Source: Promethearchaeota archaeon (GTDB taxonomy: Archaea > Asgardarchaeota > Thorarchaeia > Thorarchaeales > Thorarchaeaceae). From it: 64,000 bases of DNA. Positions 1 to 64,000 of the stretch are shown one piece after another. Every line of letters starts with the position of its first letter. The first letter of the stretch is position 1. The DNA lies in contig WJMJ01000101.1 in assembly GCA_014728035.1 (NCBI GenBank), forward strand, positions 1 to 64,000, written 5' to 3'. The position numbers and the translations under genes are program-made. The notes under the pieces are model-generated. The model saw nothing but the letters and a program-made list of their open reading frames with translations. It had not been told where the DNA came from and ran no database searches.

Positions 1-2
1 CA

Positions 3-284
3 CCAGAGCCAGCACCAGAGCCAGCACCAGAGCCAGCACCAGAGCCAGAACAGCCGTCTAAGCCAGAATCTTCTCATGCATCAAATGTTGAAGTTATTGA
101 TGACCCATTATCTGGTTTTATTGTAGATAGACGATCTAAACATCGAGTAATAGAGAAGCAAAAAGAGCAACAAGCCAAACAAGCCGAGTCAAAAGATCAT
201 GACAATACATCAGTAAGCAATAAAAGTAAATCCGATGAAAGGTTCGACCTAGATAGTCTGCTTAACAAATTGAAAAAGAAATGA
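3..284 (+). CDS. 3' end of hypothetical protein with PEPA repeats (partial)
   Basis: Open frame from the window edge, PEPAPEPAPEPAPEPEQPSK...LLNKLKKK*; stop overlaps the ATG of the next gene (ATGA). Confidence 0.7.
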   Translation, partial: PEPAPEPAPEPAPEPEQPSKPESSHASNVEVIDDPLSGFIVDRRSKHRVIEKQKEQQAKQAESKDHDNTSVSNKSKSDERFDLDSLLNKLKKK

Positions 285-1186
285 AATATATATTAGGTAG
301 TGGTCTAATAGCTTTTATTGCTAAAAAGATGCTACCAGAGTATCAGATAATACCAAGCGGCAAGTCTAGATTTTATCAATATGATATAGCAACATGTGAT
401 GATTATATAGTTTGCCACCCCGATGTTGATGATGTAATTCAAAACATTTGTGGTAAGTTCATCCCTGTGTTTTTCAAAAGAGCATTTTCATTGGGTGGCG
501 ATTTATTATTTGCTCAAAATAATGCATTTGCTTCTATGTGGCTTAAAAAATCATATGGCGAATTTGCAGATTATGCACCATCACTTATTAAAATGGATAT
601 GTTTATATATAACATATCTGGTACTAATATTTTTAAACGCATAGAAAAAGAATGTATCAAAACGTGTGCTGACGCCATAAGAAATGAAGAGCGTATTGAA
701 TCTATTGATTTACAACAAAAGAAGCTTATATTAAAATCACCAAATGGTAAACGCATGGTTGAATATGACCACATTATCAATACACTACCGTTGAATGTTT
801 TATTTAAATTGTGTAATATAGATATAGAATTATCATCGAAAGATTTACATACATGCGTTCTAGCCACAGATGATTTTGATTTTGAGGGTGCCACCGAAGT
901 ATTAATTGTTGATGATTATATTGATTTTATCAAATGTACTTGCCTGGGAAAGAATATATATCAATTATTTTACACCACAGATATACCACAGTTATCATCA
1001 TATTTGCAGTTAATGATTAAAAAATTTAAGTTAATAAATGGCACATGTGTAAGAAATAGTATTCCGTGTGGTATGCCGTCTGATTATAATTTCGATGATT
1101 TTGGTATTAAAAATGTTGGAAGTTTGGCACAATGGGATGATCTAATAGACCTAAGCACATGCATAAGAATTCTAACGCAAATATGA
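281..1186 (+). CDS. FAD/NAD(P)-binding oxidoreductase-like protein
   Basis: N-terminal ILGSGLIA dinucleotide-binding motif, YDHIINTLPL, C-terminal VGSLAQW. Confidence 0.55.
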   Translation: MKYILGSGLIAFIAKKMLPEYQIIPSGKSRFYQYDIATCDDYIVCHPDVDDVIQNICGKFIPVFFKRAFSLGGDLLFAQNNAFASMWLKKSYGEFADYAPSLIKMDMFIYNISGTNIFKRIEKECIKTCADAIRNEERIESIDLQQKKLILKSPNGKRMVEYDHIINTLPLNVLFKLCNIDIELSSKDLHTCVLATDDFDFEGATEVLIVDDYIDFIKCTCLGKNIYQLFYTTDIPQLSSYLQLMIKKFKLINGTCVRNSIPCGMPSDYNFDDFGIKNVGSLAQWDDLIDLSTCIRILTQI

Positions 1187-1863
1187 CACCTTTTGATTTT
1201 GATAGTCGTAAGTGTCGACCAGCCAAATACAAATTGAGGGACACATCTCATTTTGGCTTTGAAGACTCTCGATCTTTGATGTTAGATATTTTGCAAATAT
1301 TTTGCTTATCGTGTCGTATGTGTGAATTAGGAAAATCAATGTTGGAAGAGAAAGGTAAAAAATTAGATCCACATGTGTTCAGTAATATGCAACATGATGC
1401 CAAATTTATGGTTGTGGGTCAAAATCCAGGATTTAATGAATGCGTGCGAGGTGTTCCATTTATTGGAGCAGCAGGCCAAAATTTTGACGATGAATTAGAT
1501 GCGAATGGGTTATCAAGAGATAAATTATATATTACAAACATAGTTAAATGCAAAACACCTGGCAACAAATTTGATTCTAGGCATTCAAAGTATAAACAGA
1601 TATGCTCTGCAATACTTAAATTAGAAATTCAAGTTATCAAGCCAAAAATGATCATTACATTGGGTTCTCATGCATTTTCATTTTTTGCACCCGACAAACG
1701 AATGTCAAATCATCTCGGAGATATTGTATGGACCGATTGGGGTCCAATTTTCCCCATTTATCATCCATCACCAATGAATTTGGCGGATAAATCAAGGAAA
1801 GATAAATTCAAGAAAGATATTAGAATTATGTGTAAAGTGGTGCGTAAATTACTTTCCAATTGA
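1183..1863 (+). CDS. udg: Uracil-DNA glycosylase, family 4 (Fe-S)
   Basis: CxxCxxC (CLSCRMC), VGQNPG, PFIGAAG, YITNIVKC, YHPS motifs; start chosen at the ATGA overlap. Confidence 0.9.
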   Translation: MTPFDFDSRKCRPAKYKLRDTSHFGFEDSRSLMLDILQIFCLSCRMCELGKSMLEEKGKKLDPHVFSNMQHDAKFMVVGQNPGFNECVRGVPFIGAAGQNFDDELDANGLSRDKLYITNIVKCKTPGNKFDSRHSKYKQICSAILKLEIQVIKPKMIITLGSHAFSFFAPDKRMSNHLGDIVWTDWGPIFPIYHPSPMNLADKSRKDKFKKDIRIMCKVVRKLLSN

Positions 1864-2265
1864 TTCATCATCCATCTTTACCAATTTATAACACGTTATT
1901 CCTCTTCTTTTGACCTTTTTTAAATTATAGATACCACCATCCTGTGCTCTAATAAATTTATTGAGTTTTTGCATAAACGTAGAAGGAGTAATGTCACCAG
2001 ATGACTCCATTAACTCTTCTTTAGTAAGATAACTATCTTGATTTATACATTTATCAATTAAAATTTCCAACAACAACCCGAATTTATTCATCAATTCATT
2101 TTCTTTCATAGCCTTCAAATCAGTTTTGTGTAACGTGACCTTGCCGTCGGCTATGCGTTCAGCCATGCATACTTTTTGTGTATTTGAAATGTGATCTATT
2201 TTCTTTATTTCGGAAGGAATATCAATACCAACATCGATTTTAATAACCTCAGTTTTGCCTGGCAT
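1849..2265 (-). CDS. Hypothetical protein (possible winged-helix)
   Basis: 138-aa ORF with AGGAG RBS. Confidence 0.5.
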   Translation of the reverse strand: MPGKTEVIKIDVGIDIPSEIKKIDHISNTQKVCMAERIADGKVTLHKTDLKAMKENELMNKFGLLLEILIDKCINQDSYLTKEELMESSGDITPSTFMQKLNKFIRAQDGGIYNLKKVKRRGITCYKLVKMDDESIGK

Positions 2266-2288
2266 ACTTTCTCCTAGAAAGGTTCATT

Positions 2289-2996
2289 ATGAAATGCATA
2301 ATGTGCTATTGTGACGTAGATTTAAATACACACATGACCGTTGATATTAATGGTGATAAATATGATGTTTATTTATGTGATGAACATAGTGAAACAACCA
2401 CAATGGGTGCCGTGCGTAAGAAATTACAAGATACTATCAATAAGATTAAAGAAATTATAGAGATAGCTAAAGATTTAGGTATTAATATCAATGAATTAAT
2501 AGGCAATGAACCAGCACCTGCACCAGCACCTGCACCTGCACCAGCACCTGCACCAGCACCTGCACCAGAGCCAATAAGTCCAATCACGGAGGGTATCATT
2601 GGGCAAGGAATGAACCCATCTCAAGTAGGGCCAAGACCATCTCCACCACAAGGATCACAACCACAACCCAAAGGCCCAGTTAAAGTGATTAAAGAAGGTG
2701 ATGAGATGCCAAAATTAGAAGAAGTTAATGAAGTAGTGGAGATGCGAGAATATAATATTAGGGGGAGGCCAACACAAATACCAAAACATGAACGTGGAGC
2801 CTGTGGAACAACAAACATATCTATTGTAAACACCAGTGATCAAATCATACAACGCAGATTCAGAAATTTAGATGTAACACAAAATTATGAAAATAATTAT
2901 ACGCCAGAATGCACAGCGTGTAATGGGTCTGGTATACACCCAGTCACACAAGACACGTGTCCAAAATGTCAGGGCATGGGTATTATGAATCAGTAA
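2289..2996 (+). CDS. Zn-finger protein with Pro-Ala linker and C-terminal DnaJ-type CxxCxGxG motifs
   Basis: CIMC...CDEH at the N-terminus; (PA)n; CTACNGSG...CPKCQGMG. Confidence 0.7.
   Translation: MKCIMCYCDVDLNTHMTVDINGDKYDVYLCDEHSETTTMGAVRKKLQDTINKIKEIIEIAKDLGININELIGNEPAPAPAPAPAPAPAPAPAPEPISPITEGIIGQGMNPSQVGPRPSPPQGSQPQPKGPVKVIKEGDEMPKLEEVNEVVEMREYNIRGRPTQIPKHERGACGTTNISIVNTSDQIIQRRFRNLDVTQNYENNYTPECTACNGSGIHPVTQDTCPKCQGMGIMNQ
2510..2569 (+). repeat. Coding hexamer repeat CCAGCA/CCTGCA (Pro-Ala linker)
   Basis: Direct reading. Confidence 0.9.
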
Positions 2997-3253
2997 GACA
3001 ACTTCATATATTGTCTATGTCTTAACTTGTGAGGTGCTGGTAACGCAACAGGTGACCATAATACATCGTATTTTTCACCACTTTTGACCATTTTCATTTT
3101 CTTGCTCAAATTTGTACTAATCATGTTGGACCCAACATTGACGGTAAAGCTATTGGGGTCCATAATCCCACCTGTCGGTTTTGACATTTTCTTATATTTT
3201 TTAACCCCAGCGCTGTTGCCCAACATGCCTTTATATAATTGATCCAATTTCAT
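2990..3253 (-). CDS. Hypothetical protein
   Basis: 87-aa ORF coupled to the upstream minus-strand ORF. Confidence 0.5.
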   Translation of the reverse strand: MKLDQLYKGMLGNSAGVKKYKKMSKPTGGIMDPNSFTVNVGSNMISTNLSKKMKMVKSGEKYDVLWSPVALPAPHKLRHRQYMKLSY

Positions 3254-3711
3254 TTATCTGTGGTTGGGTTGGTTGCCTGCCTCAACCCCTCCATATTCTG
3301 ACTTCCAGTCGCAGATTCAGCACTATTGGAAAACGTATCTATGCGTCTACCACTGTGCTGCACTGGCATATCCAAATCTTTTCTCAAATCATCCAAGTAT
3401 TTAAGGGCAAGATCAATTTGATCAGGTGGTACTGCTGATCCAGTGAGTTGTTTACGAAAAGCTAAATCAAATGATGGATCATCAATATTTTTATAACTAT
3501 GTGTATGGAAAAATGCAGCACTAATTGGTTCGTAATACGTGATTTTGGGGTTATTGATTTTAATGCGATACATATCTTCGGCTGATTGCCAATGATATTG
3601 CGTATAATGAGAACGTTCTTCTGTGTCTCCGTGATAAGCCAAACCAAGCTTGGCGGCATCACTGAACATATTACTCACGGCCTCAAGGAATAATTTTTCA
3701 TTATGTTTCAT
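3250..3711 (-). CDS. Hypothetical protein
   Basis: Start moved to MKHNEK after an AAGGAG RBS. Confidence 0.55.
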   Translation of the reverse strand: MKHNEKLFLEAVSNMFSDAAKLGLAYHGDTEERSHYTQYHWQSAEDMYRIKINNPKITYYEPISAAFFHTHSYKNIDDPSFDLAFRKQLTGSAVPPDQIDLALKYLDDLRKDLDMPVQHSGRRIDTFSNSAESATGSQNMEGLRQATNPTTDK

Positions 3712-3745
3712 TTTGACAGTCTCCTTGTTAAGGTAATTTTGACCG

Positions 3746-3976
3746 ATGTTTAAACAATTAGATATAGTACAGATAATAACTACTCGCAATGTAATTTATA
3801 TGTCAGGACCCCAAAATGCCAATGTTAAACCAAATGGTCAATGGTCCGTGGTAGGGAATATTGGCAATGAACTATTATTGTCAAAGGATTCGACGTTAAT
3901 TAAGATACCGTCAACAGATGTGATCAAAATTGCCAATTATGACCCAGAAGCATTTCTTAGGAGAAACAATGGCTAA
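3746..3976 (+). CDS. Hypothetical protein
   Basis: 76-aa ORF whose end overlaps the recA start. Confidence 0.55.
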   Translation: MFKQLDIVQIITTRNVIYMSGPQNANVKPNGQWSVVGNIGNELLLSKDSTLIKIPSTDVIKIANYDPEAFLRRNNG

Positions 3977-5030
3977 AAAGCAAAAAACTGAATCGGATTC
4001 TGTAGTCAACATCAATGGTATTGATGACCTTAAGAAGGAATGCGTCAAAAGATGGGGTGATGCTGTTTTAATGGAGATGGGTAATTTTTCTATGCGTGGC
4101 ATAGATGCGATATCAACTGGTTCACTTTGTATAGATGAAGCAACCGGAGTTGGTGGTATACCAAAGGGCAGAATAATTGAGATATTTGGTCCAGAGGGAT
4201 CTGGAAAGACTATGCTGTCGCTGCATTGTGTGGCTAATGTACAACGCAATGACGGAGTTGCCGCATTTATAGATGCTGAACATGCACTGGATCCCAAATT
4301 CGCAACTGATATCGGCGTTGATCTTGATCATTTGTTGCTCAGTCAACCAGATTATGGTGAGCAGGCACTCGAAATGGTTGAACTCATGGTTAGGTCTCAA
4401 GTAGTAGATATTATAGTAATAGATTCAGTTGCTGCATTAACTCCCAAGAAAGAGATCGAAGGAGAGATGGGAGAATCACACATTGGGGCACAGGCGCGGA
4501 TGATGAGCCAAGCTATGCGCAAAATCGCCGGAATCATCAAGAAAAGGAATGTAGCAGTAATATTTATCAACCAATTGCGTATGAAGGTTGGTGTAATGAT
4601 GGGAACACCTGAGACAACTCCCGGAGGGAAAGCACTAAAATTTTATGCTGGAATGCGTATTGATATTAGACGTGTGCAGGGAATAAAGGACGGTGATATT
4701 GATGTTGGCCATAGAGCTTCGATTAAGATAGCCAAAAACAAAGTGGCAGCGCCATTTAGAAAGTGTTTTGTGCCAATTATTTATGGTGAGGGAATAAGCA
4801 AAGCTAGAGAAATTATAGATCTGGGCTTCAAATATAAATTAGTGGGAAAATCAGGAAGTTGGTTTAGTTATGGCGATACACGCATAGGAAATGGCATTGT
4901 ACAGGCATCGGCATTTCTCAAGGAAAATCCAGATATTATGGATGAATTGTATAATCAGATACGATCCATAATGATCGATAATGACAACGCCGGAGATACA
5001 GATGAAAGCTCCCAGGTTCAAAGTCAATGA
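3969..5030 (+). CDS. recA: RecA recombinase (bacterial-type)
   Basis: GPEGSGKT Walker A, IDAEHALD, DSVAAL, FINQLR, TPGGKALKFY, KNKVAAPF; AGGAG RBS before ATG 3969. Confidence 0.97.
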   Translation: MAKKQKTESDSVVNINGIDDLKKECVKRWGDAVLMEMGNFSMRGIDAISTGSLCIDEATGVGGIPKGRIIEIFGPEGSGKTMLSLHCVANVQRNDGVAAFIDAEHALDPKFATDIGVDLDHLLLSQPDYGEQALEMVELMVRSQVVDIIVIDSVAALTPKKEIEGEMGESHIGAQARMMSQAMRKIAGIIKKRNVAVIFINQLRMKVGVMMGTPETTPGGKALKFYAGMRIDIRRVQGIKDGDIDVGHRASIKIAKNKVAAPFRKCFVPIIYGEGISKAREIIDLGFKYKLVGKSGSWFSYGDTRIGNGIVQASAFLKENPDIMDELYNQIRSIMIDNDNAGDTDESSQVQSQ

Positions 5031-5619
5031 TGCGGTATATCTGAGTGAATCGGCTACAATGGGTCGCTTAGAATCATATAGAATAGATGGCGTGAGATAC
5101 AATCAACGATTGCAAGACTGGATATATTCATGTGTAATTACGATGAAAGGGCCAGAAACAGATACTGTAATTGATAATTATAACCTAAAAAAATCATCGG
5201 TTTTAGAATTTAAAGAATCGACATTATCTACATTGTGTGAAGCGCTTGACAAAGCGATCCCAACGTTGCATCATGAAATTAATTTGCTGAACATACGTAG
5301 GAATGTAATGTCTGGTGTGCAGGAAACAACAAATACTGATAATCCATTTTTGTACGAAACTGGTGATGAGGTATATTTAAGAGAATCAGCTATACTTGGC
5401 TTTATTGAGAGATTTACTGTGGGTAACATAAAACAAGACTTGTCAACAAAAAATTGGTTATATCAAATAACAAGACCGGATGTTGACTCAAAGTATTTCA
5501 GCACTCTGTGGTTTAGATCAGATGAAATTGTTAAATTAGATGAGGCGTTAGAACTGGCGATCAATAATTACCAGACAAAAATTAATGAATTAACCTCCCT
5601 CAGAGAATCGATGTGCTAG
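5002..5619 (+). CDS. Hypothetical protein with internal tandem domain duplication
   Basis: VYLSESATMGRLESY and VYLRESAILGFIERF repeats; GGAG RBS. Confidence 0.65.
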   Translation: MKAPRFKVNDAVYLSESATMGRLESYRIDGVRYNQRLQDWIYSCVITMKGPETDTVIDNYNLKKSSVLEFKESTLSTLCEALDKAIPTLHHEINLLNIRRNVMSGVQETTNTDNPFLYETGDEVYLRESAILGFIERFTVGNIKQDLSTKNWLYQITRPDVDSKYFSTLWFRSDEIVKLDEALELAINNYQTKINELTSLRESMC

Positions 5620-5623
5620 ATAT

Positions 5624-6952
5624 ATGACATTATCAACACTTCAAGAACGATCCATAATTGCACTTGCTTTTGATTATCCTGATTTCTTTGCTTATATTTT
5701 AAATAATATAAAGATGGATGACTTTTCGGAAGATCCGAATAAGTTCATTTTTACTATTATAACTACATATTATAATAGACGATCCGAATTACCCACCAGA
5801 GAAATGGCAAGAGACATTGCCGCTAGATATCTGACAGTTGATGATCCGCTGACAGACGAAGTTATTGAGAATATACAATATGAAATAGATCCGCGCAATA
5901 TTGATGTAATTAAAGAAGATGTCATAGAATGGCTTAGAGAAAGAGCCTATGGAATCTTATATTCAGATGAAGGCATAGAAGCATATCAGAGTCATAATTA
6001 TGTCAAATTGCACAAAATGTTGGAATCGGCATCAAGTGTGCAGGACATCGGTACGGATGGTATGTGGTTTTTTAATGACTTTGAAATCATACTGCAAAAA
6101 CGAGTAATGGAGAAATTTACCACTGGATTTGATGAGTTAGATACGTATATCAATTTTGGTGGTCCATCAAGGGGTGAAGTATTCTTGTTTATGGCACCAA
6201 CTGGTGTGGGTAAGTCAATGGCTATGATCAACACTGGTACTAGGTGTGTGCGAAGAGGACACAATGTATTACATGTAACTATGGAGATGACCAAAGAACG
6301 CACTGCCGAGCGATATGTGGGTACGTTTACTAGTCTACCAATAAATGAGAGATTTGAGATAGAAACAAAACGAGACATTATTTCTACGATAAACAAAGAG
6401 AAAGCCACTACTGAAGGGTCACTGGTCATATATGAATATGCTCCAGATGATATTAGTATAGATACTATTACCGCATTAATGGATTTTCTTGCTAAAGCAA
6501 GAAAATTTACCCCAGACATCGTGATCATAGATTACATGGAATTGCTTTTATCACGCAATCAGTATTTAAATAGAGATGATTATGTCAGACAGAAACACGT
6601 ATCTACTGAATTAAGGCAATTAGCCAAGAAAACTAAAAGTCTGATCATATCGGCAACACAAACCAATAGAGGAGATCCAAAAGCCAAAGAACAAATGATA
6701 GAATTAAATCGCGTGGCAGAATCTTATGGTAAGACAATGCCGGTCGATTATGTAGTAAGCATAAATCAAAAACGCGGTGAATATAAGCCGGAAGATGGTA
6801 GTGCGATGATGCAGTTTTATATTGCAAAAAATCGTAATGGTCCAAAATTTAAAACCGTAGACATTGTTGCTGATTATAAGACAATGAGAATGTGGGAGGG
6901 TAAAATTGATGTCCAAGAAAGCCAAGAAAATTCAGAAGACGAAGAAATCTGA
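5624..6952 (+). CDS. DnaB/T4 gp41-like replicative helicase
   Basis: APTGVGKS, HVTMEM, IIDYMEL, SATQTNR, VAESYGK, IAKNRNG. Confidence 0.92.
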   Translation: MTLSTLQERSIIALAFDYPDFFAYILNNIKMDDFSEDPNKFIFTIITTYYNRRSELPTREMARDIAARYLTVDDPLTDEVIENIQYEIDPRNIDVIKEDVIEWLRERAYGILYSDEGIEAYQSHNYVKLHKMLESASSVQDIGTDGMWFFNDFEIILQKRVMEKFTTGFDELDTYINFGGPSRGEVFLFMAPTGVGKSMAMINTGTRCVRRGHNVLHVTMEMTKERTAERYVGTFTSLPINERFEIETKRDIISTINKEKATTEGSLVIYEYAPDDISIDTITALMDFLAKARKFTPDIVIIDYMELLLSRNQYLNRDDYVRQKHVSTELRQLAKKTKSLIISATQTNRGDPKAKEQMIELNRVAESYGKTMPVDYVVSINQKRGEYKPEDGSAMMQFYIAKNRNGPKFKTVDIVADYKTMRMWEGKIDVQESQENSEDEEI

Positions 6953-7409
6953 CGATGCCGCTATACAAAATGACAACACACAATCTATAGTGGCATTATC
7001 GGCATTACCAATATCACATGAATTTTCTTGTGTTATTATGAGATGTCATGCAGTTGAAGAAGAAAAGAAAAAAGAAATAGACAGAATATGCCAACTAATG
7101 CAGAATGCAATATATAGACTGGATATGATCAGCACCAGTGATGGTACCGTAGTATCAATAGATGCATATAATCTAGAAGACACCATAAGTGGTAAATTAT
7201 TATGGAATTTGGTACCTAGCTTAATTGATGCTGACGGCAAATGTTATATGGAAGTTTATAATTTTAGTGGAAATGATCTAGTGGCCCTGGAAAGATATAT
7301 GTTAGATGAAGTTAGCATAAATCTGACAAGGGACAAGAGATCTAATGCGAAACAGTCAATTAGGATCGAAGCCAGAATATTACAGGAAATTGACGATGCC
7401 ATTCTATGA
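6906..7409 (+). CDS. Hypothetical protein
   Basis: ORF in the operon. Confidence 0.55.
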   Translation: MMSKKAKKIQKTKKSDDAAIQNDNTQSIVALSALPISHEFSCVIMRCHAVEEEKKKEIDRICQLMQNAIYRLDMISTSDGTVVSIDAYNLEDTISGKLLWNLVPSLIDADGKCYMEVYNFSGNDLVALERYMLDEVSINLTRDKRSNAKQSIRIEARILQEIDDAIL

Positions 7410-7737
7410 TTATAAGTGTGAATCTTGTGGTGCAATTCAAGAAATAATGCACAAAATGTCTGAGTCTCCTAATATTACTTGCACGGAATGTGGCAACGAA
7501 TGCACCAAGACTCTGGAAAACATGAATCTTACTACGTATGTGAAGGGCAATGGCATCGTGAATGATAGAGCAGGCGCTAAACGCGATATGCATTTATATA
7601 ATTTACAAAATAAAGACCCATATAGCATGCATAGAGTAGATGGTGAAAAGGATTATTTGGAAAATAAACTAAGAAATGCTGGCAAACACCAGAAAAACAC
7701 TAAAACATTTGTGGGCAGTTCCAAAAAGAATAAATAA
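7396..7737 (+). CDS. FmdB-family zinc ribbon protein
   Basis: MPFYDYKCESCG...CTECG signature. Confidence 0.85.
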   Translation: MPFYDYKCESCGAIQEIMHKMSESPNITCTECGNECTKTLENMNLTTYVKGNGIVNDRAGAKRDMHLYNLQNKDPYSMHRVDGEKDYLENKLRNAGKHQKNTKTFVGSSKKNK

Positions 7738-7742
7738 AGCAT

Positions 7743-8891
7743 ATGAAGATCATATGCACTGCGTTTGATTATACACAAGACACACCAAAACCGTTGTATT
7801 CTGTCTGTTTTGATCAAGACAGTAAATATATCAAATTCTACAAGTTATATATGAAGGGCATAAAAACCAAATTAAAAACGGTCTTTGATAATATCAAAGA
7901 GCTAAATCAGATTATAAAGTCAAACACAACCTTAATTAATGATGTTATGTCGCATCTGCGATACTTAGACATTTCTTCAGATGATGATATATACGAATTT
8001 GCGACCAAGATAGACATAAAACACGATAATGAAACAGACATCAAAAAACAATTATGTAAGATATTAATGACGAACCAGTTAGATCCACAAAATTGGATGA
8101 GGATAAAATCTAAATCGTCTCTAATATACAAATATCTTGAAGATCGAGGCATAAACCACGGATATAAGCTAGTTCACACCCAATATGATTTACACACCTT
8201 TAGTGGCAGGTCTAGGGCAACTAAATTTAATATTCAAGGTACCAACGAGTCAAATCCTATTTCTCATCCAAATCCAGATTATAAATATTTTGTACACCTA
8301 GATTGGATGGCCGCTGATATCAGAATGGCAGGATTGTTATCTGAAGATAACACTATTCTAGACATGTTCCATGAATCGGATCCCTATACACATTTATCAA
8401 ATGTGATAAGCAATGAATCTATGCAGGTAAGTAGATCCGAGTGCAAATCAGAATTAATAATGGGATTATATTCATTGGACTTCAATAATCCAATTATCTG
8501 TTTATTTCCTAAATTGCGTAGCTGGATAATAGATAAGATTAAACAGTTCGATACTGATTATAATTTCACCACAATACTTGGCAAACCCATACCAAAATCA
8601 AATATTAAAACATCGTTTAATGCCATAATACAAGGGTCTATTGCTGAGGCCATGCAACATACATTGTGTCGAATAGGGTCGAGCAATCCCAATATTATTG
8701 TGACCGAGGTCCATGACTCTCTTATTCTGGCTTCAAGACCATCACAAATTAAAACCGTGATTAATACTGGGAAAACAGTTATGATTAAGCCATTTCATGG
8801 TATTTTAGATCGCGATTTAATTTTTCCAATAAGAGTCAGTGTTGGAACAAAATGGAAGAGATGGAAATTGCTGGAGTCATACCGTGGATAA
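7743..8891 (+). CDS. Short family A DNA polymerase-like protein (polymerase domain only)
   Basis: TFSGRS, FNIQG, motif A LDWMAADIRM, motif B-like RSECK, NAIIQGSIAE, motif C VHDSL. Confidence 0.75.
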   Translation: MKIICTAFDYTQDTPKPLYSVCFDQDSKYIKFYKLYMKGIKTKLKTVFDNIKELNQIIKSNTTLINDVMSHLRYLDISSDDDIYEFATKIDIKHDNETDIKKQLCKILMTNQLDPQNWMRIKSKSSLIYKYLEDRGINHGYKLVHTQYDLHTFSGRSRATKFNIQGTNESNPISHPNPDYKYFVHLDWMAADIRMAGLLSEDNTILDMFHESDPYTHLSNVISNESMQVSRSECKSELIMGLYSLDFNNPIICLFPKLRSWIIDKIKQFDTDYNFTTILGKPIPKSNIKTSFNAIIQGSIAEAMQHTLCRIGSSNPNIIVTEVHDSLILASRPSQIKTVINTGKTVMIKPFHGILDRDLIFPIRVSVGTKWKRWKLLESYRG

Positions 8892-9354
8892 ACCTACATC
8901 GCTATTAGAAGTTGCTGACGAAGTCCAGGAAATATTGTTCAGGATTGAAGTCAACTTAAAAGGCAATAAAATTGTATGTGAGACTCGTGAGAATTTAAAA
9001 ATAGATTACGATGAAATATTATTTGAGTTGGAAAGGATGCCACAAATCTATCATGCCTGGTCACAGATGTACAGTGAAGTAAAAGAACAGGTCAATGTGG
9101 CAGACAAGAAGATCAGACGTAGACGCGGACAGCTTACTGCCCACATTATCAGTGATATGGGAAAGAGCATGAGTAGGGGAACCATTGCCGATTTAGTAGA
9201 ATGCGATGACAGTTTACTGACATTAGAAGCTGATCTTTTTAGACTACAAAAATTGGCTGGTAAATTGTATTTCACGCTGGAATCACTAAAGATGAAGAGT
9301 GAACATATGCGTTCACTATGTGGATTCAAAAGAATTGAAATGCAAGATTCATAG
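8884..9354 (+). CDS. UvsY-like recombination mediator
   Basis: Helical ~155-aa protein directly upstream of the SSB, as in T4-like phages; GTG start after GGAG. Confidence 0.5.
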   Translation: MDKPTSLLEVADEVQEILFRIEVNLKGNKIVCETRENLKIDYDEILFELERMPQIYHAWSQMYSEVKEQVNVADKKIRRRRGQLTAHIISDMGKSMSRGTIADLVECDDSLLTLEADLFRLQKLAGKLYFTLESLKMKSEHMRSLCGFKRIEMQDS

Positions 9355-9419
9355 GCGCGAATGGCCAAATTGACAGAGTTGTCACTTGCCTCAGTGCCAC
9401 AGACAAAGGAGAGTCAGAA

Positions 9420-10439
9420 ATGAGTGATGCACAGAAAGAATTGGCACGTGTACGGGAGTTAATGCGTAAGAAGAAGGGAGGTGGGCGCGATCCCAACGAA
9501 TGGCGTCCGGATAAGGCAGAAGAGGGCAAGACATTGCGTTGGAAACTGTTTATCTTGCCTCCCACAGACAGTATGAATGGATTGTGGTTTTATCGACATG
9601 GTGCGCATTATATTGATAATCGCATGCATCAATGCCCGAGATTGCATGACGATATCAAGTGCCCATTGTGTGATTTTGGGTTTGATATGATGAGAGAGAC
9701 TGATGATAGAGACAAGAGACGTGAAATCCGTCGTGCGCTTCTGTCGTCGGCTCGATATGCAGTGAACATTTATTTCCCGGCATATGAATCAACACCGATG
9801 GAACTCCGTGGTAGAGTGTTCTGGTATTCTATGCCTGAAACGTTGTATAATATATGCGAAGAGGTGGTGTTCCGCGAAGGTCCTGGTGATGATCCCGATG
9901 ATCCCGCTCCATGGGGATTTTTCTATGAACCCAACGCGGCACATCCACTCATTCTAGAAGCCAAAAAGAAGGGTGATTACAATAGTTATGAATCGAGCCG
10001 ATTTGGTGGTCAGAAGGTTCCCATATCTAAGAAGGATGGCATGATCGACAAGATATTGGACCAGAGGTTTGACCTTCCAAACAAGTTCGATGAAAGAGAC
10101 ATTGATACGTTGCAGGCCATAGTTGACAATTTGTCTGGCAAAACGACTTCTCGTCCCGTTATTACCGAGCAGAAGACAAAGACAAAAACAAAGCAGACAA
10201 CAACCAAATCCACAACGCAGAACGACGACAAGTCGGAAGAAGAACCAGAGGTAGAGACTGAAACAGAAACCGAAGTTGAAACCGAAGTTGAAACTGATGT
10301 GCAGACTACCGACAACGAGGTAGAGACCGAGCCTGAAGTAGAGACCGAAACGAATGAAAATACCGAAGCGGAAGGTGTTCCTGAAACTGAAGATGATGCT
10401 GAATTGCAGGATCTTCTTGCCAAACTCAAATCGGACTGA
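9420..10439 (+). CDS. T4 gp32-like single-stranded DNA-binding protein
   Basis: FILPP, H...CP...CPLC Zn site, NSYESSRF, long acidic C-terminal tail. Confidence 0.85.
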   Translation: MSDAQKELARVRELMRKKKGGGRDPNEWRPDKAEEGKTLRWKLFILPPTDSMNGLWFYRHGAHYIDNRMHQCPRLHDDIKCPLCDFGFDMMRETDDRDKRREIRRALLSSARYAVNIYFPAYESTPMELRGRVFWYSMPETLYNICEEVVFREGPGDDPDDPAPWGFFYEPNAAHPLILEAKKKGDYNSYESSRFGGQKVPISKKDGMIDKILDQRFDLPNKFDERDIDTLQAIVDNLSGKTTSRPVITEQKTKTKTKQTTTKSTTQNDDKSEEEPEVETETETEVETEVETDVQTTDNEVETEPEVETETNENTEAEGVPETEDDAELQDLLAKLKSD

Positions 10440-10448
10440 GAATTAAGG

Positions 10449-10480
10449 ATAGAGGCCCCAGATATATCTGGGGCCTCTAT
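10449..10480. terminator. Perfect 32-bp palindrome after the SSB gene (terminator or RNA-processing hairpin)
   Basis: ATAGAGGCCCCAGATA|TATCTGGGGCCTCTAT. Confidence 0.65.
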
Positions 10481-10486
10481 ATATCT

Positions 10487-11326
10487 ATGCATTTATTAAT
10501 AGACGGCAAAAACATATTATATAGGGCTTTATTTGCTGCTGAAAATGATAGCGAGTTTACTAATAAAAAGTCAGATAAATTCGCTGCCATAAGCAGATTT
10601 ATGCATTATTATTATGATAAGGTTAGACCAAAGCACACACATGTGTTCTGGGATGCCCCCAAAAAGGATTTATGGCGCAGATCCATACATGCATTGTATA
10701 AAGATGGTCGTAACCCTGGGGCACGTGGCATAGATATAGAATCTGAATTAGTAAAATATCAAGAAATCGCCTCAGAAGTATGGTCAGCAATGGGAATAAG
10801 ACAATACTATCGAGCTTCTATGGAAGCTGATGATCTTATATTCGCATTTTGTCACCATATTAGGTCAACACCAATTGTTATTGTGTCATCAGACAGTGAT
10901 TTGGTACAAATAATGTATTACCATAATAATGTGGACATATTATCACCACAAACCAAGAAATTTGTCGATAAGCCAACACTTGATCCGGTATCAATAAAAT
11001 GCCTCCAGGGGGATAAGACTGATAATATCAAGGGATATGATGGTATTGGCAAGGTCAAATCAAAAAGACTTGTCGAATCACCAGACAAACTATTTGAATT
11101 TTTGCAAGCAAATGGTGATAATATATACCGAAGAAATCGCAGAATAATAGATCTATCATTGTGCCCGTTCACACTTGACAATATATTATATATAATGAAA
11201 ATATTATCAACTGAAAAACCACAATTCGATTCAGACAAGCTCAAAGAATTATTGCACGAAAAATATAAAATGAGGGGTATGGTTGTTGAATATCCCAAAA
11301 CGATTTTGCCCTTTAGTTGGAGATAA
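10487..11326 (+). CDS. T4 RNase H-like 5'-3' exonuclease/flap endonuclease
   Basis: LLIDGKN, MEADDLI, SSDSDLVQ, GDKTDNIKGYDGIG. Confidence 0.92.
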   Translation: MHLLIDGKNILYRALFAAENDSEFTNKKSDKFAAISRFMHYYYDKVRPKHTHVFWDAPKKDLWRRSIHALYKDGRNPGARGIDIESELVKYQEIASEVWSAMGIRQYYRASMEADDLIFAFCHHIRSTPIVIVSSDSDLVQIMYYHNNVDILSPQTKKFVDKPTLDPVSIKCLQGDKTDNIKGYDGIGKVKSKRLVESPDKLFEFLQANGDNIYRRNRRIIDLSLCPFTLDNILYIMKILSTEKPQFDSDKLKELLHEKYKMRGMVVEYPKTILPFSWR

Positions 11327-11329
11327 AAT

Positions 11330-11569
11330 ATGGCAGTCCATGTTGCTTATGTCACACCAACACCAGTTATCAATGGGGTTCCAATTGATAAATCAACGGC
11401 TACTATTAAGGAGATGATGGTGGCTGATACCGAAATGCGTATGGTACCAGATGACGATATACCAAATACAGCTAGCAAGCCAACTGTTAAAGATTATATT
11501 GAAGCCGAGAATGGTGATGGATATAGTGTCAAGTCATTGACCAATACCATGGTTATAACTGAATCTTAA
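11330..11569 (+). CDS. Hypothetical protein
   Basis: GGAG RBS, 79 aa. Confidence 0.6.
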   Translation: MAVHVAYVTPTPVINGVPIDKSTATIKEMMVADTEMRMVPDDDIPNTASKPTVKDYIEAENGDGYSVKSLTNTMVITES

Positions 11570-12174
11570 TGCCCAAAATAAATATAAACAATAGGCCATC
11601 ATCATTTGATATAAAAAGACCGCTAAATAAATCGATCAAGATGGCCATGGGTCTTGATTTAGGCACGACCACTGGATATGCTTACACTTTTATAGATAGC
11701 GAAAATCACGCCGAGACAGATAACATAGTAATGGGGCAATGGGATTTATCTGCTGGTCCATATGACAGTGGTGCCATCAGATTCTTGCGTTTACGTCAGT
11801 TTTTAACTATGTCCTCCCCCGATTATTTGTTTTTTGAAGATGTTAGATACACACCAGAGAAACCAAACAAATTTCTTGCTTCGGCCATAATATCAAGAGC
11901 AGCCAATGTCAGCGAATTATTTGGTGCCTTCAAAGCAACTTTATGTACTTGGGCAGAAGAACACGATATCCCATGTGAAGGTTTTGGCATTGGACAAATA
12001 AAGAAACATGCAACTGGTAAGGGTAATGCAAATAAAATAGATATGATAAATGCATGTAATGAAAAATTTAACACCGATTTTGATTATGATTATGAGTCAA
12101 CTGGGGTAGATAATATAGCTGATGCGATGTTTGTATTATCTCTTGGCATATCAAGATACATTGAGGGCATGTGA
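11569..12174 (+). CDS. RuvC-like Holliday junction resolvase
   Basis: GLDLGTTTG, FFEDV, IKKHATGKGNANK, DNIADA. Confidence 0.85.
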   Translation: MPKININNRPSSFDIKRPLNKSIKMAMGLDLGTTTGYAYTFIDSENHAETDNIVMGQWDLSAGPYDSGAIRFLRLRQFLTMSSPDYLFFEDVRYTPEKPNKFLASAIISRAANVSELFGAFKATLCTWAEEHDIPCEGFGIGQIKKHATGKGNANKIDMINACNEKFNTDFDYDYESTGVDNIADAMFVLSLGISRYIEGM

Positions 12175-12362
12175 TGGGATGTAGTCGATGCGGTAAAAAG
12201 AGAAAAACCGTATATAGGAAATCCGGCGTCACAATGGTGAACCAAAAACAATGCCCAGTATGTAAATGGCCAATGAGGAAAATTCATAAGTACGATACAC
12301 GCACAAGAAAGATGAAAATAGGATATTATTGTACGAACTCAAGGTGTAGTTCTAATGTATGA
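12171..12362 (+). CDS. Small basic Cys-rich (Zn-ribbon) protein
   Basis: CSRC, CPVC, CTNSRC; coupled to neighbouring genes. Confidence 0.55.
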   Translation: MMGCSRCGKKRKTVYRKSGVTMVNQKQCPVCKWPMRKIHKYDTRTRKMKIGYYCTNSRCSSNV

Positions 12363-12756
12363 TGTCTTTGTGGTTATTGCTATAATAGTATTTGTCGAAG
12401 TTATTACTGAACTCATTGTTACAGAGAATATATTGTTTAGATGGTTAGTCACAATATTATCGAAAAATGATGCATTAGGAGAAATCTTACATTGTGGAGA
12501 TTGTTTATCACTCATTATTAGTACTGCAGTGTGTTGGTTAGTTGACATTAACATTTTTGATAACGCCTTTGATTATTTAATTAGAATTGCTATTGTATAT
12601 AGATCTTCAAACATTTTACATGAATTGCTCAATAGGTATTTCAATAGAATACCGTTAAACATAGTGATAACCAAAATAGGGGATCATGATGGCTCCAGAA
12701 CAGATAACACCACCGACAATAAAATCAGTGAACCAACTCAGGATGTTACTATCTGA
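12355..12756 (+). CDS. Membrane protein (DUF1360-like)
   Basis: Hydrophobic segments and an LHCGDCLS motif. Confidence 0.55.
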   Translation: MYDVFVVIAIIVFVEVITELIVTENILFRWLVTILSKNDALGEILHCGDCLSLIISTAVCWLVDINIFDNAFDYLIRIAIVYRSSNILHELLNRYFNRIPLNIVITKIGDHDGSRTDNTTDNKISEPTQDVTI

Positions 12757-13105
12757 GTACTTACCCGATGATAGTGCTTCAGATGCACAATTTAAAGTGG
12801 TAGTGGACGATAAAAATCCAGGTAAAAACAAATTTATTGTTGATCCAGGTAACAAATCACACAATCGAAAATTGCTGGAAGATGGATTTAATGAAGTAAG
12901 AAACCGCATTATATACAACAAGCAGCTAGATATGAAGTTCAATACTGATGATATGAAATTTTGGATTGATGATTTTATTCGTGACAAGTTGGGTGGACAG
13001 AGGAATGGTGACAAAATTTCTTGGGATATTGATGGTAAAATAATTGAATTCGATCCCTTTACCGGCGACCTTACAGAGAATGGAAATCCCATTAGCGCAG
13101 TATAG
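12686..13105 (+). CDS. Hypothetical protein
   Basis: ORF in the operon. Confidence 0.55.
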   Translation: MMAPEQITPPTIKSVNQLRMLLSEYLPDDSASDAQFKVVVDDKNPGKNKFIVDPGNKSHNRKLLEDGFNEVRNRIIYNKQLDMKFNTDDMKFWIDDFIRDKLGGQRNGDKISWDIDGKIIEFDPFTGDLTENGNPISAV

Positions 13106-13361
13106 GCCCATTTCGCGCTATAAACCAAAAATTGGCGATTTCGTTATCTGGCATGGTTACTTCTCACATTGGTATGGTATAGTGACATCGGCACCAAATG
13201 ATGCAACCACATTTTATGTGGTAAACGCTGGCATGCCAAGTCTACTATTTACAATATCACCAACAGATATTAACAAACATACTAAGAATTTGGATTTATA
13301 TAAGGTTAGAAATTCTAAAGGTTCTTATTGCGTACTGCAAAATAATATATGGTATCTATGA
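13080..13361 (+). CDS. Hypothetical protein
   Basis: ORF in the operon (MEIPLAQY...). Confidence 0.55.
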   Translation: MEIPLAQYRPISRYKPKIGDFVIWHGYFSHWYGIVTSAPNDATTFYVVNAGMPSLLFTISPTDINKHTKNLDLYKVRNSKGSYCVLQNNIWYL

Positions 13362-13861
13362 CAGAAATCCACACAGAACCATTTCCCAAATTTATTCCAC
13401 ATCGTCCCGAAATAAACACCCATTTATGTTATTTTATAAAGCCATATCCTAGATCTGGGTATTCTATATCCTATACGAAAGTCAATGATGATATAATGAT
13501 AAAAGTACTAGATCCTGATTGTATGGATATAGATGTTAATGATATGCCAAATGATGATAAACGACATTTTGATTCTATTATTACCGATTTATTACTAATA
13601 TGTGGTGCGCTGAAAATACAAAACTGTCAGTTATTTTTTGCCAGGGCCGACAAATATAGACTAGTTGATGTTTATAACAGAGGAAAGTTTGCTGGACCAG
13701 GTATGATTAATGATATATTTAAAACATTTGATAAACAAGAAATTCTGGAAATGGAACCATATGATCCAGACAAGAAATATGATAAAATGTATGTAAAACC
13801 ATCAAAATTCATGACCGTTAAATCAGAAAATTCTATCATACCATTATATGTGAGGACATAA
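13358..13861 (+). CDS. Hypothetical protein
   Basis: ATGA overlap with the upstream ORF. Confidence 0.55.
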   Translation: MTEIHTEPFPKFIPHRPEINTHLCYFIKPYPRSGYSISYTKVNDDIMIKVLDPDCMDIDVNDMPNDDKRHFDSIITDLLLICGALKIQNCQLFFARADKYRLVDVYNRGKFAGPGMINDIFKTFDKQEILEMEPYDPDKKYDKMYVKPSKFMTVKSENSIIPLYVRT

Positions 13862-13862
13862 C

Positions 13863-14396
13863 ATGTTAATTATCATGGGAGGTTTACCCAAAAGCGGAAA
13901 AACATCGATTCTTAAGGGTGTGAAACATGATATTGTACATATCAATCCAGAAGCTCTATTATCAAAAAATATAGATAATCAACCGGAAGACGTTAAACAA
14001 GCACTAAATATAGCGGCCTGGGAGCAATGTCTTACTAGTATTGGCGATAATTTAGACCACAATATTATAATATTTGATACCTGTGGATCAAGCCTCAATC
14101 CATTAAGAACTCAAATATTGAAGGCCAAAATGCATGGGCATAAAATAGTATACTTATATGTAGATAGAAAATTCGAGTTGTGCGCGAATCATATTGATAG
14201 CAAAATATTAAAATCATATAAACAAAAATTTATAAATACGCTGCCTCAGGCACGCGATGCAGCAGATTATTTCAGGGTAATTACGAATAATGGTGAAGTT
14301 CAGGAAGCTTCTGTTCAGGCCGGTGAGGTAATAGATGAAATTTTATCGATTTGTAAATCACAACAAACATCTGGTGCAGCTAACCGGACCGCATAA
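13863..14396 (+). CDS. P-loop kinase (AAA_33/zeta-toxin-like fold)
   Basis: IIMGGLPKSGKT, IIFDT. Confidence 0.75.
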   Translation: MLIIMGGLPKSGKTSILKGVKHDIVHINPEALLSKNIDNQPEDVKQALNIAAWEQCLTSIGDNLDHNIIIFDTCGSSLNPLRTQILKAKMHGHKIVYLYVDRKFELCANHIDSKILKSYKQKFINTLPQARDAADYFRVITNNGEVQEASVQAGEVIDEILSICKSQQTSGAANRTA

Positions 14397-16209
14397 AGAG
14401 GTAGTTAAAGTTGGTGCTGGTAAAGAAATAACGCTACCAGACTACTACATAAAATATTGTCCCAAATATATTAGAGTTATATCGTCCACATCGGAAACAC
14501 AAGATCAACAAAACAATATTAAAAAAATACCAGTAGAATCAACATACGTTAAAACTAAATTATCAAGACCTGATAAACAGCCAATAATCAATAAAGTTAA
14601 GCGGGGTGGTGTTAGGCAAGTTTCAATATCAAATACTAAAACTAAAAGATCGCCAAACATAGTTGGTAGATCTAGTGGTAGCCATGTAACTGCAACCAAT
14701 AAATTTAAGAATCTTATCAAAGACGAGTCATTTGCCATATCTAACAATATAGGTGTGGGAATACTATCTTATAACAGATTGTCAACTATTAAAAGATTGC
14801 TAGATTCAATAAAAGCGCACACGGATTTATCAAAAACCACCATATTTGTTAGTGATGAGTCAGATAAACAAGAAGTAAAGAGCTATCTAAAGAGTGTAAA
14901 ATGGATAGTATTATTGGACAACCAAGATAGGTTGGGTATTGCCGGAAATTCAAATAGATTACTGCAATGTTTATCTAGATTCAAACACAAAATCTTATTG
15001 AATGATGACGTTGAAATTAAAAAAGACGGGTGGGATAAATTTTATTTTGATGCAATGAAAACTACGGGGATGCATCATTTCTGTTATCGTCAAGACGGTG
15101 TTTATGGGGCAAATTCTTCACAAATTAAAACATCATCGAATAACGGATACAAAATAAACACTATACAAGATAAGCCGCAAGGCGCAGTTATGGTGTTTGA
15201 TGATGTGGCTTTTGATAAGGTCGGATATTTCGACATTGGTTTTGGTATTTATGGAATGGAGCATGTAGACTGGTCTAATAGAGTGTCAATGAGTGGTGTG
15301 CAGATGCCAGGGTTTCATGATGTGGGTGGATCTGAACAATATTTTACAATACATAATGAACCCACATCTATAAAAGCTAAACATGTAGAATTATCAGAAA
15401 GCAAGAAAAAATTTAATGAAGTTAAAACAGATCGTAGTAGAATATATATCAATCAAGACAGCAAGTCCGTGGTGCCTTCACTGTCTTATGTAGTGCCATA
15501 TAGGCATGGACAAGACAGAAAGAATGCTATCAAGTCTGTTATATCGAATATAAGAGCACAAAAATTTCCACACATTGAAATAGTATTGGTGGAACAGGAT
15601 AATATTCAACAACAAAATGAACAATCTCTTATGCCGATCACTTATAAATTTTTAAAGGGTGATGGTGATTTTTGGAAGTCAGCAGCATTTAATGCCGGGG
15701 TTAAAAATGCATCAAATGCATTAATTGTGCTGCACGATGCAGATATGATTGTGCAGCGGAATTATTCAGAACTCGTATATAGAATCTTGCAAGATTTTGA
15801 ATCATGTCACATCGGTCGTCATGTGTTATATCTAGATGCGGAAAGCACAAATAAAATCTGTTCATCACTGCGCGTTGATGACCAATTAAAATGTGATAGG
15901 ATAGTTGGATATTTTGAAGGTGGTTCATTGGCCTGTCACAAGAATGTTTTTATTAACATAGGTGGATTCAATGAACAATTTAAGGGCTACGGATGCGAGG
16001 ACTGTGAATTTTATGAAAGATTAAGCAGGTTAACTAAAATGTATGATGGTAGAAGTATTGATCTCATACATCTGAATCATGGTCGGTCATCTGGGTGGAA
16101 CGCAGCACATAAACAGAATAAATTGATCCACACTAAACTGTCGAGGATGCCTCTCAACAACAGAACGCAAATATTGCGCTCAGAATTAAAGTCAAAATAC
16201 AATATATGA
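14335..16209 (+). CDS. Glycosyltransferase with two GT2/GT7-like domains
   Basis: GILSYNR...LLNDD...YGMEHVD and YVVPYR...LHDAD...GGFNEQFKGYGCEDCE. Confidence 0.88.
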   Translation: MKFYRFVNHNKHLVQLTGPHKEVVKVGAGKEITLPDYYIKYCPKYIRVISSTSETQDQQNNIKKIPVESTYVKTKLSRPDKQPIINKVKRGGVRQVSISNTKTKRSPNIVGRSSGSHVTATNKFKNLIKDESFAISNNIGVGILSYNRLSTIKRLLDSIKAHTDLSKTTIFVSDESDKQEVKSYLKSVKWIVLLDNQDRLGIAGNSNRLLQCLSRFKHKILLNDDVEIKKDGWDKFYFDAMKTTGMHHFCYRQDGVYGANSSQIKTSSNNGYKINTIQDKPQGAVMVFDDVAFDKVGYFDIGFGIYGMEHVDWSNRVSMSGVQMPGFHDVGGSEQYFTIHNEPTSIKAKHVELSESKKKFNEVKTDRSRIYINQDSKSVVPSLSYVVPYRHGQDRKNAIKSVISNIRAQKFPHIEIVLVEQDNIQQQNEQSLMPITYKFLKGDGDFWKSAAFNAGVKNASNALIVLHDADMIVQRNYSELVYRILQDFESCHIGRHVLYLDAESTNKICSSLRVDDQLKCDRIVGYFEGGSLACHKNVFINIGGFNEQFKGYGCEDCEFYERLSRLTKMYDGRSIDLIHLNHGRSSGWNAAHKQNKLIHTKLSRMPLNNRTQILRSELKSKYNI

Positions 16210-17189
16210 AAATATTACTGACAAACCCAGATGGTGGTGCTTTTTATTATATCCTAAGAGGATTTCGTAACGCCTTCAAATGTCTCGGACACACAGCTGA
16301 ATTTTGGGATGGATCACTAAATACATTCGATGCTGATATATACATAGGATCGAGTGGTTGGCCACAGTCAATACCACAAGATCGAACGGCCAAAATCATA
16401 CTGCACGTTAATCCATATGGATCCACAAGACTGAATCCAATCTCTGGTGTAGATATTAATGAATCAGACAAGGCAATTCAATGGACTGTCAAACAAAAAC
16501 CAGATTTTGTGTTCGGATATGGGTTAAAAGGAGACGTAAACGAATTTTGGGACAACTGGATAAATGAATTTGGTATACCAGTATATGGTATTCCACCCGC
16601 TGGTGATCACATTATATTTAAACCATCACCAGATCCAAATTTTAAATGTGATTTGGCCTATGTAGGAGGATACTGGCCATATAAGGCAATAAACATAGAC
16701 AAATATTTGGAACCAGCACGCAAAAAATTTGGAATGACTATTTATGGGTGGGGAGGATGGAATAAACGCAGTGGTGGACCCATATCCGATGATAGGGTAG
16801 TGAAATTATTATCATCAGCTAAGATATGCCCATGTATTCATGAACCACACACATCCACATATGGCATCGATATACCAGAAAGAGTGTTTAAAGTTCCATT
16901 ATGTGGTTCTATGGCCATCTGTGACCCATCCGCAAAGTTGCATGAATACTTCCCATGTGATACTATGCCAATGGCCAAAAACACAAATGAATATATATCA
17001 TTAATAGAATATTATCTTAAACACGATATTGAACGCAACAATATGATTAAGAAACAAAGAATATGCGTGCTCAAATACCATACATATTTGAGCCGCATTA
17101 AGACCATATTTGCTGGGCTTGGATTAATAGAGGAATGCATTAAAATCCAAAAACACATAGAAGATCTGGTGCAGAATGAGCGAAGCTAG
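16206..17189 (+). CDS. Glycosyltransferase, CgeB/GT-B-like
   Basis: DLAYVGG, PERVFKVPLCG, HTYLSR. Confidence 0.8.
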   Translation: MKILLTNPDGGAFYYILRGFRNAFKCLGHTAEFWDGSLNTFDADIYIGSSGWPQSIPQDRTAKIILHVNPYGSTRLNPISGVDINESDKAIQWTVKQKPDFVFGYGLKGDVNEFWDNWINEFGIPVYGIPPAGDHIIFKPSPDPNFKCDLAYVGGYWPYKAINIDKYLEPARKKFGMTIYGWGGWNKRSGGPISDDRVVKLLSSAKICPCIHEPHTSTYGIDIPERVFKVPLCGSMAICDPSAKLHEYFPCDTMPMAKNTNEYISLIEYYLKHDIERNNMIKKQRICVLKYHTYLSRIKTIFAGLGLIEECIKIQKHIEDLVQNERS

Positions 17190-17904
17190 TGTAATTATTA
17201 GATATACCAATAGGTCGTTGAGCAGAGCACGCAATCTAAAAATATTGCTGGATTATATATGGCCACTGAATAATATCGAAATTATTTTATCCGTAATGGA
17301 GCATGATATTAAAATAAAACACAAAAAAGTACATAAAATATTCAGTCCAGATAAATTTGAATCAGCGAAAGCTAATAATATCGGTGCTCACAATGCATCC
17401 ACGAACATATTTATATTCCAAGATGCTGATATTATGTTTCATCGTAAATGCTATCAGAAAATCATTAATAACATTAATAGCGGATTTGGATCGATTAGAG
17501 TTGGCGAGAGATGCGTGAATCTAGGTGAAAATAATATACCAAAGCTTAAAAGAAATCCAGAATTAATACTTAGACATGAATTTAACTCATGCTTTAGGGA
17601 TGCACCTGGAGCTTGTATCGCGCTATCACGCAAGTCATTTAAAGATGTGGGTGGTCATTGTGAATTGTTTAAAGTATATGGATGGGAAGACGTATATTTT
17701 AGATATAAAGTAAAGAAGTTAACTTCACAAAAATGCCTTAATCAGCAAATGATACATTTACCCCACGAAATAAATTATCAAATGGGTAAGCAAGCAGTCA
17801 ATGCAGAGCTATATCAGGAACTACTCAGCGTTGATGGTGGCGATTGCATTAAAATGTCAAATCGAGATCGAGAAGATTTGTTAAGAAAGTATCCAAATAT
17901 ATGA
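17176..17904 (+). CDS. Glycosyltransferase (GT2/GT7-like)
   Basis: FQDAD, GGHCELFKVYGWED. Confidence 0.82.
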   Translation: MSEASVIIRYTNRSLSRARNLKILLDYIWPLNNIEIILSVMEHDIKIKHKKVHKIFSPDKFESAKANNIGAHNASTNIFIFQDADIMFHRKCYQKIINNINSGFGSIRVGERCVNLGENNIPKLKRNPELILRHEFNSCFRDAPGACIALSRKSFKDVGGHCELFKVYGWEDVYFRYKVKKLTSQKCLNQQMIHLPHEINYQMGKQAVNAELYQELLSVDGGDCIKMSNRDREDLLRKYPNI

Positions 17905-18572
17905 GCACGAATAAACTAAAAACAATTCATCTTTTGTGGCCCACGATTAGACCGCAAAAGATGATGGAGACTCACAAACATTGGATAAATAACGCAGTTC
18001 ATCCCACAAACATTAAAACTAAAATCGCGGTAAATACAAAAGAACATCGACAATTGTTGCCAGATTTCAAAGATGTTTTAGTCGTTGGTGATGATAGACG
18101 AGGACCAGCATATCCAGCATTCAAATTAGGTCGTGCAGTAGAAGGTAAAAAAGATGATATCATCATATTGGCATCTGATGACTTTTTCGCTCCTCCAAAA
18201 TGGGATGTTTGGTTATGTGGACAATTTAATGATTTTGATGGGGCAATCATAGTTGATGATGGGTACCAGTATGGGGGTTGCATAACAATCCCAATAATGA
18301 CCATGAAGACGCTCATCAAGTTAAACCGCATTATATATAATCCAGTTTACACTTGGATGTATTCAGATGTAGAATTATTTAATAATTTAAAAGAACTAAA
18401 ATGTGTGAGAGACTTACGGAAATCTGATTGTCCAGTGTTTGAACATAAACATTGGGCCAATGGTAAGAGAAAAACAGATAATCATGATCAAGTCGGCCTA
18501 AAAGCCGGTGGCAAAGATGCTGGTTTATACCATAAACGCATGAATATGACTTTGGCGGAAAGATTAAAATGA
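17901..18572 (+). CDS. Glycosyltransferase (GT-A fold)
   Basis: LWPTIRP, ILASDDF, YSDVE, EHKHW. Confidence 0.7.
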   Translation: MSTNKLKTIHLLWPTIRPQKMMETHKHWINNAVHPTNIKTKIAVNTKEHRQLLPDFKDVLVVGDDRRGPAYPAFKLGRAVEGKKDDIIILASDDFFAPPKWDVWLCGQFNDFDGAIIVDDGYQYGGCITIPIMTMKTLIKLNRIIYNPVYTWMYSDVELFNNLKELKCVRDLRKSDCPVFEHKHWANGKRKTDNHDQVGLKAGGKDAGLYHKRMNMTLAERLK

Positions 18573-19345
18573 TACCCAAAAAGCTGTTTTTATTTTGGTC
18601 TGGGCATACGATGTCATACTTGAGATATTTGACATTTGTAACTGCACGTCATTTCCATCCAGATTGGGAAATAAATTTTTATGTCACCGATGATTTCACC
18701 ACAATGAAGTGGTGTCATGAGGCGCAGGACTTCCAAAATGAGGACAGGGATAATTATTTAGAACAGGCTAAAACATTGTGTGATCATGTTAGGCCATATA
18801 AACATCATGAAGATAAGGCTCCAAATTTCCAGTCTGATTTCTTTAGATGGCATGTGATGGAAGAATATGGTGGTTGGTACCTTGATACTGACCAAATCAT
18901 ACTGAAACCATTTGATGATCTATGTTCATATCAGTTTGTTTATTCATTCTATGAAGCCAATGGACCAGTGGGTGTGCTTGGTGCTGAACCTAAACTACGA
19001 ATATGCAATTATGTACGAGAAACAATGAACAAGAGGTATAAACCGTCAAATTACAACAGTATAGGTCCACAAATGTGGATAAACGTGATGAAAGAGATAG
19101 GAAAATCCAAATGGTTTGGTGATATTAATAGTCTTAACAGTAAACATATGTTTTATCCAGTGCCTTATTCGCATGGTGTCCATAAAATTTATGATGGTTC
19201 ATTTGAAATCCCAAAATCAAGTTACGCACTACATTGGTTTGGTGGTCATCCAAAATCACAAAAATTTAATAATAAATACACCAAAGAATTCATGATGGCT
19301 AGCAATGATACGATTAGCAGGTTTGTTAGAACTTTATCCCTATGA
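18569..19345 (+). CDS. DXD glycosyltransferase (GT32-like)
   Basis: MIPKKLFLFW, SDFFRW, YGGWYLDTD, IGP. Confidence 0.85.
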   Translation: MIPKKLFLFWSGHTMSYLRYLTFVTARHFHPDWEINFYVTDDFTTMKWCHEAQDFQNEDRDNYLEQAKTLCDHVRPYKHHEDKAPNFQSDFFRWHVMEEYGGWYLDTDQIILKPFDDLCSYQFVYSFYEANGPVGVLGAEPKLRICNYVRETMNKRYKPSNYNSIGPQMWINVMKEIGKSKWFGDINSLNSKHMFYPVPYSHGVHKIYDGSFEIPKSSYALHWFGGHPKSQKFNNKYTKEFMMASNDTISRFVRTLSL

Positions 19346-19353
19346 TATATAAT

Positions 19354-19431
19354 TCAGGCCCTCATCCTCGGGCCTAAGCTCACCCACGATGGTGAGTAAT
19401 CTCCGGATGGAGACCATACAATGGGTGTAAT
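19354..19431 (+). ncRNA. Conserved 78-nt triple-hairpin element, copy 1 (array leader/scaffold)
   Basis: AGGCCC/GGGCCT, GCTCACC/GGTGAGT, TCTCC/GGAGA stems; near-identical copies at 19911 and 57653; TATAAT directly upstream. Confidence 0.6.
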
Positions 19432-19521
19432 GTGATGCCCATGTGCGCATGGAAGGATGGATGGAATGTCCGACAGGAGTTACGCCCACGTACGCATGGC
19501 CCCGCGTGCATGGGAGGATGG
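19432..19521 (+). CRISPR. Degenerate CRISPR-like mini-array 1
   Basis: Repeat GTGATGCCCATGTGCGCATGGAAGGATGG (19432-19460), 18-nt spacer, then a repeat with an internal duplication ending TGGGAGGATGG. Confidence 0.6.
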
Positions 19522-19529
19522 TGGCGTTG

Positions 19530-19853
19530 TTAATCATATTCGTAAGGATGTTTTCTAGGATCTCCCTGCATATGATTCTCCCACGATTCAATACTATTCA
19601 TTCTATGTGCTTCATGAATTAATGGGCTTAAAATTTGATCGGCACCTTTGATCTTCCAAGTGCCAGCTGGACCATATATCACCACCATGTTGGTTTCATC
19701 TTCATATTTGTCTCCAACTGGTGTCGGGCTAGCTACCAGCATAGTTATATAACTAGCAATCAACACACTAAGAGCAAATATGACATAATTTGATTTGGTT
19801 GCGAGCCAAAATAATACTCTATCCGAATACCGTCTTTTAGTAGTTATATACAT
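19530..19853 (-). CDS. Small membrane protein between the duplicated leader/array units
   Basis: AAAAGGA RBS; one hydrophobic helix. Confidence 0.6.
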   Translation of the reverse strand: MYITTKRRYSDRVLFWLATKSNYVIFALSVLIASYITMLVASPTPVGDKYEDETNMVVIYGPAGTWKIKGADQILSPLIHEAHRMNSIESWENHMQGDPRKHPYEYD

Positions 19854-19910
19854 AATTCCTTTTCTAACAGTTTACCTTTGCATCTCATATTTATCCCTAT
19901 GATATATAAT

Positions 19911-19988
19911 TCAGGCCCTCATCCTCGGGCCTAAGCTCACCCACGATGGTGAGTAATCTCCGGATGGAGACTATACAACGGGTGCAAT
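19911..19988 (+). ncRNA. Conserved 78-nt triple-hairpin element, copy 2
   Basis: Two substitutions relative to copy 3; shares a further 21 upstream nt with copy 1. Confidence 0.6.
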
Positions 19989-20162
19989 GTGACACCACGT
20001 ACACATGGGAGTTTTCACAGTGCTCCTTTCACTCACACACTCGTAACGCCCACGTGGGAGGATGGTAGCCTCTGTAGTAGCCGTGACACCCACGTACGCA
20101 TGGGAGGATGGCATGCGATTGCTGTTGTCGTACCAACAAGAAGAATGACCGCCCATGTGCGC
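19989..20162 (+). CRISPR. Degenerate CRISPR-like mini-array 2
   Basis: Repeat variants at 19989, 20043 (23 nt), 20083 (full 29 nt) and 20145 (trailer); spacers of about 31, 17 and 33 nt. Confidence 0.65.
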
Positions 20163-20209
20163 TCACTGGAACCGCAAGTTACGCGTGGGTTAAATGGAGA
20201 GGAGTAAAC

Positions 20210-20392
20210 ATGCGAGTCGTATGGGAAGTTGATGATGGTTATGCAGGCCCCAGTCGTCCGCAGGTCACCATGGTAGACGATGACGAGCTTGCCGAATGTG
20301 AGACGCCGGAGGAGCGGGGGCAACTCATCAAGGATTATGTGCAGGCGGATTTCGACCAGCGCATCTCGTGGTATATCACAAGCAGGGAGTAG
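20210..20392 (+). CDS. Small acidic protein directly downstream of array 2
   Basis: GGAGAGGAG RBS; 60 aa, 15 D/E versus 6 K/R; GC-richer than its flanks. Confidence 0.7.
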   Translation: MRVVWEVDDGYAGPSRPQVTMVDDDELAECETPEERGQLIKDYVQADFDQRISWYITSRE

Positions 20393-20421
20393 TCGTGAAC
20401 AATCTCTCTGAGCACATGATG

Positions 20422-21057
20422 TTATGGTAATTTGTCTGTGATTATAGTATTACCATGTTTTCCACCAATCACATTGCTTTTATTATAATTCCTTTTCTTA
20501 CTTAAATGATAATGATATGTTTTGATTATCCCAGACGGGTTATGTACCGCATAACCACCTTGTTGTAGCAAATATACCAATCTTCCATCACACCCAGGCA
20601 AGCCAAGTTGAACATCAGCATTAATATTAATTGGTGGCACAAACACCCAAGTGTCATGAGTGGCACATTTTTTGCCCAATCCAAGCCTACGATCCCATTC
20701 CAGAGTCGATGTCCCATCGGCCAATACATCATACCGAGTTAGACAAAGAAATATACCATCCCAATTTATCCTGTGAAGTTGTGATATACTATTATCCACA
20801 ATGATATCAGTATTGACAATAATGCAAATATTTCCACACAAATATTGATTTGCATATTTGAAGTAATCATTATATGTAATTCTGTGGTCTATTTTTATAT
20901 TATGAGATTTTGGGTGAGATACTGGATTGCTCTCGTAAAATATGTGTACTGTATGAATCAGTGGGTTCTTTAAATTCTCCTTGATGCAATAATCTAATTC
21001 TCTTTGCCTCTTGGGGCAATCGTCCGAGTAGTATTGAGTCATCAAATGTATGTCCAT
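20422..21057 (-). CDS. Glycosyltransferase-like protein
   Basis: RQRELDYC, IVNTDI, LTRYD, HDTWVF, GLPGCD. Confidence 0.65.
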   Translation of the reverse strand: MDIHLMTQYYSDDCPKRQRELDYCIKENLKNPLIHTVHIFYESNPVSHPKSHNIKIDHRITYNDYFKYANQYLCGNICIIVNTDIIVDNSISQLHRINWDGIFLCLTRYDVLADGTSTLEWDRRLGLGKKCATHDTWVFVPPININADVQLGLPGCDGRLVYLLQQGGYAVHNPSGIIKTYHYHLSKKRNYNKSNVIGGKHGNTIITDKLP

Positions 21058-22288
21058 GATGGCCAGCCAATCTTATCAAATTTTTATGATTCCACAGATG
21101 CACTGCCAATGTTTCGTTGTATATCATAACGAAGCTATTTGCAAACATGTATCGTTGAATATATTTACTACCAGGAAGTGGGTGGAATATCTTCCATGAT
21201 ATAACATATTTGTCAAGCTTAAGCCTTCTCATTTCTGGCCTTATGATTTTAGGCCCAGTATCACCCCATTCTGGATCTCTCATTCTTAAACATGTATCAA
21301 ATAACCTTTTGGTGAATTCATGTCCAGCGGGAAACTTCATCACACCATTGACGATGCCATTAGATTTCACACCATGTGCAGAAAATTCAGATAATATAAT
21401 TTCACGATCATCTAAAATTCCAAATGGTTTCAAAAGGAAATAATCACAATCGAACCACCACCCACCAAATTCATGCAGCAGTTTATATCTAAACACATCT
21501 GATATAATACCATGCTGTTTATGTTCCTTGACTGATTTTATGATAGGTTCAACCAAATCAAAATCTAATATGTCTGATGCATCAAGAAATTTACAACCAG
21601 GTATGTTTGGATTTGCCTTTTCATCATATGAGTATAAATTTATATCATAGAAGTGGGTGAAAGATTCAATACAAATTCTACAAGTTTCATTTATGGGCCC
21701 ATGATTCCAGAACATATTGATATTTGTATTCTGGTTCATAATTCGTTTGAATTCATCAAATGTAATCAGATTTAGCACAGATTGTCTATGTTCGTCTAAG
21801 AATTCATAATCTAATATGTCAGGTATATCTATGACGTTTTGGTGGTCTCTCTTGATAATGCACATGCCAGTGTCTTCATCTATGGTATACATCGACAAAT
21901 CTGGTCTAGTTGAACGTAATATGGCCACTGCTTCCCACACGTTTCCCGACCACATCGGATGTAATCTTTTTATTTCACGCGGATTACAATCATGTAGTAC
22001 AATCGTACCATTGTCATTGAGACATTCAAGAGAATTGTAAACGTCACGCAGCACCTGATCACGTTCATGAAAACCATCTATGAATATTATGTCAAAAGAA
22101 TCTTTATTTTGCTTGAAGAAGTTGTCCGATTTGGTTTTGAATGTAGTTTTGGCATTTGGATCTACGCCCACTTTATTTGGCACATTTATTTCATTCCATG
22201 TATGCTTTTGGTCTACACCTATTTCTAGATAACGTTGATACCCATGGAATTCTATGATATAATTTATGATTTCCCATCTCTTAATCAT
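20900..22288 (-). CDS. SAM methyltransferase - DXD glycosyltransferase (GT32-like) fusion
   Basis: YLEIGV, FDIIFIDGFH, VLHDC; then SDVFRY, FGGWWFDCD, WGDTGP, AVHLWN. Confidence 0.85.
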   Translation of the reverse strand: MIKRWEIINYIIEFHGYQRYLEIGVDQKHTWNEINVPNKVGVDPNAKTTFKTKSDNFFKQNKDSFDIIFIDGFHERDQVLRDVYNSLECLNDNGTIVLHDCNPREIKRLHPMWSGNVWEAVAILRSTRPDLSMYTIDEDTGMCIIKRDHQNVIDIPDILDYEFLDEHRQSVLNLITFDEFKRIMNQNTNINMFWNHGPINETCRICIESFTHFYDINLYSYDEKANPNIPGCKFLDASDILDFDLVEPIIKSVKEHKQHGIISDVFRYKLLHEFGGWWFDCDYFLLKPFGILDDREIILSEFSAHGVKSNGIVNGVMKFPAGHEFTKRLFDTCLRMRDPEWGDTGPKIIRPEMRRLKLDKYVISWKIFHPLPGSKYIQRYMFANSFVMIYNETLAVHLWNHKNLIRLAGHHGHTFDDSILLGRLPQEAKRIRLLHQGEFKEPTDSYSTHILREQSSISPKIS

Positions 22289-23118
22289 TTAAACTCCAAG
22301 TCAAAATATGTGTGAAAGATATATTTCAATCTAGCATGCAATGAATGTTTGGTATTATAATATTCGCTGAGTTTGATTGGGTCAAAATCATGGATCATAA
22401 ACGGAATATCACCTACATTATGGTATAATATGATATTGTTCTCAAACATGTCTTCTAATGTCTTGGAATATTCGCTTATAGGCATAACTCCACATGCACC
22501 ATATTCAAATGATCTAAAATTTGGTAAACCATCTTTATATACACCCACGTTTATACCATATTTATATGATTTAATTTCTTTGATATATTCATAGGGGTGC
22601 ATTTCTTTCTGATTGATAAAAAATCTATCACCCAAGATGCTTTTAATGTTCTTTATTTCTCTTTGTCTAAAATGATTTGATTGTGGATATACTCTACAAT
22701 GTATACCAAATTCATGCTTTCGTTTGGAAATTGATTTAATAGAGCCTTTATAGTCGAAGAATAATGGCACAAAATTATCAGCTGACTTCATTGATGAATC
22801 TGGTATCGAGGTAAGATGTAGATCACTGGTTGTAGCACGTCTGGTGTGTCTATATGAATCAGTGCTCCATGTTATGTATTTGGTACCATATCCTTTTGGC
22901 TTCTTCATCTGATCAAATAGATGCTCACTGCAACCAACATTAATAGCCAACACAAAATCTGGTTGAATACGATTTATAGCATCAACATACCCACCACCAA
23001 ATTTGGTTGAATATGAAAAATTTGGATCTTTTTCTTGCGGGTTACAAAACACTTTCCAGCCAGAAACTGTTGGAATATTATACATCCACGATGAGCAAAA
23101 TATTATTAATTTTTTCAT
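22285..23118 (-). CDS. Glycosyltransferase-like protein (CgeB-like C-terminus)
   Basis: NFRSFEYGACG, HSLHAR. Confidence 0.6.
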   Translation of the reverse strand: MKKLIIFCSSWMYNIPTVSGWKVFCNPQEKDPNFSYSTKFGGGYVDAINRIQPDFVLAINVGCSEHLFDQMKKPKGYGTKYITWSTDSYRHTRRATTSDLHLTSIPDSSMKSADNFVPLFFDYKGSIKSISKRKHEFGIHCRVYPQSNHFRQREIKNIKSILGDRFFINQKEMHPYEYIKEIKSYKYGINVGVYKDGLPNFRSFEYGACGVMPISEYSKTLEDMFENNIILYHNVGDIPFMIHDFDPIKLSEYYNTKHSLHARLKYIFHTYFDLEFK

Positions 23119-23666
23119 TTCATATATACAAACATACCATGAGGTTTGCGTTGTATGATATTGATATCGAACATACCATTCAATTTATCATACCACCAAG
23201 ATTCGTCTTTAACAGTCACGTGTAGATCCATGCCCCATTTTTCGTCTTCATGCCATGCAACGCTCACTATCGCATGTTTTCCGGTAACTCTTCTCAATTC
23301 TAATAGGCTTTGATCGATTAGATCTTCTGGGATATGTTCAAGAACGTCAAATGCAGTCACTAGGTCAAATGTGCAATTGAATTTTATGTCTGACATTGGG
23401 CAACAAACAAATTTGACGCCAGATATTGATAATTGATCGATAAGAGATTGTGAAATATCACAGGCACTTACTTTTTTACCTCTTTTTAACATCAAAGAAG
23501 CGAATTGTGCCCTACCACATCCAATATCAAGCACAGTATCAAAATCTAATTGATCAATAAATTTTATTACATTGGCACCGTGACAAAGAGAACCATAAAG
23601 TGAATTTGTATTTGGATACCTAAAATTGCCAGCATATATACGATCATATTTATCCTTCTCTTGCAT
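23115..23666 (-). CDS. Class I SAM-dependent methyltransferase
   Basis: VLDIGCGRA, FDLVTAFDVLEHI. Confidence 0.92.
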   Translation of the reverse strand: MQEKDKYDRIYAGNFRYPNTNSLYGSLCHGANVIKFIDQLDFDTVLDIGCGRAQFASLMLKRGKKVSACDISQSLIDQLSISGVKFVCCPMSDIKFNCTFDLVTAFDVLEHIPEDLIDQSLLELRRVTGKHAIVSVAWHEDEKWGMDLHVTVKDESWWYDKLNGMFDINIIQRKPHGMFVYMK

Positions 23667-24330
23667 ATTTGCTCCTTAATATATCCACGAATTTAATTTC
23701 ATCGATCAACATATTGCTTAATTTGTCAAAATCTTCATCAGTGGGTTCAAACTCGTAAATAGATTTATTATCGTGTTTTATTTTTAGTTTGATTCCCAAG
23801 TCGTGTGATATCTTATTCATACCATTATTAATGTTGTCCGTGAATAAGATGTATTTGCATTTACTTGTGGTTTCCAACGCTTCATCTACATTATAAGTTG
23901 ATGAAAACATATAGAGTTGTTCACATAATCGTGTGCGTGGAAGTTTATTTAAAAAATCGGAGAAGCTTGAACCTAACCAAATATGTCCTGGTCTTGGCTC
24001 ACCAACCGATTTCTTCCACATCATTGCCCTGTAAATTGATAATACTCTTTTTATTGGGTCTCTAAAACAGGTAATTTTTATTATATGTTGTGCTAGATTT
24101 AAATTGTGTGATGGTATATGTGAAAAACCATAAAAATATGATCCATTGTTTAGTTCATCTATTACATCCCTCACGAATTTATATTTATCACATCTAATGG
24201 ATTTGTGCTTATTAAGTTCATTATAGACCAACTGTGGGTCTTTCCCACTTGCGGAGAAAAACGCAAAATTTATACTTGTACCACCAGTCTTTCTTATGTG
24301 GTAAAAATATATTGTTGGGTTTTCATTCAT
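23650..24330 (-). CDS. Sulfotransferase (family 2-like)
   Basis: FYHIRKTGGTS PAPS loop; FRDPIKRVLS. Confidence 0.85.
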   Translation of the reverse strand: MNENPTIYFYHIRKTGGTSINFAFFSASGKDPQLVYNELNKHKSIRCDKYKFVRDVIDELNNGSYFYGFSHIPSHNLNLAQHIIKITCFRDPIKRVLSIYRAMMWKKSVGEPRPGHIWLGSSFSDFLNKLPRTRLCEQLYMFSSTYNVDEALETTSKCKYILFTDNINNGMNKISHDLGIKLKIKHDNKSIYEFEPTDEDFDKLSNMLIDEIKFVDILRSKYAREG

Positions 24331-25108
24331 TTATTAATGATTCCACCCCATCTATTGGTCCGAACAATTCATTGGATAATTCTATTACCTCATTATCGAA
24401 TAACTTCCTAAAGTTATTGTCTGAACGAAATTCTTGCCATCTATGCATTACATCCATTCTTCTTGGTTTACCGTCATACTTCACCCCATCAAATGAACTT
24501 CCACCACCAAAATCATATACTTTTTTATTATCACATCGGTATTCAAAACCAAGATTTTTCGCCATGTCATATCTATATTGCCTATCATTGAACCATTTAT
24601 TATATAGAAATATATGATCGAATCCGATGAAATCGGTTTTTCCCATTGCTTCTCTAGCCAGCTTCTTCCATCTCTTTATATCTTGTGGTATTCCACGACC
24701 AACTTTATATAAACTAGCCATGGTGTTGAATGGATCCCTAATTACCAGTATTTTTGTGATATTATCACATAATGGACTAAGATGCGTGTTGATATCATCA
24801 ACTGGATAAATATCAACCTCAACATCTTCACAACCTATAATTAAGCATTGGATGTCTTGTGACCAAAACTCATTAGGATTTCTGGTTGTGCTTTTTACAA
24901 TAGTATCATTCTGCCTAGTAAATATGACAAGGTTATTCTTACCACAAATTGTTTTTATATTAGATAGATCGTAGATATCATTTACGTTATGTACTACTGG
25001 AAAGGGCATTTGTGATATTAACCAGCCACTAGCTGCATGCTGCCCACCACGCCTCACGCCGGCCATAAACACAATCTTGTCAATCATGATGACATAAATT
25101 CTTCCCAT
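24323..25108 (-). CDS. Sulfotransferase-like protein
   Basis: GVRRGGQHA, IRDPFNTMAS. Confidence 0.65.
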   Translation of the reverse strand: MGRIYVIMIDKIVFMAGVRRGGQHAASGWLISQMPFPVVHNVNDIYDLSNIKTICGKNNLVIFTRQNDTIVKSTTRNPNEFWSQDIQCLIIGCEDVEVDIYPVDDINTHLSPLCDNITKILVIRDPFNTMASLYKVGRGIPQDIKRWKKLAREAMGKTDFIGFDHIFLYNKWFNDRQYRYDMAKNLGFEYRCDNKKVYDFGGGSSFDGVKYDGKPRRMDVMHRWQEFRSDNNFRKLFDNEVIELSNELFGPIDGVESLINE

Positions 25109-26004
25109 TTATATAAAATATCAGCAAATGACCTGGGGAATTTTCTATTCACACCCCAAAATTCAAGGTGTTTACAAGGACATTTAGATGATTTGCATAT
25201 TCCTGGAGTACGAATTCTAGAAGGTAGTTTATTGATATCTTCGGGGAATGACCCAAAGAAATTTGGATTGCCGTCTCCATGACAAGTCGCCATGCGCCAC
25301 CAAGCATCTATGACTAGCGCTTTATGCCCTGATTCACATACACCACCCGCTACTTTCCAAGCTTCTGGAGTAATATCCCATATTGACATATCAACATTTG
25401 GATGTGACCGATATTTGTCTTCTATCTGTTTTTCTTCTTCTAACTGCGCCAAATCACTTTGCCCTATACGATATCTACACAATAACAACTTAAGACCTAG
25501 CTGCTTCATGGCTTCCAACACATCATCAAGTAGGTTAAAGTAACATGGATGAGCTACAATGGTTGGCCATATTTTTATACCCGATTCAATCATTATGCTA
25601 ACACGTTCAATCGTTTTAGCAAGTACTTTATGCTTTTTCATCTCTGCCCAATGAACCGACCAATACATTCCTATATTTTTAGTGTTGATAGTTGTCAAAT
25701 ATTCTGGTGTATCATTACCAAAGTAAGCCAAATTGGTAACTGGACATACTTTGTGATCAGCCGATAAAGCTGTCATGATTTCTTTAAAATCTGGTCTCAT
25801 AAAAGGTTCACCTATAGCACACATCCAAAATAAAAATCGGTCAACCTTAACCACTGCTTTGATTTTTTCAATGAGGTTCAAGTAATCTTGTCCACATATG
25901 CGTTTGGGGTCTTTCCTTCTGTCAAATGATGGTGGTATGTAGCAATATTTACATGCAAATTGACATGGTGCTGGTATTTCTGACATTACCAAGAAATCAC
26001 GCAT
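25084..26004 (-). CDS. Radical SAM protein with SPASM/twitch-like C-terminus
   Basis: CQFACKYC, GEPF, VTNL, C-terminal Cys cluster. Confidence 0.88.
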   Translation of the reverse strand: MRDFLVMSEIPAPCQFACKYCYIPPSFDRRKDPKRICGQDYLNLIEKIKAVVKVDRFLFWMCAIGEPFMRPDFKEIMTALSADHKVCPVTNLAYFGNDTPEYLTTINTKNIGMYWSVHWAEMKKHKVLAKTIERVSIMIESGIKIWPTIVAHPCYFNLLDDVLEAMKQLGLKLLLCRYRIGQSDLAQLEEEKQIEDKYRSHPNVDMSIWDITPEAWKVAGGVCESGHKALVIDAWWRMATCHGDGNPNFFGSFPEDINKLPSRIRTPGICKSSKCPCKHLEFWGVNRKFPRSFADILYKWEEFMSS

Positions 26005-26744
26005 TAATGCCTCTCAATCTGTTTATATGGCTTCTTTGATAATATATATTTTAATGAAGACATCTCAGTTTTATTCTCAGCAGTTTGTTGGCCATATATA
26101 TTATATTTATATAATATATCTTTTATATATCTAACATGTTTTTTGCCACACATTTCTAACATTGGGTACATGAATGCTCTATCAGTAGCTCTTATGATCC
26201 ATGATCCATCTGGCATCAAGAAATCAGTGGGATCTATCATATCCCACAACCATTTTTTAAATGTTCTCAGATGGCTTGCTGACCATGTGCTTTGACGATG
26301 AGAGTTGTTGGCCCACACCCTATCCTTTATTTCTTTTGACCATCCTCTATTGCCATTATTATCGATATATGATCCATATGTCATCCACACGTCTTTATCT
26401 TGATATATATCATTGATGACTGATAATACTCTATTGTGGTATAAACTATCATCTAGATCAACACATACTAATATTGATTCTGGATCCTGGACCTCTTTGG
26501 TACACCTATGAGTATTCCTTAGACAACCATGGCGATTCTTATTAATAAATAAAGTAAATCTATGATCGCCACCTATTGCAGACTGAACTAGGGGAATACT
26601 TTTGTCATTGGATGGATCTAAAATAACTACGCAATGCCAATTATCATGTTCCTGGTCAACAATAGAACGGTGCCACGCCTGCACAAAATTTGCACAGTTA
26701 CGCCCGACGGACATGATAGTGAAGTGTGATTTACCAATTGCCAC
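26004..26744 (-). CDS. GT2 glycosyltransferase
   Basis: SIVDQ...W, VDLDD, WMTYGSY, SHLRTF, DRAFMYPMLEMCG. Confidence 0.85.
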   Translation of the reverse strand: MAIGKSHFTIMSVGRNCANFVQAWHRSIVDQEHDNWHCVVILDPSNDKSIPLVQSAIGGDHRFTLFINKNRHGCLRNTHRCTKEVQDPESILVCVDLDDSLYHNRVLSVINDIYQDKDVWMTYGSYIDNNGNRGWSKEIKDRVWANNSHRQSTWSASHLRTFKKWLWDMIDPTDFLMPDGSWIIRATDRAFMYPMLEMCGKKHVRYIKDILYKYNIYGQQTAENKTEMSSLKYILSKKPYKQIERH

Positions 26745-27012
26745 TTATTTTCTTCATCACACGGTTTCTTAACTCAGTAGCAACCGATACTGCCAAGGCA
26801 GTGTGATCTACTTCTTGACCATGGAACACAACTGCTGGGGTACTACTATCCTTACGCAATGCTGCGAATACTAGGCATCTGATGTCGTCATGCTTACCAA
26901 GTAGTATTTCCCTAAATGCCAAAAGCTCGTCAATCAAAGCCTCGTCTGCGTCCGTTTCATTTTGTTTTTCTTCATTGACTTCGACATCTTGTTCGTCTCG
27001 CTCATTATCCAT
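26731..27012 (-). CDS. Hypothetical protein
   Basis: GGAG RBS; first gene of the minus-strand operon. Confidence 0.6.
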   Translation of the reverse strand: MDNERDEQDVEVNEEKQNETDADEALIDELLAFREILLGKHDDIRCLVFAALRKDSSTPAVVFHGQEVDHTALAVSVATELRNRVMKKISGNW

Positions 27013-27038
27013 TATCTGTCTCCGTATCTAACTGTTAT

Positions 27039-27647
27039 ATGGAACGTGACGATAAAATACGTGAAGTAATAAAGATCTTTGTAAGGGCATCAGGCAGAAG
27101 TAATATTTTGCCTGCCAACACAGATCCCAAGGATACTTATCAATGGCGATATGCTGCTAGATTCGTTGATCGTATGGATCAAACACAAGTATCTTGGGAT
27201 GTTATGGAACAAATAATTTATTTAATAGTAGACCATGTGAAAGAACATAAATCGTTGTGGTCCAAAGGATTGTGGATACTAACCAGGAAAGACATAATCG
27301 ATATAAGTTACAACAAAATTAACAAGAGTTTGTTATCTAAACATAGTATTTTAGATGTTTTGAAACGTAATTATGAATTTGCTGAAGAACATAATTTTGA
27401 GTTTAGTGCTAAGCCAAATAAATTTGGATACCCAAATTTAATATCATGGTATAATGCAAATTACATAAATCATAATTACATTGCTCTGTCAGAATCATGT
27501 AATCGTGCTATGTGTGAATTAGACAATTCTGACAGAAGAAGACTACCGATAAAGAATATTACAATGCAGAGGATATTATTGACCTCTGACAATGAATTTA
27601 AAAGAAAAGCAAAAGAAATTATGCCGAAAGATTTCATTAACCTATAG
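27039..27647 (+). CDS. Hypothetical protein
   Basis: 202-aa ORF. Confidence 0.6.
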   Translation: MERDDKIREVIKIFVRASGRSNILPANTDPKDTYQWRYAARFVDRMDQTQVSWDVMEQIIYLIVDHVKEHKSLWSKGLWILTRKDIIDISYNKINKSLLSKHSILDVLKRNYEFAEEHNFEFSAKPNKFGYPNLISWYNANYINHNYIALSESCNRAMCELDNSDRRRLPIKNITMQRILLTSDNEFKRKAKEIMPKDFINL

Positions 27648-27657
27648 GAGAAGTCAA

Positions 27658-27954
27658 ATGCAAACTAACGTGATCGTGTCTTATGTTGCCGCTGAGGATG
27701 GAAAAGCCAGGTGGGGTTATATTGACGATAATACTCTCCAATGCTTGAATAAATATGTGGAAAGTAATGATGCAGACAAAGAATTCAAAGGCAACATATC
27801 TTGTACAGTATATGTACATGATGGAAGATTTGGCACTGCCAAAATTAAAGACTTGACTGTGATTAAGCCATTCGCGTCTATTAATGCAGACGACCCTATT
27901 TATAAAATCAATGATCCAGAGGTGATTGATGCAGATAATAATGTGGGACAATAG
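27658..27954 (+). CDS. Hypothetical protein
   Basis: AGGAG RBS before MQTNV. Confidence 0.6.
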   Translation: MQTNVIVSYVAAEDGKARWGYIDDNTLQCLNKYVESNDADKEFKGNISCTVYVHDGRFGTAKIKDLTVIKPFASINADDPIYKINDPEVIDADNNVGQ

Positions 27955-29449
27955 GTGGTTATATTTAAATAACTTAACCGCAGACGTTGAAAATCTAATT
28001 GACGATCATTTTAGCGCCAAGGACCCATCATCTGTATATATAGATGATTCTATGAGTCAACATTGGGATGGTGTATATCATCGATACAATTCTAATAAGC
28101 AACGGTTATCAAAAGGATATCTCAACGATTTACTGAAATTGTGTGATGATAAACATATACCTGTTGAAATTGATGATAGAAGACCTCCATCGAAATATCC
28201 AATGTTTAGTAAATCAGATATTAAAAGTAATATTATGTCAGGGATTGTCCTTGAGAAACATCAATTAGAAGCTTTGGAAGCATGCACCACAAATGAGATC
28301 GGACTTTTCCACCACATCACCGGGGCAGGCAAGACTGAAGTGATTTGTGCTATAGCAAAACTTCTTCAATGCCCCACATTAATAATCGCGGAGGAAACCA
28401 TTGTAGTCAAGCAAATAAGAGATAGACTTAAATTGCGAGATGTAGTTGATGATGTGGGTATGTTTTATGCTGGTGTTACACCTGAAGATCAATTAGTATG
28501 TGTCGGATCACTACAGAGTATTATGTCACCACCAGGCAAAATAACGTCTAAAACCAGCGAAAAACGAAAGAAAGCCATCAAAACCAGGGCCAATAACGCA
28601 AAGAAGTATAAGGAATTGGTTAAACGATGTGAATTATTGATGGTTGATGAAGCCGATAAGTGTTGCAATAAAGTATATCGTAAGTTAATTATGCAATATT
28701 GCAACGCCAGATATATCTATGGATTTACAGGCACGGTGCCCGATCCTAAGGATGAACCCATAGAATATCTTAATATGCGTGAATTGGTAGGAAATGTCAT
28801 ATCTAGTGCAAACAGAAGATATTTGGAAAGTATTGGCAGAATTATACCAGTAAAATGCATTATGATGACATTTGGACCCAATCAGAAGAACAATAAAGCT
28901 GCATTCGATATAGCTGTGTCACGATGGATTAAAAACAATAAGAAATTTCATGATCAAGTGAAGTTTATAACAGACAGCTTTCCAAAAGATAATTTCCTCA
29001 TACTAGTAGAGGATGTTGCTTTGGGATTATCATTGGAAAAGCTAATAGACGGCTCTAAGTTTATATATGGTAAAACATCTAAAAAGCAACGTGATAATGC
29101 CATCAAATCGTTTGAGAATGGGGAAATGCGTATACTTATTGGTAGCAAAATACTCAAACGCGGTCTTGACATAGACGGCGGGGTTGACAATGTGATCTTA
29201 TGTGCCAGCAGCAAGAATAGCAGAGATCTCGAACAAAAAATCGGTCGTGCTGTTAGAGTTAATGAGCGGAAATGGGCAAGAATCTTCGATTTTATGTTTA
29301 TATGTTCACATTACTTATATCAACATTCACGTAAGCGGTTGAGAATGATGGTTTCTTTAGGGTATCCAACCACTGTTGTTACGCCAAATGCCGACTTTGA
29401 TGGTAAGGATGTCCTAAAAAGAGGATTCAATATCTTCCGTTATGTATAA
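27926..29449 (+). CDS. uvsW: UvsW-like superfamily 2 helicase
   Basis: TGAGKT, VDEAD, GFTGT, LKRGLDI, QKIGRAVR. Confidence 0.88.
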   Translation: MMQIIMWDNRWLYLNNLTADVENLIDDHFSAKDPSSVYIDDSMSQHWDGVYHRYNSNKQRLSKGYLNDLLKLCDDKHIPVEIDDRRPPSKYPMFSKSDIKSNIMSGIVLEKHQLEALEACTTNEIGLFHHITGAGKTEVICAIAKLLQCPTLIIAEETIVVKQIRDRLKLRDVVDDVGMFYAGVTPEDQLVCVGSLQSIMSPPGKITSKTSEKRKKAIKTRANNAKKYKELVKRCELLMVDEADKCCNKVYRKLIMQYCNARYIYGFTGTVPDPKDEPIEYLNMRELVGNVISSANRRYLESIGRIIPVKCIMMTFGPNQKNNKAAFDIAVSRWIKNNKKFHDQVKFITDSFPKDNFLILVEDVALGLSLEKLIDGSKFIYGKTSKKQRDNAIKSFENGEMRILIGSKILKRGLDIDGGVDNVILCASSKNSRDLEQKIGRAVRVNERKWARIFDFMFICSHYLYQHSRKRLRMMVSLGYPTTVVTPNADFDGKDVLKRGFNIFRYV

Positions 29450-29517
29450 TTAATGCCCTCCATTTATGTCACATATTGTCTTGTCGTATTTTATTGGGCA
29501 GACGACAAGGTGAATAT

Positions 29518-31527
29518 ATGACTGAACGCAAGAAAAAGCCTCCCAAGAATAAAAAACTACCAGCAAATTACTATTTCGACAACGATTTAGTCGAACGTCT
29601 TTTAATAGAATATCACAAAACTGGGTGTACTGATATTGCACTTCGCGATGAGATAATGAGTCATGCCTCAGAACTGATAATCAATATCATTCGCACCCAT
29701 AACCTACACACAATATATGGTGGTAATGATGACTCTTCATTTAATGACCTATTTCAGTTGAGCTGGTGTGTTTCCCCGGATACCATTACTTACACAAATA
29801 ATGGTATGATGAAAATAGGCGATTATGTTGGTGGTGATGTGGTGGGCGATTGTGATATCGACGTATGTGGTATTGATGGTCTCAACCAAGCAACAAAATA
29901 TGTGAGAAGACCGCCAGCACCGACATTAAAAATAACCACCAAGTTCGGGTATAATGTTGAAGCCAGTCATGACCATCCATTTTATGTTCTGACCCATGAT
30001 GGACCAATTTGGAAAACAGCGAGAGATTTAGAAGTTAATGATAAATTGGCCATACAGTTTGGACAGAACGTTTTTGGTGACAATGACGATATCGAATTTA
30101 TACCCCACACATCTGGTGGTATGACTAATATGTGGTCTCCACCAAGCAAGTTCACTACAGAGCTTGCTTATATTATAGGGTTGATAATATCTGAAGGATC
30201 AGTCGATAAGCACAGAATAGCAATATATAATACTGACGATGAAGTCATCGACACACTAATCAACAATAGTATTGGACTTAACTTCAGATATTCGTCTGGC
30301 AGAACAGTGGTTAATTCGATTAGATTCGTAGAATTTATCAGATGGCTTGATGTCGGCAATAACTCACATAATAAACATATACCAGACAAAATGATGGAGT
30401 GTTCGAAATCCATTATTGCCTCTTTGTTGAGAGGAATGTTCGATGGTGATGGTCATTCTAAATGCTCTAATGGCCATGTCGGCTATACATCTACATCGCC
30501 ATTATTAATAGATCAATTAAGATGTGTACTGCTTAATTTTGGAATTATTAGCAAAACCATGAAATCAGACAGATGCACCACTAGAACACCAGATAAGAAT
30601 GGCGGTTTTAAACCAATATATCGCTTATTATTATCAACTATTGACTCTGAAAAATTTTATAGATATATCGGATTCGGTCTAACCCGCAAACAACAAAACA
30701 GCAACAACCTATCATTAAAACCATTCAGATTATTACCGCCAGAGGTCGTGGATCACATCAAGCATATTAAATTAGAATCTGGGCATACCAATTATTTTAT
30801 TAAAAAGAATTTCGCCATTGAATATAGAATGATAAACTACAAAAAGCGCATTAGCCCCAGGGTTGCATCTATATTTTTATCGGCATTCGATGAATTTCGT
30901 GATAGCCAATCTTATAAATATATTGTCGAAAGAATTAACGAATCACAGCATCTAATTTGGTTGCCGATTAAGACCATACACGAATCTTATTCAGAAACGG
31001 TTGATATTGAAGTACCCGAGTCACGCAGTTTTACTGCCAATGGCATAATCACGCATAATTGCCAGATCGAATCCACACTCTACAAATTTAGACCCGGACA
31101 TGCAAAAGTGTTTAATATGTGGTCACAAATTAGCCGCACTGTGATGTTGGCCGCAATCAAGAAAAATGGTAGAGACCGTAAAAACGCAGAATCATATAGA
31201 CTCCACCTGGATAATAGGGCCATTAAAAGACCAGCACTATTCGACAGATTTGTTAAAGAAGCAAAAGAATTATGTAAATATAATGAGGAGCACACATTAA
31301 TATTGAATACCCTTATAGATTTATACAAACATGATGAAAAGCCGCACGAAGGATTGATAGAGAAATTAACAACCAAATCTGGATTATCTAGGCCAAAGAT
31401 AATTAAATTTATTAAGACTCTTCGATTGATGAGTTTTGAATTTACCGACTCAACCATTGGAGAGATAGAACATCAGGAACCAGTAGTAAAACCAACACAA
31501 ATACCATGGTCTAAAGATGATGAATAG
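29518..31527 (+). CDS. T4 gp55-like (late) sigma factor precursor containing an intein
   Basis: Spliced extein NYYFDN...FNDLFQLSW|CQIESTLYKF...FNMWSQISRTVMLAAIKK resembles sigma region 2; located upstream of terminase and portal. Confidence 0.65.
   Translation: MTERKKKPPKNKKLPANYYFDNDLVERLLIEYHKTGCTDIALRDEIMSHASELIINIIRTHNLHTIYGGNDDSSFNDLFQLSWCVSPDTITYTNNGMMKIGDYVGGDVVGDCDIDVCGIDGLNQATKYVRRPPAPTLKITTKFGYNVEASHDHPFYVLTHDGPIWKTARDLEVNDKLAIQFGQNVFGDNDDIEFIPHTSGGMTNMWSPPSKFTTELAYIIGLIISEGSVDKHRIAIYNTDDEVIDTLINNSIGLNFRYSSGRTVVNSIRFVEFIRWLDVGNNSHNKHIPDKMMECSKSIIASLLRGMFDGDGHSKCSNGHVGYTSTSPLLIDQLRCVLLNFGIISKTMKSDRCTTRTPDKNGGFKPIYRLLLSTIDSEKFYRYIGFGLTRKQQNSNNLSLKPFRLLPPEVVDHIKHIKLESGHTNYFIKKNFAIEYRMINYKKRISPRVASIFLSAFDEFRDSQSYKYIVERINESQHLIWLPIKTIHESYSETVDIEVPESRSFTANGIITHNCQIESTLYKFRPGHAKVFNMWSQISRTVMLAAIKKNGRDRKNAESYRLHLDNRAIKRPALFDRFVKEAKELCKYNEEHTLILNTLIDLYKHDEKPHEGLIEKLTTKSGLSRPKIIKFIKTLRLMSFEFTDSTIGEIEHQEPVVKPTQIPWSKDDE
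29767..31059 (+). mobile_element. Intein with LAGLIDADG homing endonuclease (431 aa)
   Basis: Starts CVSPDT; ASHDHPF block B; IGLIISEG and LRGMFDGDG; ends ITHN followed by +1 Cys. Confidence 0.95.
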
Positions 31528-31558
31528 AGAAAATATACTTTAGACCAAGGAGGAAATT

Positions 31559-32377
31559 ATGGCTACACCCTATTCGGTTGGTGAAAGAATAAACAGGAAG
31601 CTTAGAAAAACATTAAAGAAGCGCATTAATCCCAATAATGAGGGAGATGGTGATGGCCAGAGAATGAGGCTAAAATCATTAAGGGGCAAAGTAGCTCCAA
31701 AGAAGTCTGGAAACCACGACCCAAATAGGAAGCCAAATATGGATGAAGCTATCAAGTTCATTGCAAAGTACCATGGGCAAGATGTTGGCCAGATTATCGA
31801 GCAGGTGGAAGACCGTACTGCGTTGGCTAGGTTAGCACGTAAGATGATGGCTATCAATTTTCGTGGCTGGCATAAGGATGGTGATCAAGTGGTTTTTGGT
31901 GAAGGCGAAGTAAAATTGCCATCAAGCCAATGGGCGGTAACAGAGGATTCTCGACTGAAATCGAACAGCGAGACCACCATTGATAATGAATGGTTGTACA
32001 AACTAGCTATACTTGCTGAACAAGACGATAAAGCAACCATTGAACAGAATAATAGCAAAGGAAGTTTGGACCCCAAAGATGTCGGCAGTATGTTGTCCAA
32101 AGCTGGTAGTATATTGCATGGATTAGATAATAATCGTGTTATGAATTATTTAGAAGACGCGATTAGAAGTGAAAAGAACACTGAAGAAGCTGCCAAACAG
32201 AGATCTATATGGGAAAGTACAGGCATTAATTGGCGTTTAGAAGGTGTCGAATTGCTGAACGATGATGTAGCTATGAAGTTGAAAGTTAAATATAGCTCTG
32301 ATGGTACACAAGAAGGCGTTACAGAGAAGATTCTTACAGTGCGCTTACAGAATACCCCGGAGACTGATTTGAAATGA
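31559..32377 (+). CDS. Hypothetical protein
   Basis: Strong AAGGAGG RBS. Confidence 0.7.
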   Translation: MATPYSVGERINRKLRKTLKKRINPNNEGDGDGQRMRLKSLRGKVAPKKSGNHDPNRKPNMDEAIKFIAKYHGQDVGQIIEQVEDRTALARLARKMMAINFRGWHKDGDQVVFGEGEVKLPSSQWAVTEDSRLKSNSETTIDNEWLYKLAILAEQDDKATIEQNNSKGSLDPKDVGSMLSKAGSILHGLDNNRVMNYLEDAIRSEKNTEEAAKQRSIWESTGINWRLEGVELLNDDVAMKLKVKYSSDGTQEGVTEKILTVRLQNTPETDLK

Positions 32378-32931
32378 ATATGATTGACGATCCAATCTTA
32401 CAACAATTAATTTCTAAAGTAGCACAACATGAAACACAAAATGACATCGATGATATTGATGACAATATGGGTGAAGACATAGATGATACACACGATGAAG
32501 ACATAGATGATACACACGATGAAGACATTGTCGAACCAGATGATATAGGTACTAGTGACATTGTGCCCACAGAAGATGCAGACACCGAAGTGGATGCTAT
32601 TAATGCAGATATATCAGACGGCAATAATACGCCTGAAGACGATATTGATAATGATCTTAATAACAAATTCAACGAAATGGTAAACGAAGTACATCAAAAT
32701 TATAAACAAGATAGAGAGAATATATCTGATTTTATAGAATTCCTTAAACACAAGATTGAAAATGACGAAGGCATGCCTGTGCGCGTATATTATGAATCAC
32801 TGTCTTCTTGTCTGCGAACAAAATCAGAATCATCTGCTACCATGATAAAATTGCTAGACAATATCAATAAAAGAACAAATAAAGAGAGTGGTGGCCTTAA
32901 TATTAATTTGCAAGAATTATTGCAAGAATGA
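32374..32931 (+). CDS. Acidic protein, positional candidate for small terminase
   Basis: Translationally coupled upstream of terL; DIDDTHDE tandem repeat. Confidence 0.45.
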   Translation: MNMIDDPILQQLISKVAQHETQNDIDDIDDNMGEDIDDTHDEDIDDTHDEDIVEPDDIGTSDIVPTEDADTEVDAINADISDGNNTPEDDIDNDLNNKFNEMVNEVHQNYKQDRENISDFIEFLKHKIENDEGMPVRVYYESLSSCLRTKSESSATMIKLLDNINKRTNKESGGLNINLQELLQE

Positions 32932-35900
32932 ATGATTTAACCAAAAGCAAAATTAGAAAAGTCATTAAGGATTGCCAAAGTTCCTGCGATTATTTTATTA
33001 ATAAATATTGCAAAGTTAAGCACCCATCTGCTGGCATCATACCTTTTACCACTTTCTCATATCAAAAGAAATGCCTAAGAGCATTTCAAGAACACCGGTT
33101 CAACATTTTCAGTAAAACCCGACAATGCTTTGCTGAAGGTAGCATGGTTTGGACTCCTTTAGGCCCAAAACCCATAGAAAGCATAAAACCACATGACATT
33201 ATATATACATTAAAAGATGGTATTTTGACTACGGCGCAAGTCAGTAAAGTGTTTAACAATGGTTCTGCAGAATGCGTTCAGGTGCGCACCAAGTCAGGAC
33301 ATAGATCTATCAGCACACCAGATCATAAATTTTTAACCTATGATGGATATAAGGAAGCATCACTATTAACTCAAAATGATATTCTTGTGGAAGTTAATGA
33401 CCTACCTCACTATAATACAACAGATAATAGATCCAAAGCAATACTTCTGGGATACCTAATAACCGACGGATATTGTGCAGGATCTGCTCATTTTACCAAT
33501 ACCAGATGGAAATATCTATTGGATTTCCAAAAACATTACGAACTTTTGTTTAATGACAGATTGAAAATTAAGAAGCATTCAACATCTGGTTTTGGATCTG
33601 AGGCAGCATTCCGCATATGCTTGCGTAAAGACGGCAAAGAATGGCTAAAGAAATTGGGAATATGGGGATTAATAGGAGAAAATAAGCGCGTACCTAACGA
33701 AGTTTTTTCTTGGGATAATGATTCTATAGCGATCCTTATTAATAGGATGTTTGCTGGCGATGGATGGTATACAGGATCGATAAACACTAATGAGGCAGGG
33801 ATTGGATCTGAATCTAATATATTGTTGCATCAAATCAAGCAATTGTTATCAAGATTTGGCGTAAATTCAAAATATTGTCCAGCGAATAAAATATCTTTAC
33901 CTAAATTGCGCATAGTGGGTGGTAGAAGTTTTAAGAGATTTCATGATATAATAGATATATTTGGTAAGAAACCAAGACACAAAATAACGAAAGGATTTAT
34001 ATTTAACCGCAAAATTGGTCAAGTCTTGTCTGTTACGCCAGTGGACGGTAATAGACAAGTATATGATTTGCTCGTACCACCAAATCATAATTATGTGGTG
34101 GACGGAGCCGTAGTTCATAATTGCGGAGCGTCAACTCTATCTGGGTCTTTTGCTTTATGGTTTACCATGTTCTTTGGAAACAAAACAACACTCATCACCT
34201 CGAAAAGAGATAATGATGCCAAAGAATTTATGGGCAAGAATATCAGGTTTGTGTGGGATAATCTTCCTGATTGGATGAAATCAATTTGGCAACCCACAGT
34301 TGACAACGAACACGAATTTGGATTTTCCAATGGATCTAAAATTAAATCATTGCCATCCGGACCACATACATTAAGACAATTTTCATCATCTCTCAATATC
34401 ATTGATGAGGCTTCTGTATCTCCACATATGGAAGAAATGTGGGCATCTGGATCTCCCACGTTACAACACGGAGGTCGATGTTTATCCGAAGATTCATTGA
34501 TTGTTACACGAGATGGGTTGGTTTCTATAAGCAAAGTGAAAGATGGTGATGACATCATATTAGATGGTATACATAATGTAGAGTCCAAATACGTCAACAA
34601 AGACATTGAAGACACCATTTCTATAACCACTAGTGATGGACACTATGTACAAGCAACTCCAGATCATAGATTTAAAACAATAAACAATGATGGTGACATA
34701 TCATGGAAATTAGTGTCTGACTTATCATTGGGCGACCACCTAATACTCGATTGTGAAGAAATACAATATGGTAGTATACAAGAATTAGACGACAATATTA
34801 ATAAACTTATTGCTATAAAATGTGGTTGCGACAATGGATGTATTAGCTGCGCAACCTCGATGAATATGTTGAGAAATAAACATATTCCGAAGAGTCTAGA
34901 TGAGAATTTATCATTATTATTGGGGTGCGTATGGGCAAATGGGTTTATTCAAGATTGTGGCAGAATTGGTATATCATATAATAGTAAGTATGGTGATTTA
35001 TCAGATAAAATAAAATCAATAATAAATAATATACCCCATATGCACACATGGGAAGAACAACACAATGGGGATCACAGTATACGGTTTCATTCAAAGTCAC
35101 TGACACTTGCTTTGGAATTAAATGGAATTATAAAAGCATCAGCGAATTATATAGAAATACCCAGTTTGATTTTGAAATCGCCTGAAAATGTGCGTTGTTC
35201 TTTCTTGCGTGGATTTTTTGAACTAGATGGTAGTATATCAGGCGATCAAGTATCAGTGTCTTCCACCAGTCTACGCATGCTAAGACAGATACAAATTATG
35301 CTTCTTAATATGGGAATGCGCAGCATAATTGCTACGTATGAAAGAACCAATGGATATGCAGAGGGACTACAACATGAGTTAACCCTCAAAACCAAGAATG
35401 ATGTGATTAAATTTAGAGATAAAATTGGGTTTCTAAGTACTTATAAACTTAATCTTTTAAATAATGTAAATGCAACTAAGCGATCGCACAATGATCGTTT
35501 CACACATCAAAACGCAATTGATAAATTTTATGACGCCAGCAAATCTTTACCGTCAACTACTAGACAGAGAATATTACAATGCAAAAGAAATTCATCCTTG
35601 CCCAGATATCTAGCCAAAACCATGTGTGAACATGAATGTTTAAAGAATACTTCATTGGGGATATTAGCCAACACCAATAAGTTTACAGATACTATTGTGA
35701 ATTTAGAACAATCAAAATCTTATGTACAAGATATACAGGTGTCAGATATTAATTCTTATGTAGCCAATGGTTTTGTATCACACAATTGTTTAGTAGTCGC
35801 GACTAGTAATGGCATAGGCAATTGGTATTGGAAGACATGGACTGATGCGGTCGCTGGTTATAATAATTTCCACCCAATCGTTATCGATTGGTGGGATATG

Positions 35901-37082
35901 GATTGGGAAATTAGATATAAAGATTCAATAAGCGGTAAGATGATCATATTATCGCCAACGCGTAACATGAGAAAATGCAGAGATGAAAAAGAAAGAGCAA
36001 AATATGGCCCATATTGGAGTCCATGGTTAGAAAATGAATATAGACAACTGGTTGCCCGTGGCGGAGAGAATCTGTTCAGACAAGAAATATTGAGGGATTT
36101 TCTTGGTAGTGGCAATACAGTTATATCGCGTGATGCCATTTTACATATTAGGGAGACTGAAAACAGAGATTATGAAACAGTTAAAAATGTGGATTTTGTA
36201 CACCCAGTGACAGGAGATAACCACAGAATAGAATTTGATGATAACTTATGGGTGTGGAGAAAACCACAACCTGATCATGTGTATACAGTTGGTGTTGACA
36301 TTTCTGGTGGAGAATCACACGACTGGTCTGCCATAGAGGTATTTGATGTCTTGGAACAAGAGCAGGTGGCGGAGTTACAGATCAAAACCACCCCAACTAA
36401 TCTTGTAATGATGGTAGATTTCATCGGTAGATGGTATAATAATGCCATAGTAGTTCCTGAGCGTACTGGTATTGGGCAGACAGTTTGCCAAGATTTAGAA
36501 GTGGCACATTATCCACGGTTGTGGCGACGTAATATGTTACACAATGGAAAGGATAAAAATAGCACCAAAAAATCAAACCATGTTGGCTTCTTAACCACTG
36601 GATCAGGAAAACCAATCATAAATAGAGCATTAATAGATAATTTGGGTCCAGATGGATACAACATATATTCGCACAGATTATGTCAACAAATCGAAACATA
36701 TGTACATCTTGGTGCTGGTAAAACTGGTGCTGAAAAGGGCACATTAAATGATGATTTACCAATTGCATCTGGATTGGCATTTATAGGTGCAGATCAAGCA
36801 GTAGTACGTGGTAATAATATATTATTACCATTGATTTCTGATGTTAATAGTATTACCAACAAATATACTACACAAAGAAATAATGATGGACCAAAAGTAA
36901 TTAAGGACCATAATGCCCTTCAACCAGTGGGCACAAAACAGGAACCAGATAGGAATACAGACATCCAAAAGCAGGTTACCGAATTCACCACAAATCTGAT
37001 CAAACAGCCCAATGTAGAACTTCCACGGGTAAAGAAACGTAATGATAATGGTCAGAAATTGCTGTTTGGAATTCGCAAATAA
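32928..37082 (+). CDS. terL: Large terminase subunit precursor with two inteins (mature about 616 aa)
   Basis: Spliced KTRQ|CGAST Walker A, IIDEA, ATSNG, VGVDISGG, VPERTGIG, NDDL nuclease motifs. Confidence 0.95.
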   Translation: MNDLTKSKIRKVIKDCQSSCDYFINKYCKVKHPSAGIIPFTTFSYQKKCLRAFQEHRFNIFSKTRQCFAEGSMVWTPLGPKPIESIKPHDIIYTLKDGILTTAQVSKVFNNGSAECVQVRTKSGHRSISTPDHKFLTYDGYKEASLLTQNDILVEVNDLPHYNTTDNRSKAILLGYLITDGYCAGSAHFTNTRWKYLLDFQKHYELLFNDRLKIKKHSTSGFGSEAAFRICLRKDGKEWLKKLGIWGLIGENKRVPNEVFSWDNDSIAILINRMFAGDGWYTGSINTNEAGIGSESNILLHQIKQLLSRFGVNSKYCPANKISLPKLRIVGGRSFKRFHDIIDIFGKKPRHKITKGFIFNRKIGQVLSVTPVDGNRQVYDLLVPPNHNYVVDGAVVHNCGASTLSGSFALWFTMFFGNKTTLITSKRDNDAKEFMGKNIRFVWDNLPDWMKSIWQPTVDNEHEFGFSNGSKIKSLPSGPHTLRQFSSSLNIIDEASVSPHMEEMWASGSPTLQHGGRCLSEDSLIVTRDGLVSISKVKDGDDIILDGIHNVESKYVNKDIEDTISITTSDGHYVQATPDHRFKTINNDGDISWKLVSDLSLGDHLILDCEEIQYGSIQELDDNINKLIAIKCGCDNGCISCATSMNMLRNKHIPKSLDENLSLLLGCVWANGFIQDCGRIGISYNSKYGDLSDKIKSIINNIPHMHTWEEQHNGDHSIRFHSKSLTLALELNGIIKASANYIEIPSLILKSPENVRCSFLRGFFELDGSISGDQVSVSSTSLRMLRQIQIMLLNMGMRSIIATYERTNGYAEGLQHELTLKTKNDVIKFRDKIGFLSTYKLNLLNNVNATKRSHNDRFTHQNAIDKFYDASKSLPSTTRQRILQCKRNSSLPRYLAKTMCEHECLKNTSLGILANTNKFTDTIVNLEQSKSYVQDIQVSDINSYVANGFVSHNCLVVATSNGIGNWYWKTWTDAVAGYNNFHPIVIDWWDMDWEIRYKDSISGKMIILSPTRNMRKCRDEKERAKYGPYWSPWLENEYRQLVARGGENLFRQEILRDFLGSGNTVISRDAILHIRETENRDYETVKNVDFVHPVTGDNHRIEFDDNLWVWRKPQPDHVYTVGVDISGGESHDWSAIEVFDVLEQEQVAELQIKTTPTNLVMMVDFIGRWYNNAIVVPERTGIGQTVCQDLEVAHYPRLWRRNMLHNGKDKNSTKKSNHVGFLTTGSGKPIINRALIDNLGPDGYNIYSHRLCQQIETYVHLGAGKTGAEKGTLNDDLPIASGLAFIGADQAVVRGNNILLPLISDVNSITNKYTTQRNNDGPKVIKDHNALQPVGTKQEPDRNTDIQKQVTEFTTNLIKQPNVELPRVKKRNDNGQKLLFGIRK
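33126..34121 (+). mobile_element. Terminase intein 1 (LAGLIDADG, 332 aa) in Walker A
   Basis: CFAEGS...TPDHKF...LGYLITDG...MFAGDG...VVHN|C. Confidence 0.95.
34479..35786 (+). mobile_element. Terminase intein 2 (LAGLIDADG, 436 aa)
   Basis: CLSEDS...TPDHRF...LRGFFELDG...VSHN|C. Confidence 0.95.
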
Positions 37083-37097
37083 TTCGCAGGAGACAAC

Positions 37098-38915
37098 ATG
37101 TCTTGGCAGCTATTTGATAGAATAAGATCTTTCTTTCGTACAGCAGATCTATATAGACAAGATAGTCTATTGCAGGACCAAGACAATTTATCAAGAACCA
37201 CCCATGGTGGTGAGTTTATTAATTATTCAAATGGTGGTCTAATTGATCAAACCAATCTACACATAAATCGTCTTGAGAGATATAAAGATTATGATCAAAT
37301 GGATCAGATGGGTGAAATTTCATTAGCTCTTGATTTATACGCGGATGAAGCCACCCAGATCGATAACGAAGCCAAACATGCCCTGAACATACGAGCACGC
37401 AGTAAAAAGGTCAAAGAAGAGCTTGAAAGCTTATTTTATGATACCCTAAATATCGATTATAGAATCAGACCAATTGTAAGATATCTATGTAAATATGGTG
37501 ATTTTGCTGCTGAGATTGTCGCAAATAAAAATAGAGATGGCATATCATCATTTAAGCATGTCAATGTATATAATTTTGTCAGGGTTGAGACTATATATGG
37601 AGATTTAGTTGGATTTTACTTCGCAGAATCAATGGCGGAGCCAACTTTCCTGCACCCGTGGCAGACTTTACACATGAGGTTAACATCATATGAACTTCCG
37701 TTTAGACCATATGGAAGAAGCATACTAGAAGGTGGTCGTAGAGATTTTAAACGACTACGACTTATGGAAGATGCCGCACTTATCTATAGAATTACCAGAA
37801 GTCCACTTAAAAGAGTGTTCACCATTCCAGTGGGCGATATTCCACCACACGAGGTGCCAGATTATCTCAATAACATTGCTGACCAGTTCAAGCGCAAGCG
37901 GTTTTTTGATCCTGCCACCGGAGACGTCAATTGGCGATATATGCCATTAATCCAGGAAGATGATTATTGGATGCCAGTCCGACAAGATGGCACTGGTCCC
38001 AAGGTAGAAAATCTTCCTGGTGCTGAGAATCTTGATCAAATAGCGGACATATTGTACTTTAAGAAAAAGATGATCAGTGCCCTTAAAATTCCTTTTTCAA
38101 GGGTTGGATTGGGTCAAGATGGTACCGAGTCATCCAATGACAAAGCATTATCACATACAGATTCTGACTTTGCCAAAGCAGTACAATGGGTCCAAATGAC
38201 CACGACTATTGGCCTGAAAAAGATCGCGCTCGTGCATCTGGCATTGAAGGGATTTGGCATTGAAGATCTGCAAAATTTTGATCTTTCATTAACGGCATCA
38301 TCTGCAATTGATGAATTGTATCGAATAGAAACCTGGAATTCGAGAGCTACTGTTATTTCGAATCTCAAGGAGACTGGGCTGTTTCCAGACGAGTGGATAT
38401 TGCAGCATTTTACTGATATGACAGATGACGAAATAACACAAATGCAAGATGAAACATTGCCATCCGATCTGGAACAAGCACTCGAAGAACTGCCCACTGA
38501 GGAAGGTGGTGGAGAAGAAGGTCTGGCCGAGCTTGGCCTAGAAAGCCAATTTGATACGGGACTGGCTAAAAACGTCATTCATGAATATGCAAAATTATCG
38601 AAACCAAAATTGATAGAAAATACAAAATATAATAGTGGATTTGACGCTATAGCAAATGAAAACGAGTTTAATGGCATATTTGTACCCAAGTCAGAAAGCA
38701 AACCAAGTAATGATCCATTTGTGTTGACAGAAGATATTAATGAAAATGAAGAAGATGACGATTCCAGAGCTTTATCAGAACAATGGGGCGATGATTATAA
38801 AGACATAAAAGAGCTACTTGAAGAAAACCGCAAGACTATCGAAAACATCCAACACACTAAAGTAGAAGAGGATGATGAAATAACTTATGAAATGGTATCA
38901 AAAATCACTAAATAA
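37098..38915 (+). CDS. T4 gp20-like portal protein
   Basis: LRLMEDAALIYRITRSP..RVF, EDDYWMP, ENLPGAENL, DILYFKKK. Confidence 0.93.
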   Translation: MSWQLFDRIRSFFRTADLYRQDSLLQDQDNLSRTTHGGEFINYSNGGLIDQTNLHINRLERYKDYDQMDQMGEISLALDLYADEATQIDNEAKHALNIRARSKKVKEELESLFYDTLNIDYRIRPIVRYLCKYGDFAAEIVANKNRDGISSFKHVNVYNFVRVETIYGDLVGFYFAESMAEPTFLHPWQTLHMRLTSYELPFRPYGRSILEGGRRDFKRLRLMEDAALIYRITRSPLKRVFTIPVGDIPPHEVPDYLNNIADQFKRKRFFDPATGDVNWRYMPLIQEDDYWMPVRQDGTGPKVENLPGAENLDQIADILYFKKKMISALKIPFSRVGLGQDGTESSNDKALSHTDSDFAKAVQWVQMTTTIGLKKIALVHLALKGFGIEDLQNFDLSLTASSAIDELYRIETWNSRATVISNLKETGLFPDEWILQHFTDMTDDEITQMQDETLPSDLEQALEELPTEEGGGEEGLAELGLESQFDTGLAKNVIHEYAKLSKPKLIENTKYNSGFDAIANENEFNGIFVPKSESKPSNDPFVLTEDINENEEDDDSRALSEQWGDDYKDIKELLEENRKTIENIQHTKVEEDDEITYEMVSKITK

Positions 38916-39140
38916 ATTCCAACTAAATGGTGAGTACGATGAATCCACATGCACAGCCATGTTGATTTTGACAGATAATATAAGCAATAAAATCATCCAA
39001 ACAAGACATATCATGTCGGACATGGATTCAGTCATCGTTGATGATCTAATGCGAATATTCTCCAGAAGCATTAAAAAGATAGAATCCATGACAGAAGATC
39101 AGTTAGTGTTGATGGTATCAAAATAGGGCTATCAAAATAC

Positions 39141-39371
39141 CCAAGAAAAATACTTGACACGATATTTGCGTCTGTGTATAATGGCGTTCATCCGGTTGTG
39201 GTTGATGGACTGCCAAGAAAAATACTTGACAAACCATATGTTCGTGTGTAAAATGTGTTAAGTTCATACGGTCGTGGTTGAAACGGCACAAAGACATATA
39301 TGAAAGCCCAATGGTTAAACATAGTAATAACAACAAACATGATTGACAGCGTGCATCATATACTGTATAAT
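39141..39371 (+). promoter_or_regulatory. Three tandem sigma70-consensus promoters
   Basis: TTGACA-N17-TATAAT (39154-39182), TTGACA-N17-TAAAAT (39226-39254), TTGACA-N17-TATAAT (39343-39371); first two share the 19-bp CCAAGAAAAATACTTGACA. Confidence 0.85.
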
Positions 39372-39497
39372 TGTCATAATGACATGATGTGGGGGTAAAC
39401 ATACAACCCATGTAGATTATGTATACGATGGATTGGATATGTCGCTGGCATGGTGCTTGCGATACAGGGGGTATACCATCAGACAAAAGGAGAGAGT

Positions 39498-40709
39498 ATG
39501 AGTGACCGGAAATCTGGGGGGAACGGGACGTATGCATCGTCCAACATGTATGAGATTCCTGACGCACCGCCTCTGTTCAAGAAGGACGAGCAGCAATGGT
39601 CTGCCAAATTGCGCACACTGCGGAACAAGACATTCAAAAACAAGGATCAGTGGGAAGGTTATCTTGAACGATATTTGTCGATCAAGTCTGGCAAAATAAG
39701 TGAATATCAATACCAAGGAGACCCATCGGCACTAGCTGAATACGAAAATTTCGTATGCGAATTTACTGAGAGATTGTCTTATATATGTGTCAAAGAGGCC
39801 CAAAAATTGGTTCCTCAATGTCGCAAGGGTCTGCAATATGGTGATCTGATTACTGAGGGTACCATGGCAGTTCATGAAGCCATCCACAGACATAAGTTTC
39901 GTGATTTGGTTAGCACATGCAGTAACCCGCAAATGAAGTGTGGTACGTGTGGCAAGGTTCATCAGATAACCAACGGGCAGACCATATGCTCACAACATGG
40001 ATGTGATGGCAAACTCAAGCCCATATGTAATCACGTGACTCGCAAACCAGAGGTCAGTGAATGTCCGAAATGTGGACACAAAATGTCCACACCAGCCTTC
40101 TCTGGGTTTGTGCGAAAACTGGTGCGCACCCGAATGTGGACTTTTCTTGACGACAACAGTAATACCATAAAGAAGCCAACGAGCAAGATAGAACTCATCT
40201 ATGTGGCGAACAAAGGTACGAGTTATAATGATGATGTGGCAATGAATAAGTTGGCCAAGAAAGTAAATATACCGGTATCAGAACTGCGTTCTTTCATGAT
40301 CCCAACGGCTTCTATCAACAATATAGAAAATGAAGAAAGCATTCAGCTTGCAGATCGTAGTGACAACAACAAAGACAGTCTAGATGCAAGACGCAGAAAA
40401 TATATCACCAAGGCTATTCAATTGGCAACTAGTGGTAATGATGAATGTGATTTTGATGAATTAAATCGCAACACAAAGATCTACATTGCCAACCAACTTA
40501 TGAATGATTATAAGGATAGCAATCAGGGTGGGTCTATGTATAGCCTATCATCCCTGGCTGAGATATACGGTGTTACCAAGCAGCGCATTAATCAACTCAT
40601 CAAGCGAGTGGATAAAAACTTACGCAATACCCGTGATCCTCGGGTATTTGGGTATCTTATCAAGGCAAGATTAGTGGGAACTGAGTTCGACGAATTCGAC
40701 GAGGAATAG
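39498..40709 (+). CDS. Sigma70-family sigma factor with Cys-rich (Zn-ribbon) insertion
   Basis: YGDLITEGTMAVHEAI (region 2.2), AFSGFVRKLVRTRM (2.3/2.4), SLSSLAEIYGVTKQRINQL (4.2 HTH); AAAAGGAG RBS. Confidence 0.8.
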   Translation: MSDRKSGGNGTYASSNMYEIPDAPPLFKKDEQQWSAKLRTLRNKTFKNKDQWEGYLERYLSIKSGKISEYQYQGDPSALAEYENFVCEFTERLSYICVKEAQKLVPQCRKGLQYGDLITEGTMAVHEAIHRHKFRDLVSTCSNPQMKCGTCGKVHQITNGQTICSQHGCDGKLKPICNHVTRKPEVSECPKCGHKMSTPAFSGFVRKLVRTRMWTFLDDNSNTIKKPTSKIELIYVANKGTSYNDDVAMNKLAKKVNIPVSELRSFMIPTASINNIENEESIQLADRSDNNKDSLDARRRKYITKAIQLATSGNDECDFDELNRNTKIYIANQLMNDYKDSNQGGSMYSLSSLAEIYGVTKQRINQLIKRVDKNLRNTRDPRVFGYLIKARLVGTEFDEFDEE

Positions 40710-40719
40710 CCTATCCACC

Positions 40720-40769
40720 CATGGGCGGGGTTGGTGCCCCCACACCGATAACCCCGCCCATGTCTTTTT
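40720..40769 (+). terminator. Rho-independent terminator
   Basis: CATGGGCGGGGTT...AACCCCGCCCATG followed by TCTTTTT, between convergent genes. Confidence 0.85.
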
Positions 40770-41695
40770 CATGGCTTATGTCCAACCACCGTATGTGGAT
40801 CCCCTAGATCATCCCTCGAATCATACCCGCCAAATTTGCTTCTGAAGAATTGTGACCTTTTAACATACCCTTTCGATTTTCCCTCAATATGCTGCATCTG
40901 TGATGATGTCAAAGGTTTAAAGCTTCTAGCTATAGCCACGTTTTCTTCTAACTGAGCAATGTTATCACATCCAACAATAATAGTGCTTATGGGTAAAGAC
41001 ATAGAATAAGACAATGTCTCCCATGCAGTGGTTATACCTTTGGGATGGAAAATATAACCCTGCGCGAACACTTTCATCCCTATAATGCCTAATTTTCTAC
41101 GATTAGCCACAGGAATGAATGTTTTAATGAATGAAGGATCAACATGTTTGTCAGCCGCATTTAAAGGTATCAACGCTGTATCAAAATCGAATCTGTTGGC
41201 AAGTTCAATGAGCGGTTTAGGATGCTCATGCCCAGTAAAACCCAAATTTTTGACCACACCTTGTTCTTTCATTTCCACCAATGCCTCTAGAGCACCACCT
41301 TGTGAGGTCACTTCATTAACTTCACCAATATTCTCAATATGATGTATCTGCCACAGATCAATATAATCTGTTTTTAATCTTTTTAATGATTTTTCTATGA
41401 GTCGCATTGAACCATCATATGATCTATCATGTGTTTTTGATGCCAAAAACACGTTGTTTCTCCATCCCTTCATAGCATTACCATAATAATCCTCGGAAGG
41501 TCCATACACAGGTGATGTATCGAAATAATTTATGCCCAATTCGTAGGCTCTATTGATGATATTAACCATATCATCTTGCCGCCCACGATGAGTCTCTAAA
41601 GCACCTTGCCCACCCAAAGATAATATACCAACTTTGGTTCTAGTTTTACCGAGAGGTCTTTGGGGTATTTGATCGATGTCTTCATTGAGTCTCAT
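40769..41695 (-). CDS. Aldo/keto reductase
   Basis: RPLGKT, GINYFDTSPVYG, SLKRLKTDYIDLWQIH, GIIGMK. Confidence 0.93.
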   Translation of the reverse strand: MRLNEDIDQIPQRPLGKTRTKVGILSLGGQGALETHRGRQDDMVNIINRAYELGINYFDTSPVYGPSEDYYGNAMKGWRNNVFLASKTHDRSYDGSMRLIEKSLKRLKTDYIDLWQIHHIENIGEVNEVTSQGGALEALVEMKEQGVVKNLGFTGHEHPKPLIELANRFDFDTALIPLNAADKHVDPSFIKTFIPVANRRKLGIIGMKVFAQGYIFHPKGITTAWETLSYSMSLPISTIIVGCDNIAQLEENVAIARSFKPLTSSQMQHIEGKSKGYVKRSQFFRSKFGGYDSRDDLGDPHTVVGHKP

Positions 41696-41735
41696 TTATG
41701 TCCTCCGTATCTAGATTTGCGCGAAGGAGATTATA

Positions 41736-41972
41736 ATGGACCAAAAAGTATGCTCAAAATGTCACCAGCCAAAGGATTTCTCAGAGTTTCATCGTGACAG
41801 TAAATCGTCAGATGGCCTTGCATCACGGTGTAAGGAATGCAAAAGAGAGACCAGGAAGAAGAGATATCAAGAAAATCCAGTTACTGGAGCGCAATGGAAT
41901 AGAGAACACAGGGAAAGTATACTTGAAAACATGCGTAAATATAAAAATAGTATTAAAAAATTTACGGCATAA
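41736..41972 (+). pseudogene. Truncated Zn-finger N-terminus typical of HNH homing endonucleases
   Basis: KVCSKC...EFHRD..SSDGLASRCKEC; no nuclease domain follows. Confidence 0.5.
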
Positions 41973-42021
41973 ATATTTGAATTGTGAACTACAACAAAGA
42001 TTATAGCACCGGAGATGAAAA

Positions 42022-42345
42022 GTGGATATAAAACAATTCATTGGATATCGTTATAGATTTAAATATAAATCTATTGAATTCAGTGGTATCTTCAAAGGAA
42101 TTGGTGAATCAACTGGTAAATATGGGATGATATTCACTGACGTCATGGCGTGGGATAAACCAGTTGACAAAGTATTATCATTATTGATACACCCGTCACA
42201 AACCAAATGTGTGCGTAATTCCGGTAGATTTGCACAATTGCGATCTATGTGCAGAAAGATATTTAAGAGCAATAATTCACAGTCAACTGAGAACCCATAT
42301 GTGCCATCTAACACATTGGGTGGGGAGTCAGATGGTACGCACTAA
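42022..42345 (+). CDS. Hypothetical protein
   Basis: GGAG RBS. Confidence 0.5.
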   Translation: MDIKQFIGYRYRFKYKSIEFSGIFKGIGESTGKYGMIFTDVMAWDKPVDKVLSLLIHPSQTKCVRNSGRFAQLRSMCRKIFKSNNSQSTENPYVPSNTLGGESDGTH

Positions 42346-42544
42346 ATTGGTAAAATGTAATTGTTACGTGTGTCTACTTGATGACAAGAAAACAACAGAC
42401 AAACCACACAAAGACATTGAGAACGGCACGTGGTATTGTCCAACAATACAATCCACGATTCAAGAAGATGATGAAGTCCCACATGATTGTCCACATGCAT
42501 TAGAACATTACATTATATCCTCACGACCTCCTACCCAAATATAA
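42332..42544 (+). CDS. Small Cys-rich hypothetical protein
   Basis: GGGGAG RBS before MVRTKL. Confidence 0.5.
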   Translation: MVRTKLVKCNCYVCLLDDKKTTDKPHKDIENGTWYCPTIQSTIQEDDEVPHDCPHALEHYIISSRPPTQI

Positions 42545-42560
42545 TGTGGAGGATTTATGT

Positions 42561-43175
42561 ATGAATAGTCTGAAGATTGGCATCCCATTCTGGCACAAAT
42601 CTGGTAAAACCATCCAAGTCAGAAGACATGGATCAGACTGGGAACGCAAAATAAAAGATGGTGCAATACGTCTATTATTGGACCAAAAACAACGTATATT
42701 ATATATTCAAATGCACAGTAAAACTCAAATGAGATCTGCCATTAGTGCTGTGCACGATATTGCATACGGAATGTATGATATTGACCCATCTATTGTTGAT
42801 CCCGAAGATGTGCCTCAAGCAGTAAAACCACTCAAATTTGATAAAATAATTCTGGAAATCGACGACAAAATTTCTTCATTTAAAGACGTTGAAGAGATGG
42901 AATTGATCGAGTCCAAGGAGGTAAGTGATGGTTTGTTTGAGAGCAAGCTAGAATCTATTCTCAGGTTGGAAAATGATATTCCGGACGAAGATCGTAATGC
43001 CGCTATAATAGAAGCACTCAAGCCATATTTTGAATTTGCCATAGCTGAAGGCAAAATTTATGGCACTAACGGCAAAACAATAGTACAATATGACAATGAC
43101 ACATGGTCATTCCAAACTAATAATAAGACTATTCAAAACCCAGATATCCAGACCATGATCAGTATGTCTTGGTGA
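42561..43175 (+). CDS. Hypothetical protein
   Basis: GGAGG RBS. Confidence 0.6.
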   Translation: MNSLKIGIPFWHKSGKTIQVRRHGSDWERKIKDGAIRLLLDQKQRILYIQMHSKTQMRSAISAVHDIAYGMYDIDPSIVDPEDVPQAVKPLKFDKIILEIDDKISSFKDVEEMELIESKEVSDGLFESKLESILRLENDIPDEDRNAAIIEALKPYFEFAIAEGKIYGTNGKTIVQYDNDTWSFQTNNKTIQNPDIQTMISMSW

Positions 43176-43314
43176 CATGCCCAAACCATCAATATCACCC
43201 GTTGTATATAAATTTCAATCATAACTGCAATACATTGCATATTCTTCTGGAATACTACTTGCAGTGTGTCATATATAATTTTAGCAAATTTACCTATGGA
43301 GGTGGAGGTGAAAT

Positions 43315-43584
43315 ATGACACCACGAAGATGCCCAGTTTGTGGTAGGATCTATGACATTAGCGATTTTTCGGCAACCAAAACACATTACTGCCATGTGTG
43401 TGACACTGAATTCCCGGTGATCATGATGCCGCCCATATCATCTGTTGGTTCACCACTGGCAGATGATATAAGCGATAGGGACTTTGATATTTTGAAGCGA
43501 TCTCTTGATGATCCAGAATCATTCTGGATTTCGATGCGAGAAGCCGATCGTTGTCAATATAATGATGATGGAGAATCAAAATGA
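43315..43584 (+). CDS. Zn-ribbon protein
   Basis: CPVC...CHVC; GGAGGT RBS. Confidence 0.6.
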   Translation: MTPRRCPVCGRIYDISDFSATKTHYCHVCDTEFPVIMMPPISSVGSPLADDISDRDFDILKRSLDDPESFWISMREADRCQYNDDGESK

Positions 43585-44807
43585 TGGGTTCAGGATATTG
43601 GCTCAATCCGCGCACTGGTGAATATATAGAAGTCAACAAACATGAGAAGTGGATAAGCAACAAGAAGAATGCACGCCATATCGGCCTATCCAAACGTGCG
43701 TATGAAGAAATTAAACAATTAAATCCGAGTGAAGATATTGATGAAATCAGAATTATTGCTATCATAGATGGGCTGGTTCGAATTCGTGATTATCAAAGCA
43801 AGGTGGCCATTCAATTTTATGCCGGAAGAGGCCAAACACGAAAAGTGTTGTGGTCCGTATATGAAATGATGCAGAACGAGCCATCATTGCGTAATGCGTG
43901 GGATCTTATTATTGGCAATCTAAAAACGAAAGAGGACGTTTCATTACCGAAAGATGAATTTGATAAAAAGATGACATCCGATGAAGCCATCATGATGATG
44001 GAAAATGATAATTTTGAGAGGGTTTCCTCACTTATCACGGTGGTGGAGTCGAAGCTCAGTCACAATTATGATGAACGTTGGATCAATCATGAGGTGATTG
44101 ACCGCATAGAATCAAGAATGGAGAATGAAGGTATCATAGACGATAATTGTAGGTTTTCAATTGTTGATGAAATTGATCACAAATGCAATAACCTCATTTC
44201 TGAGGCAGGTTTATCACGCTTGTTGCGAAAATTTAATAGCGACGTTGAATTTGCCATCATAACAGCGCATCGTCACAAATACGGCAAAAAAGAAAACATC
44301 AAACGCAACAGGGATTTAAGATCAGAATTGAACGCAAGACATATGGGTGTATATCAGCTGGTGGGGCATTGGCGCGAATGTCAGGATGAAAATATTGAAT
44401 ATAAGGATTGTCCACCAGACAAGCTGAAAGACACAGTAGAGAGATCATATATGGTGGTCAAACCTGAAACAATGACATCAAATGAATTTGAGCAGCTAAT
44501 TCTTGATCTTGTAAATAAGTATGAGCAAGATGGTGCTGTAATCAGACAGAACAACAAAATAGAAATCATAGAGAAGAGTGGAGATAGGTTTGCAATAGGT
44601 GAAAGGATGTCTCTAGGTAAGATTGCCCAGGCATATAGTCAACACGTAAAGAAATTAAATGTACCATTTACATTTGAAGGAGTCGAAATACCATCCACCA
44701 ACACAGGTGCACGCATATTTCAAGAATATGGTGTATCATATCCAACAATAAGTAATAAAGATTTAATGTCAACCAAAGAATGGTGCCATCTACTCATAAG
44801 ATCATAG
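43581..44807 (+). CDS. Hypothetical phage protein (DUF3293-like C-terminal domain)
   Basis: FAIITAHR..ENIKRN..LRSEL..GHW..ERSY..KYEQD motif. Confidence 0.6.
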   Translation: MMGSGYWLNPRTGEYIEVNKHEKWISNKKNARHIGLSKRAYEEIKQLNPSEDIDEIRIIAIIDGLVRIRDYQSKVAIQFYAGRGQTRKVLWSVYEMMQNEPSLRNAWDLIIGNLKTKEDVSLPKDEFDKKMTSDEAIMMMENDNFERVSSLITVVESKLSHNYDERWINHEVIDRIESRMENEGIIDDNCRFSIVDEIDHKCNNLISEAGLSRLLRKFNSDVEFAIITAHRHKYGKKENIKRNRDLRSELNARHMGVYQLVGHWRECQDENIEYKDCPPDKLKDTVERSYMVVKPETMTSNEFEQLILDLVNKYEQDGAVIRQNNKIEIIEKSGDRFAIGERMSLGKIAQAYSQHVKKLNVPFTFEGVEIPSTNTGARIFQEYGVSYPTISNKDLMSTKEWCHLLIRS

Positions 44808-44841
44808 ACAGAAGTAATAGATTCTGTAAGGATAACCAACT

Positions 44842-45598
44842 ATGCCTCCTAAACAAGTCACTTGTTCCATTTGTGGTGAACTGGTCATGAAATCACAAAC
44901 TTATGCGACTGGAGAATCGGATTGTGAGGGCAATCCTCTTAGGGCATGCAAATCTCATGACGGGATTATTGAAAAAGCTGAGCAACTAAAAGAAGATAAA
45001 ATCAACAAAACATTAAACGAAGCCAAAGACAAATTACAAGAGGTTGAATCGATTGCTTATGATGATCATACGTGGACGGCCAAGGCTCAAGAACATAAAG
45101 AATGGTCAGAGAATCATTGCTGGTTATGAGCGTTCAGCAGTATCAATTCAAGAAGCAGCATTTAAAAGTCTAATTACATTGAAGAAAGCTGAATTAGATG
45201 GTGAAGATGGATTTAGTCATATGTTCTTTGAACCTGAGAAATTGAAGAAATATGCAAATAAAAATGATAAAGGCAAAGTTATTGCTCATCATATTGTTCT
45301 TAATAATGATCAAATTGAATTACTAATGAAGTGGACAAGAATGAAGCCATTGATCAGAGATACTATTAATTTTCTTTGTATTGTATTTCTTTGTGATGAA
45401 TGTCAGGATCGAGTAGGGGTTCACTCAGTATCTATGTTAGAACATTGGAAGAGTAAAGGAATGAGTCCAGAAGACATAATGAAGAAATTATGTTATCTGG
45501 GTTCTATTACTCAACAAGGACAATTTCAGGAAGTAATTGGAAATATAGCCCATGCCGAGTTGCAAGAGGATCGCCAACGATCACTTGACAGGAATTAA
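44842..45598 (+). pseudogene. Zn-binding hypothetical gene split by a frameshift at about 45127
   Basis: HCWL* continues as ERSAV in another frame; restoring 2 nt gives CWLCERS, a CxxC that could pair with the downstream CDEC. Confidence 0.55.
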
Positions 45599-45790
45599 TA
45601 TCCCTTACCACGCCAATTTTGCAACAATCGCTCGTCATGTTTTGGCTCAACCACATATTGCTGATACCATTTTTGTGGTGATTTACTAGGTTTAGTAAAT
45701 TGCCAAATGTTGGTTGATCCCTGATGTCGCTTCTTGATACGTGGTGAGTACAATTCTGATAATCGTGCCATATAATAACTTTGACACGAT

Positions 45791-46087
45791 TTAATCTTTC
45801 GGGTACATGGTATTCATTATTTCTTGTGGCAGAAAATATTCAGGTCCAACCTCACCAAACATATCATAAGTTTCTGGCGATACCTGAAATCCTGCTTCAT
45901 TCATTTTGGCGGCAATGAATGCCTTAGCCTGCTCGAAAGCTTCTCTGTTGGTCTTAGATTCTAAGCCTCTGTTGGCTTCAACCATCCAACTTAAAGCATT
46001 GGCAAACCTGCCCACGTTAACTTGATCCAATGCACTATCTAGTTCGAATTTAATCGGTAGGCGTCTGTGAAATCGTGGTCTATCCAT
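45791..46087 (-). CDS. Hypothetical protein
   Basis: 98-aa ORF. Confidence 0.5.
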   Translation of the reverse strand: MDRPRFHRRLPIKFELDSALDQVNVGRFANALSWMVEANRGLESKTNREAFEQAKAFIAAKMNEAGFQVSPETYDMFGEVGPEYFLPQEIMNTMYPKD

Positions 46088-46127
46088 AGTATCTTAAATA
46101 CATCCATTCGTATAAAGGGAGACTGAT

Positions 46128-46403
46128 ATGATCACATTGATTGTGGGACCAAAGAGGACTGGTAAGAAGACTATTGCAAAAGCACTCAAAAACATGTGCA
46201 TGGAATCAAATATGCCATGTCGAATTGTTGATCTTGATGACGAGCCATTACCGTTTAACGTCCACGAGCTTATTGATGGAGACATGATAGTGTTGTCATC
46301 TGACGATGAATTCGAAGTCAGAGACATGATGAAGAAAAGATGGAACCTGATAGAGTATTGGAAGTCTCCATATCAAGAAAGTTGGACTCAGAAAGACGAT
46401 TGA
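46128..46403 (+). CDS. Small P-loop-like protein
   Basis: LIVGPKRTGKKT; GGGAG RBS. Confidence 0.5.
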   Translation: MITLIVGPKRTGKKTIAKALKNMCMESNMPCRIVDLDDEPLPFNVHELIDGDMIVLSSDDEFEVRDMMKKRWNLIEYWKSPYQESWTQKDD

Positions 46404-46765
46404 GTCTTAGATAATATATTCTTGACGGAAGTCATCAAATCTATACTAGTGAATGGTTTCATTAGTAAATAAGACCGTCGTGGAAGGTCACCAGCAATTG
46501 ACATATCAGATGTGGTGAAGAGTATTGGAATATCACAACCAAATACTTTGGCCATTTCCACACTCTCTATACTACCATATCCATTCATGCCAATGTCAGC
46601 AATAACAAGATCAAAATCATTCTTGCATTCTGTGAGCATCACATATAGTTGACGTCCAGTACTTACACAAGATACATGATACATCTCAGTCAGCACATTA
46701 TATATCATAAACCGCACATGCGGGATACTATCAGCAACAAGTATACGCTTTGTAGTATAATCCAT
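46388..46765 (-). CDS. Single-domain response regulator (CheY-like receiver)
   Basis: RILVADS, DLVIADIGM (phosphoacceptor Asp), PILFTTS, LMKPF; GAGGAG RBS. Confidence 0.82.
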   Translation of the reverse strand: MDYTTKRILVADSIPHVRFMIYNVLTEMYHVSCVSTGRQLYVMLTECKNDFDLVIADIGMNGYGSIESVEMAKVFGCDIPILFTTSDMSIAGDLPRRSYLLMKPFTSIDLMTSVKNILSKTQSSF

Positions 46766-46982
46766 GATGTCTCCTCAAATGCCTATTATATTTTTGTGGA
46801 GTATCTATGTCTAGTAATTTAGAAGATCATTGGAAAGAACAAGTTTGGGAGTGCAGATGTAAGCTATTCCCACATAGAAGAATACCAACATATAAGCGAA
46901 TGAAGGCTGATGATGATAAAGGTATCAAGTTAAAGAAGATGTTGGAGGATACTTTTATTGATCCATTTGGTAAATCAAACTG

Positions 46983-47261
46983 AATATTGGTAGTCTAAGT
47001 AGCTATTCATCTTCAAGTTCTTCTAGTCTATCAAGCTCAAGTTCATTATCTAGCTCATCTAGCTGTGATTTCACAGGTGGAATTGACAGCAACACAGTAC
47101 TGATGATGCACGCGGATGGTGATTTAAATTCTGGCCATAATATAACACCAATAAGTGAACCGAGGCAGGTCGCTTTAAATCCATTTAATGATGTATATCA
47201 AGGGAGTTGGGATTTTAGCGGCGGTGAAAAATACCTACAATTAGATAACAGCACAGATTGA
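46983..47261 (+). pseudogene. Remnant of a Ser-rich linker plus LamG-like tail/adhesin domain
   Basis: Frame with no start codon before the domain: SSSSSSLSSSSS-CDFTGGIDSNTVLMMHADG...SWDFSGGEKYLQLDNSTD*. Confidence 0.5.
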
Positions 47262-47283
47262 TAAGTAAGTGTAGGAGTATGTT

Positions 47284-47781
47284 ATGGATAACGAAATTAT
47301 TTCTAGTAATGGTATCAATATGGCAGCGGATAATCCTATCGAAGATCCTATGGATGAGTCAGCACAACCAGTTGGTGGTGGTCAGGAACAGGTTCTTAAG
47401 GAACTTCTAAATAAGATTCGTAAATGTCCAACATATTCATCTCTTTATGATCTTGAGCCATTATTTAACCGCAATGGTCTAACCATGCAAGTCACCACCA
47501 AGAATCGCATGATAGCATGTAAGATTATGGAGAATAAACCATATTGTAAAAATGTTATTGATGATTATATGTTTATTGGCGCTCTTCGTGATCGTGATTA
47601 TGAGATATCTGACAGAGTACGTGAATGCCTCACGGATTTCGTAATCAATGCTGCTTCCGGTCCTGCCGTGGTTGAGAATAAGCAACGCAATTGGCAGGAT
47701 GATACGCGTCTTTATGGGGATAGGATCTCCATAGCTCGTGAGGATGTTAACACGGTAGCACAAAATGTTATCTTAGGATAA
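47284..47781 (+). CDS. Hypothetical protein
   Basis: AGGAG RBS. Confidence 0.65.
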   Translation: MDNEIISSNGINMAADNPIEDPMDESAQPVGGGQEQVLKELLNKIRKCPTYSSLYDLEPLFNRNGLTMQVTTKNRMIACKIMENKPYCKNVIDDYMFIGALRDRDYEISDRVRECLTDFVINAASGPAVVENKQRNWQDDTRLYGDRISIAREDVNTVAQNVILG

Positions 47782-47783
47782 CA

Positions 47784-49247
47784 ATGGCCAGTTATGATTT
47801 TCCGATTCCTAACCCACGGGGCTTCAGGGCTAAAGATTCTCAGCGAAAATGCGACAAGCCCACTAGTCCAGACCCCGATAGAGCCTGCTGTCCAGACCCA
47901 ACAGAGCTAAGAGCTAATGGGTTAATTCTACATGCCCTCCTTGCTCGTGTAACAGCCAACAATAATACTGTCCACGAATTTGAAACAATTTTCGATGATA
48001 AGAGAAAACTTCTGGAGCTTGATATTCCAGATTGTTATCTTGATTTTATCGAAGATATAGAGGTCGGGCCTAACATATGTCGTTACTTGCGTTGGTTGAT
48101 GTGTGCTGGTGGTGTGGGTGGTAATTATTACCTTCAACCCATTCATCCACCAAATTCAACTAATGTAGTTATATCTGGAAATAGTACCACCGCATTTGAT
48201 TCCGCCATAAAACTTATATCTGATCACAATAACGGAACTGGCAATGAAGAGACGAATGGTGTAGTACTTGATTCTTCCAAATCTTATAAGATTTATATTA
48301 GAGATCATGATAGTCAAGACCCAATAAATGATGGTGATGATAATGAAGTCTATGGCCGTCTACTATATGATGGTACTGAATATGTAGTTGATTTTTATTC
48401 ATGGGTGGACGGGGTTGAAACCCCATATACGTTCACGACCGATGTAAATGTGGACTTGGCGTATGTTCTTGTGTCAAGACAATCGGGTGATTTGACATGG
48501 GATAAATTTGTTGATGTAGAGTTCCACGATGTTATTGATTTGCAGGGTAATCAGGGTCCTCGTGGATACCAGGGGTTTCAAGGCCCTACGGGTTTTCAGG
48601 GTGATCAAGGATTCCAAGGGGATCAGGGATTCCAAGGGAATCAGGGGAATCAGGGTAATCAAGGATTCCAAGGTTATCAGGGATTCCAGGGTCTAAGAGG
48701 ATTCCAAGGCTACCAAGGCAATCAGGGTAATCAAGGTTATCAGGGCTACCAAGGTTTAAGAGGATTCCAAGGCTACCAAGGGAATCAGGGCTATCAAGGT
48801 TATCAAGGATTTCAAGGGAATCGCGGGTTTCAAGGCTACCAAGGCAATCAAGGTAATCAAGGTTATCAGGGATTCCAGGGTCTAAGAGGATTCCAAGGCT
48901 ATCAAGGCAATCAGGGTAATCAAGGCTATCAGGGATTCCAAGGGAATCGCGGGTTCCAAGGCAATCAGGGGTTCCAGGGTCTAAGAGGATTCCAGGGACC
49001 AGCATTAGCACACAAAGCTGGTATTGTCAATGGATCTTCATTCGCTGGTAATCCCAAGACATATTCAGTGACATTTACCACAAGTTTTCCAGATACAGAT
49101 TATGCAATCACGATCACCGGTGCTGTTGAGAGAACATGGACATATGAGAACAAGACTGCAGGTGGGTTTGACATTAATTCTAATTCACCAGTGGCATTTA
49201 CTGAAGAAGTTAGTTGGATAGCTATGGTTATTGGGGAATCCACATAA
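47784..49247 (+). CDS. Collagen-like virion fibre protein (Gly-X-Gln repeats)
   Basis: About 50 uninterrupted G-X-Y triplets (GFQ/GNQ/GYQ/GLR); C-terminal VTFTTSFPDTDYAITIT domain. Confidence 0.85.
   Translation: MASYDFPIPNPRGFRAKDSQRKCDKPTSPDPDRACCPDPTELRANGLILHALLARVTANNNTVHEFETIFDDKRKLLELDIPDCYLDFIEDIEVGPNICRYLRWLMCAGGVGGNYYLQPIHPPNSTNVVISGNSTTAFDSAIKLISDHNNGTGNEETNGVVLDSSKSYKIYIRDHDSQDPINDGDDNEVYGRLLYDGTEYVVDFYSWVDGVETPYTFTTDVNVDLAYVLVSRQSGDLTWDKFVDVEFHDVIDLQGNQGPRGYQGFQGPTGFQGDQGFQGDQGFQGNQGNQGNQGFQGYQGFQGLRGFQGYQGNQGNQGYQGYQGLRGFQGYQGNQGYQGYQGFQGNRGFQGYQGNQGNQGYQGFQGLRGFQGYQGNQGNQGYQGFQGNRGFQGNQGFQGLRGFQGPALAHKAGIVNGSSFAGNPKTYSVTFTTSFPDTDYAITITGAVERTWTYENKTAGGFDINSNSPVAFTEEVSWIAMVIGEST
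48546..49001 (+). repeat. 9-bp-period coding repeat (collagen triplets)
   Basis: GG(N)-TTC/AAT/TAT-CA(A/G) units. Confidence 0.9.
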
Positions 49248-50014
49248 TGCTCAATGTTGATTTGGGGTTTGATAATACATTTCGTGTGTCGGTAAAGAAT
49301 GTTACTGGCTCATCTATTGCTGCAAACAAAGCGGTTGCGATAGCGGGATATGATGCTACTGATGATCTTCTCCAAGTGCAGTTGGCTGATAACAGTACTG
49401 GAAAACCAGCCATTGGAGTAGTTGAATCGGCCATTGATAATAATGGTATTGGAACAGCGGTAAAATATGGATTACTGCCGTATGATACTTCTGGAACTAC
49501 AATTGGTGATTTGTTATATTTAGGTACCAATGGCGATCTCACATATACATTGCCAGCTGGATTAGTTGTCAGACAAGAGCTTGGTAGAGTGGCTTATGTT
49601 AATGCGTCTGGGTATTTATATTTATTTCCCAAACCATATTCTCCATTGACTCCTGGTGTGCCGTCCATGACGACATCATTCTTTAATTCATCAGCTACTT
49701 ATCTTGAATATAATACGACATCATGGCAAGCTGCTGCCCAATGGCCTTACGTGGGAACTGATATATGGAGGCCATATACATTCGTATTGATAGCATCTAG
49801 GTCTGGCACTAGCGGCACATCTTATGTGAGGTTGGCTGATATCACGAATAATAATGAGATTTCTAATATTGCATTCACCTCGTCCACATTGGCATTTTAT
49901 GAAGATACTACACTTCTCAACTTACCAGCCAATCAAGCTATATTGGAGATTGATACACAGAAAAGTAGTGGTGGTGCATCAAAGACACGTATTCACTCCG
50001 TGGCTCTATACTAA
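49247..50014 (+). CDS. Putative structural (fibre/cement-like) protein
   Basis: Coupled to the collagen gene; PAIGVV...GDLLYLGTNGDLT motif. Confidence 0.55.
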   Translation: MLNVDLGFDNTFRVSVKNVTGSSIAANKAVAIAGYDATDDLLQVQLADNSTGKPAIGVVESAIDNNGIGTAVKYGLLPYDTSGTTIGDLLYLGTNGDLTYTLPAGLVVRQELGRVAYVNASGYLYLFPKPYSPLTPGVPSMTTSFFNSSATYLEYNTTSWQAAAQWPYVGTDIWRPYTFVLIASRSGTSGTSYVRLADITNNNEISNIAFTSSTLAFYEDTTLLNLPANQAILEIDTQKSSGGASKTRIHSVALY

Positions 50015-50035
50015 AATTCTGGGTGTATCTAAGTT

Positions 50036-52984
50036 ATGGAGGATTTTTATATGTCTATAGCTGGTATAAGTGTGTTATGTGTTGGAAGATCGTGGGATAT
50101 GCCATTCGGTATTGTGGTATGTGACGACAATGAAGATAATGTACTCTATAATATTGCTAGACATAACCCAGATGTAATCGTACTAACTGAACCAAGACCA
50201 TCATATATATTAGACTTTAGTTTTGAAATCCAGAAAAAATGTGTTATAGTGCCTAAGGATATATCTGCTGATCATGTGATATCTAATATTGAGCGCTGTT
50301 ATGTGACAAATATTTATAGCGATATGCATGAAGTTCCACTTGTAAGTGTATATACCCCAGCATATGACGCTGGGAATATGATATTGGAAACATATCAATC
50401 TCTGAAAAATCAGACATATCCACATTGGGAATGGTCGGTAGTAGATGATGGTAGCACTGATGGTACGTGGTCTACCTTGTTGGCTATTGCAAACAAGGAT
50501 AATAGAGTTCATCCTGTAAAAATCAAACATAGCGGTTATATTGGATATACCAAAAACATTGCAACTCGGTTGTCTAATGGTGATTTCTTGGTCGAATTAG
50601 ACCATGATGACATGTTAACAAACAATGCATTAGAAGAGATTGTACGCGCATTTATGGATCATCCAGAAGTTGGGATGGTATATAGTAACTGCGCACAAGT
50701 ATATTCAGATGGTAGATGCCACCAGTTTAGCGGTCCAGATTGGGAGGGTAGATATCGTGAGACTGAATATGGTGGTAAGGTATATTTGGAATGTATCAAT
50801 CCTGATATTTATGATAGATTTGGTCCTCATCATACACAGCAATTTGGTTGGTTTCTGACTATGGGTCCCAATCATGTGCGTGCTTATAGATCAAGTACGC
50901 TGTGGGAACTTGGTGGTTACAATAGTAAATTGCCAGTGGCTGATGATTGGGATTTGTTTGCTAGATTCTTTTTGAGATCACAATGTTATCATATTGATAA
51001 GATGCTATATATTCAACGGATTAGAGACAATTACAAGAACACAACTCACGTGAGAAATAAAGCAATCCAGGATAATTTGAGTATATGTAGAGCGCATTAT
51101 GAGAAGGAATTTATAGAGTTTAATAGACAAAGAATATCAGAAAATCCTAGCCTATCAGTAGTTATTTTAGATTGGAACACGAAGAATGACACAATTAAAT
51201 GTATGCAATCAGTAAAAGAATCATATCCAGATGCACAGATAATACTGGTACAGAACGGCCAACATTTCGATAGTGAATATGCCGACATTGTTGTTCCATT
51301 GGAGATTAATGTTGGATATGCGGCTGGGTGTAATCGTGGTGCCATGGAATCCAACGCAGATTTCATATGTTTCCTTAATAGTGATACTATAGTATTTCCT
51401 GGTATGTTCGCATCATTAATGAGGATGGCATCGATTGATAATGTTGGTGCGGTTGGCCCTTATTGTGATCATGCCAAACCACCACAGGGCAATTTTGGAT
51501 TAGATGATATTTTACCAGATGATTTAGAAGTGGATTCTGTTGTTGGCGTATGTATGCTTATGAGGCGTTCTGTGTTTGAATCTGTTGGTGGATTTGATAC
51601 TAGATTCTGTAATTTCGAAGACGACGATCTATGCTTGAGACTTAGACGTATGGGTTTGCGCAATATGGTTGTTGGTAAGACCTGGATACATCATAAGGAA
51701 CACGCATCATTTGAAGCTAATAATGTGCAAATAACGCGCCCCATGGAACAATCTAGGGAAAAATTCTTTGCAAAATGGCCGCGTATCAAATTGGTGGCCA
51801 TTACTTACAATGAGATAAATTCATTACCGGGGTTTGTTGAACAGTTTAAGGGCATTGTAAATGATGGCATGGCTATCCTTGATTCTGGTTCAACTGATGG
51901 TACTGTTGAATGGGCTAAGGCACATGGTATAGATGTTATGTTCCATGATTTTGATCAATTCGATAGTCAGCGTAATCGTGCCATACGTGCGCTTGGTGGT
52001 GATGCCGAATGGATCATCATGATGGACCCAGATGAGAGACTTGATGATAATACTCTCACACATTTTTATCAATTGGTTCGTTCTACTAAATATGACATAT
52101 ATCTGTCACCGCTTGTTGATTCTAATGGTGTATGGTGGGTGCCGAAACCATTTTTATTTAGAAATAAACCAGATATTAAATGGATCAATGCAGTTCATGA
52201 AAAACTTATAGGCTCACATAAACAAGCCATGGTTAAGAATTCTACCATTATGCATTGCCTAGATTTGCATAGTAAAAGCAGAAGACAGCAAATGCAATAT
52301 AAATATGATTCGCTTGGTGGTGATGCACAACTTAGTGATGAATGGCCAATTCTTAATTATGAGCATAAAGATGATGATCGCATTGATAAAATCTGCATTG
52401 GGCCACAAGTTTCGATAATAGTACCCACATATAAACGCAAGCATTTGCTGGCCAGAGCATTAGAATCAATTTATAAACAAGATTATTTGTCATATGATAT
52501 TAAATTGGTTAGTGATGGTGATAATGATATTGAGGGAGGCTACATACTACCACAGAATCACGGTGCCGGTGGTGCTGTGCCTCGCAATTATGGTATTATG
52601 CTATCATCTGGTCAGTGGATTGCTTATCTGGATGATGATAACCAGTGGCAACCAAATCATCTTTCTACCGTGATGAATGAAATAATGAAGTCGGGAGCAT
52701 TATTCGGGTTTTCGTCTATGAGCGTTGGTGGCAAACCACACATTTGTGATGAGCCGGTAAGGGGTAAAATAGATACTTCATGTGTTATACATCATCGAAG
52801 CTTGATTAAGCACTTCGGTTGGTGGAAGGATAGAACTGAGGCAAATTATTGGCATGACTGGGAATTTGTGAGTAGATGGGTTGACGCTGGAATACCGTGG
52901 GTCGCCACAAAGATACCAACGGTGATTTACAATGCCGATACTTCAGGCCAAGCGGATTACATAAGACAAATGGTGGGAGAATAG
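50036..52984 (+). CDS. Multidomain glycosyltransferase with four tandem GT2 domains
   Basis: LVSVYTPAY/ELDHDD; LSVVILDWN/FLNSD; VAITYNE/MDPDE; VSIIVPTYKR/YLDDDN. Confidence 0.9.
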   Translation: MEDFYMSIAGISVLCVGRSWDMPFGIVVCDDNEDNVLYNIARHNPDVIVLTEPRPSYILDFSFEIQKKCVIVPKDISADHVISNIERCYVTNIYSDMHEVPLVSVYTPAYDAGNMILETYQSLKNQTYPHWEWSVVDDGSTDGTWSTLLAIANKDNRVHPVKIKHSGYIGYTKNIATRLSNGDFLVELDHDDMLTNNALEEIVRAFMDHPEVGMVYSNCAQVYSDGRCHQFSGPDWEGRYRETEYGGKVYLECINPDIYDRFGPHHTQQFGWFLTMGPNHVRAYRSSTLWELGGYNSKLPVADDWDLFARFFLRSQCYHIDKMLYIQRIRDNYKNTTHVRNKAIQDNLSICRAHYEKEFIEFNRQRISENPSLSVVILDWNTKNDTIKCMQSVKESYPDAQIILVQNGQHFDSEYADIVVPLEINVGYAAGCNRGAMESNADFICFLNSDTIVFPGMFASLMRMASIDNVGAVGPYCDHAKPPQGNFGLDDILPDDLEVDSVVGVCMLMRRSVFESVGGFDTRFCNFEDDDLCLRLRRMGLRNMVVGKTWIHHKEHASFEANNVQITRPMEQSREKFFAKWPRIKLVAITYNEINSLPGFVEQFKGIVNDGMAILDSGSTDGTVEWAKAHGIDVMFHDFDQFDSQRNRAIRALGGDAEWIIMMDPDERLDDNTLTHFYQLVRSTKYDIYLSPLVDSNGVWWVPKPFLFRNKPDIKWINAVHEKLIGSHKQAMVKNSTIMHCLDLHSKSRRQQMQYKYDSLGGDAQLSDEWPILNYEHKDDDRIDKICIGPQVSIIVPTYKRKHLLARALESIYKQDYLSYDIKLVSDGDNDIEGGYILPQNHGAGGAVPRNYGIMLSSGQWIAYLDDDNQWQPNHLSTVMNEIMKSGALFGFSSMSVGGKPHICDEPVRGKIDTSCVIHHRSLIKHFGWWKDRTEANYWHDWEFVSRWVDAGIPWVATKIPTVIYNADTSGQADYIRQMVGE

Positions 52985-53260
52985 AATGAGCGATTTTGAT
53001 AGTATGCTATCCGAAGCGATAAATATAAGTCGTTGTACAACATGCCAACATTATGTCAACAAAAAATGCAAAGTCAGGGACAAAGTAATAGCTCGTCATG
53101 GCGCGGCACAGCTGCACGAATGGCTTTCTTTGCCACATGAGATAAATCGTTGTTCTCTTTACTTGTCCATTTCTGATATGCACTGAGATACCATGACAGT
53201 ACCAGAATGCAACGGAGGGCACGGGTGAGCCTTCCGTGGTATCAGGAAAGGTATATCTGA

Positions 53261-53557
53261 ATGTCCACAAGACAGATACAATTCATTAGGAAGATATATA
53301 CCCTGGATAGTGATGAGGTAAATGAGGTCATCGCAGATACTCAAATAGATATAGGTGAATTCTTAATATATAAAATTGGTAAGAATAAGGTCAAAGAACT
53401 GAATATGGTTATTGGTGCCGATGTGGTGCGTAATATAAGCGACAAAGGCATGCTTGAGATGGATATTATATTTACCATAAATGCTTCGGATGATGTGGCT
53501 GGTTTATTGGAACGAGATATGCGTCTACCATATCTTAAATTATGTCATGCCAATTAA
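53261..53557 (+). CDS. Hypothetical protein
   Basis: RBS present, 98 aa. Confidence 0.55.
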   Translation: MSTRQIQFIRKIYTLDSDEVNEVIADTQIDIGEFLIYKIGKNKVKELNMVIGADVVRNISDKGMLEMDIIFTINASDDVAGLLERDMRLPYLKLCHAN

Positions 53558-53927
53558 TGGCAAGAAATTCTTAAAGTTAAATAAAAGAGAATCATTGATT
53601 GTAACAGATCATGCTCTCGGGCGTATCTCTAAGCAGATAGGTAGATGCATTGGATATGAAAAAGCACTGGATATATTTAATGATGCTGTGCATATTAAAT
53701 ATGATGATTTAATCACAATGGGATATAGGCCGTCAGTCCATAAACACACTCAGAAAGGACATAAATCTTGGTACTTCATATCTATTATAGACGACAATGA
53801 AATGGTTATTGTAGTGACTAACTGTAATATTAGTGAATCACTGATTTGGGTCACTACATATTTCCCCAACAGACTAAGTAATAATTTGAAAATATTGGAC
53901 TTTGATGATTTACGGATGGGAAAATGA
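53547..53927 (+). CDS. Hypothetical protein (TDHA..R motif)
   Basis: IVTDHALGR; WVTTY. Confidence 0.5.
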   Translation: MPINGKKFLKLNKRESLIVTDHALGRISKQIGRCIGYEKALDIFNDAVHIKYDDLITMGYRPSVHKHTQKGHKSWYFISIIDDNEMVIVVTNCNISESLIWVTTYFPNRLSNNLKILDFDDLRMGK

Positions 53928-54151
53928 AAAGAAAAATCAAACTGTGTTTATTGTGTGTGTTTATGATATTTACCATGACAGTGTGTAGTGGTTGTTTTTT
54001 GCTCATGGCTGCATTGATTCGTTGGGATAATAAGAGATATGCGGCTATGCAAAAGGAAAATAACAGTCATAAAATTGAGCAGGATGACAATCACATTAAT
54101 GGGGAGATTACTCCAGTTTGTAAATGGGAGGAGGACGATGATCTAGAATGA
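53924..54151 (+). CDS. Small membrane/lipoprotein-like protein
   Basis: Basic N-terminus, hydrophobic stretch, CSGC. Confidence 0.5.
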   Translation: MKRKIKLCLLCVFMIFTMTVCSGCFLLMAALIRWDNKRYAAMQKENNSHKIEQDDNHINGEITPVCKWEEDDDLE

Positions 54152-54287
54152 CGCACTTTGTAATTGTGTGGCACGATTGCATAAGCAAATCTAAAACACG
54201 TGATAATCAGACCCTAACAGAGACATTTCAAATATGATCAACAACTCGTATTTCACGTACCGGTTTGCTAAAGATAGGAGGCTGGAC

Positions 54288-54596
54288 ATGGGCGATCGTG
54301 TCATAATCTACGGAATGCCAAATTGTGGGAAATGTGAAGCAGCGAAAGATAAGCTCAAAAGATTTAACATACCATTTGAAGAGGCATCATACGAGAAATT
54401 TGTTACTGTGCATGATGGTTGGAGAAATGATGGTAGTATAAAGGTTATGGCGGCACGCAATTATTATGGTGAGACTCATGTGCCATTGATCAGACAGAAC
54501 GGTACGGTATTTGATTATCCAAGTTTCATGAAACATTTAAAGAATAACAGATTGACACCAGACAGGAGTAAGCATGCCACCGAGGTTCGTGTCTAA
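54288..54596 (+). CDS. Glutaredoxin/NrdH-like redoxin
   Basis: IYGMPNCGKC, VPLI; AGGAGG RBS; directly upstream of nrdD. Confidence 0.8.
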   Translation: MGDRVIIYGMPNCGKCEAAKDKLKRFNIPFEEASYEKFVTVHDGWRNDGSIKVMAARNYYGETHVPLIRQNGTVFDYPSFMKHLKNNRLTPDRSKHATEVRV

Positions 54597-57396
54597 GAGA
54601 GATGGTCGTAGCGTTTTATTTAATAAAAACAAAATAACTGAATCAATACTGGCCGCATCATCTGAGGTGAAACCATTCACACGTGATGATGTCATGCCCA
54701 TAGTTGATTCAGCTATTGAATTACTGCATCATGAAAAGATCGATGCAACGTCTATTTATAAGGTAGTTGTTGATACTATACAAGGAAATGGCCATCCGGA
54801 CGTTGCAGATGCGTATGTTGATTATCGGAAGACACGCACAAATATTAAGAGTATAACTAAAGTGCGTAAGCAGGTGTCCGGCCATAATGATGCTACAGAT
54901 ATCAATTTGCTGGTAAGTCCAGAAAGTAAAGCAGAATATCATGGCTGGGATAAATCAAGAATTGCAGATGCTCTTGTGCTGGAAGCTGGTGTAAACAGAA
55001 CAGAGGCAGAAGAGATAGCCGCAATAGTTGAGAGGCGCATATTTAAATCCGGCATAACGATGGTGTCAACGTCTCTCATCAGAGAACTGGTTGACAATGA
55101 ATTATTTGAAAGAGGATATCAGAACTCACTTCAGAAACAACGTGTTATTGGTATGCCACGGCATGACATAGAAGAACTGATATTTTCTAAGAGCAAAGAA
55201 AACTCAAACATAGCGACCAACAATCCAGAAGCTGTGGGGCATTCAATAGCAGAGACTGTTCTTAAACAGTATGCATTGCAGGAAGTGTTTTCAGAAGAAG
55301 TAGCAAATGCACATAGAATGGGCATTTTTCATCTGCATGACTTGGGATACCCACACAGATTATATTGTGGAAGCCATTCCGTTGAATATATTAAGAAGTA
55401 CGGGTTGAGATTACAAAATCTTGATTCATTTTCTGCACCAGCAAAGCATGCACGTAGTCTCACCACTCAACTCAATACATTTTTAGCTAGTATGCAGGCA
55501 TATTATGCCGGTGCTCTTGGTGTTGCGCATATCAACATAATGTACGCACCATTGGTAGACGGAATGTCTGACACAGAATTGAAGCAGGAAGCACAACATC
55601 TTATATTTCAAGCATCACAATCTGCCTATACGCGGGGTGGGCAGTCGGTCCATGGTGATGAATGTATTATCATATACGACACGATCGAAGATAGAACATA
55701 TTATCCTACTATTAGTGAATTTTATCTAAATTTTGTTAAGGATCGGTATCATACATTGTCTATGAATCGATCTAATGGTATGTTGGAATGGAAATCCATA
55801 TTGGGCGTGGTGCAGCATAATCTACGATCAGAGCTTATGAAAGTAACTATAGCAAACGGTTTGTCAGGGATATTTACTGAAGATCACAGTTTGTTTACTG
55901 TAGATGATGGCCAAATTGTTGAATGTATGACAAGCAAAGCCCATAATATTATGGTATATCATGTGGGTGATATGCCAGATTATGTTTCTCTATGCGATAA
56001 GATTAGTAATGATCCAATAGCAAAGCTGTGCGATGTGAGTATCGAGCCATTTAATGATGGAAGTAAATATGTATATGATTTATCAGTAGCTGATAATGAG
56101 AATTTCTTACTATTAAATGGTATTATAGCCCACAACACGTTGTTTAGTGATTTTAATATTCATACTGGAATACCTTCATATCTGAAGGATGTGGATGCTA
56201 TAGGTCCTGGTGGTGAATATAATGGCAAGAAATACGGTGATTATGCCGAGGCGGCTACCAGGTTCACTAGAGCCATGATGGAAGTGTGGTATGAAGGAGA
56301 TGGGGATGGTCATCCAATGGCTTTCCCGAAGAGTGACTTCCACATTAGTCATGATACATTTGAAGATCCTGAGCAAGTTAAATTACTTGATTTTGCTTGT
56401 GAGACGGCAGCAAAAAATGGATCTACATATTTCATATTCGACAGAGATGAGGTTACATTATCTGCATGTTGCAGGTTGAGAACAGCAGTGCGTGATCAGT
56501 ATATGATCAAGCACCCGGAAAGTCTGCGTTTTTGTGGATTTGGGAACATAACCATCAACTTGCCACAATGTGCATATCGTGCTGGTCGTGGTAATATAAA
56601 GAAATTTCACGAAGAACTTGAGAGTGCGATGCATTTAGCTGTTGATGCGCACTTGCAAAAACGCAAGTTTGTAAATAGATTAATGAGTGGGCCATCCATG
56701 CCATTGTGGCAAGTTGGCAAGATTGCTTTTGATGGTCGTAAATATGTTGATTTAGACACGTGCACATATATTATAGGCATTATTGGCTTGAATGAATGTC
56801 TTCATTTCTTGACAGGCAAGGAACTTCATGAAGACGAAGACATGCTTCGCCAAGGACTTGAAATCATAAGTTATATGTATTTTGTGGCCAAAGAATACGG
56901 TGACATGCACAATATGAAGTTTTCTCTTGAAGAAAGTCCTGCAGAATCAGCGTCAAGACGTTTGGCCAAAATAGACGTACAAAATTATGCCTGTGCCGCC
57001 GATTTTGTGCGTGGTGATGTTGATGCTGATGAAATGTACTACACAAATTCTATTCATCTTAGGCCCGATGCAGATGTTGATATCGTAACTCGTATTAAAT
57101 CACAATCTAGATTCCATGATCTCATAGAATCTGGCGCTATTATACACGCTTTCGTAGGAGAAAATCAACCATCTCCTGGTGCAATCAAGAGTCTGGTTAC
57201 AAAGACTTTCTATAACACACATGCAGCCCAAATAACAATATCGCCAGAATTTACTGTATGTAGTTGTTGTGGGTCCATTAGAGTTGGAATGACAGACATA
57301 TGTTATAAATGTGGATCCAGGAATATTGATGCTTCGAGAGAAGACCCAAATCGCGAATTTAATGGGTGGGATAGAAACATAATCTCTCAATTGTAG
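54574..57396 (+). CDS. nrdD: Class III anaerobic ribonucleotide reductase with two ATP-cones and a mini-intein; glycyl-radical motif not found
   Basis: SKRDGR ATP-cone, FHLHDL, RLYC, RGGQ|T, SACCRL, INLP, EESPAES, YYTNS, CSCC/CYKCGS Zn ribbon. Confidence 0.92.
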   Translation: MPPRFVSKRDGRSVLFNKNKITESILAASSEVKPFTRDDVMPIVDSAIELLHHEKIDATSIYKVVVDTIQGNGHPDVADAYVDYRKTRTNIKSITKVRKQVSGHNDATDINLLVSPESKAEYHGWDKSRIADALVLEAGVNRTEAEEIAAIVERRIFKSGITMVSTSLIRELVDNELFERGYQNSLQKQRVIGMPRHDIEELIFSKSKENSNIATNNPEAVGHSIAETVLKQYALQEVFSEEVANAHRMGIFHLHDLGYPHRLYCGSHSVEYIKKYGLRLQNLDSFSAPAKHARSLTTQLNTFLASMQAYYAGALGVAHINIMYAPLVDGMSDTELKQEAQHLIFQASQSAYTRGGQSVHGDECIIIYDTIEDRTYYPTISEFYLNFVKDRYHTLSMNRSNGMLEWKSILGVVQHNLRSELMKVTIANGLSGIFTEDHSLFTVDDGQIVECMTSKAHNIMVYHVGDMPDYVSLCDKISNDPIAKLCDVSIEPFNDGSKYVYDLSVADNENFLLLNGIIAHNTLFSDFNIHTGIPSYLKDVDAIGPGGEYNGKKYGDYAEAATRFTRAMMEVWYEGDGDGHPMAFPKSDFHISHDTFEDPEQVKLLDFACETAAKNGSTYFIFDRDEVTLSACCRLRTAVRDQYMIKHPESLRFCGFGNITINLPQCAYRAGRGNIKKFHEELESAMHLAVDAHLQKRKFVNRLMSGPSMPLWQVGKIAFDGRKYVDLDTCTYIIGIIGLNECLHFLTGKELHEDEDMLRQGLEIISYMYFVAKEYGDMHNMKFSLEESPAESASRRLAKIDVQNYACAADFVRGDVDADEMYYTNSIHLRPDADVDIVTRIKSQSRFHDLIESGAIIHAFVGENQPSPGAIKSLVTKTFYNTHAAQITISPEFTVCSCCGSIRVGMTDICYKCGSRNIDASREDPNREFNGWDRNIISQL
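55645..56136 (+). mobile_element. Mini-intein (164 aa, no endonuclease) in NrdD
   Basis: RGGQ|SVHGDE...TEDHSLF...VYDLSV...IIAHN|T. Confidence 0.93.
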
Positions 57397-57652
57397 ATAT
57401 TTAGATTCCCCGCATCAAAAATAATATGTAGGCGTCAGCAATCTTACCGTTTTGATGGGGGTATGCAAATGCCAAGTTGCTGCAGGGAAGCGAAAGTATT
57501 ACACGAAGCATATTATGATGGCCATTTGTTTAGATGGTTGAGATGTGATATTTGTGGTGGTTTGCGTCTAGAGAAAGTGGACCATCAACGGGTTGCATAA
57601 TTACACCCTATGTACAATTGATGTCGGCAATATATAATATTAACTAACAATG

Positions 57653-57730
57653 TCAGGCCCTCATCCTCGGGCCTAAGCTCACCCACGATGGTGAGTAATC
57701 TCCGGATGGAGACCATACAACGGGTGTAAT
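57653..57730 (+). ncRNA. Conserved 78-nt triple-hairpin element, copy 3
   Basis: One substitution relative to copy 1, which lies 38 kb away; TATAAT at about 57633. Confidence 0.6.
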
Positions 57731-58056
57731 GTGACGTCCACGTACGCATGGGAGGATGGAAAGGAGGGCCAGCCATGGCTTCGATCTACAAGTGACGTCC
57801 ACGTACGCATGGGAGGATGACACGCCTTAGTCTCTCAGAGTCACAGTGGCCGGTGATGCCCACGTACGCATGGGAGGATGGCTTGATGTGGTTGCTTCGG
57901 CACAAAAACATTGCGTGATGCCCACGTACGCATGGGAGGATGGACTATGTAGCCGCGTGCCGCTCTTTCCGAACGTGACGCCCATGTGGGAGGATGGCCG
58001 ACGGCGAACGGTGTAGATTCGGCGTGACGCCCACGTACGTATTGTACGCGTGGATG
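57731..58056 (+). CRISPR. CRISPR-like array 3: 29-nt repeat GTGAYGYCCACGTACGCATGGGAGGATGR, 5 spacers
   Basis: Repeats at 57731, 57792, 57853, 57915, 57975 (23-nt variant) and 58024 (degenerate trailer); unique spacers of 32, 32, 33, 31 and 26 nt; about 61-bp period like type I-E. Confidence 0.88.
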
Positions 58057-58074
58057 ATATAGGAGGTATATATT

Positions 58075-58353
58075 ATGGGATATTATATTCGTACATGGTT
58101 CGCTTGGGTGATATCGGCACACCATTTTTGCGATACTATTTCTTTGGCAGCAAGAAAATCCAAATTTGACAAAGGAATTGAATCATTGAGAATGATCTAT
58201 CAAACAATAGACAATCTTGGATGGCGATATTATCCAATGAAATTATATATATATCTGTATCATAATGATCAGATGGATCTTTTCTCATTATATAATGAGA
58301 TGTCAATATATAAGGATTCGGACAAAAATATTAAAACAAAATTGCCTACATAG
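58075..58353 (+). CDS. Hypothetical protein downstream of array 3
   Basis: AGGAGGT RBS. Confidence 0.55.
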   Translation: MGYYIRTWFAWVISAHHFCDTISLAARKSKFDKGIESLRMIYQTIDNLGWRYYPMKLYIYLYHNDQMDLFSLYNEMSIYKDSDKNIKTKLPT

Positions 58354-58362
58354 GAGAATCAA

Positions 58363-59004
58363 ATGTCCGAGTCTAATGAAGTCATTGAAGAGCGCAAAGA
58401 TCTTACCGAGATTCCTGGCAATCCAGCATTTGATGGTCGTAGGAAATGGGATCTCATTATGTCAATGGAAGATCCAGAGGAGCTTGCAGAAACACTTCGC
58501 AATCTATTCACTGGTCCTGGTGCTGGTAAGTCTGCACAAAAACAGCTTGAAAACATTAGAGTGGTTATGGGTGATAGAGAACCACGTAGTGGTCAAGAAT
58601 CGTTTTATTTGAGTCAGGCACACAGATATGGTCCAGTAGTTGCTCTTCAGGACATATTTAAGAACTTTATTCTTGGGGCGATGGGTCTTGGTGGCGGGAT
58701 AATTCGTAGAGAAGACCTTGACAAAGAATATATGATGGTTGGCGAGGACACTGAGATAGAGATTGATGGTAAACGATTTTTATTGGAGAAGGGCGATAGG
58801 ATTGCCGTGACTTCTAAATCGGTGGTATCTGAAGAAGCCATGCGTTTGTATTTGGTGTCTGGTGGTGATTATGGTATGTTTGAACAACCAGTTGTTGTAT
58901 GCAATGAAGACGATCTGGATGATGCTATTGAGATGATGAGAACAAAAGTTGATTCGGTCACTGTGAATCCAATTGGCAATCCAGTATCAACGCGTGGTTA
59001 TTAA
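58363..59004 (+). CDS. Hypothetical protein
   Basis: AGGAG RBS. Confidence 0.7.
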   Translation: MSESNEVIEERKDLTEIPGNPAFDGRRKWDLIMSMEDPEELAETLRNLFTGPGAGKSAQKQLENIRVVMGDREPRSGQESFYLSQAHRYGPVVALQDIFKNFILGAMGLGGGIIRREDLDKEYMMVGEDTEIEIDGKRFLLEKGDRIAVTSKSVVSEEAMRLYLVSGGDYGMFEQPVVVCNEDDLDDAIEMMRTKVDSVTVNPIGNPVSTRGY

Positions 59005-59026
59005 ACACACAAATACGGAGAATAAG

Positions 59027-59359
59027 ATGAAAAAGTTGACTATGAATGAATTCGTAGTATCATCCGATTTTAAAGCCATTGTTGAAGGCGACACGATTCT
59101 GTTTGAACGTGGTGATATTGTTACATGTGGTAAAGGCAAGTCTCTTGATGCCGATGTAGAAGCAATATTGGGTGGGAATTCATACTTGCTTGAAGCCGGG
59201 GATAAAATTCAGCTGAAAGAATCAAAGAAAAAGCTAGTAAAAACTAAATCCCTGGGCAAAGATCAAGACCATGATGAATATGATGAAAAAGACAAGTACG
59301 ATGAAAAAGATGAATATGATGAAGATGAATATGATGAAGAAGATTATGACGAGGACTAG
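59027..59359 (+). CDS. Hypothetical protein with acidic DEYDE-repeat tail
   Basis: GGAG RBS before MKKLT. Confidence 0.65.
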   Translation: MKKLTMNEFVVSSDFKAIVEGDTILFERGDIVTCGKGKSLDADVEAILGGNSYLLEAGDKIQLKESKKKLVKTKSLGKDQDHDEYDEKDKYDEKDEYDEDEYDEEDYDED

Positions 59360-59399
59360 CAAGACATAGAATATATAATCAATTATTAGATGACGTATA

Positions 59400-60077
59400 G
59401 TGAAGAAGATAAGAACATGTGCTGATGCAGTTCTTATAGGTTCATCAGCTACACATTTTTGGTTCCCTGACTTCAGACTTAAAGATTATGATTTTTATGC
59501 ATACCCCAGTTTTATTGGCAGATTTTTAAAAACCAATCCTAGTGCTGCACTCATAAAACAGCACAAATCCATAAAATATTACGAGCTTAATGGACAGTCC
59601 ATAGATATCGTTTGTGATACTGGTGTCAATGGTATTGGTGAAATAGTAGATGCCAATTGTGGTTCAGCTATTATTGAATTATTTGGTCTTAAGGTGCTGG
59701 TAGCCAAACCAACAACATTGCTTCTTATAAAGAAGTTATATTCTTGTACGAATTCACGTTGGCATAAGAACTTATCTGATTATATGTTCTTAAAGGAAAA
59801 CGTAATGGAGGAACCTAGCCGCGATGAATTAGCGGCCATCACCAAAAGAACTGCATATATGTGTAATGTGTGGAGAGGTAAAAATAATCGTAGATTCACG
59901 CCAGAAGATGTAATCAATCGACTAGAACATAGTCAAGACAGAGTAGCAGATTTATATAAAATTGTAAAAGAAGCAGATTTTAATACAAATGAATGGATAC
60001 GTGACAATATTGATCGCTTGCGTGAAATTCCTCAGTATAATTCTACTAACACCACATTTACATCATTGGTGATGTAG
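59400..60077 (+). CDS. Putative nucleotidyltransferase-fold phage protein
   Basis: LIGS...DYD motif; RWHKNLSDYMFLK. Confidence 0.55.
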   Translation: MKKIRTCADAVLIGSSATHFWFPDFRLKDYDFYAYPSFIGRFLKTNPSAALIKQHKSIKYYELNGQSIDIVCDTGVNGIGEIVDANCGSAIIELFGLKVLVAKPTTLLLIKKLYSCTNSRWHKNLSDYMFLKENVMEEPSRDELAAITKRTAYMCNVWRGKNNRRFTPEDVINRLEHSQDRVADLYKIVKEADFNTNEWIRDNIDRLREIPQYNSTNTTFTSLVM

Positions 60078-60427
60078 ACATACTTGTCACGATCAATAAA
60101 TACGAATTGAAAAGGATAACCAAAAACATCTGGTATGTCGTGACCTCGCCAGTCTGGTAGAATCCATGCTGGCGAGAATGTTATATCAGACGCAATGTTG
60201 ATTCGTCGGGCTTTAATGCTGTCGGGTGGCGGGGCCATCTTCCTATTGAGTTCAATGCATGTAATGGTGTAATCCGATATTATATATTTAACGCCAAGTC
60301 TGTCTCGGAAACATATCTGATCATCCTCGAATAGATTTGGGAATGCGTTCTGTTCGTGTATGCGATATATTTCACAGTCTTCGAATGGTTTGTCTCCAGA
60401 TATGATCATTCTTTTAACTTTAACCAT
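60032..60427 (-). CDS. Hypothetical protein
   Basis: GAGGAG RBS. Confidence 0.55.
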   Translation of the reverse strand: MVKVKRMIISGDKPFEDCEIYRIHEQNAFPNLFEDDQICFRDRLGVKYIISDYTITCIELNRKMAPPPDSIKARRINIASDITFSPAWILPDWRGHDIPDVFGYPFQFVFIDRDKYVYITNDVNVVLVELY

Positions 60428-60656
60428 GATGGCTCCTCATGAATTTTATCACATATCGTTGTAGGGTTTGATTTTCATTATTTTGTCGTAATTTTTCAAT
60501 CATTTGGTCTTCGGATAAATTGGGGAATTTTACCAGATATCTCTTAGCCTTCGACAGCAGTCTTGCTGTGGGTGAATGCATATTTATCCTTAATCAGCAA
60601 GTATATTAATTACAACCATATATTATGTTTGATCACAAAAATAGTATGGAGATAAA

Positions 60657-60923
60657 ATGCCTGAATGGCCACGATCCAAGTCTGCCGATAATTTCATGAT
60701 GACTTCAAAGGTGGGTATGATGCAACCAGATGATCAAAATCCAGTACCCGAGCAAGACGTCATGCGCATAGCAGCAATGATGGATCAAGTGAATACAGGT
60801 CCATCTTCTACTGTACCAAAAGGCAGTGTGAACAAAGCAGATATAAAAATATCAAACAATCAACAGCACGATGGGCAGCGTGTTTTGTATGCTAAGCGTA
60901 AGGGGCGCTTCAATTGTATTTGA
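60657..60923 (+). CDS. Hypothetical protein
   Basis: GGAG RBS. Confidence 0.55.
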   Translation: MPEWPRSKSADNFMMTSKVGMMQPDDQNPVPEQDVMRIAAMMDQVNTGPSSTVPKGSVNKADIKISNNQQHDGQRVLYAKRKGRFNCI

Positions 60924-60929
60924 TCAAAC

Positions 60930-62099
60930 ATGATAGAAGAATTACGTAGTCAATTAAAGCGTTACGAAAACATCATTGAAAACCGCAAAATAAATCCGGT
61001 TGAAGAAAATCCTGAATCTCAGCGTATATGGCAGAACCGTATTTGTGACCGTATGGATGAGATCAGGGATAAAATCAAGTCACTAGAACAGAAACAAAAT
61101 CATACCCACAGCAACGCCAAGAAAATCATTTTGAAAAATGAACAATCTCCAGGTGATATTGTGATGTTAACTGCGGCGGTACGTGATCTGCATCTGAGCC
61201 ATCCTGGGAAATTTATTACGGACGTCCGCACCTTATTCCCAGATATTTGGTTGCACAATCCATATATAACGTCACTTAATGAAGAAGACGATGATGTGGA
61301 TGTTATAGATATGCAATATCCAATTATACATAATAGTAATGATGGGGCTTACCATTTTATACATGGTTTTAGCATGTTTCTGGAAGATCAACTTGGGATT
61401 AGAATTAAGGTGCATAAATTCCAAGGAGATATTTATTTAAGCGATGAAGAAAAATCCTGGGTCAGCATGGTCGAGGAACATTATACACACGAGGATACAC
61501 CGTTTTGGTTAATATGTACTGGTGGTAAGACTGACTATACTGCAAAATGGTGGATTGCAGAATATGCACAAGAGGTGGTGGATCATTTTGTTGGCAAGAT
61601 TCAATTTGTACAGTTTGGTGCGGAAGGAGAAGGACATTATCATCAACGTCTACATAATGTGATAGATTTGATAGGCAAAACTGATATTCGTATGTTTATG
61701 AGATTGATGTATCATGCGGATGGTGTAGTGTGCCCCGTGACTATGGCCATGCATCTAGCTGCAGCAATACCAACAAAACCAGGAAAGCCAAAAAACAGGG
61801 CATGTGTGGTGACAGCGGGTGGTAGGGAGCCAAGTAATTTTACATTTTACACAAATCATCAATATCTTCACACTAATGGCGCGTTGAAATGCTGTGATAA
61901 TGGGGGTTGTTGGAAAAGTAGGACTGATAGACTGGGCGATGGAGACCATAAAGACAACGAATTGTGCGTTGATACTGTGCAATTCAATGGTCGTAAGGTA
62001 CAGCGTTGTATGTACGAATGCGTGAAGCCAATAGATGTGATCAGAGCAATTGAGAAACATTATGATGGTGGGGCATTGAATTTTGGAATATCAACATAA
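60930..62099 (+). CDS. GT9 (ADP-heptose:LPS heptosyltransferase-like) glycosyltransferase
   Basis: PGDIVMLTAAVRDL, NPYI, AKWW, DLIGKT, TMAMHLAAA. Confidence 0.85.
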   Translation: MIEELRSQLKRYENIIENRKINPVEENPESQRIWQNRICDRMDEIRDKIKSLEQKQNHTHSNAKKIILKNEQSPGDIVMLTAAVRDLHLSHPGKFITDVRTLFPDIWLHNPYITSLNEEDDDVDVIDMQYPIIHNSNDGAYHFIHGFSMFLEDQLGIRIKVHKFQGDIYLSDEEKSWVSMVEEHYTHEDTPFWLICTGGKTDYTAKWWIAEYAQEVVDHFVGKIQFVQFGAEGEGHYHQRLHNVIDLIGKTDIRMFMRLMYHADGVVCPVTMAMHLAAAIPTKPGKPKNRACVVTAGGREPSNFTFYTNHQYLHTNGALKCCDNGGCWKSRTDRLGDGDHKDNELCVDTVQFNGRKVQRCMYECVKPIDVIRAIEKHYDGGALNFGIST

Positions 62100-63510
62100 A
62101 CTGGGCATCGTATTGCCTACTAATATACGAGGAATCAGAGATAAGATTCTGATTAAGGAATCTGGTAGGTTCGTATCACAATGTCAAAGTAAACTTAATG
62201 CGCTTGTGGCAGTATCAAATTGTGACGATGATATATTGGGATTCAAGGCAGATGTTCACATAAAATGTGATAAAGATGGTATTGTGAATCCAACTATCAG
62301 AATGATAGATAGATTGAAGAACAAATGTCAATATATAATGAGAGTCACACAAGACACAATTATCGATTTTGATGAATTCATAAAGACATTCGATGAGGTT
62401 GATGGCACTGATAATTTTATATGTGGTGGCAAGGCATCGCTTAACAACATACAGATGGAACGCACTAAAGGTAGGGCCAATGCATTAGGAATATCTATTT
62501 CTGATGGTAGAGATTACGTGCAGGGCAATGTCATGTTGGCACCTACACGTGTGTGGTTGGAATATTATTATCGTGTGGCTCAGGTGGTAAAACACTATGG
62601 TGATGATTCATTATTGTCTCGTATAGCTAATAAAAATGGCATTGAATTGCGATTTGTGGAAAAGTTCTGGCAACATAAGCACATAAAAGTAGATAGAGTC
62701 AATATTAAGAAACCATTAATAGCTAGTTTCCCGAGATCTGGAACGCACTTTTTAATAAATACTATTAAAGATAACTTCATAGACGTTGATAATGGGTGGG
62801 TAGATGTTGTCCATGGTGTTAAGCACAGGTGGGTTAAAGATGTCAAACCAGATGGTAGTAATTTGTCAGAAAAGATCAGGGAACAGTTGATCAAATATGG
62901 CGAATCGCCCGTGCGCAAACCTCTTAAGACACATTATCAGTTTTACTTCCTGGAGCGCCATTGGGATGTGATAAAAGAACTCTATGATGTGTTCTATATA
63001 ATTCGCGACCCAAGAGACGTAATGGCAGCATGCTTCAATTATTATAATAAAACTAATTTTGAGATTTTCATAAAAGAGAAGAATTTCTCTAAATTTTTGC
63101 GCCATGAGCTTTGGAATGCACATTCAGAGACACAACCATTTTCTTTTAGCCTCGTTAAACCTCGCAATATAGTTGACAAATGGAATAAGCACGTCCATAG
63201 CTGGATGACATTTGTAAATAGAGGCGTGACTTTGATTAAATTTGAGGACTTAAATCAAAATCCGACAAGAGTAATAAATCATATCGAGAATGAAACGAGT
63301 CAGAATAAAATAAATGACAAAATTAAAATAGTTGACATTAATGATAAAAGATATCGACCTGATTACGAGGGAGATAATCCGAGAGGTATTGGGTGCTGGA
63401 AGCATTATTTTAATTTAGATGACATTGACTGGTTGTATGGGGGAATCAATTTTGCACAGATATATACAAATACGACAGCCGAAAACCAAACAGCACACAA
63501 CATCCATTAA
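62083..63510 (+). CDS. GT-like domain fused to a sulfotransferase
   Basis: IASFPRSGTHF, LKTH, IRDPRDV, IKFEDL, RGIGCWK. Confidence 0.82.
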   Translation: MEYQHKLGIVLPTNIRGIRDKILIKESGRFVSQCQSKLNALVAVSNCDDDILGFKADVHIKCDKDGIVNPTIRMIDRLKNKCQYIMRVTQDTIIDFDEFIKTFDEVDGTDNFICGGKASLNNIQMERTKGRANALGISISDGRDYVQGNVMLAPTRVWLEYYYRVAQVVKHYGDDSLLSRIANKNGIELRFVEKFWQHKHIKVDRVNIKKPLIASFPRSGTHFLINTIKDNFIDVDNGWVDVVHGVKHRWVKDVKPDGSNLSEKIREQLIKYGESPVRKPLKTHYQFYFLERHWDVIKELYDVFYIIRDPRDVMAACFNYYNKTNFEIFIKEKNFSKFLRHELWNAHSETQPFSFSLVKPRNIVDKWNKHVHSWMTFVNRGVTLIKFEDLNQNPTRVINHIENETSQNKINDKIKIVDINDKRYRPDYEGDNPRGIGCWKHYFNLDDIDWLYGGINFAQIYTNTTAENQTAHNIH

Positions 63511-64000
63511 AAAGAAGCTACTCGTCAGAAAATCAAATAAAATTCCGGTTGTGATTCGTAGTCGAAATAGATGCGAATTTCTAGATGTTACATTAAGAAG
63601 TATGATTTCAACCGGAATTTATCCTGATTTGATTATTGATGATGTTAGTGACGATAAATTGACTAAACAATATTTGTTCACAGATCAAAAAATGCACATG
63701 AGAGTTAGATGGCCAACAGATGCCGAATGGATACAATACGTTGGAAAATTAAATAATACCTGGCACACAAAAGGTATCCGTTATTCTCATAAAGTAGTTC
63801 AGCCTACGAATCGCAAGGGTGTGTTGGGTGGTGTGTTTTGGTGTCTAACTTATGCATTCAATAAATTTAACGCAGATGCTGTTATATTGATAGAGTCTGA
63901 TGTACTGTTTTGCTATAAATGGTATGATACTTTAATACAAGAATACAATATAACACCGGATGCTGGCATTGTTGCTGGTTTTGTTTGCCAATCTGGATTC
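63437..64000 (+). CDS. GT2-like glycosyltransferase (partial, runs off the window)
   Basis: IPVVIRSRNR...IIDDVSDD...LIESDVLF. Confidence 0.7.
   Translation, partial: MGESILHRYIQIRQPKTKQHTTSIKKKLLVRKSNKIPVVIRSRNRCEFLDVTLRSMISTGIYPDLIIDDVSDDKLTKQYLFTDQKMHMRVRWPTDAEWIQYVGKLNNTWHTKGIRYSHKVVQPTNRKGVLGGVFWCLTYAFNKFNADAVILIESDVLFCYKWYDTLIQEYNITPDAGIVAGFVCQSGF

Follow-up and report, generated by a model that had tools for sequence, protein, structure and literature searches.

Introduction

The window considered here, by which we mean the whole 64-kb stretch that was analysed (the first 64 kb of the 121-kb contig C70, from a draft assembly of 4.3 Mb), contains three short CRISPR-like arrays, each of which runs directly on from a copy of the same 78-nt element. 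Among the open reading frames (ORFs) scanned in the window, no cas gene was recognised, as the first-pass annotation of this DNA had also found. The question that the locus raises is what such an element does at the head of an array, and which protein uses the RNAs. The annotation had read the modules as a cis-encoded scaffold joined to a guide array, used by a host Cas complex or by an effector encoded outside the window. In this report, we summarize the evidence on the RNA, the arrays, and a protein encoded on another contig. We consider it quite probable that the modules are natural scaffold-fused guide RNAs with arrays, and that they serve a dead Cas12f-like protein of the phage, which would bind DNA without cleaving it.

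Six copies of one scaffold on phage contigs

The window carries genes of the T4-like phages, namely an intein-bearing large terminase, a portal protein, a UvsX-like recombinase, a DnaB-like helicase, an SSB, and an intein-bearing NrdD. Its three copies of the 78-mer are all on the plus strand: copy a at 19354..19431, copy b at 19911..19988, and copy c at 57653..57730, with 1, 2, and 0 mismatches, respectively, against a chance expectation of 0. The annotation had described a three-locus element whose hairpins are free of mismatches, and this is what we see: every mismatch between the window copies lies 3' of hairpin 3 (that of copy a in the linker, both of those of copy b after hairpin 3). Copies a and b are identified by the sequence match and by a covariance model, and copy c by the sequence match, its fold, compensatory changes in homologues, and the covariance model (E = 2.7e-9). 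Rfam gave nothing at its gathering thresholds across the whole window.

A search of the complete draft genome with the 78-mer, which the annotation had recommended, found six copies: three on C70, one on the minus strand of C74, and two on C131 (modules C131a and C131b). The covariance model, run over the whole draft genome, recovered the same six and none beyond them. All six are on contigs of a T4-like phage, and each continues into repeat-spacer units. C131 encodes a Gp23-type major capsid protein (Pfam, E = 2e-76), and the gene content of C74 includes ThyX, a dCMP deaminase, an RNA ligase, and a tail-fibre-like protein. The common 78-nt element and the phage gene content lead us to infer a single phage as the source of C70, C74, and C131. 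The rest of the assembly looks archaeal, because tmRNA is absent from it and sigma-70 region 2 (Sigma70_r2) has no match anywhere in the assembly, despite 98% completeness; with a contamination estimate of 8.5%, which leaves room for mis-binning, the phage contigs may be foreign to the assembly. The window region had no match in the phage collection, a scaffold 18-mer gave a single chance match in IMG/VR, within a coding region, and a scaffold 22-mer gave zero matches in the JGI metagenome contigs.

An AT-rich motif of the TATAAT type directly precedes five of the six scaffold copies. Upstream of copy c, a consensus scan found a promoter-like site at 57611..57638 on the plus strand (TGTACA, 16 nt, TATAAT), which ends 14 nt before the scaffold. 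Upstream of copies a and b, a motif search found GATATATAAT on the same strand (19344-19353 and 19901-19910), abutting the scaffold; the motif is so near that a transcript beginning 7 nt after it would lack the first base pairs of hairpin 1. The exception is C131b, where the scaffold comes after the stop codon of a small Cys-rich ORF; alignment of the small Cys-rich ORFs found near scaffolds and genes gave no convincing mutual homology. The upstream motifs may act as promoters and set the start of transcription.

The repeats and their spacers

Behind the scaffolds, 29-nt repeats alternate with spacers of about 32 nt. Mini-array c (57731..58056, plus strand) has four 29-nt repeats (57731-57759, 57792-57820, 57853-57881, and 57915-57943) with a period of 61-62 nt, then a short repeat of 23 nt (57975-57997) and a terminal repeat (58024-58052) in which the 5' half is kept and the 3' end is lost; between them are five unique spacers (57760-57791, 57821-57852, 57882-57914, 57944-57974, and 57998-58023). 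Arrays a (at about 19.4 kb) and b (at about 20.0 kb), also on the plus strand, are shorter than c and decayed. Array a (19432..19521) consists of a repeat (19432-19460), an 18-nt spacer, and an aberrant 43-nt repeat (19479-19521) that still terminates in GGGAGGATGG. Array b (19989..20175) begins with a repeat (19989-20011) that has lost its 3' end and with it the pseudoknot strand discussed below, and continues with a 23-nt repeat (20043-20065), a full repeat (20083-20111), and a degenerate terminal repeat (about 20146-20175). Not every module need be functional, and some, with decayed arrays such as a and b, perhaps are not. On the other contig, module C131a differs in the linker and the 5' part of the repeat and has the same 3' end, UGGGAGGAUGG, and array C131b, like c, has 4-5 well-conserved repeats with intact 3' ends and regular spacing. 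As the annotation had remarked, conservation is higher in the element (97-100%) than in the repeats (72-100%).

The two ends of the repeat have fared differently. The short repeats at 20043 and 57975 both retain the 3' end, an observation already made in the annotation, and so do those of the homologous locus L031; terminal repeats have lost it. Because the short repeats keep this end and the terminal repeats lose it, the pattern fits a repeat-then-spacer unit of the type V kind, in which the 3' end of the repeat would be the essential part.

The spacers were compared with several collections. The 21 downstream segments of 32 nt, of which about 19 are true spacers, gave only chance matches of 13-17 nt in a blastn-short search of the 4.3-Mb assembly, and the first 16 nt of each segment, with up to 2 mismatches, matched the phage contigs twice, which is the chance level. 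Against 50,697 phage records, arrays c and C131b gave only matches of 23-25 nt at E = 4; those of array c straddle spacer-repeat borders, and the C131b match lies almost wholly inside one spacer. The other arrays of the assembly have only an unrelated 31-nt repeat, and the seven spacers of these arrays had no match in the phage contigs. Since the spacers have a GC content of 44-78%, compared with 38% for the phage, their composition suggests foreign targets.

Phages are known to make RNAs that mimic CRISPR repeats, and many dispersed and partly decayed copies, with short repeats and no detected targets, are what one might expect of RNA anti-CRISPRs or decoys that soak up a host Cas protein. 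To this explanation we give hardly any credence: the repeat matches no known host repeat, either in the assembly or in the genome and metagenome collections, the better arrays hold unique spacers of regular length, and the phage brings its own matching protein, with the same pairing of RNA and protein recurring on many unrelated contigs.

The fold of the RNA and the pairing of loop and repeat

The 78-mer folds into three hairpins (-29.4 kcal/mol, z = -2.6), and the 60-nt hairpin core of C131a, which has one loop substitution, gives z = -3.6. In copy c, the fold places hairpin 1 at 57655-57674, with the anti-repeat or pseudoknot loop at 57661-57668, hairpin 2 at 57677-57696, and hairpin 3 at 57699-57712; they are followed by the linker (57713-57730), in which a further anti-repeat, GGGUGU (57722-57727), can pair with ACGYCC of the first repeat (all plus strand). 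The same three-hairpin element, very divergent in sequence, is present on metagenome contigs that encode homologues of the candidate effector. RNAalifold, applied to 11 aligned scaffolds from 9 loci, recovered the three stems, with compensatory double changes in 14 of the 17 stem pairs. These covariation data support the view that the scaffold is a conserved structured RNA family, and they bear out the suggestion of a cis-encoded scaffold with its guide array.

Together with the first repeat, the scaffold measures 107 nt here. When scaffold and first repeat were folded as one RNA (RNAfold, 13 modules), the order was always the same: first hairpins 1-3, then a stem in which the linker pairs with the 5' half of the repeat, and finally a free tail. 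This tail, single-stranded in the fold, is the last 7-8 nt of the repeat. According to the annotation, the last 8 nt of the repeat are the complement of UCAUCCUC, the loop of hairpin 1. This holds: GAGGAUGG gives 7 Watson-Crick pairs and one G-U pair with the loop, and GAGGAUGA gives 8 Watson-Crick pairs. Downstream of the scaffolds, matches to the complement of a module's own loop come back at the array period; in array c, they fall at every repeat end (102, 163, 224, 286, and 340, where counting begins two bases before the scaffold).

Each distinct module shows this complementarity between the hairpin 1 loop and the 3' end of the repeat, and the two sequences vary together across loci. The loop/repeat pair is UCAUCCUC/GAGGAUGG in the present phage; among the homologues, it is ACUCUCA/UGAGAG, ACUUGCU/GGCAAG, ACUUCCG/UGGAAG, UCUGUAG/UACAGG, GCUGUAG/CUACAG, GCCUGUG/CACAGG, GCCUGUA/UACAGG, ACCGCAA/UUGCGG, ACCCAUG/CGUGGG, ACUCGCC/GGCGAGU, and UUCCCCGUU/AACGGGG. 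Even within a single contig, L022, two modules differ in this way (CCUGUG/CACAGG and CCUGUA/UACAGG). For eight distinct modules, a loop and its own repeat form 5-7 Watson-Crick pairs (mean 5.75), compared with 3.3 for cross pairs; shuffling of the partners matched the observed pairing total in 0.015% of trials (permutation p = 0.00015), and the helix ends at the last nucleotide of the repeat in seven of the eight. In other words, the loop forms a helix with the spacer-side end of the repeat (its final 6-8 nt), and in about ten different scaffold/repeat combinations, taken from unrelated metagenome contigs, compensatory changes have preserved the pairing. The proposal that loop 1 is a short anti-repeat has thus gained covariation evidence. 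In all Cas12/TnpB guide RNAs, according to a published report (PMC10097598), the nucleotides immediately before the guide form a conserved pseudoknot with a 5' region, and the loop-repeat helix corresponds to it. We also considered the loop as an anti-Shine-Dalgarno sequence that pairs with GGAGG of the repeat, and rejected this, since the homologues pair through unrelated sequences such as UACAGG and UGAGAG.

A nuclease-dead Cas12f-like protein between two modules

If the effector is encoded outside the window, as the annotation had allowed, there is a candidate on C131: a 463-aa protein (C131:7211-8602), whose gene lies between modules C131a and C131b and is thus flanked by two of the six modules. 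The protein matches the PADLOC Cas12u3/Cas12f models (E = 4e-19) and, by phmmer, OsCas12f (PDB 9nzq, E = 1.5e-6). Its AF2 model (pLDDT 80.5) has AsCas12f (8j12) as the best Foldseek match (E = 1.8e-17, TM 0.52-0.58); the natural dCas12f-gRNA complex 9n9c ranks sixth among the structural matches (E = 1.7e-15) and had no sequence-level match from this protein in the PDB search. In the HMMER alignment, the catalytic Asp of RuvC-I is replaced by Ala (LEVAFT) and the Glu of RuvC-II by Phe (IEVFNM). The chain stops before the zinc finger and RuvC-III, and Pfam OrfB_Zn_ribbon has no match in it.

A word-indexed protein search returned the query alone. An exhaustive search gave a family of 189 clusters at E <= 0.001, of which 132 are at E <= 1e-10, and all 18 of the aligned members have the same losses in the active site and at the C-terminus. 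A pattern search found no family members in IMG/VR or in the species-representative genomes, and tblastn across the whole genome found no second copy of the dead-Cas12f homologue. The six dispersed modules are accompanied by one effector gene, which is on another contig than the window.

Around this gene on C131 are DUF7919, a RAMP-like protein, a Cys-rich ORF, and a 230-aa protein with no family match. None of the adaptation genes cas1, cas2, and cas4 was found among the C131 neighbours scanned, and the sole Cas1 match of the assembly is on an unrelated short contig, C104. The RAMP-like protein (C131:8701-9438) was considered as a partner of the Cas6/Cas7 type and dropped: its family has more than 7,000 phage proteins, and it does not occur beside the dead-Cas12f homologues.

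Twelve effector homologues were looked up on metagenome contigs, which proved to be eleven distinct contigs. The scaffold, an array that terminates in the complement of the loop, or both were present on ten of them; on the remaining contig, L033, which stops 176 bases beyond the gene, the model gave no more than a marginal match (E = 0.52). The alignment-based model detected 18 scaffolds, often several on a contig, when 13 loci were searched; 11 of these loci had at least one, among them 10 of the 12 that encode a homologue. The modules stand upstream or downstream of the gene, with tandem copies in L023 and L031. Because the homologues adjoin the same scaffold-array layout, and because the gene itself sits between two modules, the 463-aa protein is most likely the user of these guide RNAs.

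A second protein recurs in these loci. The 230-aa protein (C131:10076-10768), encoded right after array C131b, has homologues of about 205-230 aa that adjoin the gene or the scaffold in five loci, about half of the homologues. It had no Pfam, PHROG, or PADLOC family and no Foldseek match in the PDB at E <= 0.001, and the matches from a wide VIA search (Z <= 4.4) were confined to one long helix. This partner may act together with the Cas12f-like protein.

It is known that phage mini-arrays can borrow the Cas proteins of their host, and the modules could be arrays of this kind, hijacking a class 1 (type I-E-like) complex together with the adaptation machinery of the host, with the 78-mer as the leader. 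Repeats of 29 nt, spacers of 32 nt, and a period of 61 nt are also typical of type I-E, the conserved 8-nt 3' end of the repeat resembles the class 1 5' handle, and there are no adaptation genes beside the modules or on the stretch of C131 scanned. We nevertheless hold this reading to be very improbable. The other arrays of the assembly have their unrelated 31-nt repeat, and the exact 21-nt repeat pattern gave zero matches in the GTDB genomes (one per species, 185,579 species) and in the JGI metagenome contigs. An ordinary type I-E array would be expected to have an AT-rich, unstructured leader, whereas the 78-mer is 55% GC and structured and covaries with the 3' end of the repeat. Moreover, the terminal repeats lose the 3' end and not the 5' end, and in the covarying loci the only recognisable cas-like gene is the dead Cas12f homologue. 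Use by a host Cas complex, one of the two options in the annotation, is therefore left without support, as is a case that it had set against itself, that of an ordinary type I-E leader.

A model of the guide RNA and its use

The preferred reading, natural scaffold-fused guide RNAs for a dead Cas12f-like protein, starts from three sets of observations: the architecture of the RNA and its covariation, the fold of the protein and its dead active site, and the recurrence of protein, RNA, and partner together in different loci. Transcription from a separate promoter would probably give one RNA per module, six in all, each made up of the 60-nt three-hairpin core, the linker, the first repeat, and then the spacer. 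A repeat:anti-repeat stem would join the linker to the first repeat's 5' half, and a pseudoknot, directly before the spacer, would join the final 7-8 nt of that repeat to the hairpin 1 loop. This would be the layout of a Cas12f/TnpB single-guide RNA (sgRNA), made naturally by the fusion of a tracrRNA-like scaffold to the first repeat. For the downstream repeat-spacer units, the scaffold might be used in trans, much as a tracrRNA with a short anti-repeat, or these units may be partly vestigial.

The dead Cas12f-like protein would load the RNA through the three-hairpin core, the repeat:anti-repeat stem, and the pseudoknot, and the complex would bind DNA that matches the guide. Because the protein is without the RuvC catalytic residues, the zinc finger, and RuvC-III, the DNA would be bound and left uncut, and the bound complex could serve as a roadblock or a regulator of genes of the host, of rival elements, or of the phage. 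There are precedents: dCas12f proteins bind DNA under RNA guidance (PMC13472631), and Cas12m interferes by binding only (PMC11013384). What we infer in this model is that the modules are transcribed, that their RNAs are processed and bound by this protein, and that the downstream spacers are used, along with the partner's role and the target.

A narrower version would have only the first unit (scaffold, repeat, and first spacer) working as a fixed sgRNA, in the manner of dCas12f-sigmaE or TldR, with the rest as leftovers. Arrays a and b are indeed decayed, L018 and the upstream copy of L016 consist of a scaffold and a single guide without an array, and the published dCas12f proteins use single guide RNAs with guides of 14-16 nt (PMC13472631). 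However, arrays c and C131b keep 4-5 good repeats, and the homologue arrays in L016, L031, L032, and L020 have at least five units; from these regular and long arrays, selection on the downstream units can be argued, and we regard the first-unit version as improbable.

For Cas12f lineages without RuvC-III, it has been proposed that half a repeat was fused to the tracrRNA (PMC10691335). By analogy, the module looks like an intermediate in such a series of tracrRNA-repeat fusions, because an array is kept behind the scaffold-repeat fusion.

Significance

A T4-like phage thus carries a complete-looking but cleavage-incompetent miniature type V system, with guide modules across at least three regions of its genome, and selection maintains the pairing of loop and repeat throughout a family that comprises about 190 protein clusters and is known almost exclusively from metagenomes. 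The result is a concrete and testable model of a compact natural DNA binder (about 400-460 aa) that would recognise arrays through a 60-nt scaffold. It adds the conserved partner protein as an object of study, and it illustrates, with a natural case, the fusion of tracrRNA and repeat that has been proposed as a step in how dCas12f guide RNAs evolved. The practical interest lies in very small programmable binders and simple multiplexed guide arrays, and the biological interest in which genes phages regulate with dead Cas12f.

It is tempting to go further and to speculate that there is a large phage-borne family of dead Cas12f proteins that has recruited an effector partner of about 210 aa, in a role like that of sigma-E, and that, with sgRNA-array modules scattered over the genome, it programmes the transcription or replication of genes of the host or of rival phages at many sites during infection; the scaffold-fused array would then be a living intermediate between tracrRNA and sgRNA. 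Taken as a whole, this wider picture is possible but rather doubtful.

Comparison with known systems

The scoutRNA of Cas12c/d is complementary to the repeat through a short anti-repeat, and it has this feature in common with the present scaffold. Cas12m resembles the function proposed here, in that its interference works by DNA binding without cleavage (PMC11013384). In both cases, the protein families and their sizes differ from ours, and the scoutRNA is encoded by a separate gene and is not fused.

TldRs, which are TnpB-like repressors of prophages (bioRxiv 10.1101/2023.11.30.569447), are likewise phage-encoded, nuclease-dead, miniature RNA-guided DNA binders, and both they and the present protein are expected to regulate genes rather than to cut DNA. 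TldRs descend directly from TnpB, use a single omega-like RNA without arrays, and are linked to fliC/oppF, whereas the present protein fits the Cas12f models better than the TnpB models and keeps repeat-spacer arrays.

Type V-F (AsCas12f, OsCas12f, and Un1Cas12f1) provides the best sequence and fold matches of the C131 protein, which shares the Cas12f/TnpB fold with its WED-REC-RuvC core. Type V-F also has the repeat-then-spacer unit, and its guide RNA consists of stems, a duplex of repeat and anti-repeat, and a guide-adjacent pseudoknot (PMC10097598); the adjacency is also alike, with arrays on both sides of the C131 gene and anti-repeats in both linker and loop. Unlike in type V-F, the catalytic Asp and Glu of the RuvC Asp-Glu-Asp triad are replaced here, the zinc-finger (TNB) domain and RuvC-III are missing, no adaptation genes are seen, the tracr-like scaffold is not a separate gene but a cis fusion with the first repeat, and the second anti-repeat is only a hairpin loop of 6-8 nt.

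The dCas12f proteins of Bacteroidota (Hoffmann et al., Nature 2026, PMC13472631; PDB 9n9c/9n9m) are alike in the Cas12f fold, in the C-terminal truncation that trims RuvC, and in having the scaffold 5' of the guide. Their single gRNA, defined by RIP-seq, is 85-105 nt long with a guide of 14-16 nt, and the gene is in an operon with a sigma-E (rpoE) that has a C-terminal extension, often with an HTH protein; dCas12f associated with CRISPR arrays, with guide RNAs upstream, is mentioned in one extended-data figure (PMC13472631). By comparison, there is no sigma-E here (no Sigma70_r2 in the assembly) and no HTH protein among the neighbours scanned. The present system has a different conserved partner, without a fold match, is borne by a T4-like phage, and is spread over six dispersed scaffold-plus-array modules instead of one locus.

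The annotation had called the modules a candidate novel guide-RNA system, and in this it went too far: the pairing corresponds to the known Cas12/TnpB pseudoknot (PMC10097598), array-linked dCas12f has already been mentioned in passing (PMC13472631), and the components are of a known kind, type V-F/dCas12f with a Cas12 pseudoknot. What appears to be new is the setting in a T4-like phage, the six dispersed scaffold-array modules, the explicit covariation of a 6-8-nt loop anti-repeat with the repeat, the conserved partner protein, and the size of the dead-Cas12f family.

Genes and Modules Accompanying Dead-Cas12f

A conserved protein of ~205-230 aa accompanies the genes for the predicted nuclease-dead Cas12f-like protein (dead-Cas12f) and the scaffolds at five loci: positions 10076-10768 of the T4-like phage contig C131 (L009), and 6855-7469, 3836-4495, 3744-4361 and 3391-4002 of the homologue contigs L015, L031, L032 and L022, respectively. 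These partner proteins share a motif around MS.PQ..EV and DHI.RL.LYG, and no family or fold match was found for them.

At two of the homologous loci, the dead-Cas12f gene is immediately preceded by a module with a single guide (L016, 806-925; L018, 4298-4460). Because of this position, the guide part of the module overlaps both the start codon and the ribosome-binding site of that gene, and it is possible that dead-Cas12f is autoregulated by its upstream module in L016 and L018.

Small Cys-rich, zinc-ribbon-like ORFs lie just 5' of the scaffold or the dead-Cas12f gene at several loci (window, 57463-57600; C131, 9455-9640; L016, 618-800; L017, 3-167), and their alignment revealed no clear homology among them. 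Two other small ORFs with strong ribosome-binding sites are found directly 3' of the window's arrays, at 20210-20392 (array b) and 58075-58353 (array c); neither had a family hit.

Other Phage Genes in the Window

The large terminase comprises 1,384 aa (32928-37082), and its segments are split by endonuclease/helicase-like inserts, which are probably inteins. An intein splicing domain is also present within NrdD, the anaerobic ribonucleotide reductase (54574-57396). Genes for glycosyltransferases, a sulfotransferase and a collagen-repeat protein occur at a density unusual for a T4-like phage (14335-19345, 20900-23118, 47784-52984 and 60930-63510).

The Assembly and Its Separate CRISPR Arrays

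The bin is 98% complete and 8.5% contaminated. It looks archaeal, because neither a tmRNA nor a sigma-70 region 2 domain was found in the whole assembly, and its T4-like phage contigs (C70, C74 and C131) may have been mis-binned. The assembly also carries separate CRISPR arrays, whose 31-nt repeat has the end GGGTTGAAAG; these arrays and a Cas1 gene, the latter on a short contig, are distributed over C36 (6330-6600), C83 (8470-8815) and C104 (413-1270). The seven spacers of these arrays gave no match to the phage contigs.

The RAMP-like Neighbour Gene

On C131, a gene for a RAMP-like protein with a glycine-rich loop at its C-terminus is located at 8701-9438, the real start codon probably being at 8749 rather than 8701. 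A ~100-nt non-coding tract (8603-8700) separates it from the Cas12f-like gene; compare the ~470-nt non-coding tract, dense in GCAAAGGC-type short motifs, that lies 3' of the closest RAMP-like homologue on the JGI contig L024 (2500-3000). No linkage of the RAMP-like gene to dead-Cas12f homologues was found at other loci. The protein belongs to a family of >7,000 members of ~200 aa, nearly all from tailed phages, for which there is no Pfam family, and in structure (Atlas model) it resembles Csm3, with a TM of 0.59.

Follow-up and report, generated by a model that had tools for sequence, protein, structure and literature searches.

The first spacer of a repeat-spacer array on a tailed phage contig contains a Shine-Dalgarno sequence and a start codon, a motif that was very probably taken from the start of a real gene together with its ribosome-binding site. 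The spacer is probably the one most recently added to the array, and the phage appears to carry its own reader of such guides, a predicted nuclease-dead homologue of Cas12f. The explanation that we prefer is that a guide made from this recent spacer is read by the dead Cas12f homologue, is directed at the start of an integrase gene and blocks its transcription, and taken as a whole we put this somewhat short of an even chance. Spacer 1 is a concrete and testable lead, and the wider system of dead Cas12f, scaffold RNA and arrays is the more important object.

The phage contig and the first spacer of array C

The window, i.e. the whole stretch of DNA that was analysed, is the first 64 kb of contig C70 (121 kb, 38% GC), which was binned with a Thorarchaeota MAG; the bin is 4.3 Mb in size and its contamination is 8.5%. 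C70 is a tailed phage with genes for a putatively intein-bearing large terminase, a portal, tail fibres and a DnaB helicase, and its portal is 32-36% identical to the portals of T4-like Microcystis and Flavobacterium phages. The large terminase ORF (window 32928-37082) is 1384 aa long, and helicase- and endonuclease-like segments split its terminase matches, which suggests one or more inteins. The spacers of C70 and of two other contigs in the bin, C131 and C74, had no match in the archaeal contigs of the bin, and the binning therefore tells nothing about the host of the phage.

Array C lies on the plus strand at window 57731-58052 and consists of 29-nt repeats with a period of 61-62 nt, of which the last two are truncated or degenerate; the poorer state of its right end is consistent with a transcript that begins on the left. 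Repeat 1 (57731-57759, 29 nt) is followed by spacer 1 (57760-57791), repeat 2 (57792-57820, 29 nt) and then by spacers 2-5 and repeats 3-6 (57821-58052). Spacer 1, AAAGGAGGGCCAGCCATGGCTTCGATCTACAA, occurs once in the window and is thus a unique sequence between direct repeats in an array that decays at its distal end, as is expected of a spacer in a type V-F-like (Cas12f) array. All the elements of a gene start that had been described in it are there, namely AAGGAGG (57761-57767, with GGAGG at 57763-57767), a gap of 7 nt (57768-57774) and an ATG (57775-57777), which is followed by GCT TCG ATC TAC AA and opens the frame M-A-S-I-Y and then AA. The core of the spacer, GCCATGGC, is palindromic and gives an ATG on the minus strand too, with the Shine-Dalgarno on the plus strand only.

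Repeats 1 and 2 are siblings that share the variant GTGACGTCC, whereas repeats 3 and 4 are without it and both carry GTGATGCCC (window 57731-57943), as expected if spacer 1 was the last one to be added. Spacer 1 is a genuine spacer and probably the most recently added one of array C. The pairing of repeats 1 and 2 against 3 and 4 also fits the trace that a polarised, repeat-duplicating insertion of spacers would leave; no cas1 or cas2 was seen in the phage contigs. The preliminary description had called the spacer leader-proximal, which holds for its position, after repeat 1 and directly 3' of a 78-nt scaffold, and does not hold for the upstream element, which is a folded scaffold RNA and no classical leader.

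How often a spacer would contain such a motif by chance was estimated with GGAGG-N5-9-ATG. Of random 32-mers composed like the spacers 0.10% contain it, and in real DNA (the phage contigs, 27 bacterial loci and the rest of the MAG) the figure is 0.11-0.24% of the 32-nt windows on each strand. It is against this low rate that we regard the motif as very probably copied from a real gene start. The alternative is that the Shine-Dalgarno and ATG did not come from any target, and are either a chance motif, the rate of which is after all not zero, or a working mini-ORF of the array transcript. Repeat 2 indeed supplies the final G of the Lys codon AAG, and a TGA directly after it, so that the pre-crRNA, as read from the sequence, contains a closed ORF of six codons, MASIYK, and a stop (57775-57795, plus strand). 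Against this stand the GC-rich gap between the Shine-Dalgarno and the ATG, where the gaps are AT-rich in those of the phage's own genes that were inspected, the finding that no other array contains such an ORF, and a rate of just 0.1% per spacer. We consider this alternative very improbable, and the mini-ORF in the transcript of array C is probably incidental.

That the motif is copied from a real gene start does not make the choice of that gene start deliberate. With about 20 spacers in the phage, the probability that at least one has the motif by chance is about 2-10%, and none of the remaining spacers, read by eye, has it. Systematic targeting of gene starts would predict more of them than one of about 20, and the single case is only weak evidence for deliberate targeting. 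Foreign DNA could therefore have been sampled at random, with one spacer happening to span a gene start and serving maybe as a historical record with no role tied to the ribosome-binding site, and the visible decay of several of the arrays would suit such a record. On the other hand, 2-10% is still low, a dead effector must sit at a promoter or a 5' end to have an effect, and in published relatives the guides are located at promoters (PMC13472631), so we find random sampling rather unlikely as the full explanation. The wording of the preliminary description, that the spacer fits inter-element conflict or silencing rather than random sampling, is nevertheless not borne out in its last part by one spacer of about 20.

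The scaffold RNA and the nuclease-dead Cas12f homologue

Array C is fused to a 78-nt scaffold RNA (57653-57730, plus strand) which folds as three hairpins, and upstream of it is a promoter-like site that matches the consensus, TGTACA-16-TATAAT (57611-57638, plus strand); similar TATATAAT boxes are found upstream of the other scaffold copies. There are six near-identical copies of the scaffold in the bin, each at the head of an array; C70 has three, C131 has two and C74 has a single one. By scaffold alignment, the other two on C70 are array A (19353-19520) and array B (19910-20170), both on the plus strand and both with the scaffold of array C followed by decayed repeats. Hairpin 1 has the loop TCATCCTC, which is complementary to the final 8 nt of the repeats and in reverse complement reads as their end, GAGGATGA/G, as a tracr or anti-repeat should, and in repeat 2, which ends in A, the 8-nt match is perfect. 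The duplex energy of loop and repeat, compared with shuffles, gave no discrimination. Rfam had no match at the array C locus, a 23-mer of the scaffold had none in IMG/VR, and a two-repeat pattern found only an unrelated giant-virus duplication. Arrays B and C both run into the ribosome-binding site of the next small ORF (at 20210 and 58075). The one directly 3' of array B (20210-20392) has 60 codons, a strong ribosome-binding site and a GC content of 56%, unlike the 38% GC backbone.

The only copy of a dCas12f-family gene in the bin is on C131, a separate contig from that of array C in a contaminated bin, and encodes a protein, P0001, of 463 aa. The two contigs carry a near-identical scaffold and repeat, and from this we infer that C131 is part of the same phage as C70. 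As a single sequence P0001 matched the Cas12f structure 9nzq with E=1.5e-6, and AsCas12f (7wju) was also matched; a profile of 31 family members gave E=1e-22 to 9nzq and E=3e-14 to 9n9c, which is annotated as 'Nuclease-deactivated Cas12f'. In the alignments the Asp of RuvC-I is replaced by Ala and the Glu of RuvC-II by Phe, in agreement with the family consensus, and the protein stops about 16 aa past the position aligned to residue 363 of 422 in AsCas12f, before the zinc finger and RuvC-III. By these alignments P0001 is a nuclease-dead, C-terminally truncated Cas12f homologue.

Before the dCas12f gene was found, the first reading of the locus was a cas-less type I-E array or an Racr decoy, and it was demoted thereafter. 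A version of it can still be put forward, in which the arrays are not read by dCas12f and instead exploit a type I-E system of the host, as hijacked guides or as RNA anti-CRISPR decoys. The geometry is certainly that of type I-E, with 29-nt repeats, 32-nt spacers and a period of 61 nt, and the sequence of the repeat gives a stem of CCCACG/CATGGG with a C-A mismatch; solitary repeats in phages can reportedly act as RNA anti-CRISPRs. However, every array is fused to a scaffold with a hairpin loop that pairs to the repeat end, and this complementarity is kept, in differing sequences, in distant relatives that bear dCas12f. In three of them (L046, L047 and L053) the loop of the first hairpin is, by eye, complementary to their own, different repeat end. 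Loop and repeat end thus change together, which argues that the arrays serve the dCas12f homologue and not a type I-E system of the host, and we hold the latter to be quite improbable. As we see it, the transcript of scaffold, repeat and spacer would be read by the phage's own predicted nuclease-dead Cas12f homologue.

An exhaustive search for the P0001 family gave 132 representatives at E<=1e-10, and at the loci examined, which have a GC content of 55-67%, the gene stands beside a scaffold and short arrays. A word-index protein search with P0001 returned the query alone, and a search for related loci with this single protein found nothing. In three of the four distinct elements examined (L047-L049, L051/L052 and L053) there is also a conserved neighbour gene for a protein of about 212 aa. 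Its coordinates are 7454-8092 in L047, 6221-6859 in L051, 3836-4495 in L053 and 10076-10768 on C131 itself (L009), and the proteins, of about 212-230 aa, are 23-30% identical among distant relatives. The neighbour protein had no match in Pfam or among the PDB sequences, and its AF2 model (pLDDT 77) had none in the PDB by Foldseek; an ECF sigma factor with a C-terminal extension was considered for it, and the same Pfam, PDB and Foldseek searches gave no such match. We also considered spacer 1 as a relic of the start of the dCas12f gene itself, and rejected this as none of 153 family proteins begins with MASIY.

Possible targets of spacer 1

The spacers have an average GC content of 53%, against 42% in the dCas12f gene and 38% in the phage, and are thus foreign to the phage. 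They come plausibly from a GC-richer host or from its mobile elements. Spacer 1 would then be a copy of the ribosome-binding site and the first five codons of a gene in such a GC-richer genome, either that of the host or that of a mobile element within it.

No protospacer of spacer 1 was found in the MAG, IMG/VR, INPHARED, PLSDB, the GTDB species genomes or the JGI metagenomes, and no consistent TAM or PAM emerged from these searches. The preliminary description had named IMG/VR as a place to search for the protospacer, and neither the exact 32-mer nor a 21-mer of spacer 1 had a match there, and spacers 2 and 4 gave 0 matches in the same database. All spacers were negative by blastn-short against the 4.3-Mb bin. 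In INPHARED and PLSDB the best blastn hits of spacer 1 had E values of 0.7-9, among them matches of 20/22 to the capsid genes of YuA-like Pseudomonas phages, which were counted as one chance event. Searches with the whole arrays against phages and plasmids were negative or at chance level. Among 185,579 GTDB species genomes a 22-mer of spacer 1 gave 0 matches, and a wobble-tolerant 18-base pattern gave 27, none of which extended past the pattern (best 25/32). A 21-base pattern found 2 matches in the JGI metagenomes, both of 22-23/32.

The preliminary description had held that N-termini of the MASIYK type are common in tyrosine integrases, and we scanned IMG/VR for GGAG-N4-10-ATG encoding MASIY[KN], which gave 77 loci and 68 ORFs of at least 60 aa. 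By raw count the claim stands, with the Arm-DNA-bind_4 domain in 48/68 and Phage_integrase in 47/68 of the ORFs, but it is weakened by dereplication. Clustering at 50% identity left 15 clusters, and integrases make up six of them, one being a prophage cluster of 46 members and the other five singletons, at loci with a GC content of 32-68%. The other nine contain a gp25 baseplate protein, a tail tube protein, tail protein X, a tail terminator, a GIY-YIG protein and unknown proteins. None of the IMG/VR loci is the target itself; the best one, L127, shares 16 of the 17 coding bases and differs in the upstream region. In 401 Pseudomonadota genomes there was no gene start with a Shine-Dalgarno and MASIY[KN], which makes the peptide informative mainly for prophages of some lineages.

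With six clusters in 15, five residues give roughly even odds and not an identification, and the target gene would most likely, at about those odds, encode a tyrosine integrase with an Arm-type N-terminus. That spacer 1 is directed at an integrase gene start is a hypothesis drawn from these residues, to which we give a little under an even chance. The spacer could also have been taken from a real gene start that is not that of an integrase, e.g. a host gene, or one, structural or otherwise, in a competing phage, to which the same dCas12f would bind and not cut. The nine dereplicated clusters that are not integrases speak for this, and virus-borne mini-arrays are said to target related viruses. 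The raw count, in which 70% of such genes are integrases, and the recurrence of MASIYK in integrases of six separate clusters, which differ widely in GC content, point the other way, and we think of a non-integrase start as possible though doubtful.

Predicted action of the guide and related systems

Cas12f and TnpB guides carry the spacer 3' of the repeat, and its sequence is that of the non-target strand. Spacer 1 is sense-strand sequence, and by this rule the partner of its guide would be the template strand, over the ribosome-binding site and the start codon, from about -16 to +5 relative to the ATG with a 20-nt guide, or to +17 with the whole spacer. Since the protein that would hold it is predicted to be without cutting ability, binding would stop transcription and not destroy DNA, i.e. 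the bound dCas12f would block transcription of the target gene and leave the DNA intact. The strongest repression by DNase-dead Cas12a is obtained with crRNAs to the template strand (PMC5460296). Silencing had been suggested already in the preliminary description, and it now gains independent support from the cognate effector, which by its sequence is a nuclease-dead Cas12f homologue.

Two other modes of action can be weighed against the same geometry. An antisense RNA is ruled out, as the guide and the mRNA have the same sense. In the dCas12f-sigmaE systems the distance from the TAM to the downstream transcription start is 46 bp (PMC13472631), which would here place the start about 30 bp inside the ORF, and activation of the target gene is on this ground unlikely. 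The geometry of the guide thus fits repression rather than cleavage or activation, and the use of the guide, the TAM, the repression and the identity of the target are all inferred.

The closest parallel is the array-associated dCas12f cluster described by Hoffmann et al. 2026 (PMC13472631, Extended Data Fig. 1a,b), which likewise consists of RuvC-inactivated, C-terminally truncated Cas12f homologues beside CRISPR arrays and has a guide-RNA scaffold upstream that covaries; it is by these shared features that we see the P0001 family as alike. The guides of that cluster are at 5' regulatory regions, in some cases at promoters that drive efflux cassettes, and the authors suggest that they repress (PMC13472631). 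Those loci are from bacterial genomes, the efflux promoter being that of a Chitinophagaceae MAG, whereas the system here is in a T4-like phage and has at least six scattered scaffold copies. The dCas12f-sigmaE systems, e.g. of Flagellimonas taeanensis (PMC13472631), share the dead Cas12f, for which the profile match to 9n9c was given above, the scaffold and the 3' guide, but they have an ECF sigma factor as partner and a 5'-G TAM, in place of which we find here the conserved neighbour protein that is without matches.

For a virus whose spacers are directed at other mobile elements of its host, the kind of conflict that the preliminary description envisaged, there are parallels too, in the type I-F CRISPR of phage ICP1, which is said to act against the PLE satellite, and in the virus-borne mini-arrays. 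These reportedly cut DNA or use nucleases of the host, whereas the effector here is predicted to be nuclease-dead. If the target of spacer 1 were confirmed, it would be the first concrete target for a phage-borne dead-Cas12f system, and it would mean that phages silence the integrase of another element instead of cutting its DNA. One can go further and imagine a lytic T4-like phage that uses a dead Cas12f and updatable, scaffold-fused mini-arrays as a programmable silencer, with its newest guide on the ribosome-binding site and ATG of an integrase gene in a satellite, prophage or ICE. This more ambitious version we regard as unlikely; were it true, it would amount to RNA-guided transcriptional warfare between mobile elements in which no DNA is cut.

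A phage-borne dead protein of the TnpB/Cas12 lineage with a 3' guide at the 5' region of a single gene is also known from TldR of temperate phages, where it serves repression, as is predicted here (Wiegand et al., bioRxiv 10.1101/2023.11.30.569447; PMC13418256). TldR is of the TnpB lineage and not Cas12f, it has a single fixed guide and no repeat-spacer array, and its known target is the fliC promoter of the host (PMC13418256). In the relative L047 (5886-6003, from a contig of ENA ERZ27309505) the last repeat of the array upstream of the dCas12f gene is directly followed by the Shine-Dalgarno and ATG of that gene (CAAAGGAGGATGTATG). The terminal pseudo-guide would there match the ribosome-binding site of the effector itself, which could be a form of autoregulation. 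In the relative L051 (5785-6230, from a contig of NCBI GCA_025464665.1) the units of the array have shrunk, with repeats of about 8-12 nt (GCTAGAGG) and spacers of about 20 nt, and there are several tandem copies of the scaffold, an arrangement intermediate between a CRISPR array and a set of single-guide RNAs.
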